64,000 nucleotides of DNA from NCBI GenBank assembly GCA_907165135.1, contig OU015568.1, positions 6,262,001-6,326,000 of the forward strand, written 5' to 3'. Position numbers and translations under genes: made by a program. The notes beneath the pieces are model-generated. The model had not been told where the DNA came from. It searched no databases and saw only the letters and a program-made list of their open reading frames with translations. Origin of the DNA: Oikopleura dioica (Eukaryota; Animalia; Chordata). This document shows positions 1 through 64,000 of the stretch, in pieces (within the stretch, counting starts at the first letter, position 1; every line of letters begins with the position of its first letter).

Positions 1-3000
1 AAATAGGTGATAGAGATGATCTTGGCGGTTTTTCCATAGCAACCATCGGAGTCGACGCGACCTGAGAAGATTTCCTCCCCCATGCGACTTCGACCCGGAC
101 TTTTCCATCGGTTTGGAAGTAGGAACAGGCGATTTTTGTGGGACTTTCGACTTAACGATTTCGGTTAAATGTGGGAATACGTACTCGGCCTCGTAGTAAT
201 CAATCCAGCGTAAGTCGTGATTTCGTTCTGCGGCGTGAACCACGTGTTCTCGATGGATGAAATCACGTTGTCCTTTCTTATCTTCGACCATGACGACCCA
301 GTCGTTGCTCGAAACGGCTTTCAGGGGACCTACCCAGCGTTCCTTCTTGCTTTTAGCGTCGGTCAGGTTTTCTCGCTTAATGTACACGACAGCGCCAGCG
401 GGATTGGTCTCGGCTTAGGCTCGTTTTTCAGCCTGTGCTCCATGGCTCGGTCAGCAGCCTCCATCGCAGTTTTCACAATGGCTTCCGCCGATTTCGCTAA
501 AGCTCCAACATTGAGACCAAATACCTGAGGTGTTTCCGCTGTCATTTCTGCGCCAGTAGAGTGGGTGAAAGTACTTTTTCGGCCAAACCAAACTTCTCGC
601 GGTGAAATTTTCGTGCTTTTGTTTTTCACACTATTGAGCGCGCGCATCACGTGGGGAACGCAGTCGGCCCAAGTTTTTCGACCGGAAGATGAGTTGACCA
701 TGCAGAATAGACTGTTTTTGATAGTCCGATTCGCTCTTTCTGCGAAAGCGTTTGATTGAGGGTGAAATGCGGTACTTATTGTATGTTTTATCTGGTTAAG
801 CTTACACATTTCGTCAATCACGCTTGCGCAGAAGTGGGTACCTCTGTCACTGTGTAGATGTTTCGGCAAGAAATCCATGGGAAGGAAGACCTTGTAGATG
901 AGCGCTTTTGCGGCGCAGATAGCAGTGTCGGACCGTGTCGGAATGCACCAAGTGTAGCGAGAGAAAGTGTCCGCCACCACCAAATAATACTTGAATCCGC
1001 CAGCGGGAGGCATACAAGCGAAATCGATCTGAATCGATTCGCCAGCTGTTTTTCCACGACGAAGGGTTCCAAGTGGCGGTTTGGTACGAGTTCCAGCAGA
1101 TCCTTTTCTGCGTAGGCAAGGGACGCAGCTGTGGACGTAGTTAGAAACATCGTCTTGAAATGAAGGCCACCAAACGTCCTCTAATCGCTCTAAAGTCCGC
1201 GGCTCGCCCAGATGACCGGACAAGTCGTGAGCTAGAAAGAGAAAGTGACTTTTTACCGCTTCCGGTACCACCGCCCGCGCGCCAGATTTGAATTGACACA
1301 TCAAGCACCCGGTAGTGTTATCCAGGAACAGAGCTTTTTCCATCTTGAGTAGAGACGATTGTCGGTGGTCGGAGTCCTTCACCAGCGATTTTATGTCCAG
1401 TGGCTCCTTACCAGATTCCAGAAAAGTGATGATTGCACTCAGAGCAGAGTCCTCCCTTTGATAGTCCAGAATGTTATTATAATTCGCTGACACCAACGGA
1501 ATCTCCATTGGCGCCGCGATAGCCTTGACGTTTACCTTATGTATCTTCACCTCTGATAAAGTGATTTTCTCCGGAAACTGATTTTCGTTCCAGAAAGGGA
1601 CGAAGACACGTACTGGTGAATTCTTGTCGATTTCGTACTCGCGACCAACGGGAAACTCGGAGTCGTATCCAAGTGATTTGTCGTCCTCGCCAGGTCTGCG
1701 GCTCATAAAGTCGGCGAATTGATTTTCTGATCCCTTGATGTAGACAATGTGAAAATCGAATTCTTCCAATCGGCTTTGCCATCGGCTTATTTTAGAATTC
1801 TTGAACTTCTTTTGTGTAGGAAGATCAAAGATCGGTGGTCTGTGTGAATCTGAAAGAATCTACCTTTCAGGAGCTTTTCCAGTCGCTCGCAGCACCAGAC
1901 AATGCTAAACATTTCCTTTTCTGAAGTGTTCCATTTTCTTTCAGCTTTGTTGAAGGTGTGGGAAATCGCGCTTACTAGGTGCACTCTCCCGCCATACTCT
2001 TGTAGCAGGACGCCACCCGCTGCGTACAGGCTCGCGTCTGTGTAGAGATGAAAAGACTCGTCAAAGTTAGGAAAACTTATGACTGGAGTCTCGGAGAGTC
2101 GTCGTTGAATTTCCTTGAGCGCCAAATCCGCTTCTTTGGTCCACTTGAAACAATTTGTTTCGTTCGCCGAATTTCGAACATCGTTTATGGGCTTCATTCT
2201 GCTCGAGAAGCAACCGGATGAAATAGCTTCGCCCATTTTCGTTTCTAGAAAACCTCGGATCCAATTCAATGACCCGATTAATGAAGCTAACTCCTTTTGG
2301 GAGCGTGGGGTTTCATCTGACGAAGAGCGGAGACTTGCGCAGGGTCCGGTTTGATTCCATCTTCGTTGATGATTCGGCCCAAAAGTGAGCTTCGGATTGT
2401 AGGAAAGAGCACTTTTCGCCCTTGAGTTTAGCGTTAAACTTGCGGAGCGCGATGAATAGGTTTCGGAGAGTGTTATAATAGCAGCTGAAAGTCTTCCCAA
2501 AACACACTATGTCATCGATATAAGAAAGCATCTTTTTCCTGGTGGGGCTTGAGTCGAGAATTGTGTTTACGACGCGCGAGAATATATTCCCCGAGCATCG
2601 ATAACCGAATGGTAGTCTGCAGAAGGCGTAAGATTTCCCACCCCACTGGAAGGAAGTCTTGTACCTGTCGCTTTTCTTTACAGGGCACTGCCAATATCCA
2701 CTTCGTAGATCAACTGTGGCGAAAAACTTATTGCCCGGTCCAATGTTCGCGATCGTATCCTCCATGCTTGGGAGATGGTAAGGGTCGGATTTGTCGGAAA
2801 GGCATTTGTTCAGGCTGTTTTTGTAGTTGATGCAGAAGCGCATTTCCCCAGATTTCTTAGGAATAGGCAATACCGGGCTGTTAAACCCTTTCTGGTCCTT
2901 GATCTCTTCTATTATTTTCGTTTCGAGCAGTTCAGAGATGTGATCGCTGACCTGACCATGAAAAGCTTGCGGAATCGGGTGTTGACTGATGTTTCGACTC

Positions 3001-4717
3001 GTACCATCAGTCGGGATTTCGATCTCGAACGGGAATTCACCCATTTTTTGACCGTCGCAGCCGAATCTGTCGTCGAATTCCAAACACAGCTCGGCGACCA
3101 TCTTCTTTTGCCCCGGGTCTGCGTCTGCTGGTAGGGTAATTCCGAGTTTTTGCTTCGCTAGCTGAATGGGGCACCTGACTGCGTTCTTGTTCGGTGCGTC
3201 CAGCTTTGGGACTTCTCGTGGTGGTTGAGTGCGGGACCGATCGCTGTCTTTGACCGTTGATCTAGTCGTCAAGTATTTCTTGATTTCGGTCCGCTTCACT
3301 TCGTCCAGCTTCACCACTTGAGTCTCAGTTTGTGTGAAGGCTTCGTTGTAGCAAAATGAGAGAGTACGATTCTTGTTGTCGACTGTGAAGCTGTCCGTCA
3401 TCGCATTCTCTAGTATATCGCGGCCCAGTAGACTTGGATATTTACTGCCTGGCATGATGGTGAGATTCAAGGAGAATGCAGGGCCACCATTGAATGATAA
3501 GCGGCAGGGAAGGATACCCATCGGCTGCTCGGCGGGGATATTTGGGCTGAAACCGGTAACCTTGAAGGGGCAGGGCTTCAGCATCTGGAGAAATTCGTCG
3601 GGAACGTAAGCAGCGGACAGACAGGAGGACTCGGCTCCGCTGTCGACTTCCATCGATACGTCAAAACTTTTAGAGCCCGTAAAGATGGTAGCCGAAGCGA
3701 AATAAGCCTTTCCTGGTCGCTTCTTCTTCACTGTGTAAAAGTGAACGTCGAATGGTTGGAAATCTTCGACGTTCTTAGTCGTATTTATCTTCTTGGGTTC
3801 TGGTTGTTTATCGTCTTTCCCATCCTTAGAATCGGTGCTGGCGCGCTTAGCATTCTTCTTCTTTTGTTCTTATTTCTGTTGAAGTGCTGAGAGACGGTCG
3901 CGTTGTCAACTCGATTCTGTCTTGTAGATTGGGCGAGACGGCAGAGTTCGTTGATATCGTAAACTTTTGAGAGGCTTGGAAGGATTGCGTTGAAAACGTC
4001 TGGTTCTTCTTTCCTAAGGTTCAAGTACAACATCATCGTCGAGAATATGTCGAATATTTCATCGACCCCGGCGTCGGCTGACTTCTCTTGTCGGAAGGAG
4101 TTCAGAGTCGCTTGCTTCGCCTCGTTCATTTTTTGCAGGACGTTGGCGGTGTAGTGTGCAAACGGCTTCGAATGGTCGTATTCGACGTCGAAAACTTCGC
4201 TTAGCTTCAGTAAGTAGTGACTCTTCGCGGCGAATGATTTCTCTAGCAGCGCCTTGGCCGATTTCCAGTCTTGACAATTCAGAAATTCGGTTCCAAGTGA
4301 GCGTTCGATGTTCAAGTCGAAGTGGCTGTACACTGCTGCGATGAAAGGCTGTTCACGTGAAGGTCTGTCGCGGACGTAGGCGCGGTGATAAATGTCGGCT
4401 CTGCCCAAGAAGGTGTTGAAAGATGTGTTGCATGCGGCGTCCAGCTTTGGCAAGTCTTGGACGTGACGAGACCAGGTAGTGGCCACCCATGCTTCTTCTC
4501 TCATTGTCGCACTCGTAGAGTCTTTTCCTTGATCAAGCTCGCAGGTAAGAAGCGTTGTACTGAGCTGTTCTAATTTTACTCTGCTTTCTGTGATCAAGGG
4601 CTCTAGGCTTGGCTTTAGTGATTCGTCATTTCGCACTTGTTCCTCGAGGTAGTTTACTCGATCGTTTATGCTTCTTATTTCGGTGACGGTTTCTAGCAGT
4701 GATTTGTTCGCCGCCAT
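1..4717 (-). CDS. gag-pol polyprotein of copy 1, broken into ORFs 3785-4717, 2313-3731, 1787-2500 and 363-1769 by five apparent 1-bp deletions
   Basis: Motifs VDSGAES (protease), SYIDD (RT), LYTDAS (RNase H), HDLSGH...CVPC and the D-D-E triad (integrase). Each break is a 1-nt-shorter homopolymer relative to copy 2. Confidence 0.9.
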
Positions 4718-5222
4718 AGCTCGAAATATATCGGCAGTAAGGGTTAATGGGCCTTGGATTACCTTTCAGGCCCTCAGAAAATACTGCGACTAAAAGTCGC
4801 AATATGATGAGCTGAGGTGCCTTTTGCGCAAACGCCCGACGATTTCTCTGTCCAGCGATTGTCGAAATTTCCAGGTCTGGTCCAAGGGTCGATTTTTCGT
4901 AAACTTCTCTCGATTTTTGGTGAAAAGTGGCGAAAGAATTATGTTTTTCTGAGTATTTTAGGTTTTCCCCGGCGTGCGTGCGTGGTTGCGTGGGCGCGAC
5001 TTTGGGCGCGTGGGTCGTGGTGGCGCTCGTGCGGTGGCGCTCGCTCGGGGTGGTGTTGGTGTGGTGCGGCGCGGAAAATTCTCTGAGTGGAGTTTCTCCG
5101 GCGGCGCGGTGGCGGTTGGTGATTCGGTTCCCCTCGACTCCGCTGACGGCCAATCAGCGTCCAAGTTGCGAAACTTCGGTTGTCGATGGCGGAAAAATTT
5201 ATCTTTTCTCCAACGGGACTAC

Positions 5223-5232
5223 TCTGACACCA
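5223..5232 (-). promoter_or_regulatory. Primer-binding site (tRNA-Leu), copy 1
   Basis: TGGTGTCAGA lies 1 nt after the LTR end. It equals the first 10 nt of the tRNA-Leu PBS TGGTGTCAGAAGTGGGAT. Confidence 0.8.
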
Positions 5233-5233
5233 C

Positions 5234-5489
5234 TGAAGGGATCCTAGCTTCTGCTGAATCTCCCACTTCTAGCGTAGTTTGCCTGCTCTCTATATCTGGA
5301 CGAAGGAAGAAAACGAGTAAAGTATCTTTGACGTCTGTATTTCGAGCTGGAGTAAAATAGAGGTTAATTCACGAACTGCGAGAATTACCGAATGAAGAGA
5401 AATACACGGCGGCGACCGAGCAAAGCTCGATCTAGATAAGCAAGTGACCTTAGGGGACGAGGGAGTCTAACGAATCTAAGATCCCAATA
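5234..5489 (-). repeat. 5' LTR of copy 1 (256 bp, TATTGGGATC...GATCCCTTCA)
   Basis: Matches 15551-15805 and the reverse complement of 22056-22311, with imperfect inverted termini. Confidence 0.93.
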
Positions 5490-6419
5490 TGATCGTAAAG
5501 TGACAGTAATCACAGTCGAGTACAGAAGAACTCCGGAAGTCGAATACCCCACTCCCTTTGATGATTGCTACGATGCAGTCGAATACACGATCAAAAACGC
5601 AAAAGAACTCAACATCGACGCGTCGAAAATTGTTCTCACTGGCGATTCTGCTGGTGGCCACCTGACGCTGACTGTAGGAATGCATCTGGCGGCGGAGGGA
5701 AGGAAAATTGCGGGGTTGGTTCCAATGTATCCGATGACTCAAATTGTCACGGGAAATCTGCCGAGCTACACGTGAGTGATTTAAATAACCCGTGATTATT
5801 GATTGCTCTTGATTTGGTAGAACTGGAGAAGAAGGCGGACTCATTACTGCGCAAGGTTGGGCCTGGGCTGCTGCTCTTGCTCTTTGCGGAAGAGACGGGT
5901 ACGAGACGATTATGAATAAACTCCGGGTAGGTCCTTTTTATTCTTCCTCCTCCTTATTCGTCTTAGACTCGTGAAACCTACCACGCAGTCAAACAAGCGC
6001 ACCCAAAACTCATCGCTGAAAGATTCGGCGAGTTCGACAAGACCATTCCTTCATTTGAAAATCCTCAAGTGGATGAAACTATCATCGCGAAAATGATCGA
6101 CGCGAAGGGTTCTCCACTTTTGGCCCCGGAGAGTTTTTCAAAGCCATGCCAAGGACTCATATTTTCGCTGCGGAACATGATGTGCTTTATGATGATCAAG
6201 TCGCGTTTACAAAAGTGGCGAAAATGTTCGGATCGGACATTCAGGTAAGTTAGAAATCAAAGAAAAGACTGTAAAGAACGCTTTTAGATGACAACTTGGA
6301 GAGGCGCTTTTCACATCGAGCAGTCCTTCTCAAAGTTGTGGAGCGGAAAGAGCATCATGAAGTCTTGCGACGAAAATATTCGACTGTATGTCGACGCCAT
6401 CACTGCTTTCCACAAATAA
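5490..6419 (+). pseudogene. 3' half of an HSL/AADAC-family alpha/beta-hydrolase esterase, interrupted by retrotransposon copy 1
   Basis: Motifs VEYRRTPE, GDSAGG (nucleophile), SPLLA, EHDVLYDD and GAFH across four exons. The reading frame starts at the LTR edge and there is a 1-bp frameshift near 6130. Confidence 0.8.
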
Positions 6420-8992
6420 ATCGAGGCTGACTCCATGATCTCACGGACTTATAAAGATGCAACATCGTAACTGGCAGACGGTCTCCCAAAGTTGTGTGGA
6501 AAGTGTGATCAAAAATCTTGAACCGGAAGGTCTCGCACACATTGAGTCGATGGAATTCATGATTTTGTTCATCTTGCTCAACTTTCCATGATGGAGATCA
6601 TTTAGAAGCCTTTTTAGCCACCATTTTCGCCTTAAGCGCGAGGATAAGTCGCTAATAATCATAACTCTGGTGAATTCGATCGATAGTTGTTATGAAATCT
6701 GAGGGCTAATTTATGAATCATGGAGTTTGATTCAAAACAAGAAAGGCTGAAAGCTTCTCAATGATTATATTCAAATCTTCTTTCTATACATCTGTTAGGA
6801 GATATGTCACATATGCACAGAAGGAATCTCAAAAGTAGCAACTTTCTTTTGTTTCAAGAAAAGAATTTTTCATAGTTATCCTGAGGGGGAGATATTTGAA
6901 TTATGATCATCTCTCCCGTCTGAAATTCGAGATAATTATAATAACTTACAGACGGAAAGTGCTGCCTGCCGGGAGAATGATGATATAGTCGGCGAAAGAA
7001 ATAAATTATGATTACCAATCATTACATGTATGTTTATAAGATTCGTATCCGATCGAAAAGTTTGAGGCAAAAAAGTTGAGCTTTTACTTCAATTGATTCT
7101 TGATCTATGATAACATTCTTCGTAATAGAATTTAATTTAACGTCAAAGAAAGTCGAGACATCTTCTGAATTCCATTAGAGTTGCCATTTGTAGTGTGGAA
7201 AATAATTACAATTTTATATATCATATTGAGATACATACTGAATGTTACATAGAGAGCTTAAATTCCCTGAATTCAAAGCATCTCCCGTTCCCGTGCTAAT
7301 TCAGCTGCTTATCTGAATTCCAAATTTCATGGCTCCTTGCCGAAAGTTTTCCAGTGCGTTTAATGATGGTGGAAGAAGGTAGAGATATTTGATTCAGCTG
7401 GCTTCAGAAATGAATTAATTTGTTGTATTTTTGACACGCAGACAAGCTCATTTCACTCTACCGAATCTCCTCGGCTGCCAATTCAATCAAGTGCATTACA
7501 CGAAGACGGCCCAAAAGGGGATTAAATTCTCCTCATCTGGCTCACATGATCGGTCAAAGACCGAAAGCACATCACAAAAGAAATGAGCATTACCAAAAAT
7601 ATTTAATGATTTGCGATATTTACAGAATAGAAAGGAGCCTTTCCGATGCTTTAAATTTATATTAAGCTTCATTAGTTTCCAAGAGGCAGATTATGAGCGC
7701 AGATGTATCTGTTTCCGGGTCAGTTTTATTTTCAGCGGATGTGAAGAATTGAAAGCGCTGATCGTATACCAGTAATAACAATATACCGAGTATTTCAGAA
7801 TCAAAACCCGAGAAGCGCCGTCACTAAGGCACTGTAAGGTAACTGTAATATTATTACTGCTATACGAGCATTTACGATAGAAAAAGATGATATGAAAGAA
7901 GAAAATAATGACGTCTTCTTTTTCTTCCTTAGTCGGCTTCTCCTTGATAAAAATTCTTGACTTTGAGCCTCTCAATATTGTTTATGCCAGAATAAACGTA
8001 AAAACTACGTCAAAGTGAAGAGAACTGCTAGTCGCACTTTCGAATTCCATTGACATTGTGGAAGAAGATGGAAGATCCTGTTTCGTACGTGATCCATATC
8101 ATATTAATATCGAATCCAAGGGCGACTTATTAAGGAAGATGAATAAGGGTTTTCTAACCAGCCGAGCTCTTAATCCTGATTAAAAGTAAGAGGACTGTCG
8201 GTCAAATGACGCCAATATTAAAGACAATTAGCATTTCAATTTAAAAATATAACAAGCACGTAACCTTTTGCGATCCTTACCCAATATTGACGCAAGTTCC
8301 ATTGGGTGCCACAAATGGTCCATTATCATATTATCTTCATTTAGCTGAGAGCCTCACATGCTTCAAGAATACGGAAGCGGATCCTGCAAGCAAAAATCAA
8401 CATTATTTATTCTGATTTGATTCGTTTTCCAATGCCCTGCTTAATAAAATTTCGTGCAGATGTGTTTTTCAGGAGGACTGGATGAAGAATTCTTTCAGGC
8501 GGATGTAGTCAGTCGATATACCTAGAACTGAAACTGGGTTAAGAATCCATATTAATATGATACTGTATAATATAATATTATTAATTTATCTGACTAATAG
8601 ATTAATATTTTATTCAATAATTATTATAATATTTAATATTATAGTAATATTATAATTATATTATTACATATTAATTATATGGTTAATAATCCATATTATG
8701 ACACTGTATAATATGATATTATACAGTAAGTCTTCATAAAAAATATTTTGGATGCAATAAGAAGAAAATCTCTTTAAAACCTGCATAAATCTTAGGAGAT
8801 TTCTATTCAAGCCGAAGAGCTTGACAGTATGTTGGCGACTGCGGCCTCTAATTACAGTAATACAACAATCGAGGCTTCCAAAAGCTCAATCAGAGACAAA
8901 AAGAATTCGGTCGTAAGAATAATTTTTATTATCATTCAAATTATAAAAATATTTATAAGAAAATGTACAGGTGATCTTTACAGTTACAGCAT

Positions 8993-9223
8993 TTAAAACA
9001 GTCTGTCCACAGAGAAATGAGATAGTTCGTTGCAAAAGCAATGTCTTCTGATTTGATAGCAGACTCGTTCGTTGATGATTCCATAACTTAAATGAGAAGC
9101 GATCATTGTATCGCATTTGGCGCAAATTTTCATCGAGCAGAATTTCGGAAGCTGTCTGCTGTGAGGAAGGGAGGCGGCTTTGACTGTGCTGAGAACGACG
9201 AGGAAGGCGGTGAAAAGCTTCAT
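8993..9223 (-). CDS. Small secreted 6-Cys peptide (76 aa)
   Basis: Signal-like MKLFTAFLVVLSTVKA, then C-x4-C-x2-C...C-x6-C-x-C. Single exon. Confidence 0.6.
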   Translation of the reverse strand: MKLFTAFLVVLSTVKAASLPHSRQLPKFCSMKICAKCDTMIASHLSYGIINERVCYQIRRHCFCNELSHFSVDRLF

Positions 9224-9849
9224 TTCTGTGTTTTTTTGGCAAATATCTTTTGTAAGAGTAATCAAGCAAGAAAAGCATTACGCTCGTTTTTATACTGGCC
9301 ACAGATGGCGCCCGCGCTGAGGGACAGAATGTGGACGACCCACTGGAGCGCTCTCTCTGTGTCGAAACTACTGTGTGCGGTGGTAATGAAGACAGAAACA
9401 TACGCGTTCATGTTGAAATTTTAATTAATCAAATTGGCGCGCTGGAATAAATTTGAAATCGGTGTCAAAGATGAATCAAAGCCGTTTATGAATGGACAGC
9501 ATCGAGCCTGTAGATAGAACAACGAATTTGTGCTACCTCAACCTTGGGAGTACAGTTCTAATAGTACCGGTACAGTATATTTTCACAAGAACAAAAGACT
9601 GGTCATTTTAAATTCTTGACTATTATCAAAGCTCATTTCACAAGTCCACTTCTACCGAGTCCTCTGTTGAATATAAGATACTGTGCCTTAGATACATCTA
9701 ATACGGTCATCAATAGTTAATTAAACAGTCATTAACGAAGATGCCTTGACCCTGTTCTTCGCCTTGAAGGATGATCTCCTGCAAAGCCGCGAAGGATAAG
9801 TGAGTCACATTTGAACGAGAAGATTAGAGATTAGAATCGTCAGATTAGA

Positions 9850-10534
9850 AAAAGAATCCGAAGAATGGAGATGGGCTTGTCTCTCCGCCTTGAAATGCCA
9901 ATTTTCATCTCTCGTTACATCTCCTAATATAGAACACACGGAAGAAGCGCGCGGAAATGTGCCGGAATCGGAAGCATTCTCAGCTACGCGCCCTGAGTCA
10001 TCAAAAAGGAAAACTTGATTTAAAAATTCTCGATTTCTTTATAAATAGGTAGCTAAGCTTGATGATCAATTCCAAAAAAGGGAACAGAAGATGAACGCTC
10101 GAAAAGAGCATGTGCGCCGGCTGAATAGGTACTAATGAACCAGAGCTTCCCTAAATTGTCGACTAGTAGAAAAGTACTGATAGAGAATTTTTAATTCATA
10201 AGTACTTCTTCAGAAAGTCTTAAAAACACTTGTCGTCAATTTAAGGAAGGGCTCTCTGCTACGTGTCTTGTTACTGTAATGACACGGACAAATACTGTAT
10301 CTAGTGAGCTAGAAGAGACCAAAGATGTACTATCAAAATGTGTTCTTGGGGCTGTCAAAGCACGTCAGAATTTGCTCATAGGTCTGGCAAAAGACAATGA
10401 TTACGGTGATCATGATGAGTTTAATAGGATTGGACAGTACGGCGGAAAATATGGCGAGAAGTGCCCACCAATTCGAGGAAATATCAAGAGACGTCATGGA
10501 CGAACAGAAAGTCAAGGACAGGCTGTATATTTAG
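9850..10534 (+). CDS. Multi-exon gene ending in a TM-less R-SNARE-like motif (tomosyn/amisyn-like C-terminus); 5' end uncertain
   Basis: Removing a 46-bp GT-AG intron (10381-10426) gives ELEETKDVLSKCVLGAVKARQNLLIGLDSTAENMARSAHQFEEISRDV, which aligns by eye with the synaptobrevin motif [24 protein letters not shown]. Confidence 0.45.
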
Positions 10535-11127
10535 TATGAACTTCATACTGTTCTTGCTCATGATTTTCTCTCTTCCATGATTTCAAAATTTCCGAGGCCC
10601 TCGCCAAAGGCTTCCTGCTTTCCTCCCCTCACTGCCTTTTTGATTTCCGTAAGAAAAAATCCTTGTTGACACGATTTTTCACGAATTCAGACAAGTCGAT
10701 TCGTTTCGGAAAAACTCTCCAATTGTCGGAAACGCAATCGTACGACGTCCTCAAATCACATTTTGGATGATGGCTCAGAAGATGAGGAAGGACTAAGAGT
10801 GCGCTCAGCTTCTCGATCGAGCGAGCTTGTTGCATTGCGAGCTTATTTTAGCCTTAAAGAGATTTGAACAGAAGTAGCTTTCTTTTTTGAACTTCCTTGT
10901 TACAATATCTTTTGCTTGAATATTCATTGCCGAGCGCACTTACAAGATATCGAAGCGATGGTCAACGAGATCCGCCAAAACGAAGTTGTCGTTCGCGTTT
11001 AAAAATTTACTCTGCTTCCATTCAAAGTCAATTAACAACTCAATACACATCAGAGATCAACTTGCAGACTAGTTTTTATTCTCAAAGTGTCTCGTGAGTA
11101 AAACATTTCCACCTCATTTTGTTGTTT

Positions 11128-11774
11128 TAAATCCTTGTTGTAGCTGGACGTGAAGTTCCTCGGGTCGTAGCGAAGGGATTTTCTATGACGGATTTAGGAG
11201 CTGGTCGATTGAGGAATGAATGCGAGGCGATGGAAGATCCAAGACTATTTGGCCGTTCATTTTTTGTGAAGAAGGGGGAGCGCCCTGTGTTGGGCCTTGG
11301 GGAGTCCCGAGGATGTAGCCCTCCCCTCTTCGGTTAGTCTAAGGGTCAAGGAGAGCTCTTAGGATTTACCCCCTTCTGCCTGGACAATTTTAGCCAATGC
11401 TAATTGAAATTTTGTGAACGGTTCCTGATACTAGAATTACGTCTTCTCCTTGAATTTCCGCTACGTGACCGTCGGATCAAAATGAAACCGCTGTGTGGAA
11501 TTGAATATTTTCCCAATAAATTTACCGCATTGCGCGAAAGAAATGTATTATGTATAAAATTCTATATAATCAAAAGCGGGGAATTCTCCAATTCTTTCCT
11601 GAGAAGGAGAATCAGCGCGGAAGTGATTCCGATTAGGACATAGGCGATATTCTCCTGGATTCCTTCGTCGCTGTGGCTTTCGTCTGTAGACAAGTCGACA
11701 ATGAGGAAATAGATGACAACAAGGAAGGAAATCAAAGAAATGAGAATTCCGAAATAAGCGGCGGCGATTTCCAC
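11128..11774 (-). CDS. Small protein with two hydrophobic (TM) segments and an S/T/P-rich tail; may be the 3' part of the next gene
   Basis: ORF 11562-11774 has two ~20-aa hydrophobic runs. A downstream exon-like frame near 11130-11270. Confidence 0.35.
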
Positions 11775-11846
11775 TTTTCTTCGTCGGAAATTTCTATAAA
11801 TCGCAGTTCCCTTTATTCGGCTTTAAATCTTTTGCGTCAGCGAAAA

Positions 11847-12737
11847 TTATGGAACTCTATTATTTGCGCAATATAAATATCTAAGCCGTACCAAAATCAG
11901 AAGAGCGCAAGTACCAATAATGGTGATGATGGTAATAGTGACAATTCCAGTTTGAGTATTGAAAAAATTGATTGTTTCTGTAATTTCAGCGTTTTCAGCA
12001 GCATCAGCGACCCCTTTTGAATCTATTCGTGTATTCATATCCAATCATGAATGAAAAATACCTCTTCCAAAGTACCTCCCCCATCTTGTAATTCCGCAAC
12101 AGGCTCATCAACACCTGCTTGTGCTAGAATTTCATTCGAATTCGCAAAGTTAACGTTAACTTGTGATGAAACTTCTTGCCTCCTAAAAAAGGTTTTCTTT
12201 TATCGTTTTCAAGTTATTTTTACGTCTTTGAAGAGAGAAAGCTGCCAGTAATCTTCAACGGAGCAACAGTACTGCTTTTAGCAGTAGAAGCGGGTGTGGA
12301 GGTTTCAAGATCGTTTCTTAGGTCGAAAAGTTTCAAGAATGGATTTGACTCTTCCTCTTCTGGAAGTTCGCCGCAGCCCTCTTCAGTGGCAGTTTCCGGC
12401 TCTGCTGTTGTCGAAGTGATAATACTAGTTGTCGTTGTTGAACTGGTCGTGGTCGTTTCGACAGTCGAAGTCGATGTTGCTGTAGTGGAGCTGGAGGTTG
12501 TAGTCGCTGTGGGTTTGATTGGCTGTACTTGAGTATTTCCGAAACTCACGATGCATTCAGAAAAGAGCGTTCCTGTAGCAATATCTTCAACGCAAAAACA
12601 GTAGTGAACTGCCTTCGTCCTTCGCCATCAAGGCCATTTAAACTCGTGACATTTGAAAAGTTGAATTCGTAGCGATTTTTGGCATGGACCAGGACAAGAA
12701 AACTCTGGAAAAAGAATATTCTGAAGAAGGGAGACAT
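11847..12737 (-). CDS. Mucin-like type I membrane protein (signal peptide, Thr/Ser-rich stalk, TM)
   Basis: ORF 12546-12737 has a signal-like N-terminus, 12220-12549 has poly-Thr runs, and 11847-12044 has TM GIVTITIITIIGTCALLILV followed by basic residues. Confidence 0.55.
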
Positions 12738-13574
12738 TCTTGCTTTTTTAAATTTAAGGCGAAGAAGGCGGCTGCTTTTTGTTGATTTTTCACGTTATAC
12801 ACGTAGTTTTATGGGTTTGACACGCTTTCGTAAAAAGCCAGTTTCAGTTCGCAGATTGCATAAAAGAGTCATTCTGAAATTATTTGCATATTTTTGCGCA
12901 TTCGAGTTTGTTACTCATTCAGTTTTTATCATCATTTTTGCGGCTTTCTTTAAAACGGGTCGCAGTTGCCAGCGGCCGCGGTTTTTACGAACGTGTCGAC
13001 CGGTGCCCCGCTAAGCCTCGTTGCAAATAAACGCCACTTGTTGGCGCCAAGAGCTGCTCCACCACCAGCGTCATACCTTACCGCGTTCGTCGGTGCTCTG
13101 CCGAACGCCCCACGTGATTTTATTTCGCCTTATTCAACTACCACACCAAAATTATGCCTCGAATGCACCATGCCGCTATTCAAAGAAGTTATTTGAAAAT
13201 TAAGGGTGTCACTACATCAACTGTTTTTCAGCTTTGTTTAGAAAAAGCCCTCTAAATTGCGGATAAACCCGCTTTTAACTCGATACTCCGCATGTGGCTT
13301 TCGCAAGTTGCAACAAAACTCCACGAGCTAATCCTCCTCTCTCACAAAAACCCTGCTTCTCCGCCCTTTTCTCACTCATTCTATTTTTCAAATAGAATGC
13401 GTCCCTTTTTTATGTGTTTGAAAAATAATTGCTCGATGGCCCAATTTGGGCATTTTTCAGTGGCATTTTGGGTCAACGAGAAAGAGATAGATTTCAGCTC
13501 TCAAGCAGCGTTTTGAACTCTTTTTTGGGTTCAAATGATGGCTTGGGGCTTCTAACACGCGTTCTTGCTTTTTA

Positions 13575-15089
13575 GAGAAATGCAGCTGCAAGAGCAAAAA
13601 CGTGATAGGCACGTTCAAGCTGAAGGGAGAGACGAACTTCGAAACCAAGTGCTTGGGAACGTTCAAAAATGAAAAAGGCGTCAAATTCGATCGCTGGCAA
13701 GTTGCCTGCTCCAATCTCAACGAGGTTTGTTGATAAACGCCTCTCGGTTTTTTCGCCACCGGGAAAGGCAAATCTTTCGAAATTAAGACTCAGGCTTCTC
13801 CCTGCTCTTAGTTCAGGATCCTGTGTAGAAAACCTGAGTCAGGGTCCGAAAGATCTTCAACGAAAAACAAAGCCGCTTACTTTGCGGCTTCGGTTAAAAG
13901 AAAGCCGCGTAGCGGCTTTTCGTTAAAGATTTTTCTGACCCTGACTCGGGTTTTCTCCACCGATTTCTGAGCTCAGTCTCTTTCATGAGTTCTTCCCTAC
14001 TGTTAGGACTCTCCTTAGGAAGCTCAAGAAAGATTCAACTTAGAAGCGATTAGATTTTCGATCGAGTCAGCAAGGCATGCCGCATGCCCCTTTGTCCAAT
14101 TTCCCCGCTCTTTCATGTCAGAAATCTCATTTCCAAAAGAGCATGAAATCGGCATTTCGCTGTGGGAAGGTTGCGCATGACGTCAATTCTGACCAATTCC
14201 AACCCAAACTGCCCTCTTTTTCCAGCCATTTCTTCCCTTTTTCTTTTCAGAGAGCTGACTTTGTGCCCAAAGTCTGGCCGTTCAAAGATGGCTCTGGCAA
14301 TTCCATCGTTCACGTCAAGCAGCCACCATCAGACAAGACTTGCAAAAAGGGCCTGGCGAAGATTTTTAAGCGAAATCGAGTGATCAGATGCGAACATGAC
14401 GAGAGCAAGCTGACGGGCTGCCAGTGCGGCGAATTTAAAGACGGGTAAAATCACTCCAATCCCTTCTTTTTCAATGATTTCTAGTATTTCGAAATCGATG
14501 AACACGGCGAAGCAGGAAAAATTGGCCTTGACCGCGACTTGTGCAAATACAGAATCAGCTGAGAGCGAGATCGAGACTTGGAAACTTCACTGTGATTCGA
14601 ACGGAAACGGAGTCATCGATAATGATGAGGAGGCAAAGACCGTCTCGGTCAATACTAAAGCAAATGAGTTCTATTGCAAAGGTACGCAAAGACCAGAAAA
14701 GATATTCTTTCATCGAAAATTAGTGAAAAAGACGATCTCGGAAGGACTAAAATGCTCAAAACCAGCTGGAGCAACCTGCTTGTGCGACGATTTCTGGGAC
14801 CATTTCGACTACGAAGTCGACTTTAAAAAAGAGCACAAAAAGGGCATCAAGATTGTGACTGAATGCGTCAGCGGAAGTTTTCGCATGACACTTGGAAAAT
14901 CACAGCAGAAAAGGATGGAAAAGAATGTGGTATTTCGATGGTGAAGAAACTCAAGCACGACAATGAAAAGGTAAGAAATCGAGAATCATTTTTACGTTCA
15001 ATTTTCAATTTTCAGGAGCGATGTTTGAGCAAATTAAAGAGCGACATCAAGACTTTCGTCAAAGAAAATAATATTGCTAAGTTCTGTTA
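13575..15089 (+). CDS. Multi-exon protein with repeated Cys-containing modules (CxC...C...W-x3-C), probably secreted, family unknown
   Basis: Frames CSCK...TKC...RWQVACSN, CQC...ATC...TWKLHCDSNGNG and CLC...TEC in 13580-13720, 14250-14445 and 14500-14940. The start codon was not found. Confidence 0.45.
13820..13960. mobile_element. MITE family A (TIR CCTGTGTAGAAAACCTGAGTCAGGG) with two internal AAGCCGC hairpins
   Basis: Inverted terminal repeats; same termini as five other copies in the window. Confidence 0.8.
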
Positions 15090-15550
15090 AAAACTCCCTT
15101 TTCCTGATGTACTTATTGTAACTCAAACTTTTCGCAAAAAGCAATATGCTCAAGTTCATTTCCCATTTTTATATATTTTTTCATCTTTATGTGCTGGTCA
15201 TTTCCTGATAATAAAAACAAGTGTGGTCTACACTACAACGTATTATTCTAGTGCAAAGGTAGTCTGGAAAGCTGTCTCCTTGAATCTAGGAGTCCTAGAT
15301 ATTCCCAGAGGCAAGATTAATGTTTTTGTCGATCTTTGGAACTAAAAACACTATATGAATTTTGATGGGTGCAAATTTGAGAGGGTTTAGCGAAATAAAA
15401 GCTTGCATCATTTGGCTCCAAAGGGCCCTGAAGGCAGTTTTGCTTGGTGGCAAGCTCGAATGCATGTTCAGCAGAGTGCTGGGAGAGCGCTTTGCTCGGC
15501 GCGATTTCGCCGCCGCTAGGGAAGGTAGGGCAACTCCTTAACGTAGGCAT

Positions 15551-15805
15551 TGAAGGGATCCTAGCTTCTGCTGAATCTCCCACTTCTAGCGTAGTTTGCC
15601 TGCTCTCTATATCTGGACGAGTGAAGAAAACGAGTAAAGTATCTTGACGTCTGTATTTCGAGCTGGAGTAAAATAGAGGTTAATTCACGAACTGCGTGAA
15701 TTACCGAATGAAGAGAAATACACGGCGGCGACCGAGCAAAGCTCGATATAGATAAGCAAGTGACCTTAGGGGACGAGGGAGTCTAACGAATCTAAGATCC
15801 CAATA
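15551..15805 (-). repeat. 3' LTR of copy 2 (255 bp), containing a 9-bp-stem hairpin at 15681-15703
   Basis: Bounded by the TSD on one side and GGGGG (PPT) on the other. TAATTCACG/CGTGAATTA inverted repeat. Confidence 0.93.
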
Positions 15806-15810
15806 CCCCC
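15806..15810 (-). promoter_or_regulatory. Short polypurine tract (GGGGG) abutting the 3' LTR
   Basis: The G5 run immediately precedes the LTR start TATTGGG, both here and in the inverted copy (22051-22055). Confidence 0.65.
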
Positions 15811-16111
15811 ATGAGACTGAAACGTCCTCTAAGGCCAAAGTGTGTGATTTTTGCAGGAGTATAAGCGTAAGATGAGTAACATGGCAGGTTCGAAACGTCG
15901 AGGCAGTCTGATTCGCGTTAAAAACCCTTTTTGGGAAAAAGCTTGAATCAGATGCGAAGTTTTCGTGATGTCCGAGCGGTGATGACATGAAGGAGTAGCT
16001 GCACATGTAGAAGAACTCAAAATACGTCGGCGACGGTAAACTGTGATAATTTCCGTACCTTTTCAGGCCCCGGTCGATGAATAGGGGACCTGAGTGGGGC
16101 AGTACTTGCGC

Positions 16112-19100
16112 TTAGTCGTATGACTGACCCGAGTTTGTGCCGATGTTTAGAGGTTCGACGGGCCTCGTTTCACGGTGTGCTCGTTTTGTATGTTTCGGGA
16201 GATGAGCTGCTCCAACTTCGGTTAAAGTCGCATTCGGATCGGCGCCGGCTGAGTATTGACGATCTGGTGAAGACTTTGGACGGGTTCTTTTCTTGCTGTT
16301 TTCAGTTGCTGAGCCCTCAACTACTGTTGAATTATGTTTATCGACTGACATATGGCTATTGTCGGGCGCAGCAACCTCCGAAATCACTGTAGCATCAGCT
16401 GACATGTCCTCGGCAGTTTCATAAAGAGTACCACCAGAGTACCAGCGATCTGACGGCTCGGCTGGAGCTACCGACGAGTCCAAAATAGATGTAGCGGTTG
16501 TATCTCCCAGATTTTCCATGTCCAATCGGCGTCTACTTTCCAAAATAGGTGATAGAGATGATCTTGGCGGTTTTTCCATAGCAACCATCGGAGTCGACGC
16601 GACCTGAGAAGATTTCCTCCCCCCATGCGACTTCGACCCGGACTTTTCCATCGGTTTGGAAGTAGGAACAGGCGATTTTTGTGGGACTTTCGACTTAACG
16701 ATTTCGGTTAAATGTGGGAATACGTACTCGGCCTCGTAGTAATCAATCCAGCGTAAGTCGTGATTTCGTTCTGCGGCGTGAACCACGTGTTCTCGATGGA
16801 TGAAATCACGTTGTCCTTTTTTATCTTCGACCATGACGACCCAGTCGTTGCTCGAAACGGCTTTCAGGGGACCTACCCAGCGTTCCTTCTTGCTTTTAGC
16901 GTCGGTCAGGTTTTCTCGCTTAATGTACACGACAGCGCCAGCGGGGATTGGTCTCGGCTTAGGCTCGTTTTTCAGCCTGTGCTCCATGGCTCGGTCAGCA
17001 GCTTCCATCGCAGTTTTCACAATGGCTTCCGCCGATTTCGCTAAAGCTCCCACATTGAGACCAAACACCTGAGGTGTTTCCGCTGTCATTTCTGCGCCAG
17101 TAGAGTGGGTGAAAGTACTTTTTCGGCCAAACCAAACTTCTCGCGGTGAAATTTTCGTGCTTTTGTTTTTCACACTATTGAGCGCGCGCATCACGTGGGG
17201 AACGCAGTCGGCCCAAGTTTTTCGACCGGAAGATGAGTTGACCATGCAGAATAGACTGTTTTTGATAGTCCGATTCGCTCTTTCTGCGAAAGCGTTTGAT
17301 TGAGGGTGAAATGCGGTACTTATTGTATGTTTTATCTGGTTAAGCTTACACATTTCGTCAATCACGCTTGCGCAGAAGTGGGTACCTCTGTCACTGTGTA
17401 GATGTTTCGGCAAGAAATCCATGGGAAGGAAGACCTTGTAGATGAGCGCTTTTGCAGCGCAGATAGCAGTGTCGGACCGCGTCGGAATGCACCAAGTGTA
17501 GCGAGAGAAAGTGTCCGCCACCACCAAATAATACTTGAATCCGCCAGCGGGAGGCATACAAGCGAAATCGATCTGAATCGATTCGCCAGCTGTTTTTCCA
17601 CGACGAAGGGTTCCAAGTGGCGGTTTGGTACGAGTTCCAGCAGATCCTTTTCTGCGTAGGCAAGGGACGCAGCTGTGGACGTAGTTAGAAACATCGTCTT
17701 GAAATGAAGGCCACCAAACGTCCTCTAATCGCTCTAAAGTCCGCGGCTCGCCCAGATGACCGGACAAGTCGTGAGCTAGAAAGAGAAAGTGACTTTTTAC
17801 CGCTTCCGGTACCACCGCCCGCGCGCCAGATTTGAATTGACACATCAAGCACCCGGTAGTGTTATCCAGGAACAGAGCTTTTTCCATCTTGAGTAGAGAC
17901 GATTGTCGGTGGTCGGAGTCCTTCACCAGCGATTTTATGTCCAGTGGCTCCTTACCAGATTCCAGAAAAGTGATGATTGCACTCAGAGCAGAGTCCTCCC
18001 TTTGATAGTCCAGAATGTTATTATAATTCGCTGACACCAACGGAATCTCCATTGGCGCCGCGATAGCCTTGACGTTTACCTTATGTATCTTCACCTCTGA
18101 TAAAGTGATTTTCTCCGGAAACTGATTTTCGTTCCAGAAAGGGACGAAGACACGTACTGGTGAATTCTTGTCGATTTCGTACTCGCGACCAACGGGAAAC
18201 TCAGAGTCGTATCCAAGTGATTTGTCGTCCTCGCCAGGTCTGCGGCTCATAAAATCGGCGAATTGATTTTCTGATCCCTTGATGTAGACAATGTGAAAAT
18301 CGAATTCTTCCAATCGGCTTTGCCATCGGCTTATTTTAGAATTCTTGAACTTCTTTTTGTGTAGGAAGATCAAAGATCGGTGGTCTGTGTGAATCTGAAA
18401 GAATCTACCTTTCAGGAGCTTTTCCAGTCGCTCGCAGCACCAGACAATGCTAAACATTTCCTTTTCTGAAGTGTTCCATTTTCTTTCAGCTTTGTTGAAG
18501 GTGTGGGAAATCGCGCTTACTAGGTGCACTCTCCCGCCATACTCTTGTAGCAGAACACCACCCGCTGCGTACAGGCTCGCGTCTGTGTAGAGGTGAAAAG
18601 ACTCGTCAAAGTTAGGAAAGCTTATGACAGGAGTCTCGGAGAGTCGTCGTTGAATTTCCTTGAGCGCCAAATCCGCTTCTTTGGTCCACTTGAAACAATT
18701 TGTTTCGTTCGCCGAATTTCGAACATCGTTTATGGGTTTCATTCTGCTCGAGAAGCAACCGGATGAAATAGCTTCGCCCATTTTCGTTTCTAGAAAACCT
18801 CGGATCCAATTCAATGACCCGATTAATGAAGCTAACTCCTTTTGGGAGCGTGGGGGTTTCATCTGACGAAGGGCGGAGACTTGCGCAGGGTCCGGTTTGA
18901 TTCCTTCTTCGTTGATGATTCGGCCCAAAAAGTGAGCTTCTGATTGTAGGAAAGAGCACTTTTCGCCCTTGAGTTTAGCGTTAAACTTGCGGAGCGCGAT
19001 GAATAGGTTTCGGAGAGTGTTGTAATAGCAGCTGAAAGACTTCCCAAAACATACTATGTCATCGATATAAGAAAGCATCTTCTTCCTGGTGGGGCTTGAG

Positions 19101-21265
19101 TCGAGAATCGTGTTTACGACGCGCGAGAATATATTCCCCGAGCATCGATAACCGAAAGGTAATCTGCAGAAGGCGTAAGATTTCCCACCCCACTGGAAGG
19201 AAGTCTTATACCTATCGCTTTTCTTAATAGGGCACTGCCAATATCCGCTCCGCAAATCAACTGTGGCGAAATACTTGTTGCCCGGTCCAATGTTCGCGAT
19301 CGTATCCTCCATGCTCGGAAGATGATATGGGTCGGATTTGTCGGAGAGGCATTTGTTCAAGCTGTTCTTGTAGTTGATGCAGAAGCGCATTTCCCCAGAT
19401 TTCTTAGGGATTGGCAGAACGGGGCTATTAAACCCTTTCTGGTCCTTGATCTCTTCTATTATTTTCGTATCGAGCAGTTCGGAGATGTGATCAGTGACCT
19501 GGCCATGAAAAGCTTGCGGAATAGGGTGTTGACTGATGTTTCGACTCGTACCATCAGTCGGGATTTCGATCTCGAATGGGAATTCACCCATTTTTTGACC
19601 GTCGCAGCCGAATCTGTCGTCGAAATCCAAACACAGCTCGGCGACCACCTTCTTTTGCCCCGGGTCGGCGTTTGCTGGTAGGGTAATTCCGAGTTTTTGC
19701 TTCGCTAGCTGAATGGGGCACCTGGCTGCGTTCTTGTTAGGTGCGTCCAGCTTTGGGACTTTTGGTGGCGGTTGAGTGCGGGATCGATCGCTATCCTTGA
19801 CCGCTGATCTAGTAGTCAAGTATTTCTTGATTTTGGTCCGCTTCACTCCGTCCAGCTTCACCACTTGAGTCTCAGTTTGTGTGAAGGCTTCGTTGTAGCA
19901 AAATGAGAGAGTACGATTCTTATTGTCGACTGTGAAGCTGTCCGTCATCGCATTCTCTAGTATATCGCGGCCCAGTAGACTTGGGTATTTACTGCCTGGC
20001 ATAATGGTGAGATTCAGGGAGAATGCAGGGCCACCATTGAATGATAAGCGGCAGGGAAGGATACCCATCGGCTGCTCGGCGGGAATATTTGGGCTGAAAC
20101 CGGTGACCTTGAAGGGACAGGGCTTCAGCATCTGGAGAAATTCGTCGGGAACGTAAGCAGCGGACAGACAGGAGGACTCGGCTCCGCTGTCGACTTCCAT
20201 CGATACGTCAAAACTTTTAGAGCCCGTAATGATGGTAGCCGAAGCGAAATAAGCCTTTCCTGGTCGCTTCTTCTTCACTGTGTAAAAGTGAACGTCGAAT
20301 GGTTGGAAATCTTCAACGTTCTTAGTCGTATTTATCTTCTTGGATTCTGGTTGTTTATCGTCTTTCCCATCCTTAGAATCGTTGCTGGCGCGCTTAGCAT
20401 TCTTCTTCTTTTTGTTCTTATTTCTGTTGAAGTGCTGGGAGACGGTCGCGCTGTCAACTCGATTCTGTCTTGTGGATTGGGCGAGACGGCAGAGTTCGTT
20501 GATATCGTAAACTTTTGATAGGCTTGGAAGGATTGCGTTGAAAACGTCTGGTTCTTCTTTCCTAAGATTCAAGTACAGCATCATCGTCGAGAATATGTCA
20601 AATATTTCATCGACCCCGGCGTCGGCTGACTTCTCTTGTCGGTAAGAGTTCAAAGTCGCTTGCTTCGCCTCGTTCATCTTTTGCAAGACGTTGGCGGTGT
20701 AGTGTGCAAACGGCTTCGAATGGTCGTATTCGACGTCGAAAACTTCGCTTAGCTTCAGTAAGTAGTGACTCTTCGCGGCGAATGATTTCTCTAGCAGCGC
20801 CTTGGCCGATTTCCAGTCTTGACAATTCAGAAATTCGGTTCCAAGTGAGCGTTCGATGTTCAAGTCGAAGTGGCTGTACACTGCTGCGATGAAAGGCTGT
20901 TCACGTGAAGGTCTGTCGCGGACGTAGGCGCGGTGATAAATGTCGGCTCTGCCCAAGAAGGTGTTGAAAGATGTGTTGCATGCGGCGTCCAGCTTCGGCA
21001 AGTCTTGGACGTGACGAGACCAGGTAGTGGCCACCCATGCTTCTTCTCTCATTGTCGCATTCGTAGAGTCTTTTCCTTGATCGAGCTCGCAGGTAAGAAG
21101 CGTTGTACTGAGCTGTTCTAATTTTACTCTGCTTTCTGTGATCAAGGGCTCTAGGCTTGGCTTTAGTGATTCGTCATTTCGCACTTGTTCTTCGAGGTAG
21201 TTTACTCGATCGTTTATGCTTCTTATTTCGGTGACGGTTTCTAGCAGTGATTTGTTCGCCGCCAT
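16112..21265 (-). CDS. Gag-Pol polyprotein (1717 aa, single ORF): Gag, aspartic protease, RT, RNase H, integrase, Ser-rich C-terminal extension
   Basis: DSG protease motif, YIDD, LYTDAS...EKE...TDH, HHCC zinc finger, QIDF / HSDRG / AERANR triad, GPL motif. No CCHC in Gag and no chromodomain seen. Confidence 0.97.
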   Translation of the reverse strand: MAANKSLLETVTEIRSINDRVNYLEEQVRNDESLKPSLEPLITESRVKLEQLSTTLLTCELDQGKDSTNATMREEAWVATTWSRHVQDLPKLDAACNTSFNTFLGRADIYHRAYVRDRPSREQPFIAAVYSHFDLNIERSLGTEFLNCQDWKSAKALLEKSFAAKSHYLLKLSEVFDVEYDHSKPFAHYTANVLQKMNEAKQATLNSYRQEKSADAGVDEIFDIFSTMMLYLNLRKEEPDVFNAILPSLSKVYDINELCRLAQSTRQNRVDSATVSQHFNRNKNKKKKNAKRASNDSKDGKDDKQPESKKINTTKNVEDFQPFDVHFYTVKKKRPGKAYFASATIITGSKSFDVSMEVDSGAESSCLSAAYVPDEFLQMLKPCPFKVTGFSPNIPAEQPMGILPCRLSFNGGPAFSLNLTIMPGSKYPSLLGRDILENAMTDSFTVDNKNRTLSFCYNEAFTQTETQVVKLDGVKRTKIKKYLTTRSAVKDSDRSRTQPPPKVPKLDAPNKNAARCPIQLAKQKLGITLPANADPGQKKVVAELCLDFDDRFGCDGQKMGEFPFEIEIPTDGTSRNISQHPIPQAFHGQVTDHISELLDTKIIEEIKDQKGFNSPVLPIPKKSGEMRFCINYKNSLNKCLSDKSDPYHLPSMEDTIANIGPGNKYFATVDLRSGYWQCPIKKSDRYKTSFQWGGKSYAFCRLPFGYRCSGNIFSRVVNTILDSSPTRKKMLSYIDDIVCFGKSFSCYYNTLRNLFIALRKFNAKLKGEKCSFLQSEAHFLGRIINEEGIKPDPAQVSALRQMKPPRSQKELASLIGSLNWIRGFLETKMGEAISSGCFSSRMKPINDVRNSANETNCFKWTKEADLALKEIQRRLSETPVISFPNFDESFHLYTDASLYAAGGVLLQEYGGRVHLVSAISHTFNKAERKWNTSEKEMFSIVWCCERLEKLLKGRFFQIHTDHRSLIFLHKKKFKNSKISRWQSRLEEFDFHIVYIKGSENQFADFMSRRPGEDDKSLGYDSEFPVGREYEIDKNSPVRVFVPFWNENQFPEKITLSEVKIHKVNVKAIAAPMEIPLVSANYNNILDYQREDSALSAIITFLESGKEPLDIKSLVKDSDHRQSSLLKMEKALFLDNTTGCLMCQFKSGARAVVPEAVKSHFLFLAHDLSGHLGEPRTLERLEDVWWPSFQDDVSNYVHSCVPCLRRKGSAGTRTKPPLGTLRRGKTAGESIQIDFACMPPAGGFKYYLVVADTFSRYTWCIPTRSDTAICAAKALIYKVFLPMDFLPKHLHSDRGTHFCASVIDEMCKLNQIKHTISTAFHPQSNAFAERANRTIKNSLFCMVNSSSGRKTWADCVPHVMRALNSVKNKSTKISPREVWFGRKSTFTHSTGAEMTAETPQVFGLNVGALAKSAEAIVKTAMEAADRAMEHRLKNEPKPRPIPAGAVVYIKRENLTDAKSKKERWVGPLKAVSSNDWVVMVEDKKGQRDFIHREHVVHAAERNHDLRWIDYYEAEYVFPHLTEIVKSKVPQKSPVPTSKPMEKSGSKSHGGRKSSQVASTPMVAMEKPPRSSLSPILESRRRLDMENLGDTTATSILDSSVAPAEPSDRWYSGGTLYETAEDMSADATVISEVAAPDNSHMSVDKHNSTVVEGSATENSKKRTRPKSSPDRQYSAGADPNATLTEVGAAHLPKHTKRAHRETRPVEPLNIGTNSGQSYD

Positions 21266-21765
21266 AGCTCGAAATATATCGGCAGTAAGGGTTTATGGGC
21301 CTTGGATTACCTTTCAGGCCCTCAGAAAATACTGCGACTAAAAGTCGCAATATGATGAGCTGAGGTGCCTTTTGCGCAAACGCCCGACGATTTCTCTGTC
21401 CAGCGATTGTCGAAATTTCAAGGTCTGGTCCAAGGGTCGATTCTTCGTAAACTTCTCTCGATTTTTGGTGAAAAGTGGCGAAAGAATTATGTTTTTCTCA
21501 GTATTTTAGGTTTTCCCCGGCGTGCGTGCGTGGTTGCGTGGGCGCGACTTTCGGCGCGTGGGTCGTGGTGGCGCTCGTGCGGTGGCGCTCGCTCGGGGTG
21601 GTGTTGGTGTGGTGCGGAAAATTCTCTGAGTGGAGTTTCTCCGGCGGCGCGGTGGCGGTTGGTGATTCGGTTCCCCTCGACTCCGCTGACGGCCAATCAG
21701 CGTCCAAGTTGCGAAACTTCGGTTGTCGATGGCGGAAAAATTTATCTTTTCTCCAACGGGACTAC

Positions 21766-21775
21766 TCTGATACCA
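21766..21775 (-). promoter_or_regulatory. PBS of copy 2 (TGGTATCAGA, one G>A change versus copy 1)
   Basis: Same position as in copy 1, 1 nt after the U5 end. Confidence 0.75.
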
Positions 21776-21826
21776 CTGAAGGGATCCTAGCTTCTGCTGA
21801 ATCTCCCACTTCTAGCGTAGTTTGCC

Positions 21827-22330
21827 GTCGCCGACGTATTTTGAGTTCTTCTACATGTGCAGCTACTCCTTCATGTCATCACCGCTCGGACATCACGAAA
21901 ACTTCGCATCTGATTCAAGCTTTTTCCCAAAAAGGGTTTTTAACGCGAATCAGACTGCCTCGACGTTTCGAACCTGCCATGTTACTCATCTTACGCTTAT
22001 ACTCCTGCAAAAATCACACACTTTGGCCTTAGAGGACGTTTCAGTCTCATGGGGGTATTGGGATCTTAGATTCGTTAGACTCCCTCGTCCCCTAAGGTCA
22101 CTTGCTTATCTAGATCGAGCTTTGCTCGGTCGCCGCCGTGTATTTCTCTCCATTCGGTAATTCACGCAGTTCGTGAATTAACCTCTATTTTACTCCAGCT
22201 CGAAATACAGACGTCAAAGATACTTTACTCGTTTTCTTCACTCGTCCAGATATAGAGAGCAGGCAAACTACGCTAGAAGTGGGAGATTCAGCAGAAGCTA
22301 GGATCCCTTCAGTGGTGTCAGAAGTGGGAT
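21827..22330 (+). repeat. Inverted block within the 5' LTR: 229 bp 3'UTR+PPT, full LTR (22056-22311), 18-nt tRNA-Leu complement (22313-22330)
   Basis: Reverse complement of 15551-16034 followed by TGGTGTCAGAAGTGGGAT. Flanked by LTR remnants 21777-21826 and 22332-22383. Confidence 0.92.
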
Positions 22331-22583
22331 GAAGCAAGTGACCTTAGGGGACGAGGGAGTCTAACGAATCTAAGATCCCAATAGCATGCAGTCGCTGCCT
22401 GCCCTTCGCTCAAGGCTTCGATTACGTTGGCCACATGGTGGAGTCCGAAGATCGACGCCGATCTTGGTGGTGCAGCACCGCCACCTTCTTTTATTTCGAC
22501 TCAAAAGAAAGAATTATCCATTTGCGCCTCATTCTACTAACTACACTCCTTCTTCACGAGTTCTTAATCTTAAAAAAGGGAAA

Positions 22584-24075
<1,492 letters not shown>

Positions 24076-25472
24076 TAAGAGACATCTCCTCAAACCATGA
24101 AAAAGAACCTTTTGACCGAGGAGAACCCGGTTCTCCCTAAAGTACTATTTTTGCCTTAGGCTCGTATTTTGCTGTTAGAAACTGTTTACAAAACTCGCGA
24201 TCCTCGAGAGAACGCTGCCCTTGAGTTTTGTTTCAACCAAAAACTTCTACTAAAAACTTGAATTAAGAACCCATCTGCATCTTCCAAAGTATCTACCAAG
24301 TTGGCACCAAGTCGTCGAGGAACTGGAGCGGCTTTCTGAGCGATTGAAGCGGACGAATCCAGGGATCGTTCCTGGACAGAAGACGGGACTGTACTATCCT
24401 TCATTTGCTTTCCCGCCGCATGTGGACTTTGAAGGCACTGGCTCAAAGTAGACGTTCAAATTCATTTCTACAAGTTCAAATGCATTCGTCCCTATATTCT
24501 ACTGTTCCGATTAATCACTACTAGGTTCTTGAAATTACATTTTTCTCGGGTCTGGACGTACTGAAACGTATCTTTCTCGAAATACTATCATCTACTCAAT
24601 TGAATAAACAAAGTGATATTTCTTAAAAAATAAAGATTGACGAAATTTTACTATTTATTGAAAAATCAGCAGTTGAAACACTTGATGGTTGAAGTTTGGG
24701 GCTGAATCTTGGCCATGTAGTTGAGAAACTCCCACTGTTCGAGGCTGCATCTTCCTTTGCATCGGAAGCTTTTGACTGTTCCCAGCTTTGGAGCTCCCCG
24801 GTGGCGCTTGAAAGTGAGGTGCTGGTCGAAGTTGATACCGAAGGAAGAGGAAAAGAAAGCGGCGATGAAGGTTTTTATTCTCATTTTATGGAGAGAGCTC
24901 GGTTTGGAGCTGGTTTTTATACGAATGATGATGGCGCTATGAGGAGCACTTACTTACGGTGCGAATTCATGCCCGACAGATGCTGGACGTCTTGATAGTT
25001 TCTCACTATGAATCATAAACGGTGATTACCATACATAAAAGAACTGATCGTATCACAATTGAGTATCTTTTATTTTGAATAATATACAAGAATATATAAA
25101 TTATATGCACCAACAGTTCTCCATCTCGAGATAAGTTTTTTCTTTCCGCCGCTGAGTTTTGAGTTGCTGTGTTTTGGTGATTTTTTGGTTTTTCTCCAAA
25201 GTTGAACTTTTTCTGAAACTTTTGAACTTTGTACCTTCATTTTTTCTCCATCTAAAATTTTTAATTAATTTTTAAAGCAGAACACGACGACTGACTCAGT
25301 TGTCTCGTCTCTTGTTAATATTTAGAATATCCTTTTTGGTGAATATTTTATGAGGCATATTATTTTGTGCATATTAAATATACAATAGGAAGTTGTCTTG
25401 TTCAAACATACCGTCTGGAAAAAGGCCCAGTGGCCATTGGATTTCTTTCGGATGGAAAATCGGTTTCATGAA

Positions 25473-28400
25473 CTAAGGGGCACTTCTAGACTGCAGTGGT
25501 TGTTGGCGGCGGAGGTGCTCGAACTCTCTTTCGTAACGGTGTGTAGACTTTGATTGGCAATTACAGGATTGGCGGAGGAGGAGGCGGCGGGACTGCTTGT
25601 TCCATTACCAGTACAGTAATCGAACTGCATCAGACAGAAAACCAAATCCGAGCTGAAAGCAAAAATTTGAAAAAATCAACAATTTCGAACCCTCAATATC
25701 AGATTTCAATTTTGCAAACGGCCTCTGTTAACCCTCTATCACCTCGTATATCTATTAACGACGGCAATAATCGATCCCTTAGGATCCTACCAGGAAGCCC
25801 CTGTATGCATGACTGTACCTGACAAGAGGAAAATCAGGTGTTGGGGCAGTAATGACATATCTTTTGAAGTAGGGTTGGCTACAGGCGACGAAACATCCCG
25901 GAATCTGAAAAATGGAATTGAATTACAATTAATTGATCGGCTGCAAATTGAATTGCAGAATCATTGCTTTACCTGTAGATTCCAAAGCAGAGCAAGTTGT
26001 ATTGCTGTAAGGCTTTAGTGAATAAGTCGCCATATCGACCGCCATCGCCGAGTTGGGCGAAGGGGCCGTCGAATAGCGCCAGCTGGGCAACTCGACAGCG
26101 ATCTCGGTTGGCCAGTGTTTGATCTAAATAATTATTCAAAATTGTTATCCAAGATCTGTCTAGAAATAGAAATACGCCCCTTGCATAAAAATATTATATA
26201 AAAAATGTGTCTCTCTGGCGATGAATAATTAAAATCGGGGTCAATCTCATGGAAACTGGCATAAAAATGACTTACCATTTGATGGACCGGGAAGGAGAAT
26301 CCCTCCTTCTGCCAGAATCTCTTCGAGATCATCAGTCGCGCCGCCCGTGATCATCGTGCGGATGAGGGTCAACGCGTCAGAGTTAAAATAAGTGGCTGAG
26401 ACGAGCGAGTCCAGGACAGAAATTGCGAAGGCTGTTCCACAGGCGAATGGTTGAGTCAGATAGAGCTCCGTTTCCGGGTCTAAAAATGGGTTACGAGTGG
26501 CTTTTTCGGTTTCCATACCATCGTCATCATCTTGGTCGAGAAATTGGACATTGGAGTCATTTACAAGCTCAGTTATCATGGGAATTGAATAGCCAGACAC
26601 AGCTCTCGTTCCAGGAAATCGCATCGACTGAAAAAATTACATTACTCAAGATATTCTAATGTCCATTAACCTTAATATTTAGTGACGTAAGGATGGATTC
26701 TCTATCCTGCAGCGACGGATCCTCCATCATCTGTCCGCCGGCAAAGTTGATAATGGTCGATCCGGTGTTGGAGTGAGAGCACAAAATGACACACATGTCG
26801 CACAGATTGACACCAACTGCTCTCAAGTCGGTTCTACTCAACGGCGAGCCAGGCAGAACCAGGAGCTTTGGAAAGCAGGTCAGCGTCTCCCACTCTTTCT
26901 GAATGTATTTGACGTCTCCAAGAAGCACGATCGTCTTGAGCTCGTGGTAGTGGAAGTTGGAGGCGCGGAGAGGCATGACGAAGTTGCGGAGGCCAAGTAA
27001 GGGAGTATCAGCACCAACACCTATTTTTCGAAGATGAATGAATGAATTGAGAATGTAAAGAGGATAGAGGATAGATTATAGACAAATGGTGAATATTCGA
27101 ATATGAAGGTAGAATCAATGGGGCATATAATCTAACGTACCCCCCCCCCTAGCTCGCTCACATTTTGTGAACATTTTTCCCTTTTTCGCTTAGTTAAACT
27201 CCAACAAGACCCCCCTTGGTCGCTCGCTTTTTGTTACCAAGATCCGTTGGTCGCTTTCCTTCTTTTGCATTCTACGACCCCTTGTTCGCCCTCCTTGGTT
27301 TCGACGGCGCACCTTTGCTCGCCCGCCTTTCTCCGTCATTTATCCCTTGTTCGCTCCTGAAGCCCCGCGAGAACGCTTTATAACGCGTAGCTCATTTTCT
27401 TTTTCACTTTTAAAAGGCTTTTTAACTCGTAGAATGGTCTCAAAATTCGATTTTCATGATTTTTTCCAAGCAAACTTATTTTTTTTTATGCTCTTTCACG
27501 TCCATTTTGACAAATTTTCATATCTTCTTAAGGGTACTACCTTCGATTTCCCCAACTTCAGCCTTGAATAACTTGAATAAGAAGAAATTTTGACACTCCA
27601 TTTTAAGTAAACATAAGTACTCGAAATACATGGATTGAAACTTTGAGACTGTTTTTATAAAAAATCAAATGCCATTTTCCTCGAGAGTTGCAAATTTTGA
27701 TTAATTTTTCCGAGCTGAGCTGAGCTGACCTGACCTGCGAAAAAATTTCTCTGAGCTGAGCTGAGCTGAGCTGGCCTTTTTCAGAGGTCATTGAGCTGAC
27801 CTTTTGTTTAAGAGAGTTGAGCTGAGCTGAGCGGACCCTAATTAGAGCTGAGCTGAGCTGTTTTTACTGTTTTTGGTAGTAAAATTGTATTCAAATCATT
27901 GAGCTGAGCTGAGCTTAGCTAAGTGATAATCGTCTGAGCTGAGCTGAGCTGAGCAGAACTTCTTGCTCGAAAATAATGGAGCTGAGTTGAGCTGAGCTGA
28001 GTGAAAATTGTCTTAGCTGTGCTGAGCAGATCAGATCATTTTCCAAAATCACTGAGCTGAGCGACTGCTCAGCTCACTCAGCTCAGCAAATTTGCAACTC
28101 TGGAACCAGTGTCAACATGAGGATTCGACTATTTTGAGTATAAATGTACATATAAAGTCAAACTATCAAGTTTACGGCATAATACAGCGTTGCTACAAGA
28201 TATAAAAATTTAACTGGACGCTTTAAAAAGAGGAAATGAAGTTTAGTTACTGTCAAAATATTCATGAAAATGAAAAATATAGTTCCCTATGAAAAGCTTG
28301 AGTCGAAAGTACAGTAAGAGCTGTAAGAGCGACCCAAGCCGAGCTAGGCTTTGGCGGTCTCGCGGCGAACAAGGGATAAATGGGTGAGGAGGAGCGAACA

Positions 28401-31400
28401 AGGGCGCGCGAGGTAAAAAGAAGGATGGCGACTAATGGAGCGCGCTGAAACAAGAATGAGAGCGAGCAAGGGGACTTTGATAAAATTTAACTAAGCGAGC
28501 AAGGGAAAAATGATCACAAAATGTGAGCGAGCTAGGGGGGGGGGGGGGGTACGTTATCATATGCCGCATATCGGATAAAGTATTTTGAGCGTTACATAAT
28601 GCTTGCAAAACAAGCTGACTCAGTAAATGATAAAAATAGACGAAGACAAAAGGTCAATTTCACGAACCTGGAAGACAAACAACAATGTGCCCCTGCAAGT
28701 TCAACTGGGCACACTGCTCCTTGGTGAGCGTCGATTCAGATAAACGCCTCGGCTTGGACCAATGAAACATGCCCGTCGAGTCGTAGCGCATGTCTTCTTT
28801 GGCAACTTCGTCGAACTGATGCTTGACGACTTTTGCTGAGTTGTTGCTGCTGGTGTTGAGTCCTCCATACGCGTTCAAATGCTTCGTCAAGCTGTTTGAG
28901 TTGGTGAGAGCAGGGCGAGGCACAGAGTTCGAGTTGACGTGGTTGACGAATTTGAAGCCGTCAGAACCGTCGCCAAGCTCGTGCTCAGAACTCTGCGCTT
29001 GAATCTAAAAAGATAAAGGATGATTTTAGGTCTTTTTTTTGGTCACATGACAAATTTAAATCTTTGAATAATGAATTATACTAATGGAAAAAATGACGTA
29101 ATAAACGATAACTTTGCTCATGAATTTTTCAAGCAAAGAAAGTAGGAAACTTTGTTACCTGATGATTATCCGTGTATGATCTGGCATTGACTTTGATGTT
29201 GTGCGGGCAGTTGCAACGGCGGATCTCTTCCAAATCCGTCACATCAATGTGACACCGTGCGCACCACACGTTCGCCCGTTTGACCTCTTTCGCGCTCTCC
29301 GCAACGAAGAATCCAAGACATCCGGGCTTGAGAGTAATCGCCGATCCTGGGTTGATCAGTAGTTGCTGCCCGCCGCCTGGCTTCGACACCTGAAACATTC
29401 CAAGCTCAATATTGACTCTCGTTTACGATCATTTTTTTTTGACGCGCTGTTTACGGTGCCGGATTTTGTGGGTAACCGCAGCAAGCTGGATCCAGTGGAT
29501 CTACTAACGAGCATCCGTCTAATTAATATTGATGATCGATCGGCGACACAAAAAAAAATAATGGAAAAAACATAATACGAAGAAACCACCACGGTTGTGG
29601 TAGCGCCGCAAACTTAATAATCCGCCTTGACAGGTTGAGTCAATTCAAGTTCAAGCAAAATTACTTTTGAAGATTTTTGCTGACTTTTCAATAAAGATAA
29701 GCGCCTGTCTAAGTGAATCAATGTAGGTCAAAAAAATTTGACCAAAAAATTGCCAAAAATTTTGTCCAAAATTAAAAAAAAAACTCCGGAATGAAAATTT
29801 ACCTGAACAGCAATGAGCAACAAATTCAACTTCTGGTAGCAAATTTCGCAGACTCTCGGAAAACTCAGCCCAGCGAACGAATAAGAAAGTTTTTCCGTGT
29901 ACATTTCTGCCCCGACTCCGGCCAAATAATGCTTCTGCCAGGAGTCTTCGTCAATTTCGATCGTCGATCGCATCGAAAATAAGTTCGCCATAAGAGAACT
30001 GAAGCCAGGAGCCAGGCAAGACTAAAGAAGAAAAATTAGTACGTCCCGACGTTCGTGTGGTAAAAAGAAACGATAAACGAGACCAAAGGAGTGATAATCG
30101 GCCACTTTTATGATTTAACGCGAGAGCTACTGGTAGTAATTTTTTGGCTTACCTGCGCGATGAAACCGAGCTTCAACTCGGCCAGGCAAATTACTGAGTC
30201 GCCCATTGCAGCCGACCAGGAAGGAATGTTGAGCAAATGAGCCTGAAGAAGAATTATCAGAGGATACCTAGTACATATGGATATGCATTTGCCGCGGGCA
30301 GACTGTGTCTACGACGATTAGACGAATAATCTGCTGGATTATTGAATGAAAAAGGGAAGGAAAAAAAGAAGGAAATCGACGTCTTTTCATCAATTCGGCG
30401 GCCGAGGACTGACGGGATTCATAAATTAAAAGTGTCTCGCACTTTCTTCGTCAAAAGAAATGATTCTGGGAGATCAAAGAGGGGGATTAAGGACGACTTA
30501 GTGATTTGTGGCAAAAGTTTGAAGTGTACCTTGTTGTGATGCGCAAGGACTTGAATAATTATTCGCGCGCGGGGTGAGTAGTTCTTGATCGAAATGACAC
30601 GCATGATGTTTGAAGCGTCTTCGATGTCCGCATCCTGACAGTATCTGAAAAGAAAATGGGGGTTACTTGGAAACAAAGAGGAAAAGGGGTTCATTTCGAA
30701 CAGTGACGTCGCCACTTACTTATTCGCCAGAATCACACACCCATCTGCTTCTTCCATCTTAACACGTGATAAATCGTTCGAATTGAGGACCGATCCTTCG
30801 AAGAATTCCACTTGTGTAAAGTGCCGTTTGAAAAGCGCTTCGAGCTCGAGATTCGGCGGTACCACATGAATGAAAACGACTTCTACATTGACATCGTCTC
30901 GATCTTTAGGAAACAGGGAAGAGATGGTCGAATTAGCGATTTTATACCTTTGTGAAGAAAGTCTTTCAAAAAGTACGAAACGGATTCGAGCGTAATGTGG
31001 CCACACACGATGAGATGCTTTCTTCCGGAAACGGAGGTATAACTGCCGCCGTACTTTTTGCGATTGCCCATAAGCTCGATGATTTCCGGCACATACGAGG
31101 CAAACATCGCCAGCCCACCGAAGATGAAAAACACCATGAAGAAACGGCCCAGCGTCGTCTACGAAATACCATCATTTTCCATAGTAATAATATTTACAAA
31201 ATCGTAAATTTGTCGAAAATATAAGTTATAGGCTATTAATCCGGATTACAAGATTTCAATCTTGGGAAGAGAAGCAATAACTTTCATTTATGAATTATAA
31301 ATGAAAAAAGAGACTTTCTACGGCTAGTGAACTTTATAAAAGCAGTCTTTTATAAGATCAGCTCTAAAAAAGACGTATTTTCTTGGGCAATTTAGTAATA

Positions 31401-33236
31401 TCTTCTTTCGTACCTTGGCGCAGATATCACCATAGCCGACAGTCGACATGGTGACCATCAATAAATAAACGCACTCCCAGTATGTTAGGCTGACAGAATT
31501 GGAAAAGTCTGCCCATGGGTCGCCCGTATTCTCGACCAAGTGGATGAAGCCGGCTCCAGTGAGCCAGATTGAAAGAAAAATCGACACCAGATTGACCAGT
31601 TTAATTGATTGCGACGTCTTGAGGATATTTACAAACTGCAGGATCTCGCTGAATTGCAGCAGCCGCAGTGCTCGGAGAAAACGCAGGCCAAGCCACGTGC
31701 GGTTCAGGTAGACAGAAACGAACACAGGTGGGACGGTGAAGAAGTCGACGATAGAATTGACCTCGAGCCAGAACCAGAGCTTAGTGCGGATTATGGTAAA
31801 TCAATCGAACCCTCCTTTCCTAAAAGATGGTCAACAGTCGGCTGTTCTTCTATTCTGGGCTCTGCAGCCTGCGTAGAAAACCTGAGTCAGGGTCTGAAAG
31901 ATCTGAAAAAGAGCTACAAAGATCTTTCAAACCCTGACTCAGGTTTTCTACTCAGGCTGCCGGGCCAAGCTTCTATCTTTCTATCAAATAATGATGATCA
32001 TCTGTGAATCCGTTCCTTGTCATTTGCCGCTATAAAACGAAGCCCAAAGTAGAGTAGAAAGAATATATTAAAAGCCATATCAATCTGTAGCGTCGTATCG
32101 GAGTAGAAGTTTTTACAAGTTTCGATCGGATCAGATGAGTCGATGAAGTAGATTACCAGAGCGCCGATACTGTTTTATGGTGATTTTGAGTGCCGCTCTT
32201 TATTTTCCAGATGGGAATTAAGTGCTTTCGATTAATTGAAAATTGGAAGAAAATCGAGAATCACCAGTTGCCTGAGCAGAAAGACCAGAACGACGAGAAT
32301 CCTGCCCGTAAGGGTTTGGGCGGAGATCATGACACCTGCCCAGTCCTTCACCGCTGTCATCCATCCCACCTCTGCCGCGTTGGCTTTTGACGCCGCTGCG
32401 TCCCCATTACGATCCTGAACACGCGCCACTCGTTAATATTCAGATGCGGATGTTATGCGTTACGCCGTTCCCGATTTTATTTTTCTTCTTTTTCAATGAC
32501 AAGCGTTTATGTTTTATATATTAGCCACGCGCGCATTTTTAACCCATTGCACATTAAAACCATTTTCTTGAACTTTAATTATAAGGAAAAGCCGCTTTGC
32601 GGCTTTGTTTTAAAAAACCAAAATATTGGTCGTAATGTAGAAATAGGTTAAAAATTTTAACCTATTTTAATTCAAGTGGAAAAAATAAAAGTTTCATGGC
32701 GAAACTATCTAACTCTCTTGATTCTCAACTCAAGAAAGAGAATAAATAATTCACATGTGCTCTCACCTTTTCGCCAAGTCGAGGAGGAATTGTCAATTGG
32801 CTTCGAGTGACGTTCTGGAGTCGATACGCCGCGCAGCACATGTAATTGAACGCGCGCTGAAACAGTCGGATTCGAAGTTGAATGAAATAAATCATGTTGA
32901 AATTGACCTTAGGAAACTATTGTTTTTATAGCATTAACTTTTAAGCGACTGCGAAAGGAAATTGAAGCTTCATAAAACCTTCAACTTTTTGACAAAAAGA
33001 AAATGATTAATGAACTCGTTATTTGCTAATTAGAATTTGTTGATTGTCGAATCCCATTCCCATAGTAAAATCAAGATCAGCCCGCCGACGAAAGTGACGA
33101 GCGAGCTGGCAAGGAATGCGTACCACATGCGCACATCTTCGCAATTTCTGATCTCCGGGTCAATTTTGATATATCTCTCATCTAAAAAAGCGCCGCCAAA
33201 GCCATTTAGGAAATAGTCCTCGGAAAAGTCCTCCAT
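25473..33236 (-). CDS. KCNMA1: Large-conductance Ca2+-activated K+ channel alpha subunit (BK, Slo1); 3' end approximate
   Basis: S0 [25 protein letters not shown]4 LRFLRALRL, pore TVGYGD, RCK1/RCK2 and Ca-bowl QFLDQDDDD...[11 protein letters not shown] across ~17 exons. Confidence 0.96.
27133..28556. mobile_element. 1.4-kb non-autonomous foldback element in a slo intron, with poly-C/poly-G-containing TIRs and subterminal CCCTTGTTCGC repeats
   Basis: TAACGTAC(C)nTAGCTCGCTCACATTTTGTGA... mirrored at 28490-28556. No internal ORF. Confidence 0.75.
27712..28087. repeat. Clustered (GAGCT)n pentamer arrays
   Basis: Many runs of GAGCTGAGCTGAGCTG, with an inverted run at 28066-28087. Confidence 0.9.
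31864..31960. mobile_element. MITE family A, short copy without hairpin modules
   Basis: Same TIR; intronic in slo. Confidence 0.8.
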
Positions 33237-33839
33237 CCTCTCTTTTTTCTCTCATCCGATCTCCATTCCTAATCTCATAAAAAAAGGTTGAAAAGAAGAA
33301 AGTCGCGATTTTCTCGAAAATTCGGGAAAAAAAAAGTTGTCTTCCTTGATTTTTTGATTTCCGCGTCTGGCAGGGGGGACCGCGCAGAATACGTTTCAGG
33401 TTTGCTCCGTTTTGCCGTTTTGGAATTTTACGACCGCGAAAAAGAAAGGAAGCCTGACACTCTTTCTCTGGCTTTTGCTTATCAAGCGCGTCTGGAGAGA
33501 CGGAGATTTAAGTTAATTGATTCTAGTTGGTCATTTGAAGATGAAAGTTTCTGACAATTTTATTTCGCGAGGAAGGGAGTAGTCGGCAATTAAACTATAT
33601 TTTACTTCTGAACTATCGCCGCCACGGCCGTGCGGAATTTTATGAGCGACTGCAGATCCTTCCTGACACGGGAATTAGGGCGCTTTAGTCCAGTGAGGAA
33701 ATTTTACGACAGTTTTATGATGCTCTCAGCACATTTTTTTTCAGGAAGGGATTAAAGTTGCCATCAACTGTCAGGTAGTCTAAGATTCAAGGAAAATAGT
33801 AATTTTGGGGACCCCAATTTCTGATCAATAATTTTCGTT

Positions 33840-34016
33840 AGAATTCCGATTCAGCTGAAGTAAAATAACAGCTGAAAATCGAGAAGCCGCTTGCGGCTTC
33901 GAGTAACAAAAAGATTAAGCCGCGCGAAGCGCGGCTTTTCCATCTTCGTTTGCTCGAAGCCGCAAGCGGCTTCTCGATTTTCAGCTGTAATTTTACTTCA
34001 GCTGAATCGGAATTCT
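33840..34016. mobile_element. Palindromic element family B (arms contain AAAATCGAGAAGCCGCTTGCGGCTTCGAG)
   Basis: Near-perfect ~65-bp inverted arms with a central AAGCCGCG-CGAAG-CGCGGCTT hairpin. Confidence 0.75.
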
Positions 34017-34217
34017 GGCGAAAATTTGTCAGTCAGAAATCAAAATAGCTGTACAGCTATTTTCGCTATAAGAAGATGATATTATGTAGATATTTCCTTG
34101 TGACCCTTGCTTATTAGCTGAACAGATGTTCCACTTTTGATAGTACAATAATGAACTTTTGTAATAAAAGGATCTGTGTTAATAATAATATAGACTGTAC
34201 TTGGTATTCCATTGAGC

Positions 34218-34336
34218 CAGGCATATAAATTCGCTTGGCGATTTTCGCCGAAAGCGAAAGCGAAGCGAAAGCGAATCGAAAATTTCGCTTTCGCCCCCCG
34301 TTCGCTTTGGGTTTTCGAACGAAATTTATATGCCTG
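34218..34336. mobile_element. hAT-like MITE (119 bp) with internal GCGAAA repeats
   Basis: TIR CAGGCATATAAATT and 8-bp TSD CATTGAGC on both sides. Confidence 0.85.
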
Positions 34337-35820
34337 CATTGAGCCTTAAGCCAGTAACTCGTTTGTTTTCGCCTGAGGCAGGGCAATTATTGCCCGCAGG
34401 CATATGGCCTAGGGCGGATTACGACGCGATGAGAGGAAGGGCATTACTTTCGAGCAAGGATTTAGATATGGATTGAGCCCGGGTCCTGTGAGAGTCGTTT
34501 TCCTGGATGATCCCCTGGTTGGCAGTGCTGTACTCGTTGCAACATGTGCACTCGGTGTTCATTTGGTGAGCGAAGTTCTTCGGGTCTCAGAAGTTCTCTT
34601 TGCGAGTCCTCTTTCGCCTTCTGACCATAATTTGGATTGACTGCCCAATCGTCCTCCCAGCTGCAATAAACAACGCCGATAAACCGATAAAACACCAGTC
34701 TAGGACAATTACAATATTACACCTTCAAATTCGAATCGAAAAGAAATGCCAATCGAGCGGAAAAAAGGAACCAAGGTGCCAGCTTTCCAAAAATAAAATT
34801 GCTATTTTTGCAATAAAAAATACAAAAGGTTTTTCATTTCGACTATTTAATTATTAGTTTTGACGCTGAGACACATCCTTAGAGTATTAATTTTATAGCG
34901 CAAAACCACAATCATGAATTATCGCGGGAATATACGATCTCATAATTTTTATTAAACAATAAATGATTCATGAAAATGCTCCTTTGGCAGAAATTATCAG
35001 AAAAGAGGTCAAAAAGCGCCTATTTTACCTAAAGGGTTAATTTTTCACAAAAATATTCTTAGTTTTTCTCAAAATTCGCTTCAAAATCCGATTTTATCTT
35101 AAAAACACAAATTTTTACTCATTTTAGCTCGATTTGAGCCCTCTTATTATTTCCGCAACTTAATTTTGGGACCTGGCTATTTTTCAGTTCTGTTCATTTT
35201 TTCTTCCTTGATTTCAATCCTTGATCTCTCTCTCTCTTTTTCTCTTTCTCAGTTTGAAATTCTTCGAATTTGAGAGCGGATGGGCGGTCGTCTTCGCGGC
35301 ACAATCAAGTGCAAGTTCTCTTGCTGAAAAATTGACATTTTGGGCGAGAATTCGGAATCGGATCGGTGAGCTTCTGTGATACAAGTAGGTGACCGTTGAA
35401 AAAATGAATAATTTATTAAAAATTATCGACTACGTCCCAGCCCCTGCGAAGCTCTCGGCCGCCGCCGAGCGGTGTGCGTGCCCTAATCGATCAGAGTCTG
35501 AATCCTCTCTCTCTTTACTGATTTTCTACAGTCGAAAAGCTGCTTCGTAAAGTAACAAAATTTATAGATTCTCTGTTTTCGAAAAAACGGGGCTAAAAAC
35601 GTGAAGCTTATCCAGCGCGTTAGGAAAAAGGGCGTCAATCCCCCATCACTCGCCCGCGGCTGCCTCTCGAAATGCTCTATCCATCTGTCCATCTAGGTGC
35701 CCAATGACCACAAGTATGGATATGAGGCCATTTGCATCACAGATTTAGGAATTCCATGACGATTTTCTTCCTTGATTTCTCAATCGAAAGAGGGGATTCG
35801 ACGAGAAAATTAAAATATCG

Positions 35821-37190
35821 GTCCAAAATTGTCGGTGAAAATTATAAAATATAGCCCAAGATTGTCGACTTTTCAAAGTATTTTGGATTACATGAGGGCT
35901 CGGCACGAAAATCTGCGAATAAAACCTGAGTCAGGGTCCTAAATGACACCTTATAAAAAGCCGCGCGCGGCTTATTTAAGAACGAAGCCGCGAAGCGGCT
36001 TTGCGCAAATTTCGCGGCTTCGTTTAAAAGCCGCAACGCGCTTTTCTTTGAGATCTTTTTGAACCCTGACTCAGGTTTTCTACGCAGGCTCTGGCTAAGG
36101 TCTAGCTAAGGGTAAGGGTCTGGTTGCTTGGAAATTTGATTGGCTTGTTGTAATGAAGCGAATATCTGATAGGATGCGGAAATTGAAAGTAAGTGCTGAC
36201 AGGGTGGTTACTCAAGTACAGTAAGCTAACGCGTAAAATGTTGGATAGCGATTCGAAAATTGATCGAGAGACGACAGGCGCTTAGCGCCAGAATTGGGAC
36301 ACGGCTTGGCAAAAATTAATTCAAGTACGGGATAAATAACAAAGTAGACTTGATGTTTTTGAATTCTGCTTAATTTATGAAAAATCAAGCGACAGCAAAA
36401 ATAAACAAGCAACTTAGCCTGAATTTTTAATTCAATCTTCTCGAGGACAAAAAAGACGAAAAGAAGATTCGCAGACCATTAGTGACCATCATCCATATTC
36501 CGAGTCTTTTGGAACGAGTCCCTTGGGATTTGATTCCGAAATGAATAGACTCGATTTGAATTGATAATCAAATCAAAAAGCCTTTCTTGGTATTTCTATT
36601 ATCATATCAATAATCTACAATTATGCTCGCAAGAGTTTGGACTTAAGGGTATCCTACCGTTAAACAAGGGATCCATATTTTTCCAACAGTATTTTGTCAA
36701 TTTGAAAGAGACTGTAAATCTAAAGAAATCTGTGATGTTTTCTTTCTCCAAAATAAGTTGTTTTCTGATCGGTCTGTAACTGACAGTACTGCCCCACATG
36801 AGTTACTGAGTTACGTTAATCACTAGATTAATCGATCACCCGTCTGATCGAGCGACGCGTTGCAAGATCTTACTGTCAGGAAAAAGACAGTAGAGTATTC
36901 AGGAGCTACTGCATTTGCATGTCTGATTTGCGACAAATCACTGTATTGTTCTCGTCTGAGAGAATCTTCCTCTGAATACCCAACCAGCTCATTCATTCAT
37001 TTAAATTTGAACGAACTTAATTACAGTCGGCATACAAACAAAGACGGAGGAAAATAACTGTAATTATTGACTGTTCTAAAATGGCTTACTGAGCCACTTT
37101 TTTCCCAGGTTTTTTGAGCTTTTCGGCTATTTAAAAATTGACAATCTTGGGCGATTTTTTCGAAATTTTACCGACAATCTTGGACCGAAA
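35821..37190. repeat. Degenerate ~55-bp inverted repeat pair 1.3 kb apart (possible old DNA transposon)
   Basis: 35821-35875 is the approximate reverse complement of 37130-37190 (GACAATCTTGGGC...ACCGACAATYTTGGAC). Confidence 0.45.
35914..36090. mobile_element. MITE family A with about four hairpin modules
   Basis: AAAACCTGAGTCAGGG / CCCTGACTCAGGTTTT termini and internal AAGCCGC...GCGGCTT units. Confidence 0.8.
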
Positions 37191-37931
37191 AAAAAGTTCG
37201 AAATTTAACCCATATTGACTAAAAAACCATTTTCGGACAATTATTTTCATCCTTTTCGCTTTTTTTTCTTTTGCGGAAGCAACAATTTGTAATTCCATTT
37301 TTTCTCTTGAGAAAAAAAAGTAAAATGATTCAGTTTATCGATCAATCCAGCGCGCGAGGAGAGAGTCGAACCCGAGCGCGCTCCGCCCTCCCTTGAGCTG
37401 CATAAAAATTCAATTAATTTTATATTAATACACTCTTATTAAGAAAATTATTAATCAGCTGTCTTTTTTGCCACTCTCAAAGTTCGAACTTCGAATCAAG
37501 TGTCAAAATCAAAATCGTTTTTGGCAAAAATAAAAAAAAATGTCACGTGACAAGCTGAGCCGGGGATGAACTCGTCAACGTCGACAGAAATCGACGTATT
37601 TTATAGCTGTTTATACTCGGATATAATTTGACGTACGCAGCTAATCCCGTTTTTCGTCCAAAATGGAGCATTGAAGATAATTTTTCCTGGCTATTTTTGA
37701 AGAAAAGGGATGTTTACTAGGGCGGGCGTGTACTGTCTATAAAGTATTGGACTTGTACGATTGTAGCCGTTTGAGGAGTACATTGAACCGATAATTGCAT
37801 GAATAATGAAGTATCTAAAAATGAACTTGAGCATCTTTCTCTTTTTTTTCCTTTAATTTATTCATTGCTGCCAACAATAATTGTAAAGATCATCATCAAA
37901 ATGAATGAGTTTATTTTCAATAGTAGTAGTT

Positions 37932-40900
37932 TCAAAGTAGTTTATTCGCGAAAGTAAGTGAACAGTTCTTTTCGGCATCCTTATCGGATCTACGAAAGTT
38001 GAACAGTCCAATGTCTGGTCTTCTTTTTCGCTCTAAAATCGGTACTGCTCGCATTGAGCATTCATTTCTTCGATTTCTGGTCGCTTGTTCGAAGTCGTCT
38101 TTTTTAGAATGCAGAAGAATCGGTGCTTCGTTTCCGGATTCACGTAAATTGCTTGGATTTTCCAGGCTTTTCCGATGCGGATTCCTGTAAGTGAGTTTCG
38201 ACACGGGTTCTTTGCTTGTTTTTTTACCTTTTGCAGCAGTTATTTCATCGTAAACAACATTTCCCAAGTTTAGCAGCGTGATTCCTTATACAAATGGATC
38301 TCTTACCAAATTTCATAAGATAAGGGGTCCCCCCTCGCTATTTTCGATGCAAATTTAAGTGCCAATTTTTCTACTAGAATTATCAAAAAATGGCCATCTT
38401 GGGCCCGAGTCGTCTGATTTTGTTAAATATCGTAGGGATACCCTTAGGATAAAAGCCATAGGGGCCCTTAAGTGAGTTTATCGGAGAACCATTCCTTGAT
38501 AATTTTCGTCAGCAGCGTTGTTCTCTTCTATGATTTCAATGGCGCTCTCGGCCCACTCGACAAATTTCTCTGGCTTCGGGTATTTGAAAAACTCCTCGCC
38601 AAAGGCAGCCGCTAATCTTGTTACCAAGCGTTATTTATTTTATTATTTCTTACCGATAATGGACGCTAGAAAGAGCTTCATTCAGACTCTCCTCTGTTTT
38701 TCTCTCCTCTGGTGGAATTTAAAATGAAATGGAAAACGAAACTAAATGCTCCACCACGGCCCTTGATTCCTTTTTTGAAAACTCTTGCTAGTGAAAAATT
38801 CTTGAAAACTTGACAAGGATGATGGTTTGAAAGATCGAGTTTTGCTGACTGTCGATAAGCCCGAAAAACTGCCCTAACGAGGAATTCCCACCTGTGGCGC
38901 CCACTAGAAGGTTCCAATGCGTTCAATCATTAAAATAATAAACAGCGTTGTTTACGGCGAATCAAAACATTGCGTCGCCGAGTTTAGACTTGAGGCTTTG
39001 CCTGACGATATCGCTGGGTTTCATCTCATTAGTAGAATGCAAATTGAACGCTTTCGAATTTATTATAATTAATTAAAAAAAGACAAGTTTTTTTATTTTA
39101 TTTTTGAAATTTTTCTCAGCTTTTTGACTTTTTGTTCATGTCCGAGACAACTTTCAACAGAAAATCCAAGGTTTCTCGATGATGATCCGCACCGTCGTGT
39201 TCTTCTTCTGTTGATAATACAGTTATTTACAGTCATAATAGTCGTAAACCTCCCCCAATTGATTTTGGAGTTGACTGTAGAAAACTGTATACCAAGTCCT
39301 TCTCCCTTCTCTATTTCATTAAACAACTCATGCAGGTTTTTCTTCGCCCTAGCAGCTTTCCAAAGCAAGGCTTTTTCATGATCTACTTACATTTCAAATT
39401 CAGAATTCAACTTTCAGAATATAGACCACTAATCATCATGTAGCAAAGTCAGCTTTGCCTTTTCTTTGTCATTTTCGCCCTCCATGTGCTTGAATTGGAC
39501 TCCATTCTCTGCCTTTCCTGCTGCAAATAATCCAAGAAAGAAAATAAGTAAAAGAATCCGCGGCATGATTTCTCAAATCAGCCCACATCTACAGTTCCTA
39601 ACTGTCTTATATGGCGAATAATGAAGGCATAAGATATTTATCAGGCCATTCGTCAGTCATCGCTGACGCCTCCGACAAAGTGTCACTTATATCGAAGAAG
39701 AATATAGCTGTTAAACGAAAGACGCGGAATGAGCTCGGGTCAGGACTATTTAATTCCATTTTAGAATGCTGGGGTCTTTTGAGGATACAGAAATATATTT
39801 CTATACATGCTTAAAAATTTTCAAAAACAGTTTCAGTTGGACCGGAGGAAGGAGGAGCGGGAGTAGTAGGATTTATTCGGATTGCGGCGTTGACCTCGAC
39901 GGAATCCTCGGACGCGTTTTGGGTGGTTCCAGCGGCGTTTTCTTGAGCCACCGTCTCCGGCACCACCTCCGGCGTTGATGCCAGAATCTAAAACGGCTCG
40001 TTTAGCGGAGAATCAAGACTCGACGAGAGGAACTTACGGCTACAAAGGATGCTAGTGAAGCTATCCACAGCAACTGTTGGATTTCGAATATTCGCCGGAA
40101 TCACTGTAATTGTTCTGTCGTCTTTCGTCCATCGGAAATATTTCTGATTAGGATCTTCTTGGAAATACTTTTCTTCGAAACGAGCGTCTGGAATATCGTT
40201 GCCATTAATAGAAAACGGCTTCCGAGCGGCAACGATAAAGGTCTTGTCGCAAATGTCTGTAAATGTTCCCTTGCATTCCCCGTCGAAGGCGGCGACAACT
40301 AGAATTTGTTGAAGAATAGAGGTCGAATTACTATTTTAAGCCGTACCCTTTTGGATGACTTTTTCTTGGAAAACATCGGTAGTTGGATAAGGGGGTAAAT
40401 CCGACTTGCCCTCGACTTCCTCGATTGGTTCTTTTTGAAGTGTTTGTTGGGCTGTCTCTTTTCAATATATCGAGTTTAACAAACACTTTCCTAAGAAATC
40501 AGGAATCGAGATCGACGATCCGTATTTCAGATTGATATCCTCCTCGAATTCTTCTTTGAATTGCTCGAAAAAGTCGTTGTAAAACTCCGCTTCGTTTCTA
40601 GTCACATTTTCGTCGATGATCACTTCGATCAATTGCTGATCAACGTCTGTGCAAGTTTTGCTGTTGAGGTCTTCTACATTTGGCTGACGAGAACGAGTCG
40701 AGGCTTTGACAAAGTTTTCGAATTGAGGAGCACTTTGCAGGTATTTAGAGTAGAGAATATTCAATGAGAATTCGTTCATGTCCACGATCTGTAGTTTCTC
40801 GGTACTGTAGGGCATTGTTCTATCATCTGTCTTGAGAATATTCTGAATATTGCACTGATTCTCTTCCCCGTCGGAAAGATAAACAATTGCCCTTTCATTA

Positions 40901-43900
40901 ACCCATCTCTCTGCGAAAGACTTTGAGATAGTTCGAGTCATGTAATAAGATGCGTCGATTGCTGCTTTGTTCAGAGTGGCTTTCTCAAGCTTGCCACTTT
41001 TGGCAAATGACACGCTTGAGATATGATTTCTCGCAGCGCTTATTATAGATTCAACGCAGCAGCCCTTTTCGCAGCGCTCAAGGGTGCATTTTTCCGGAAT
41101 TCCAGTGCTTAGTTTGTGACCATCGTAGCTGTAGACTTCTCGGAGGACGATTTCGTTGGGGAATTGAGGGACGCTCAGAAGAGTTTTGAAGAATTGAAGG
41201 AGTTTTTTTTTTCGTTGATTGTTGAAAGAGGAGTTTTAAGGACCAAAGTGTAGTCGACCAAATGAAATTTGGAAGAGTCGAAAGACGCGTTGTCAAGCGC
41301 CAGATCTGGTCGAGAAGTGCAAGAATCTGGATCTTCCATGCTTTTTTCCGCCCCACGAATGTGATTCAGCGAAGCCCTGTCTTCAGACAACCAGACTTCA
41401 AGCTCGAAACCAATTCCACTTTCTTGTGGGTCCGCCGCGTTGTAGCTCCAAATTACTCCAGTTGATGATTGGAAGAGTTCTCCACTGGCGACTTTCTCTT
41501 CCCGTGAGTTTTCAAAGCGGAAAGTGAGCTTGATTTTAGGATACAAAAGTGATCGGCGAGATCTAGCATTGATACGTTTTCTGAGACAATCGGCCAAGAA
41601 GATGTTCTCCTCGTCGTTGTCAGACTCGCTGCTGAGAGTCACTTTGTTCAATCTAGAAGCATCCCATTCTTCCATCCAGTAAGGACATTCTCGTGCGCCT
41701 GATGTACTTGTGGAAGTTGTGCTTGTGGTCGTTGTTGTTGGAGCTGGTGTGGCGGATGGATCCATGCATTTCCAAGAGTCGTCTCTGTTGATGATCTTGA
41801 CGGGCTCGGAAAGGTCGAACTGTGTTGTTAATTCGCGCCATCGCGAAAGAAGGATCTTGTTTTCTACGCTAGAAGCGATCATATCCAGTCCACCATCAGA
41901 TCTCGTCGTGACCAAAAAGTAGTCGATGTCACTTGACATTTTGAAGGGGACCGGACTGTTGTAGCTTCGTGGGTGATCAGCGAAAACGATGATAACGGGT
42001 TTATTCCTTCTATCGCCGTACATTCGCTCAACAGCGCCCAGTGAGCGCTCAGCATATTCAATCGCGGCATTCATGTTGACAACTCCTGGTTTAACTCGTT
42101 TCTTCAGCTCCTTCATGAAATAGTTGTTCTTGCTTATTGGCCAGATCATTCTGTTAAACTCCTCTACTGGGTAGAACTCGCCGGGTTGAGCATCAGGATC
42201 AATATCCCTATCACCAGTTTTTGGCGAAGCGAAGATAAGTTTGCTTCGAGAGTAATGTTCCAAGTTATCCATGAATCGCATGTTGATATCAGCGACGCCA
42301 AAGTTGAGATAGTTCTTATTGTGATCCCGGCCGAGGTTGGAATCAACAACGATGACCAAGTCAACGCAGTTGGTTCCCTTTGCAATACTCGGAACCTCCG
42401 TTGTAGTGGGAGTAGTTGTTCGCTCTGTTGTTGTGGTGGTAGTCGTGGTTGTTGTGGTCGTTGTTGTTGTTGTCGATGTTGTTGTCGTGGTGATTTCGCA
42501 GTGTCCTTTGAGTTTGTTCATAACAGGAATCGACTCTAGAATCGCTTGTTCCGTAAGTTCAGGAACAGATCTAAATCATCATCGTTGAAAAAATCATGTG
42601 AAACAGATACGTACCGTCTAACAAATCTATATTCAGGGCCAGAGGCAAGTCGCATCAGCTGTTCATGCTCATACGTCGTAAAGACAAATGTCTTTGAATA
42701 GAAAATGCTCGAATAGGATGAATAGCTAGTATAGGAATAAGGAGAAGTTGTCGGTCCTTTGATGATCATTTTGACAACTGGTTGGTTCATCAAATGCTGG
42801 TTGGAAGACGTAAAGCCTTCTTTTTCTAGGACAGAGTGCGCAAAGTCCAAATCCTGGAAAAAATATTCTTGAAAATGAAAAATGAAAGGGTTACTTTTTG
42901 GTAGTCGACTGGTCCACTGACGGTTGGGCGGTAGGAAGTTCTTTTGAAGTGCTGAATAAACTCCTGAATCGGCATCATCTGGATGATTTCCTCTTGGTTC
43001 ATCACGAGGCTGGCTTTGCAGTTCTTCAAGTTGTGGTACAAGCTTGTGTCCTTCGCAATAAATTCACGGACATCTCGGTCAAGTTCATCGGCAACATAGA
43101 CCATAGAAGTGCAAAGATCATTGTCAACTTGCGGTTCTTCCTCAACGCACTCTAACAAGTAATTTTCGTACGTGTATGGGTTGCGGAAAGACAAGAAGTT
43201 TCCAGAGTCGTCTTTTGGACAGCATTTTTGCTGCTCATCAGCAGGCACATTCTTGAATTTAATTTACATTGTATCAGCTATTTATCGATTGTCTTTCTCT
43301 TACCGCATATCCGACAGAGGAAAGTTCCCAACCATATCGATCAAGATTCAGGCTCATCTTAGATCCACTGTAAACCGGACATCCATTATAGTTAAAATTC
43401 TTGTACGATAAAATATCATAGGAAGAATCAGACCCAGATCTTCTAACTCGAATAGATGGACAGCAGTTCATTGAAGGAAGATTGTCCGACTCGATGGACG
43501 AGGTTTTTTCGAAAAGACCTAAAATGTGAGGAATTCATTTTTATTAGTTTTTTACCTTCCCATCCTCCGAAATTGGCGTAGTGCAGGGCAGATTCTTGGA
43601 AGTTTTTGTGATCAAAGATTGAGTCCGACTGGCCGGTGCAGCTTTAATTTGAGAATAAAAATATGAGATAATTTGATGTTTTCTTACCGTTTTTCGTAGT
43701 CATTCAGTGAGGCAAATTTCATCTTCTGCCACTGATACTCGGGAGAATCGATGTCTGTTGTTCCAATAATCCAGCGAGATTCGTAGATTTCCCTCAGCTT
43801 GACGAACATTTCGCAAGCTTCAGCGGTGGACATTTGGGTCATTGGCTCGATTTGGTGGGTCTGGTCCTGACGAATTGGCCATGGATCATCGTCAAATTTG

Positions 43901-46900
43901 GACGCATCTAAAATCCTTTAATTGAGAAAAATTTGAAGAAATGATATACCTGTAATGACGAATAGAATGTTTTCTTTCCGGTCGTGTACCCATCCTTGAT
44001 TGTCAGTTCGCTCAGCAAAGTTGACAAGATCCTTGAGCGTTGTGAAGAAGAACGTCGTTCCTTCAATCGCAGTCCTAGCTTCTCCAAACTCGTGTTCCCA
44101 GCTCTGCCAATCCTGCGATAGATCGCTTGCGAGTGCAACTTGATCTCCGTAAGGCGTGGTGATGATATTCAACAAATGCTCCTCAAGTTCAGCTTTTCGA
44201 GCATCTTTCGAAGATCGTTTGTACTCGGCTGCAGTTTTCTCATAAATTGGTTGTCGGAGACGAGCTGAGAACTGTGTAACAATCGCTACCGAGTTCTGGT
44301 TGGAATTCGACTGGGCCCATTCTTCGACCATATCAGCGACGGAAGAAGAGATCTTCTTTGATACTTCAACGCCGAGAGAAGTGACAGACTCGGAGTTGTC
44401 CAGGAAGATTGTGAGATCGCGACCAATGTCACGAGAGCAGGAGCATTGAGGGGAGATTTGAGGTCGATCAGTGGTAGGTCGAGTTGTTCGTGGTGTCGTG
44501 GTGATGGTAGTGGTGGAGGTGGTCGTGGTCGTGGTGGTTGTTGTGGTTGTAGTTGAAGTCGTTGTAGTTGGTGCTTCTGTTGTTTTCACCGTGCAATCGT
44601 TACAAAACTCTGGTGCAACCCGACGAGCAAATGCTTCCAAGTAGATATCGTACTCATCACCTTCAATAACCTTCATAAGTCGATCAGCAATGTCCGACTC
44701 AATATCCTCCAAAATATTGCCGAATGGATCGATAAGATTTCTTCCTTCCAATCCTGGGGGACCTTGCTCTCCTGGCTCTCCAGCGTCACCTTGAGGTCCA
44801 GCTGGTCCTCGATCGCCCTCGAAATCGCCTGGGAGACCTGGTAGACCCTTCTCTCCTTTTGGTCCTCTCGGTCCAGGCGGACCGCGTGGCCCTTCTGATC
44901 CCATCTTTCCCGGAGCTCCTGGTTCGCCTGGTTTGCCATCGAGTCCTGGTATACCAGGCTTTCCAGGGGAACCTCCTGGTCCGGCACGGCCTCTTGGTCC
45001 ATCTTCACCTCTTGGTCCGCGATTGCCTCGTCGACCCTTGATTCCATCTGGGCCAGGTAGGCCTGGAGGACCGGTGAATCCACTTGGTCCTGGTGGTCCT
45101 TGAGCGCCAGAAGGACCCTGAGGACCCTCTTCTCCCTGCGATTTGATAGACTCCATTCTTGCCGAAATAGTCACGCGCGCGGAACATGCGCATGGAACTT
45201 TCTTTTGTTCAATTTCCCAACATTGCGCCGTCTCTTTCACTTCGTCGGATAATCTAAAGAAGAATATTCATTTATTCATCCAACCACCCAACTAATAAGC
45301 ATTAGATCGATCTTCTAAAGTACCGGAGAAGAATCTTACCTTGATACAATTGTGTTCATATAAGACTGAGTAGCGTCGACTGTCTTGTAAGAAATGAGCG
45401 TTTGTTGACTCGTGAAAGTTGGGTCGAGCATTCTGAGGATTTCCGGGAAAGAGCAGTCTTCGGGGTAATCGTATCTATTGCCACTTGGGACGCATGGATC
45501 ATTCATGGCAAAAGCAGTCACTTTCACCGGTCTATCGAGATCTCCAACGAGTTCTTGGTTGATGATCTGTCTCAAGTCGGCCTTCTCACTTTCAATCCAG
45601 AATCCATTTCCACCCGCCCACATGTTTTTCGAGTGCTGGCCATTTGTGAAAATAAGCAGCTCTCGGTGCTTGTAAGATCGGCTGTCAAAGTCAATGGCAA
45701 TATCATGAATGGCCTTGACAAAGTCGGTCTCGTAGTTTTGTGCTTCGAAATTTTGGTAAAGAAATTGAAGACCAGCTCGAACTCGGTCTCTCGCAAACTG
45801 AGCGTTTCTATTTTGAACAAAGGAGAATTCAGAGAGCGAAACTGCACGAATCACTTTCTCGTGAAATCCGATCAGTTCAAGTCGGAAATGATGGTCACGT
45901 GAGAAGACGCCCTCGCGAGCGAGTCGTTCGACGATGCCGTTGATGAAGTTTTGCGGAAGTTGCATCGCCAACTCGTCAGAGTTCATGCAAGAAAGGTCGA
46001 TGGCGATAATCATATCGACGTAGCAGGTCTTCGAAGGGTCGCTGGGGACAATTGGGAAGGCAGGGCCGGAGTAGGAGCTTGGGAAAGAACTGCTGCTTGA
46101 GTAGCTTGGATCGTCAGCAATGTAATTGAATGGAACTGGTTGAGTAAACTTGCTGCCGCAAGGCTTTGGAATTTCGCGAATAATCGACGAAGAAATCTGT
46201 CGAGAAAGCTTTCTCGCAGCATTTGAAGTTTCCCAGTATCGACCCTCGCGTCCCAAGAACATCGGACAAGATGAGATCTCATCGTAGTTAGATTCTGGTC
46301 CGCACGTTTTTGATGAAAAGAGCCGATTAATTGCGCCGGAGGATTCTTAAATAAAATGAAAATGATGAAAATAGACATAATTTTATCAAAGCTACTTTTT
46401 CTCAAAATAATTAGACGCCTATATTTACGCAACTTCTATTTTTGAATTTAAATATATTCAAAAACTCAAAATACATACAGCTCATAGAAATTGAAATCAT
46501 AGAAGAGAATCTCAATTCAAGAGAGCTCTTTTGACCCCCTTTTTCCCGAGCTTCCTTATTCCCGAAATATCAGTTTTCGATTTTCCAAAAAGACAAACAA
46601 ATATTCGCTACGTACCTGTCAACGCACACTTGAGTCCACTTTCAAGCGCTCCCCTCGCAGCGCGCCCAGGAGCCGCAGTGGGAAAATCGTCGAGCACAAT
46701 CATCGCCGTGTGCGCAAATGGCTGCTCCTGACAGTAAGCCAACTCGTTTTGAAAGATTTCCAGCTGGCCGCGCTGGACAGTCACTTTCAATTTGCTCGAC
46801 ATGGTGACCAGCAAGGCGAGTGGTTGGCGATTGTTGGCGGATTCGCGCTCCAGGTCAGATCGGACGAAATCGAAGGCGGAGAAGAAGTTGTCGATTCCTT

Positions 46901-48378
46901 GACGATCGACGGTAGCTTGAATGTTACTGCCAGAGTTGGGCCCGAGAGTGAAGGTCTTCCAGATCTGATACTCGTTTCGTTTCGTATCATCTTTCCGGAC
47001 GCTTCGAATCTAAAGACCCCTGAATTTAGGCTGAGACTCTTGAGAAACTACCTGAATGTTGTATTCGTTCCCAGTGTTTCCAAGCTCTTGATGGAGGGTC
47101 TCAAGAAAGTAGCCATAAAACTCGCCCATTCGATGAGCTTCCTTGTGGTTTCGAAGTCCGAAGTCATCCTCGATCCAGAGTAGGTAAAGAATAATTGGCT
47201 GGACGGAGCATTCTTCTGGAGGTGGCGTGATGATGGGTCGGTTTGTCGGAATTGGGGGAGGCTGAGTGACGTTCTGACTTGAATCACAAGTGCAGAAGAT
47301 TTCAGCGTCGTTCATGCACACTTCGCTCATGTATTCAAGCAAAAATAGGGGTTCAAAATGAGCTCTGTCTATATTTTTCAATTAGGGAGATCTCAGATCT
47401 GATGTATTTTTCCACATGAATTCACCAAAAAAATTATGTTCCCGGCGTTTTTTAATCAATAGAAGAATCTAAGGAGGAAATGACGACTTGAATAAGCCTC
47501 ATAAAACTTTTGTACTTATGATTATTATGTTCATCAAAAAGTCTCAAAAGAATCTTTTCCGAAAAATTTACATAAGAGTTTCAAATTGCTGATTATCTTC
47601 ACGAAATCTTCACCCAAAAGTTTACATAAAAGCTCGGAAGAATCTACGATTCTGTCAAATTATTTCTTATATAAAAGTTCCTAATTGACTAGAATCATTT
47701 GGAACCCTGAACGAAAACTCGCCATAGGCACCAGCCTGGGCCAAAAGGCCGGCCAGGCCCAGAAGTAACGTCTTCATGGGAAAATTCTCTTGTGCGGCGG
47801 ATTGAGCTAGAAATTCCAAAAAATTGCCAAAAGTACAAATATTGGTATTTACCTCAGTCCTAAGCCAAGCACAACAAAAAAAAGAAGCTGGTCAACAACT
47901 CTTTTTTCGGAAATTTATTCCGGCGTTGCAAAATCGCAGTCTAGATTTTCTTGAAGGCAAATATTAACACGTAAAATATTTCATTCACGGTTTCCGATTT
48001 ATTACAGAGCGCTTTATTTTGTGGTGAAAATCTATTTGCTCACCTGGCGGGCCCATCAGACTCTAGGCGCACCATCTTGTCCAGATCTTTATTTACAGTT
48101 ACAGGGCTCCGCAACCTGTGTAGAAAAGGTCAACCTGAGTCAGGGTATGAAAAACCATAAAAGATAATTCATACCCTGACTCAGGTTTTCTACACAGGAT
48201 GAAGAACTAAAAAGGCCACGAATTCTCCCCTAAAAATGGGGGAGAATACCGTCTTTGGGCAGTTGTTTTTATTCATCATTTCTATTATTCATTCTGTATT
48301 GACAGAATCATATTGTATGTTTCTATATTGACGTACTATCAGCAGAATTGCGGCAGATAATTGACCAAGAACTGACAT
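37932..48378 (-). CDS. Large secreted multi-vWA protein with a short collagen triple helix and Thr-rich mucin linkers; both ends approximate, may be more than one gene
   Basis: ~43 Gly-X-Y triplets (44742-45136). vWA-like starts [29 protein letters not shown] and IFFFDISD. Poly-Thr runs near 44500, 42450 and 41720. Putative signal exon [14 protein letters not shown] at 48378. Confidence 0.7.
48111..48198. mobile_element. MITE family A, short copy
   Basis: GCAACCTGTGTAG...CCTGAGTCAGGG / CCCTGACTCAGGTTTTCTACACAGG. Confidence 0.8.
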
Positions 48379-48429
48379 TCTTCTTCACGCGGGCTCACGC
48401 GCCCTCCACTAGAGGACTCTTTCAGATCC

Positions 48430-48437
48430 TATAAATA
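48430..48437 (+). promoter_or_regulatory. TATA box (TATAAATA) 34 bp upstream of the peptide ATG
   Basis: Consensus match at a plausible distance from ATG 48471. Confidence 0.5.
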
Positions 48438-48470
48438 CTGGTTCTGAAAATAAAATCTCAAAAATAGAAA

Positions 48471-48707
48471 ATGAGGTTTATTTTCTTCCTTGTTATTTTT
48501 CTGCTGAACTTTTCGGAAACTTTTGGTCGATCCTTTGATTTATGCAAACTGCGGCTTTCTGCGAAGAAGTTTCCATATCTTTCAAGCATGTGCAGATATC
48601 GAAAACCAACATACAGGAGGTCGAACCAAAAACCTGCTTGCAAAAGGATGATTTACGCTGGAAAGACGAAGCGATACGTTCATGTTTATAATCCTTCCAA
48701 CTGCTGA
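48471..48707 (+). CDS. Small secreted cationic peptide (78 aa, 4 Cys)
   Basis: Signal MRFIFFLVIFLLNFSETFG, a K/R-rich mature part, single exon, upstream TATA. Confidence 0.6.
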   Translation: MRFIFFLVIFLLNFSETFGRSFDLCKLRLSAKKFPYLSSMCRYRKPTYRRSNQKPACKRMIYAGKTKRYVHVYNPSNC

Positions 48708-49007
48708 GAGAATCTTCTTTTCTGAATCTTCCACTTACTTTATCCAATTAGGAGTGTAGCACTGACGATGACTGTACAGTCGAAAATAATCTGAAATATT
48801 GCTGAATTAAATAAAATTTTAATAAAATACGAAAAAAATAAAAATCGGATATGTTGTGATTTGTTCAAGAGCTCTGATTCAATCTATTTATTGTTTTGGA
48901 AGTCCCTCTGTTTACGACTCGGCGGTTTTCATAAAGATCCGTAGCACTGGCATCTAAGCTGCTGAATGCAGAAGAGTCTGCAGCGGAGTGCCAAATTTTA
49001 GCCGAAC

Positions 49008-51096
49008 ATGCGGCTCTTTGGATTTTTACTGGGCTTGGCCCTTGGGAACGGCTTTCAGAGAAAAACATGTTTTCTTTTATCAGAGACCTAAATTGTCAAC
49101 TAGATTTTCAGTTCAGAGAAAAAGCCAAAAAAGACAGCAATGTGGCATGGGAAAGTATCAAATGACCCCAGGTATCCTCGAAGGAGCAAAAGGAAACTAC
49201 AAATCAGAATGGGATTCTGCTGAAGACCCATCATTGCCTGCTGTCCCTGATTACGAAGAAATCTTTATCTACGATCAGACTCCAGTTGGTCGATCAGCGG
49301 ATACAGAGACGAACCCAGTAAATGGAACAGTCGGTGATTTCGAGAACCCAGAGTTTTGGGACATGACAGGAGCTGAAGAAATCGATGGTGGTCGATTAGT
49401 TGGGGGTGGTTTGCCCAGTGGACCAAGTGGTATCGGAAAGGTTCAAATAAACTTCTCATTATTTGAAAAAGGGAAAGTTTGAACCAAAAAACAGGCCCAA
49501 TCGCCAGAATCGTCGGCGGCCAAGTCGCGCGACCATTTTCTCATCCTTGGCAAGTTCGAGTTCGCGCTTGCTCCGGCTTCGCTTGCACTAGAATGTGTGG
49601 AGGAACTCTTGTTTCTTCCCAATTCGTTGTTACCGCTGCTCATTGTCTTCCTCCATTTTCTCAGTCTGGAATCATCACTCTCGGTGCTCACGAGTACTTT
49701 GGCCCTGGAGCTGTCAATATTTCCATCGCTGAAATCTTCCCTCACCCAGGTACGCTTCTGATGATTTTCTCCCTAGAATAAAATTAAGGATGGGACAAGA
49801 AGAAGCGAACAAACGACATCGCCGTCGTCCGACTTGAACGACCAGTTTCCTTCAATCACAAGATCCAACCCGCTTGTCTTCCAAACAAGGACTCTTGCTT
49901 CCCCGCCGGCACTGCCTGCGTTGCCTCCGGATGGGGCTACATCGAAGAAGGTGGACCTCGATCAAATCTGCTCAGAGAAGTGGCAGTTCGACTCATGACT
50001 ACTGATCATTGCAACAAGCCAAATTACTACAATGGAAAGATTCTCGAAGGCATGCTTTGCGCTGGATACAATGAGGGACAGAGAGACGCCTGCACTGGTA
50101 AATTCTAGAGCTAGCTTAGCTAGAGACAGATCTTCTTCTAGGTGACTCTGGCGGACCACTTGTGTGCCCACTTCCCAACGGCAAATGGGTGCTCGCTGGT
50201 GCTACTTCTTGGGGAGTCGGATGCGCTCGACACCAACGACCAGGAGTCTACACCGATGTTCGTCAATTCTCGGACTGGATCGGATCTATCATTCGAGAAT
50301 ACCCAGACGTTGTCGGAGATTGCCCAACAAAGGGCGTCACTGGTTTCGGAGCCGGACGAGATTGGTCCTTCCTCGGAACAATGCCAAAACGACCTCCAGC
50401 ACAGATGCTTTTTGATACTTCTGATGGACGAGGATTGCCAAACAAGCCACCAAGTGCACCTTCCAGCGATACCCACGGTAAAGTCACCATAATAGCCTAA
50501 AGCCTTCTCTTAACATCTTTAGATTTGATGGACATGTTTGGTCAACCAGTCAAGAAAACAACCACAACTCGAGCTCCTACAACAACCAGACGAACGACAA
50601 CAACAAGGCGCACAACAACAACGACGAGAAGAACGACCACAAAGGCAGCCGTTGTTGATGACTACAACATCCTCAGGTAAAATTAATTTTTAACTAGCTA
50701 GATTTTCATTTATTTCAGCGACTTCGATGAGCGATTGAAAGCTTGTGACGGATTGAAAAAGAAAGCCAAGAAGAAGTGCATCAAAAAACTCGCCAAGAAA
50801 ATGAAGGAATCCAAAAAGAACAAGAAAAAGAGCAAGAAGAAGAAGAAATCTCAATCGAGAGGAGAATTCGAGACGATGGAATTCGGCTCTCGAAAGGAAA
50901 AGAGACAATATCGACGAGAAATGAGACAGGCCTGGAGAAACTGGGGCAATGTTCAAGGTAAGAGACAAAGAAGAATCAATGATCGCGATTGAAATTTTTA
51001 GAAGAGGAACAAGTCCGTGACTCTGGATTTGAAGTCGATCAAGCTTCCGCTGGAGACGATGATAATGCTCTTTTCGCTGGATGGGATTTTAACTAA
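49008..51096 (+). CDS. Secreted trypsin-like S1A serine protease with C-terminal Thr/Arg-rich linker and Lys-rich domain
   Basis: Signal [13 protein letters not shown], activation site R-IVGG, TAAHC, DIAVV, DACTGDSGGP (Asp at S1), SWGVGC...PGVYT. Confidence 0.92.
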
Positions 51097-51295
51097 CTTT
51101 TGTACTGTCACCAAAACATGCCATAAAAGAAATTTTTCGCGATGTTTCTTTTCTGTATGACTTTTTCCTAGCATTTATCATGCATGAGTAGTGGGCACAC
51201 ATCTAAATCAATTAAAATTAACGATTGCAAAGTGGAAAATCAAATAATCTTTGACTTTGTGAGCAGAATTCGTGAAATTTTAAGAATTATTAATA

Positions 51296-52586
51296 ATGCA
51301 GATAGAAGAGAATAATATCAAAGAGAGCGGATGCTCAAAATTATCAAAACAGCCTACTTTTATGCTAGTTGCGATGGCAATTATGTCTGTTTACTGTATT
51401 TCGTGTATTCTCATGGTCATTATCTTGCCGACGGTTCTTTTAATGAAACCAATTGAAAATGACTCATCCCCGACAATTTCGACTACAACAACGACTTCAC
51501 TTAGTACAAATCTACAAAAATTCAAAATTTTTTCCTTCGGCTCCGGATGGGATGATTCTCTTCTCCCACCTGTTAGAAATGGTTTCATGCAAAAATATGT
51601 TTACGCTCGTTATGATTTATGAAATCACGTGAAACTATACTTTCGAAATGCCAAGCGCGGAGATTCAAGAGTTATCAGTCCCCGACCTCCGTTTGGCTGA
51701 TGTTGGTTATGCATTTTTAAAAGGAAAGTTCTTTCTGCTTGGCGGTCACAAAAGAGGGCGTTCGATTGCGACAGTTGAAAATTGTGAATACAAACTACTC
51801 ACAGAAACACTTCCTTTGAGATTTGACCATTATGCCGGAGCAATGGCTGTAATGAATGACAAAGGTGATAAAGAAGCATTATTTCTTCGATTTTCATTTG
51901 AAATTGAAGCTTATATGTGTTGGGATTATTATGGTGATCATATGGATGCGTGTATGACATTTGACGGTCACGTAGCAAGGTATTTTTTAATGATATTAGA
52001 TTAAAAAAATCATTTAAGTATTCTTGATGCAAAATCAAGATTTGTTCACGATTGTGGAGTTATGTGTGCGAAAGATAATTCAATTTATGGAGGCGGAGGA
52101 AGATTAAATACGAGAGAATTTGAACAATTTATCGACAATGAATGGCATTGGACAGTAGAACTCAATCATCCGTATGAAAACCTACCTAGTAGTTGCCTTA
52201 TGCTAAAATTTCTTAGTAACGAAAATGGTCTAAGGGATGCTTCTTGCATCACAGTTGATGAAGGTGTTTTGTTTCTATCATCGCGGAGTATCGGAACATA
52301 CTTATTTAATACCGAGAAAAGATCATGGAGTTACGTCGGCAACCCGGTCAGTAACTCACAATTGAAAGCATATTTATTCATAGAAAATCAGAACACCTAC
52401 AATCCGACAATTCGATACATTCATGGCAATATTTGGGCATTTCAAGGACATCATAACGACTATAATGTTCATCTTATATGGGATGGAAATTCAATTCAAG
52501 AAGGAGAAAGAGTTTATCTTCCGGAAAAATATAAAATCATGTTTCCAATAGTCATTGATGAAGATGAATACAGTCATATTTGTTGA
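51296..52586 (+). CDS. Type II membrane protein with Kelch-like beta-propeller ectodomain
   Basis: N-terminal TM, S/T stalk, repeats with FLLGG, YGGGG...W and W-AFQG across short-intron exons. Confidence 0.6.
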
Positions 52587-52649
52587 TCAAAAATATATTA
52601 AATAAATCATCAAAAAGAATAGTTTAATCAGAACTCGAATAAAAGAAAT

Positions 52650-53087
52650 TTATTCGAGTTCTTTAGAAACATTCTCAAGTAGCTTTGGATTGACGCAGTG
52701 ATTGTTTGCATCGCATTTGAGCATCGCTTCTTTTTCCTTCTTCGTCGGTTTGAAGTCGTTTAGTTTGTTTTGCTTGATGAAGTCGACCTTTTCAGTGTAG
52801 CTTTCCATCGCCTGCTTGGTAGTATAGTCCTTGACCTTTTTCCACGACTTGTACTTTGCTTTTTCATGCCAATCAAGCATGCTTGGTTTCTTTTCTTGCT
52901 CGAATTTTCCATTTTCCGTCGCTAGAAAGTATCGATCTCAGCGTCATACAAAAGTCTGACCTTGTTTGTAAAGCCCGTAAAATTCCTCGAGATCCTTTGG
53001 CCGGAGATTTGGAATATTCTCTTCAACCCATTTCGAATCCTCATGGAATTGAATTCGTAGAGCGTTTATTTCATTTATTGTGCCCAT
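52650..53087 (-). CDS. Acyl-CoA-binding (ACBP) domain protein, two exons
   Basis: FYGLYKQ|ATENG...KPSMLD...KAKYKSW...AMESYTEKV matches the ACBP pattern. Confidence 0.8.
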
Positions 53088-53240
53088 TTTTTAGCTCTTG
53101 GTTTATGAATTATGTGGGTTTTGGAGACAGGAAATGATTTTTGAATCAAAACCTTTTTTCTTCCTTGATTTCAATTTCATTTTTAAAAGAGAGACAATTA
53201 TTTGTTTTAAATTTTATTTAACAAAGCAAAAATAGGTCGA

Positions 53241-53635
53241 TACTGAATATGTAACGAATGTAACGAATGTAACGAATGTAACGAGTTTGCTGACAATGTA
53301 ACGAAAACGGAGACATGTTGTTTTTTTGTTAGCTGATTCTAGAAACTTTTTCTAAAGAGCGATCTTGGGGAGTTTTACTTTATTCAACAATTGAACATAT
53401 CGAAAAGAGCAAAAAAAGACAAAAAGAATGCAGAATAGCATAAATATGGTAGATTCGTTTTCCAAACCTGCTCTGAATGATTAAAAACGCCCGCTCCGCG
53501 GGTAAATTTGTAGGAAACTCAAGGTGATGAAATAAGATAAACAAAAAATCTCTAGAATTTTACTGACAATGTAACGAGAAAAAGACATGTTTTTGAGTTT
53601 TCGTTACATTCGTTACATTCGTTACATATTCAGTA
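53241..53635. mobile_element. ~395-bp MITE whose TIRs are built of AATGTAACG 9-mer repeats, TA-flanked (Tc1/mariner-like)
   Basis: TACTGAATATGTAACG(AATGTAACG)n mirrored by (CGTTACATT)nCGTTACATATTCAGTA. Confidence 0.8.
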
Positions 53636-54030
53636 CCGTCGCAAAAATATACAGTGTATTTTCATACAGACAGCATTATTGGAAACTAGTTATTGAAATT
53701 AAAACTGCAGAAATTTTAGTTGGGAACTGTAACAGTTTTATCTTTTTTAGTTTTTCGAATATTAGGTCATCACTTTTCGCAAAGTGTAGTTTCTCAACTC
53801 TTTACAAATGAATCATATTCGACGGGTTTTAGCAATTGTTTGAAGAAAGCTCAGGGAAGTTTTTTTTCGTTGACATTGTCGACATCATTGACATCGTTGA
53901 CCATTGTGTTTCTTTTTTGCTTCGGCTGGAGGAATTATTCTTTTTCGTCAAATTTTCTTGCAGCTGAAGTTGATTCAATCGGCCAGTCGGTTTTTTAGTA
54001 GAAAGGGTTAGTTAGGAAGGGGTCGAGACT

Positions 54031-57000
54031 TTAGCCCCACGTTCGCGGGTTCCAGGGGTTGAGCTGCGGCTGCGGCTGGGGGATGTAATTGGGCTGGTAT
54101 CCCCAGTTTTGCTGATGGCCCCAGTTTTGCTGCTGTTGGATGGGCGGCGCTCCAGAACAGGTGCACGGCACGGAGGTTATAAGCGGGCAACTTCCATCGC
54201 ACGTAAGCTTGTGATTAAGAAGACATTTGTGCACACTTCCAGCGGGGAAGAGACGCCCATCTGATTCTCCCGGCGCACGTGCCCAGAAATAAGCGTCGTG
54301 GTAGTTCATTTTCGACGATTTTGACTTGCAACGCATTCGGTTGTTTTTCATGCTGATCGATTTCATGATTCCTTCAGCTGTTTCTCGATCGAGTAAGCCA
54401 TTCCCGGACTTGCCACTTCCTTTTGGAGCCTTGGGGCCTGGACCAGCAAGACCTGGGTTGCCACGAGGAGCTTTGTGAATCGCCCTGATTTTCCCAGAAG
54501 AGGTTCGCGAAGGAAGCCCAGCATTTCCACCAGCGCCGAATCCGTTCGCCATTTTGAGCTGTGGCATTCCGTCCATCGGGGCATTAGCAAGGGTATTCCT
54601 TACATTTGCGTTGAGGAAAGGGCCTTGGCTTGACCAGCCGCGGCTCACCTGCTGCTGAACCCCGAAATCAGTCGAGTACAGACCGCGGCGGCCACGTGAC
54701 ATGGCACTTCTGCGACGTCTTCTGCCACGAGCGTCCACGGGTTTCTTCGAAGCAAAGCCCCATCCAGGATTGTTGGATTTCTTAATATTCGGAGGGTCGA
54801 ATCGGCACTCAGCGGCTTCTTCGAGCGTGCTCTTCTGCGAAAACGCGCCGCCATTTCTCCCCGTATCCATGATGTAGTGAAGATTCGTCGCGCAGGAGAG
54901 CTGGCGGGCGAAGAGCTCGACCGTAGTTGAATTTGAGTAGAAGGCGGTGTTGATGGCGAAACCGCGAAGACCCTGAAAATTGGCTTTGTTAGAGCAGGCG
55001 TGTTTGGAAAGAAACAAGTTGTAAAAAGGTCGCGAGTCGGTTTTAGAAACTCTTTTCTTCAAATAGAAAAACAAATATGAACCAACTACTCTTTTTTCAC
55101 GCTGCCTAATGCAAAATGATGCTAACTCGAGACTAAGCACTACATGCCTATCTGGTTAAACACGTGATTGGCCCGCCTTTGAACTTGTTTAGAAAGTTTT
55201 TTTTTCGTGCGGGCAGATGAGCCTCGCTCAGATCTTTCGGCAGCCGAATTTATCTGTCTCTTTTTCGCGGTTGAAAGTTCACTTTACCTGGAGTCGGACT
55301 AACGTCATCGAAGCAAATTCAAGGTGAGCATCGACCGAGAGCCAGACTGGATCGCCAGCGTCGAGGTACACCCACGATTTCTAGGGAAAAGGGATAAGTT
55401 TGAAAGGGAATGGAGGGAGGTACCTTGAGAGCGTTTGTCATCATTTGAGCTCGGCGGAGAAACTCGTCGAGATAGATTCCGTTCTCGTAGTTGTATTGTT
55501 GGTTGATTTCGTCGAAGGTAAGTTGGAGCAGTTTTGGCTCGAGAATGACCAGAGATGGAATGTCCAAAAGTTGCTGAAAAAAATGAGATACAAAAACCAG
55601 AACTCATTAATTTTTATTGTAGCTAAAGAGTTTTTGTTACTAGAAAATTCGAATATCTCAACATAGGATGATTTTGCCTGAAATGGTCGTCGATTGACTG
55701 AATCTTAGATTTTGCTATAAACTACGAGAGGAGATGAGCTATCAAAGGACTTCCGCCGTCAAGCGGATTCAGAACTAGTCATGCTCACATTTGATTGATT
55801 AGTGTCTAATCATAAGACGTTTCAATTTACCTTTTTGTACACGTTGAGTCTCTCGTCGTAGCTCTCCCAGTCCTCGTGAATCGGCTCCCCATCATAAAAG
55901 TTCAGGTCATCTTGATTCAAAATGAGCTTGTACCCAGCTGGCCGCATGGAAATAATAACCGTCGGAATCTGCCCACGACACGCCATTACTTTGATGTCCT
56001 TGAAGGTAGCCTGTTCTAGCGTTCACAATTTGCGAGAATTCAAAGTTCAAAACGACCTTTTGTTTAATCAAAAAAGATTGCTCCGGGGACAGTTTTCAAT
56101 CAAACAAAAATTCTAAAATTCAAGGTTCAAAAATTCAAATTCCAGAGGCATTTTTTTATGTAACAAAAATTTTGAAAATCAGGTTTTTTTTCATGAAAAC
56201 TCATTTTTTTCCTCAAAAAAAAAATTATAAAAAACTGTACATTTGAAGTACTGTAATTGAAAAACTGAAGGAATTGGCACGGAATTGGACACATTTCCGC
56301 GACGGGTTAAAAATTATTTTCTTCAAAGAAAAGCATTTTCTGAACTAAAAATTGGTCTTGAGAGAACGCTAAACCCAGGGTTCGGTAATTTGAGCTCACG
56401 CTAAAACTCAAGGAAACAAAGCTTGAGACTCACGTTTTTAATTTGAGTTTTGAGAACTCAGAGATGAGAAATCAATTCTGGCGATCCATGAGCCAATCAA
56501 GGAAGCGCTCGCTTAATTTGAGTTTTGAAAACTCAAAACTCTCAAATCTCCCAAAAACTCAAAACTCTCAAAATCTCAAATCTTCTCAAAATGATTTCTC
56601 AAGTCACTTTGAGTTCTCAATTTGAGGAAATTTGAGCGTCTAGCCAAAATGAGTTTTAGCTTGAGCTCGAATTACCGAACCCTGGCTAAACCAAAAATTA
56701 ACATTCTCAAGAAAAAGAAGTGCTCTCATCAGAAAAATTTCTAGCTTTCTATTTCGACAGTAGGGTGTGGTCGTAGCTGGCTCACCTGCGAAACACTCCC
56801 GTCGCGGTTATGGAAAAGACGAAAAAGGTGTGCTGGGAAAGCTGAGTTAATTGCGCGCGAGCGGGTTAAAAAATTTCAAGTGCTTCCGCGCTTTTGAAAA
56901 AATACGAGGGCACTTGGCGAGAGTGAAAATTTTACGCGGTTTTGGAACGAGCACAGCGCATCATTTTACGAAAATTACTGGTTCTTGCCTGGTTTTACGG

Positions 57001-58751
57001 TTTTTTTGGGCCGAAAAAGAAACTTGCTTTTTGAAGAAATATTAGTTTTAAAAATAGCTCTTTCACCTGAGCATACTTGTTCCTTGAAACAAGAACTTTT
57101 CAGTTTTCTCAAAAAATATATTTCTAGTGTCCTTTTGAAAAAGAGTAGTCTTAAAATAAAATCTCTTAAAAAAAGGATCGTTACCCAAGAACGAAAACGA
57201 TAGGGTTATCAGTTGTTATGTTGGAATGCGTCTGTTCGCTCGGCAGGTGATCAGATAACGCCATGTCTTATCAGCCAAGTGTCAGGGGCCATAAAATTCC
57301 AAAAGCTTTTTGAAGCTTCCCTTGTTTTAAGAAAAAATGAGCGCACTTAGAAAACCTGACTAATCTACGCAGCCAAGCGTCATTAAGAAAACCTAGCGGG
57401 CTCTTATCACTTCCGAAAGTCTGAACCGGGTTCAGCCAAAAAATAAAAAACGCTTTCCTGATCTTGGACGGGATCGCCGCGCAGCCAGAAGGCACCTTTT
57501 TTAAGCTCCTTGCCAGAATCATCGTTGACGCTAAATATGTTTTTAATCGTAAGCTGCGCACGCGATGATAAGAGGAAATTATTTTGAAACTATTTTTAGA
57601 ATGGCTAAATTGCAGCGAAAAATTCCGTAAAGCAATTATTGGTTTTCGAGTTATTTTGAAGGGGTTAAAGAAATTTAACCCATTCAAGCTGATGAACCAT
57701 AAAATTGGCAAACCGAATTTTTGGGTTGCACCCGAAATTAAACCGAAAATATGGTTTACCAATTTTTTGGTTCATCAGCTAGAATGGGTTAAGTTTTTTT
57801 AACCCCTTGAGAATAAGTATTCCACTTTTTAGTCGTCTAAATCTTACCCAGTTTTGATGAGTCCAATCGAGTCTTTGCCCAATTTCGCCGTGTATTTCTT
57901 CTGGCACCTCTTGAGCACCTCGTCATCATCTTTCAGTTTTGAGATGGCGATGGTAGTAGGAGCGACTGAAGGAGTGTGTAATTTAGATGCATTAGAAGCT
58001 GGTATTAGCCCTCATCCTCTTACAAGAGATTTTCTAATCCAGCTTTGCGCGATTAGCCATTAGCCCCTTTTTCTAAGTCCCTGTCCAAACACGCGCTTCT
58101 GCTGGATTTAAGGTACTACCCCACGAGTTCAGAAGCGTGCATGCTACATCCAACATGCTAAGCGCTGATTGGATATCGTAATTCTAGTTTCCAATCATCA
58201 CTTTTTCATGATGAAAAGCTTGTTGTCAAAATATCTTTTCCTCGGTTGAATAATTTTTAATTATTCAATTCACTTTTTCTGTTTTCACCAAAACAGAAAT
58301 AGATTTTGTTATAAATTATAAGATAGAAGTAATAGTCGAAATACTGTAATTCTCATTTTTAACTAATTTCGGCTAAAATTCCAATTTTTCTTGCAAAAAA
58401 TCGAGAAGCTTCTTGCGGCTTCGAGCAAAAAGAAAAAGAAAAGCCGCGCTTCGCGCGGCTCAATTTGTCTTTTTTTTGCTCGAAGCCGCAAGCGGCTTCT
58501 CGACTGTTAGTGTAAATCATGATTTTACCTGTTGTAGAAGTTGCTAACGCAAGTTCTTTCTCCATCTTTTCCCTTTTCAAAATCGTCAGAATTCCGACAA
58601 CTCCACCAACAAGAACAAGAAAAACAATCATGCAAAAGCATTTTTTGGAAACTGCGGGTTTGGGCTCGTCCTCTACGATAACGCTGTCGGGTGGCGAGAC
58701 TGGCGGTGATATTCCAGCTTCTTGCGCTTTGGCCGCATGTTTTGCGTCCAT
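54031..58751 (-). CDS. Type II membrane-anchored glycoside hydrolase family 6 (GH6)-like protein, probably catalytically inactive
   Basis: Exons give cytoplasmic N-terminus + TM (58529-58751), stalk, AFWL, DIPSLVILEPK, VYLDAGDPVW, LRGFAINTAFY, YIMDTGRNG and DAYFWARAPGESDG. Splice phases are consistent, but two small middle exons are tentative. Confidence 0.82.
56376..56684. mobile_element. hAT-like MITE (309 bp) in a GH6 intron
   Basis: TIR CAGGGTTCGGTAATTYGAGCTCA and 8-bp TSD GCTAAACC. Internal GAGTTTTGARAACTC repeats. Confidence 0.9.
57679..57788. mobile_element. piggyBac-like MITE (110 bp) in a GH6 intron
   Basis: TTAA|CCCATTCWAGCTGATGAACCA...TGGTTCATCAGCTAGAATGGG|TTAA; ~36-bp TIR. Confidence 0.85.
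58397..58503. mobile_element. Palindromic element family B, intronic in the GH6 gene
   Basis: AAAATCGAGAAGC...GCGGCTTCGAG / CTCGAAGCCGCAAGCGGCTTCTCGA with a central hairpin. Confidence 0.7.
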
Positions 58752-59956
58752 CAGACTGTCTTTTCAAGTGGCTAACAAAGCTGCACCAGGTTCTACGAGT
58801 AGTGTTTCAAGTATTTTGGAAAAAACGTTTTCTTCTATCTTTCTAAATTTGACAAAAAAAATAAAAAAAAAAGATAGTCGTCAAATTTTCGGATGTTCTT
58901 ATTTATAAGCCCTCTCTGTGCCCGGTAGTTGTTAAGAGATTATCTCAAAAAGATTATCTGCTAGCTTGCAATTTTTTTTCTTGAGAGAGAAGTTATTTTG
59001 CTTTCTTGGCTCGGTCAAGCTGCCATCAAAGGATTACGCCGCTCCCGCTACTAGAAACGCGCTCGAATCAGAGACCTAAGCCATTTTATGATTTGAACGT
59101 AAACGCGGCCGAAAAATTTGTCAGCAGCCGAGAAATTTATTATATCTCATTTTAATCTCGTGTTAAATAAATTAAAATTTTATGCTTAAACCACGTGGCT
59201 TGCTGCTTTTGATTCGATTGCTACTGAAATAACGCATAATAAAATCGAGCTGTTCTCAGTTCAGAAACCTGTGTAAAAGCCCGAGTCAGAATTTCTGAAA
59301 GTCCTTTTTTGGAAAAAGCACAAATATTTTTTTAATTCTGCGGCTATTTTTGGGACCCTTTGTTTCAGCGGGTTAAATTGGCTATTTCGAGTTATGGCCG
59401 TGGTGGATTTCAATGAACTTGAATTTATAATAAGAAATTTCAAATTTTCAAATAATGAATTTGGCATGTGGAGCTGACAGAGTGGCGGTTTGAACGTGCG
59501 CTCTTGTCTTCAATTGAATTAGCTGATATGCTAAGTCATACAAGAAAAGACTCAAAATTTAAGATTTTGAAAAGCGACCGAAAATGTGCCCGCAATAGGG
59601 ACGTGTACGCGGTTCCATTTCTGAATTTAAGAATTACCGCTTTTCTGAACCGGTTCAAAAATGAAGGAAATAAATTGGCCGCGGTTTTAGGGAGAAACAT
59701 TTATGTTAGAGGTTCTTTAGAGAGCCGAGCGTGTTTATTTTAAGAAGAGCAGTCAGCATCATGCGTCGGCGCATCAATTTTGATGATGCAAGTCGCAGAA
59801 GAGGGTGTTGATAAATTTTACCAGAAAAAGCATATACAGCAGATTCGCCTTTCAAAGTTCCGAATTCCGCGCTCCCGGATTTTCAAAAAAAATATCTTCT
59901 TTTAGAAAAATTTCGAAAATCTAAGAATAAAAATCACCACTGATGATCTAAAATCT

Positions 59957-60034
59957 GGCCCCGGAAATCTGTGTAGAAATCCTGAGTCAGGGCCCTGGCT
60001 CAGGATAATCATCTCTACACAGGTTGCAGAGGCC
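59957..60034. mobile_element. MITE family A, minimal copy (TIRs almost abutting)
   Basis: CTGTGTAGAAATCCTGAGTCAGGG followed by CCCTGGCTCAGG...CTACACAGGTTGC. Confidence 0.7.
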
Positions 60035-60576
60035 AAATCTGATTTGTATTGGAAGATAAAGGTAGATTTAGTAGAGAGAAAAGCATATTTATGTTAGCAG
60101 GAAAAGTGAGTGATAGGATATAAAAGGATAAGCGCTTTATCTACCCGTGTATATCTTGTATCCATGCATACTCTTGGTGTTTCAATACACGATTAGCTTT
60201 ACGCTAAATTCGTCGTCTAGGAAGTGCGAATCGCGATAAGAAAGTACAGTAAGGGGCGAAATCCACGTATGCAAAGTCTTCAAGGAAGTTTCGGAAGCCC
60301 GCAAAAAGGTGACGGGTCACGTGCCATTCGCTTAATTTAAGGAAAACGCATCCTGGTAAATGCGGTAAGAAATCGGAAGAATCGCATTCCTGGAGAAATT
60401 CATTTCAGAAAAATGTCAGCAAAAACACGAGAAGGTGAACTGCAGTTTTTCTAAAGTGAGTCTGACTCGCGAGCCACGTTGAATATTGAATCAAATTTTC
60501 AAATCTGGCCACCCAAAGAAAGGGAAAATTGACAGGTCTCATCAACTTAGTTTTCTATAATTTTGGCCTGATTTAA

Positions 60577-60823
60577 GGGTGGAGACATCGATATTTCACA
60601 TTTTTTATAAAAAAATTAGGGTCTCCAAAAATCAATTTTCGAGAAAAGCGCATCTGAAAGTCCATTTTTATCGATAGCTGTCCCCTTAATTTAATTTGAT
60701 CAGATTTAAAAGAGTGGACATCGATATTCAAAATTTTTTTCGAAAAAATAAGGGTGTCTAAAAGTTAATTTTAGAAGAAAAATTGCATTTCGAAAAGTCC
60801 ATTTTTCATCAATAGCAACCCCC
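60577..60823. mobile_element. Two tandem ~110-bp related units, each TTAA|RR...CCC|TTAA (Kolobok-like MITEs)
   Basis: Both units share GACATCGATATT...AAAGTCCATTTT...CCCCTTAA. A third start TTAAGGGGG follows at 60824. Confidence 0.55.
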
Positions 60824-61280
60824 TTAAGGGGGAGGTGGTCGAAAAATTTTTTTTTCGATTTTCAAAATTTTGATTATTTTTTGAATTTTCCATAAAAAAA
60901 GGAGCATTCAAGGTCTCAGGCTATGCAGTGCATAGTATGCACTCTTGGTCCCCGGCTAAATTCGTGGCTTTCTTGTTAGAAATTGTTTGGTAGTCAACGT
61001 AATACTCTGTTGCCGCCCAAAACACGCGACTATCGCTTGTCCATTCTCAACCCCGCGTGGCCGGCGCGTGCTAGAAAATGCATATCGCCAGTGCTGGGGA
61101 ATGCTCAAGCACTTGTTTTGCATTGTGGTCTTGTGAAATTCGCGCGAACACGACTTTCGTAATCATAATTTTTTTTCGCGACCGACCAAATGACAGGAAA
61201 TTACTTGACGAATCTTCAAGATAAAATTTACAAAACAAGATTAATTTTCCTCAATTGCTTATTTAGAAATTGAACTTGGT

Positions 61281-61490
61281 AACCTGTGTAGAAAACCTGA
61301 GTCGGAGTCTGAATGATCTCTAATGAAAAGCCGCGTAGCGGCTTTTTTAAAAACAAAGCCGCGAAGCGGCTTCGCCAAAATTTAGAGGGTTAATTTGCGA
61401 AGCCGCTTTGCGGCTTCGTTTAAGAAAAGCCGCGAGGCGGCTTTTTAATGAAGATTTTTCGGATCCTGACTCAGGTTTTCTACACAAGTT
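61281..61490. mobile_element. MITE family A with four hairpin modules
   Basis: Family A TIRs. Modules with GTA, GAA, TTT and GAG loops. Confidence 0.85.
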
Positions 61491-62099
61491 GCCGAGCTCA
61501 GAAACAAAAATTTAAAAGATAGAGAAGTTTTTGTTGACAAAATAGGAGCTGAATTGCATTACTGAAAGGCCCTTTTCAAAAGTTTACTGACCTACTTTCA
61601 GTTTCTATTTTCATCTATTTTACGAAATTAGAAATTGAATTCAGGTCATCCTTTTAAAAAGCGGGATTTTTAGCTAAACACAACGCAACGCATAAATTAA
61701 CGGTTTAGGAAACAAAAAGCTGGTTTCAATTCCTCGAAATTCAAAATCGAAGAAATTCTAGTGGCGAAAAAAATACGTCGGAAAACGAAGGGTGTTGCTG
61801 GCGCATATGCTCTGGTTTGAATTCAACGTGCGGAAAGTAGAAAAGCCCCGTGAAAAATCCATTCGGAGGAGGACGTTGTTTTTGAAATAAAATTGAAAAG
61901 TAGGCAGAAAATATGATGAAAATTATGTTAGAAAGATGCGACAAATATTTCAGATATTTCCGAAGCAGTAACGAAGATTCCACTGACGATCGAAATTGCA
62001 GATTGAAATTTTGATTTGAAAAATAAATAAATGTAATATTTCTTTATAAAAACAATTTTTTCCAGTAAAATATCACAAAATTGCAGCGATTCTTCTTAA

Positions 62100-62214
62100 G
62101 GGGACCCCGAACGATATTCCGATTATATGAAAAATCCCTTAATTTCAATAGTATATGAATATATGGGATTAAAAGTGATATTTTGATTAACAGAAAATAT
62201 CATCCTGGGTCCCC
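62100..62214. mobile_element. Kolobok-like MITE (115 bp)
   Basis: TTAA|GGGGACCC...GGGTCCCC|TTAA. Confidence 0.65.
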
Positions 62215-62559
62215 TTAATTTTAATTGGAAATAAGCATTAGAAGCCCTTAAAAATAAGCTTCCATTTTCAATAAAATTTGTTAGCCATTCCTGTTTGATG
62301 ATAAAAAAAGTCTTCTTTTTCTTCAAATACAAATCTCTAGTCGATCGACTTTTCTAGTGACGATCAATTTTTTATCTTTAAAAAAAGGTATTTTTTACAA
62401 TTAATTTCTGATGTTTCTTCGTGTTCCAGCAAAAGGTCACGAAGAATTTTCTTCTTTTTTTCTCTCTTTTTGGTATTTTTAAAATGGTCAATGTCAAACT
62501 CCGGGATGAATTTTCAACGGAGGAGGAGAGAAAGAGCACGCGAGCGCGAGAATTTTCCT

Positions 62560-62585
62560 CCACCAGAGGGAGAGCGCCATCTGCA
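62560..62585. promoter_or_regulatory. Two adjacent opposite-strand CTCF-like motifs in a GC-rich island
   Basis: CCACCAGAGGGAG on + and TGCAGATGGCGC on -. Motif resemblance only. Confidence 0.25.
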
Positions 62586-63748
62586 CCGCCGCGGAACTTG
62601 GTGCAACTTGCACCATTTTTTCCCTTAGAAGCGAAGCCGATTGGACAGAGTGGAGGGTGGAGGAGGTGGACTTGACTTTCTTTCTAGCGCGCTGTCAACT
62701 TTTGAGATTGAACATGAAGTTAGACCATCACCGCGACTTTCCGGTCTAGTCAGCTCGATGATCTAGCTTCAATTATGAAGTTATTAAATGATTGGCAAGG
62801 CAATTATGAAAAAAGAGAAGGGGGTAATTATTGGAGATTTAGACGTTTTGCTATCAATTATTATCAAGAAAGTCTGAAAATAAAGATTATTAAAGTCAGA
62901 TGATAATATATAATATAATATAAAATTATAGTCAATGGCTTTATTTCTATGTTGTTGTTCATGGTGTTTTTTTAAAGTCAACCCTTTCTTCCTGCAAAAA
63001 TACATATTACCTCGTCAAAATTTGTTCTTTATGGTTTTTGAAAATTGATTGGAAGAAGGAAAAATTATATAACTAGAATTTCTCCTGCTAGAAATTATCA
63101 TCGACAAGCAGTATTCTGATGCTCTTGTTATTCCAAGAAATACCGGGAGTAACCTTCAGAGAAGAAGTGTTCCACAAGAAGTCGCTAAAAGCGATGACCC
63201 CTGCTCATTTCTTAGATAAGAGAGTAAATTCTGCGGTTTCTGGCTCATTTCTTTTTATCGCTCGTTCAAGTACTTCTTTCCTGACTTCCGGCGCTTTAGT
63301 TTTACTAAGTCCTTTTTCCAAAGAATTAAAAATGTTGTTAATTAGATCAGCTTCTAGATAGTTAAGAAACAAGTGATTTAATGATTTCATTTAATTTATA
63401 AGCCCCTATTTCATTATTTTGTAAGTCCGAAACTAGCTTTTTCCTGATTTCACAACAAACCCCGTACGTTGCATATTTCTTTCCCCAATATTTAGGTTTA
63501 CAATAAGGAAGGTCGGTTTCAATAAAAAAAATTAGTCTTTTTCGAAAATTGGATCAGAAATTAAATTTGGTTTTTGTTCGAAAGTTCACCAACTCGCAAC
63601 TGTTCCACATAATGCATTAACGTAGAATTAACCGTGAAAATATTGAGTTGCAAGAAAAATGATTCGTAAAGGATTTTACGATTCGGGAAGGATCAAAGAG
63701 GGATTAACGATAACAAAAGCAGAACTCTCAATTTATTGAAAGAGCTGC

Positions 63749-63846
63749 AAAAATCGAGAAGCCGCTTGCGGCTTCGAGTCAGCGAAAACATAAGCGGTTT
63801 TTTTTAGTTTCTTTAACTCGTAGCCGCAAGCGCCTTCTCGATTTTT
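63749..63846. mobile_element. Palindromic element family B
   Basis: AAAAATCGAGAAGCCGCTTGCGGCTTCGAG / CTCGTAGCCGCAAGCGCCTTCTCGATTTTT. Confidence 0.7.
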
Positions 63847-64000
63847 ACTGTACGTAGTACTGTTTTCAAAAAGTAAGCTCTGAATTATTTGAGCAGTTCA
63901 AGTTTTGATAATAACCTAGGGTAGAACCCTAATTTGCTTATTGTTAATTAGCCCCTTGAATATTTTATGAACAGAACTCAAAAGGCCTAAACGTGGTTCG

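What the first reader, a model, noticed from the sequence alone, without database searches (positions are those of the whole stretch)
21777..22383. 5' LTR contains a fossil of reverse transcription: inverted 3'UTR-PPT-LTR plus exactly 18 nt copied from the tRNA primer
Seen, reading the + strand (the element's minus strand): 50 bp of U5, a switch at microhomology AGTTT(G/A)CC, 229 bp of 3'UTR+PPT, a full LTR, TGGTGTCAGAAGTGGGAT, one extra G, then a return via GAT to the last 52 bp of U3 and an intact GCAT TSD. The 18-mer differs from the element's own PBS (TGGTRTCAGAGTAGTCCC), so it was not copied from the element. Established: it is the complement of the tRNA-Leu 3' end, and RT stops after 18 nt at m1A58. 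Inference: after second-strand transfer the nascent minus strand jumped onto a tRNA-bearing minus strand, ran to the m1A58 stop, jumped back and finished U3. The product was then integrated normally. This would identify the primer directly and record a double template switch in the germline.
Basis: partly seen in the sequence, partly recalled or inferred. Interest (0 to 1): 0.8.

Follow-up and report, generated by a model that had tools for sequence, protein, structure and literature searches.

The report
Reverse-transcription scar in a retrotransposon LTR
One end of a jumping gene carries a backwards copy of its own other end, followed by exactly the 18 letters a reverse transcriptase copies from its tRNA-Leu primer, which is a rare natural record of how the element was copied and names its primer.

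Summary
Copy B of a Ty3/gypsy-type LTR element lies on the minus strand at 15551-22383. It has a 4-bp GCAT target duplication and one open 1717-aa gag-pol frame. Its 5' LTR is a 607-bp composite. Read on the + strand, it holds 50 nt of ordinary LTR, then an inverted block, then 52 nt of ordinary LTR. The block is 229 nt of 3'UTR+PPT, a full 256-nt LTR, the usual spacer G, the 18-mer TGGTGTCAGAAGTGGGAT and one extra G. The element's own primer site shares only its first 10 nt with the 18-mer. The 18-mer is the exact complement of positions 59-76 (with CCA) of tRNA-Leu in fly and mammal sequences from papers. Its gene-encoded part (59-73) also ends ARAGORN-called tRNA-Leu genes in metagenome contigs. 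It stops one base short of A58, where m1A58 is known to halt plus-strand strong-stop synthesis. The best reading is an error of reverse transcription made before integration. The second has no real microhomology. Not shown: the host's own tRNA-Leu, the primer sites of other family copies, and the timing relative to integration. Rivals are end-joining capture of a cDNA intermediate, a tRNA-free route through a 10-nt U5 box, and misassembly.

The parts
15547..15550 (.). Target-site duplication GCAT, left of copy B
15551..15805 (-). Ordinary 3' LTR of copy B (255 nt)
15806..16034 (-). 3'UTR with the short G-run polypurine tract next to the 3' LTR. This stretch is found again, inverted, in the composite LTR.
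   Evidence: 229/229 identical
16112..21265 (-). gag-pol of copy B: one open frame of 1717 aa with RT, then RNase H, then integrase zinc and core domains
21766..21776 (-). Copy B's own primer-binding site (10 nt, with one G-to-A difference from copy A and from the tRNA complement) plus the spacer G next to the LTR
21777..22383 (-). Composite 5' LTR of copy B (607 bp): ordinary-orientation LTR ends of 50 and 52 nt around an inverted block
21827..22055 (+). Inverted copy of the 3'UTR+PPT (229 nt)
22056..22311 (+). Inverted complete LTR (256 nt). It shares 3 copy-B-specific sites and has 3 private differences from B's 3' LTR.
22312..22331 (+). Spacer G, the 18-mer (22313-22330, complement of tRNA-Leu positions 59-76) and one extra G that sits opposite A58
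22275..22284 (+). U5 box AGAAGTGGGA inside the inverted LTR, identical to nt 8-17 of the 18-mer and so complementary to tRNA-Leu 60-69. The same box in ordinary orientation is at 21804-21813 (-) and in the other LTR copies.
   Evidence: 12 of 5000 simulated LTRs reach a 10-nt word
22384..22387 (.). Target-site duplication GCAT, right of copy B
1..5489 (-). Copy A of the same family, cut by the window start. It has an ordinary 256-nt 5' LTR at 5234-5489 and a primer site G+TGGTGTCAGA at 5223-5233. Its gag-pol is broken.

Best explanation
Copy B is a Ty3/gypsy-type LTR retrotransposon whose DNA was mis-made during reverse transcription, before integration. While the 5' LTR was being completed, the growing minus-polarity strand had copied the primer site and 50 nt of LTR. 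It then left its template and re-annealed, through an 8-nt homology with one G.T wobble, to DNA of its own polarity. That DNA was a minus strand still carrying the tRNA-Leu primer, either its own 5' end or that of the co-packaged genome. Copying it produced, in sense orientation, 229 nt of 3'UTR, the PPT, a full LTR, the spacer G and 18 nt of the tRNA. Synthesis halted before m1A58. One extra G was added, either untemplated or misincorporated opposite m1A58. The end then moved to a plus-polarity LTR strand and ran off its 5' end, which gave a correct outer LTR terminus. Integrase inserted the product with a 4-bp duplication. Shown: the anatomy, the tRNA-Leu identity of the 18-mer, its end at position 59, and the block's copy-B lineage. 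Inferred: which molecules served as templates, the order of the steps, and the timing before integration.
For: Anatomy and junctions. The inverted LTR matches B's 3' LTR at the 3 sites that separate B from A, and the 3'UTR part is 229/229 identical, so donor and recipient are one lineage, as expected inside one particle. PPT-LTR-spacer-primer complement is the layout of a plus-polarity copy of a tRNA-bearing minus strand. The spacer G and the first 10 nt are in register with the element's ordinary LTR-G-primer-site layout. 18/18 nt match tRNA-Leu with CCA. In the metagenome scan, 109 of 129 matches of the 22-nt gene pattern, which covers the 15 gene-encoded nt of the 18-mer, end an ARAGORN tRNA: 68 Leu-CAG, 13 Leu-CAA with intron. 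Only 1 of those 109 tRNA genes is followed by CCA, so the TGG came from a mature tRNA, not from a gene. Termination at A59 because of m1A58: PMC11251516. m1A gives both RT arrest and misincorporation: PMC4787781. Only the 5' LTR is aberrant; from established knowledge of the pathway, that is the LTR built last, from plus-strand strong-stop DNA. At junction 1 the composite keeps the LTR-type G, so the homology lies behind the 3' end only for synthesis in the window's + direction (inference).
Against: The host's own tRNA-Leu genes were not seen: there is no tRNA in the window and the host is unidentified. No family copies other than A and B could be read, so a sibling with a full 18-nt primer site is not excluded. 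The intact target duplication does not date the rearrangement. Junction 2 has no real microhomology. The model leaves a heteroduplex in the 5' LTR, a normal plus strand against a composite minus strand, which replication or repair must have resolved. The LTR itself holds AGAAGTGGGA, so 17 of the 18 nt can in principle be assembled from element sequence alone.
Confidence: 0.6

Rival explanations
1. The tRNA copy is genuine but the joining was cellular. A free reverse-transcription intermediate, a long plus-strand strong-stop-like DNA ending in the 18-nt tRNA copy, was captured by end joining into a break in the 5' LTR. That LTR belonged either to the unintegrated cDNA or to the already integrated copy B, and about 154 nt of it were lost.
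For: [quoted passage not shown] Microhomology at one junction and a 1-nt insertion at the other are typical of end joining. The 18-mer end is a natural DNA terminus. An intact target duplication fits a later event inside the LTR.
Against: A random break would rarely fall in an LTR of the same family and lineage, whereas inside a particle all the partners are together (inference). The block carries B-specific sites. Yet a copy with this 5' LTR lacks a contiguous sense LTR from which to be transcribed, so the cDNA would have had to come from an unseen near-identical sibling.
Confidence: 0.2
2. No tRNA was copied in this event. Either the donor was a sibling, tandem or circular form whose primer site already was the full 18-mer, or the 18-mer was stitched from the element's own 10-nt primer site and its U5 box AGAAGTGGGA by an extra slip at the shared AGA.
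For: The U5 box equals nt 8-17 of the 18-mer. With the primer site it covers 17 of the 18 nt. PPT-LTR-primer-site contiguity also exists in 1-LTR circles and tandem arrays (established knowledge).
Against: This needs at least one more template switch and leaves 2 nt unexplained instead of 1. Running on from the U5 box would give a different sequence at the junction (read). Both copies in the window have the 10-nt site followed by unrelated sequence. A near-identical sibling that differs in exactly the 8 nt needed to match a tRNA would itself be most simply a product of tRNA copying.
Confidence: 0.1
3. Assembly artefact: the composite LTR is a false join of repeat copies or a chimeric read.
For: The region is repeat-rich, and inverted repeats are classic sites of misassembly. 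No reads were available.
Against: The join rests on an 8-nt imperfect homology, too short to mislead an overlap or k-mer assembler (inference). The inverted LTR has 3 private differences from the 3' LTR. The 18-mer plus its G exists nowhere else in the window. Unique host DNA with a matching GCAT follows directly.
Confidence: 0.03

Closest known systems
Plus-strand strong-stop DNA of retroviruses and LTR retrotransposons, ended by m1A58 of the primer tRNA
   Same: LTR followed by a copy of exactly the last 18 nt of the primer tRNA (positions 59-76), stopping one base before A58 (PMC11251516).
   Different: The block begins 229 nt upstream of the PPT rather than at the first LTR base. It is fixed in the germline, inverted, inside the element's own 5' LTR. 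Normally only the part that matches the primer site survives.
Ty1 cDNA intermediates captured at chromosome breaks in yeast
   Same: 3'-LTR-containing cDNA fragments carrying nucleotides that exist only in cDNA become part of chromosomal DNA (PMC11372161). Junctions show microhomology or small insertions.
   Different: Those insertions sit at induced breaks in unrelated loci. Here the recipient is the same element's LTR, and the ends of the whole element are those of a normal integration.
[quoted passage not shown]
   Same: A short (10-nt) primer site; ordinary copies do not carry tRNA sequence beyond it.
   Different: This is a Ty3/gypsy-type element in an apparently animal host, primed by tRNA-Leu rather than initiator tRNA-Met. 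The evidence here is a natural aberrant copy, not an experiment.
HIV-1 proviruses with asymmetric LTRs
   Same: One LTR differs from the other because of misalignment or template switching during reverse transcription with two packaged genomes (PMC9278108).
   Different: Those are deletions. No inverted LTR block and no tRNA copy is described there.
Bipartite primer sites of Ty1/Ty3 and the U5 primer-activation signal of HIV-1
   Same: A second stretch in the leader complementary to the T arm of the primer tRNA (PMC5371799; PMC11251516). The U5 box here is complementary to tRNA-Leu 60-69.
   Different: Pairing of the U5 box with the tRNA is untested here, and its conservation in relatives could not be examined.

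Membership tests
Ty3/gypsy (Metaviridae-type) LTR retrotransposon | Direct long terminal repeats flanking an internal region, with a short target-site duplication | tested here: met
   LTRs of 255/256 nt and a 4-bp GCAT duplication
Ty3/gypsy (Metaviridae-type) LTR retrotransposon | pol domain order RT, then RNase H, then integrase | tested here: met
   Pfam RVT_1 619-782, RT_RNaseH 885-988, Integrase_H2C2 1152-1207, rve 1227-1321 in the 1717-aa frame
Ty3/gypsy (Metaviridae-type) LTR retrotransposon | Primer site complementary to a tRNA 3' end next to the 5' LTR, and a purine tract next to the 3' LTR | tested here: met
   10-nt match to the tRNA-Leu 3' end after a spacer G. Only a short G-run precedes the 3' LTR.
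Ty3/gypsy (Metaviridae-type) LTR retrotransposon | TG...CA LTR termini; recognisable gag and protease | tested here: inconclusive
   The LTR reads TA...CA in element sense. No Pfam gag or protease hit at E<=0.001 in the N-terminal 600 aa.
Canonical plus-strand strong-stop DNA | 3' end is an 18-nt copy of the primer tRNA ending before position 58 | tested here: met
   18/18 against tRNA-Leu 59-76. The next base is G, not the T expected from read-through.
Canonical plus-strand strong-stop DNA | 5' end at the first base of the LTR (PPT-primed) | tested here: not met
   The block extends 229 nt upstream of the PPT
Nested insertion of a second element copy | The inserted piece has both LTR termini and its own target duplication | tested here: not met
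   The block starts in mid-3'UTR and ends in the tRNA copy, with no duplication at its edges
LTR-circle junction or autointegration product | LTR-LTR junction, or LTR ends joined to internal target sequence | tested here: not met
   No LTR end abuts another LTR end or an internal target. The outer ends of the element are free and normally integrated.
Host replication template switch between the two LTR regions of the integrated copy | All inserted bases are templated by nearby chromosomal sequence | tested here: not met
   B's 3' LTR is followed by host flank, not by the 18-mer. The 18-mer is unique in the window.
Donor copy lying next to a tRNA-Leu gene | The tRNA gene sequence lacks an encoded CCA | tested here: not met
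   The 18-mer begins with TGG (the CCA complement). Only 1 of 109 tRNA genes with this 3' end is followed by CCA.

The most novel reading that the evidence does not exclude
The composite LTR may be a complete trace of one strand that left its templates only at natural stops and copied its own tRNA-bearing 5' end. On this reading the extra G is the base put in opposite m1A58, a germline imprint of a tRNA modification. Combined with the 10-nt primer site and the U5 box, it would show that an animal Ty3/gypsy element copies 18 nt of tRNA-Leu but normally discards the 8 unmatched bases at plus-strand transfer, and that it uses a split primer-binding site.
Probability: 0.25. Interest if true: 0.7.

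Novelty: new variant of a known kind. Interest (0 to 1): 0.6.

Why it matters
Primer tRNAs of retrotransposons are usually guessed from a short complementarity; here that is only 10 nt. This copy records the primer directly as a tRNA-Leu. It also shows that the element's reverse transcriptase reads the primer up to the same position-59 stop as retroviruses, even though only 10 of those bases are kept in ordinary copies. It is a natural, germline-fixed example of non-homologous template switching onto like-polarity DNA, otherwise known mainly from cell-culture and yeast experiments. In the three literature searches aimed at it I found no description of this architecture. That is a limited library search, not proof of absence.

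Tried and rejected
- **Host identification.** Exact look-ups of two host ORFs found nothing on record. A homology search with the ORF at 45339-46262 gave two unnamed relatives. Pfam on host ORFs gave only collagen repeats. Rfam found nothing in the window, and there is no tRNA gene in the window. The window is not taken for human.
- **Papers.** The Lauermann and Boeke papers are not held.
- **Rejected origins.** Nested insertion, LTR-circle junction or autointegration, a host replication switch between the two LTR regions, and a donor copy next to a tRNA gene were each tested and rejected; the reasons are in the membership table.
- **Idea not supported.** The first departure point might be the 5' end of the genomic RNA, which would make R-U5 50 nt. 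A TATA-like ATATAG ends only about 6 nt upstream of that point (read), too close for a usual start site. I leave this open.
- The tRNA-gene pattern scan also brought in 13 matches followed by CCA that lie outside called tRNA genes. They may be retro-copies or retroelement primer sites. I did not read or use them.

Full report
**What is there.** The window looks eukaryotic and not human. It holds two same-orientation copies of one LTR element on the minus strand.
- Copy A (1-5489) is cut by the window start and has an ordinary 256-nt 5' LTR at 5234-5489.
- Copy B runs from 15551 to 22383 and is flanked on both sides by GCAT. Its 3' LTR (15551-15805) is ordinary. Its 5' LTR (21777-22383) is 607 bp long.
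- The flanks of A and B differ, so they are separate insertions.

**The observation.** I compared the pieces separately and never joined them. On the + strand the composite LTR reads, in order:
- 50 nt identical to the start of the ordinary LTR;
- 229 nt that are the exact reverse complement of copy B's own 3'UTR and G-run PPT;
- a complete 256-nt LTR in the same inverted orientation;
- the spacer G that also separates LTR and primer site in ordinary copies;
- the 18-mer TGGTGTCAGAAGTGGGAT;
- one extra G;
- the last 52 nt of the ordinary LTR.

So the block belongs to B's lineage and has aged as a separate sequence. That argues against an assembly duplicate.

**The junctions.**
- Junction 1 lies in AGTTTGCC (LTR) against AGTTTACC (donor). 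The composite keeps the LTR-type G. The full 8-nt homology could therefore guide re-annealing only if the strand was growing in the window's + direction, that is, with the element's minus polarity. The mismatch would be a G.T wobble. In the opposite direction only 2 nt would lie behind the 3' end.
- Junction 2 shows GAT homology only if the extra G is treated as an insertion. Aligned flush there is none.

**The 18-mer.** It occurs once in the window even with three mismatches allowed.
- The element's own primer site is G+TGGTGTCAGA followed by unrelated sequence. Copy B has one G-to-A difference from copy A. Only the first 10 nt are shared with the 18-mer.
- The full 18-mer is the exact complement of the 3' end, with CCA, of tRNA-Leu(CAA). 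This appears in a mouse probe (PMC7997516) and in a tRNA-Leu-CAA-2-1 sequence listed in a tRNA table (PMC10359600). The four Drosophila Leu-CAA genes end with the same bases before the CCA (PMC4536317).
- I scanned metagenome contigs with the 22-nt gene pattern taken from that paper. The scan gave 129 matches, and 109 lie at the 3' end of an ARAGORN-called tRNA. Of these, 68 are Leu-CAG without an intron and 13 are Leu-CAA with an intron. Most of the rest are intron-mode calls with other anticodons, probably mis-parsed.
- Only 1 of those 109 genes is followed by CCA. The TGG at the start of the 18-mer therefore points to a mature tRNA, not to a gene.
- Counting back from the 3' end, the 18 nt cover positions 59-76. 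The next tRNA base is A58.
- Plus-strand strong-stop synthesis terminates at A59 because of m1A58 (PMC11251516). m1A causes both arrest and misincorporation (PMC4787781). The extra G sits where A58 would be copied. Read-through would have given T.

The LTR contains AGAAGTGGGA 27 nt before its inner end. This is identical to nt 8-17 of the 18-mer. Only 12 of 5000 simulated LTRs reach a 10-nt shared word. Together with the primer site it covers 17 of the 18 nt. A tRNA-free route therefore exists on paper, but it needs an extra switch and leaves two bases unexplained instead of one. The box is more simply a second site complementary to the T arm of the primer, as in the bipartite sites of Ty1 and Ty3 (PMC5371799).

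**The element.**
- Copy B has one open 1717-aa frame with RT, RNase H and integrase domains in the Ty3/gypsy order. Its gag-pol has no breaks.
- Over the part inside the window, copy A's gag-pol has 6 frameshifting indels relative to B and no substitution-made stop codons in B's register.
- The nearest protein relative in the word-index search is 62% identical over RT to integrase; the next is about 40% identical.

**Mechanism.** PPT-LTR-spacer-tRNA copy is what a polymerase makes when it copies a minus-strand DNA that still carries its primer. That the block sits inverted in the 5' LTR means one growing strand changed template polarity twice. From established knowledge of the pathway, the 5' LTR is the one completed last, from plus-strand strong-stop DNA. 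That fits the normal 3' LTR.

I favour an error inside the particle, because donor and recipient are one lineage and would have been side by side there. The main rival keeps the tRNA copy but has cellular end joining capture the intermediate. Yeast Ty1 shows exactly such captured 3'-LTR cDNA pieces with cDNA-only nucleotides (PMC11372161). The target duplication cannot tell the two apart.

**Not done.** I did not read the CCA-followed pattern hits.

Noticed in passing
window 21804-21813 (-), 22275-22284 (+), and the same place in the LTRs at 5234-5489 and 15551-15805: The LTR holds a 10-nt box, AGAAGTGGGA, complementary to tRNA-Leu positions 60-69 and 27 nt upstream of the 10-nt primer site. 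It may be the second half of a split primer-binding site (12 of 5000 simulated LTRs reach a word this long).
   Followed up: partly
window 1-5233 against 16543-21776: Copies A and B are unevenly alike, from 93% to 100% per 500 nt, with 103 substitutions and 7 indels. The pattern is mosaic and suggests recombinant ancestry or gene conversion. A's gag-pol carries 6 frameshifting indels, while B's is one open frame.
   Followed up: partly
window 22056-22311 (+) and the + strand ORF at 22386-22844: The inverted full LTR points outward, towards the neighbouring + strand ORF (an ATG at 22585 starts a plausible coding run). It could act as a promoter for host sequence.
   Followed up: no
window 21766-21775 against 5223-5232: Copy B's own primer site differs from copy A's, and from the tRNA complement, by one G-to-A change. 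The 18-mer in the inverted block has the tRNA-type G.
   Followed up: partly
window 13806-13978, 31853-31971, 35898-36091, 48104-48213, 59954-60034, 61269-61503: A family of short inverted-repeat (MITE-like) elements sharing the core CCTGACTCAGGTTTTCTAC, in both orientations.
   Followed up: no
window 33830-34026, 35967-36025, 58397-58510, 61338-61396, 63750-63808: A second short repeat family rich in GCGGCTTCG / CGAAGCCGC palindromes. One copy is a 77-nt hairpin pair.
   Followed up: no
window 12404-12497, 41701-42505, 44471-44591: GTTGTGGTCGT-type 9- to 15-nt periodic repeats on the + strand. They lie within minus-strand ORFs that encode Thr-rich and collagen-repeat proteins (Pfam Collagen for 43921-45240).
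   Followed up: partly
L007, L018, L021, L041, L042, L051, L054, L067, L074, L076, L091, L105 (metagenome loci): 13 matches of the tRNA-Leu 3' 22-mer are followed by CCA and lie outside any called tRNA gene. They could be retro-copied tRNA or retroelement primer sites extending past position 58. They came in through a tRNA-gene pattern scan and were left unread.
   Followed up: no
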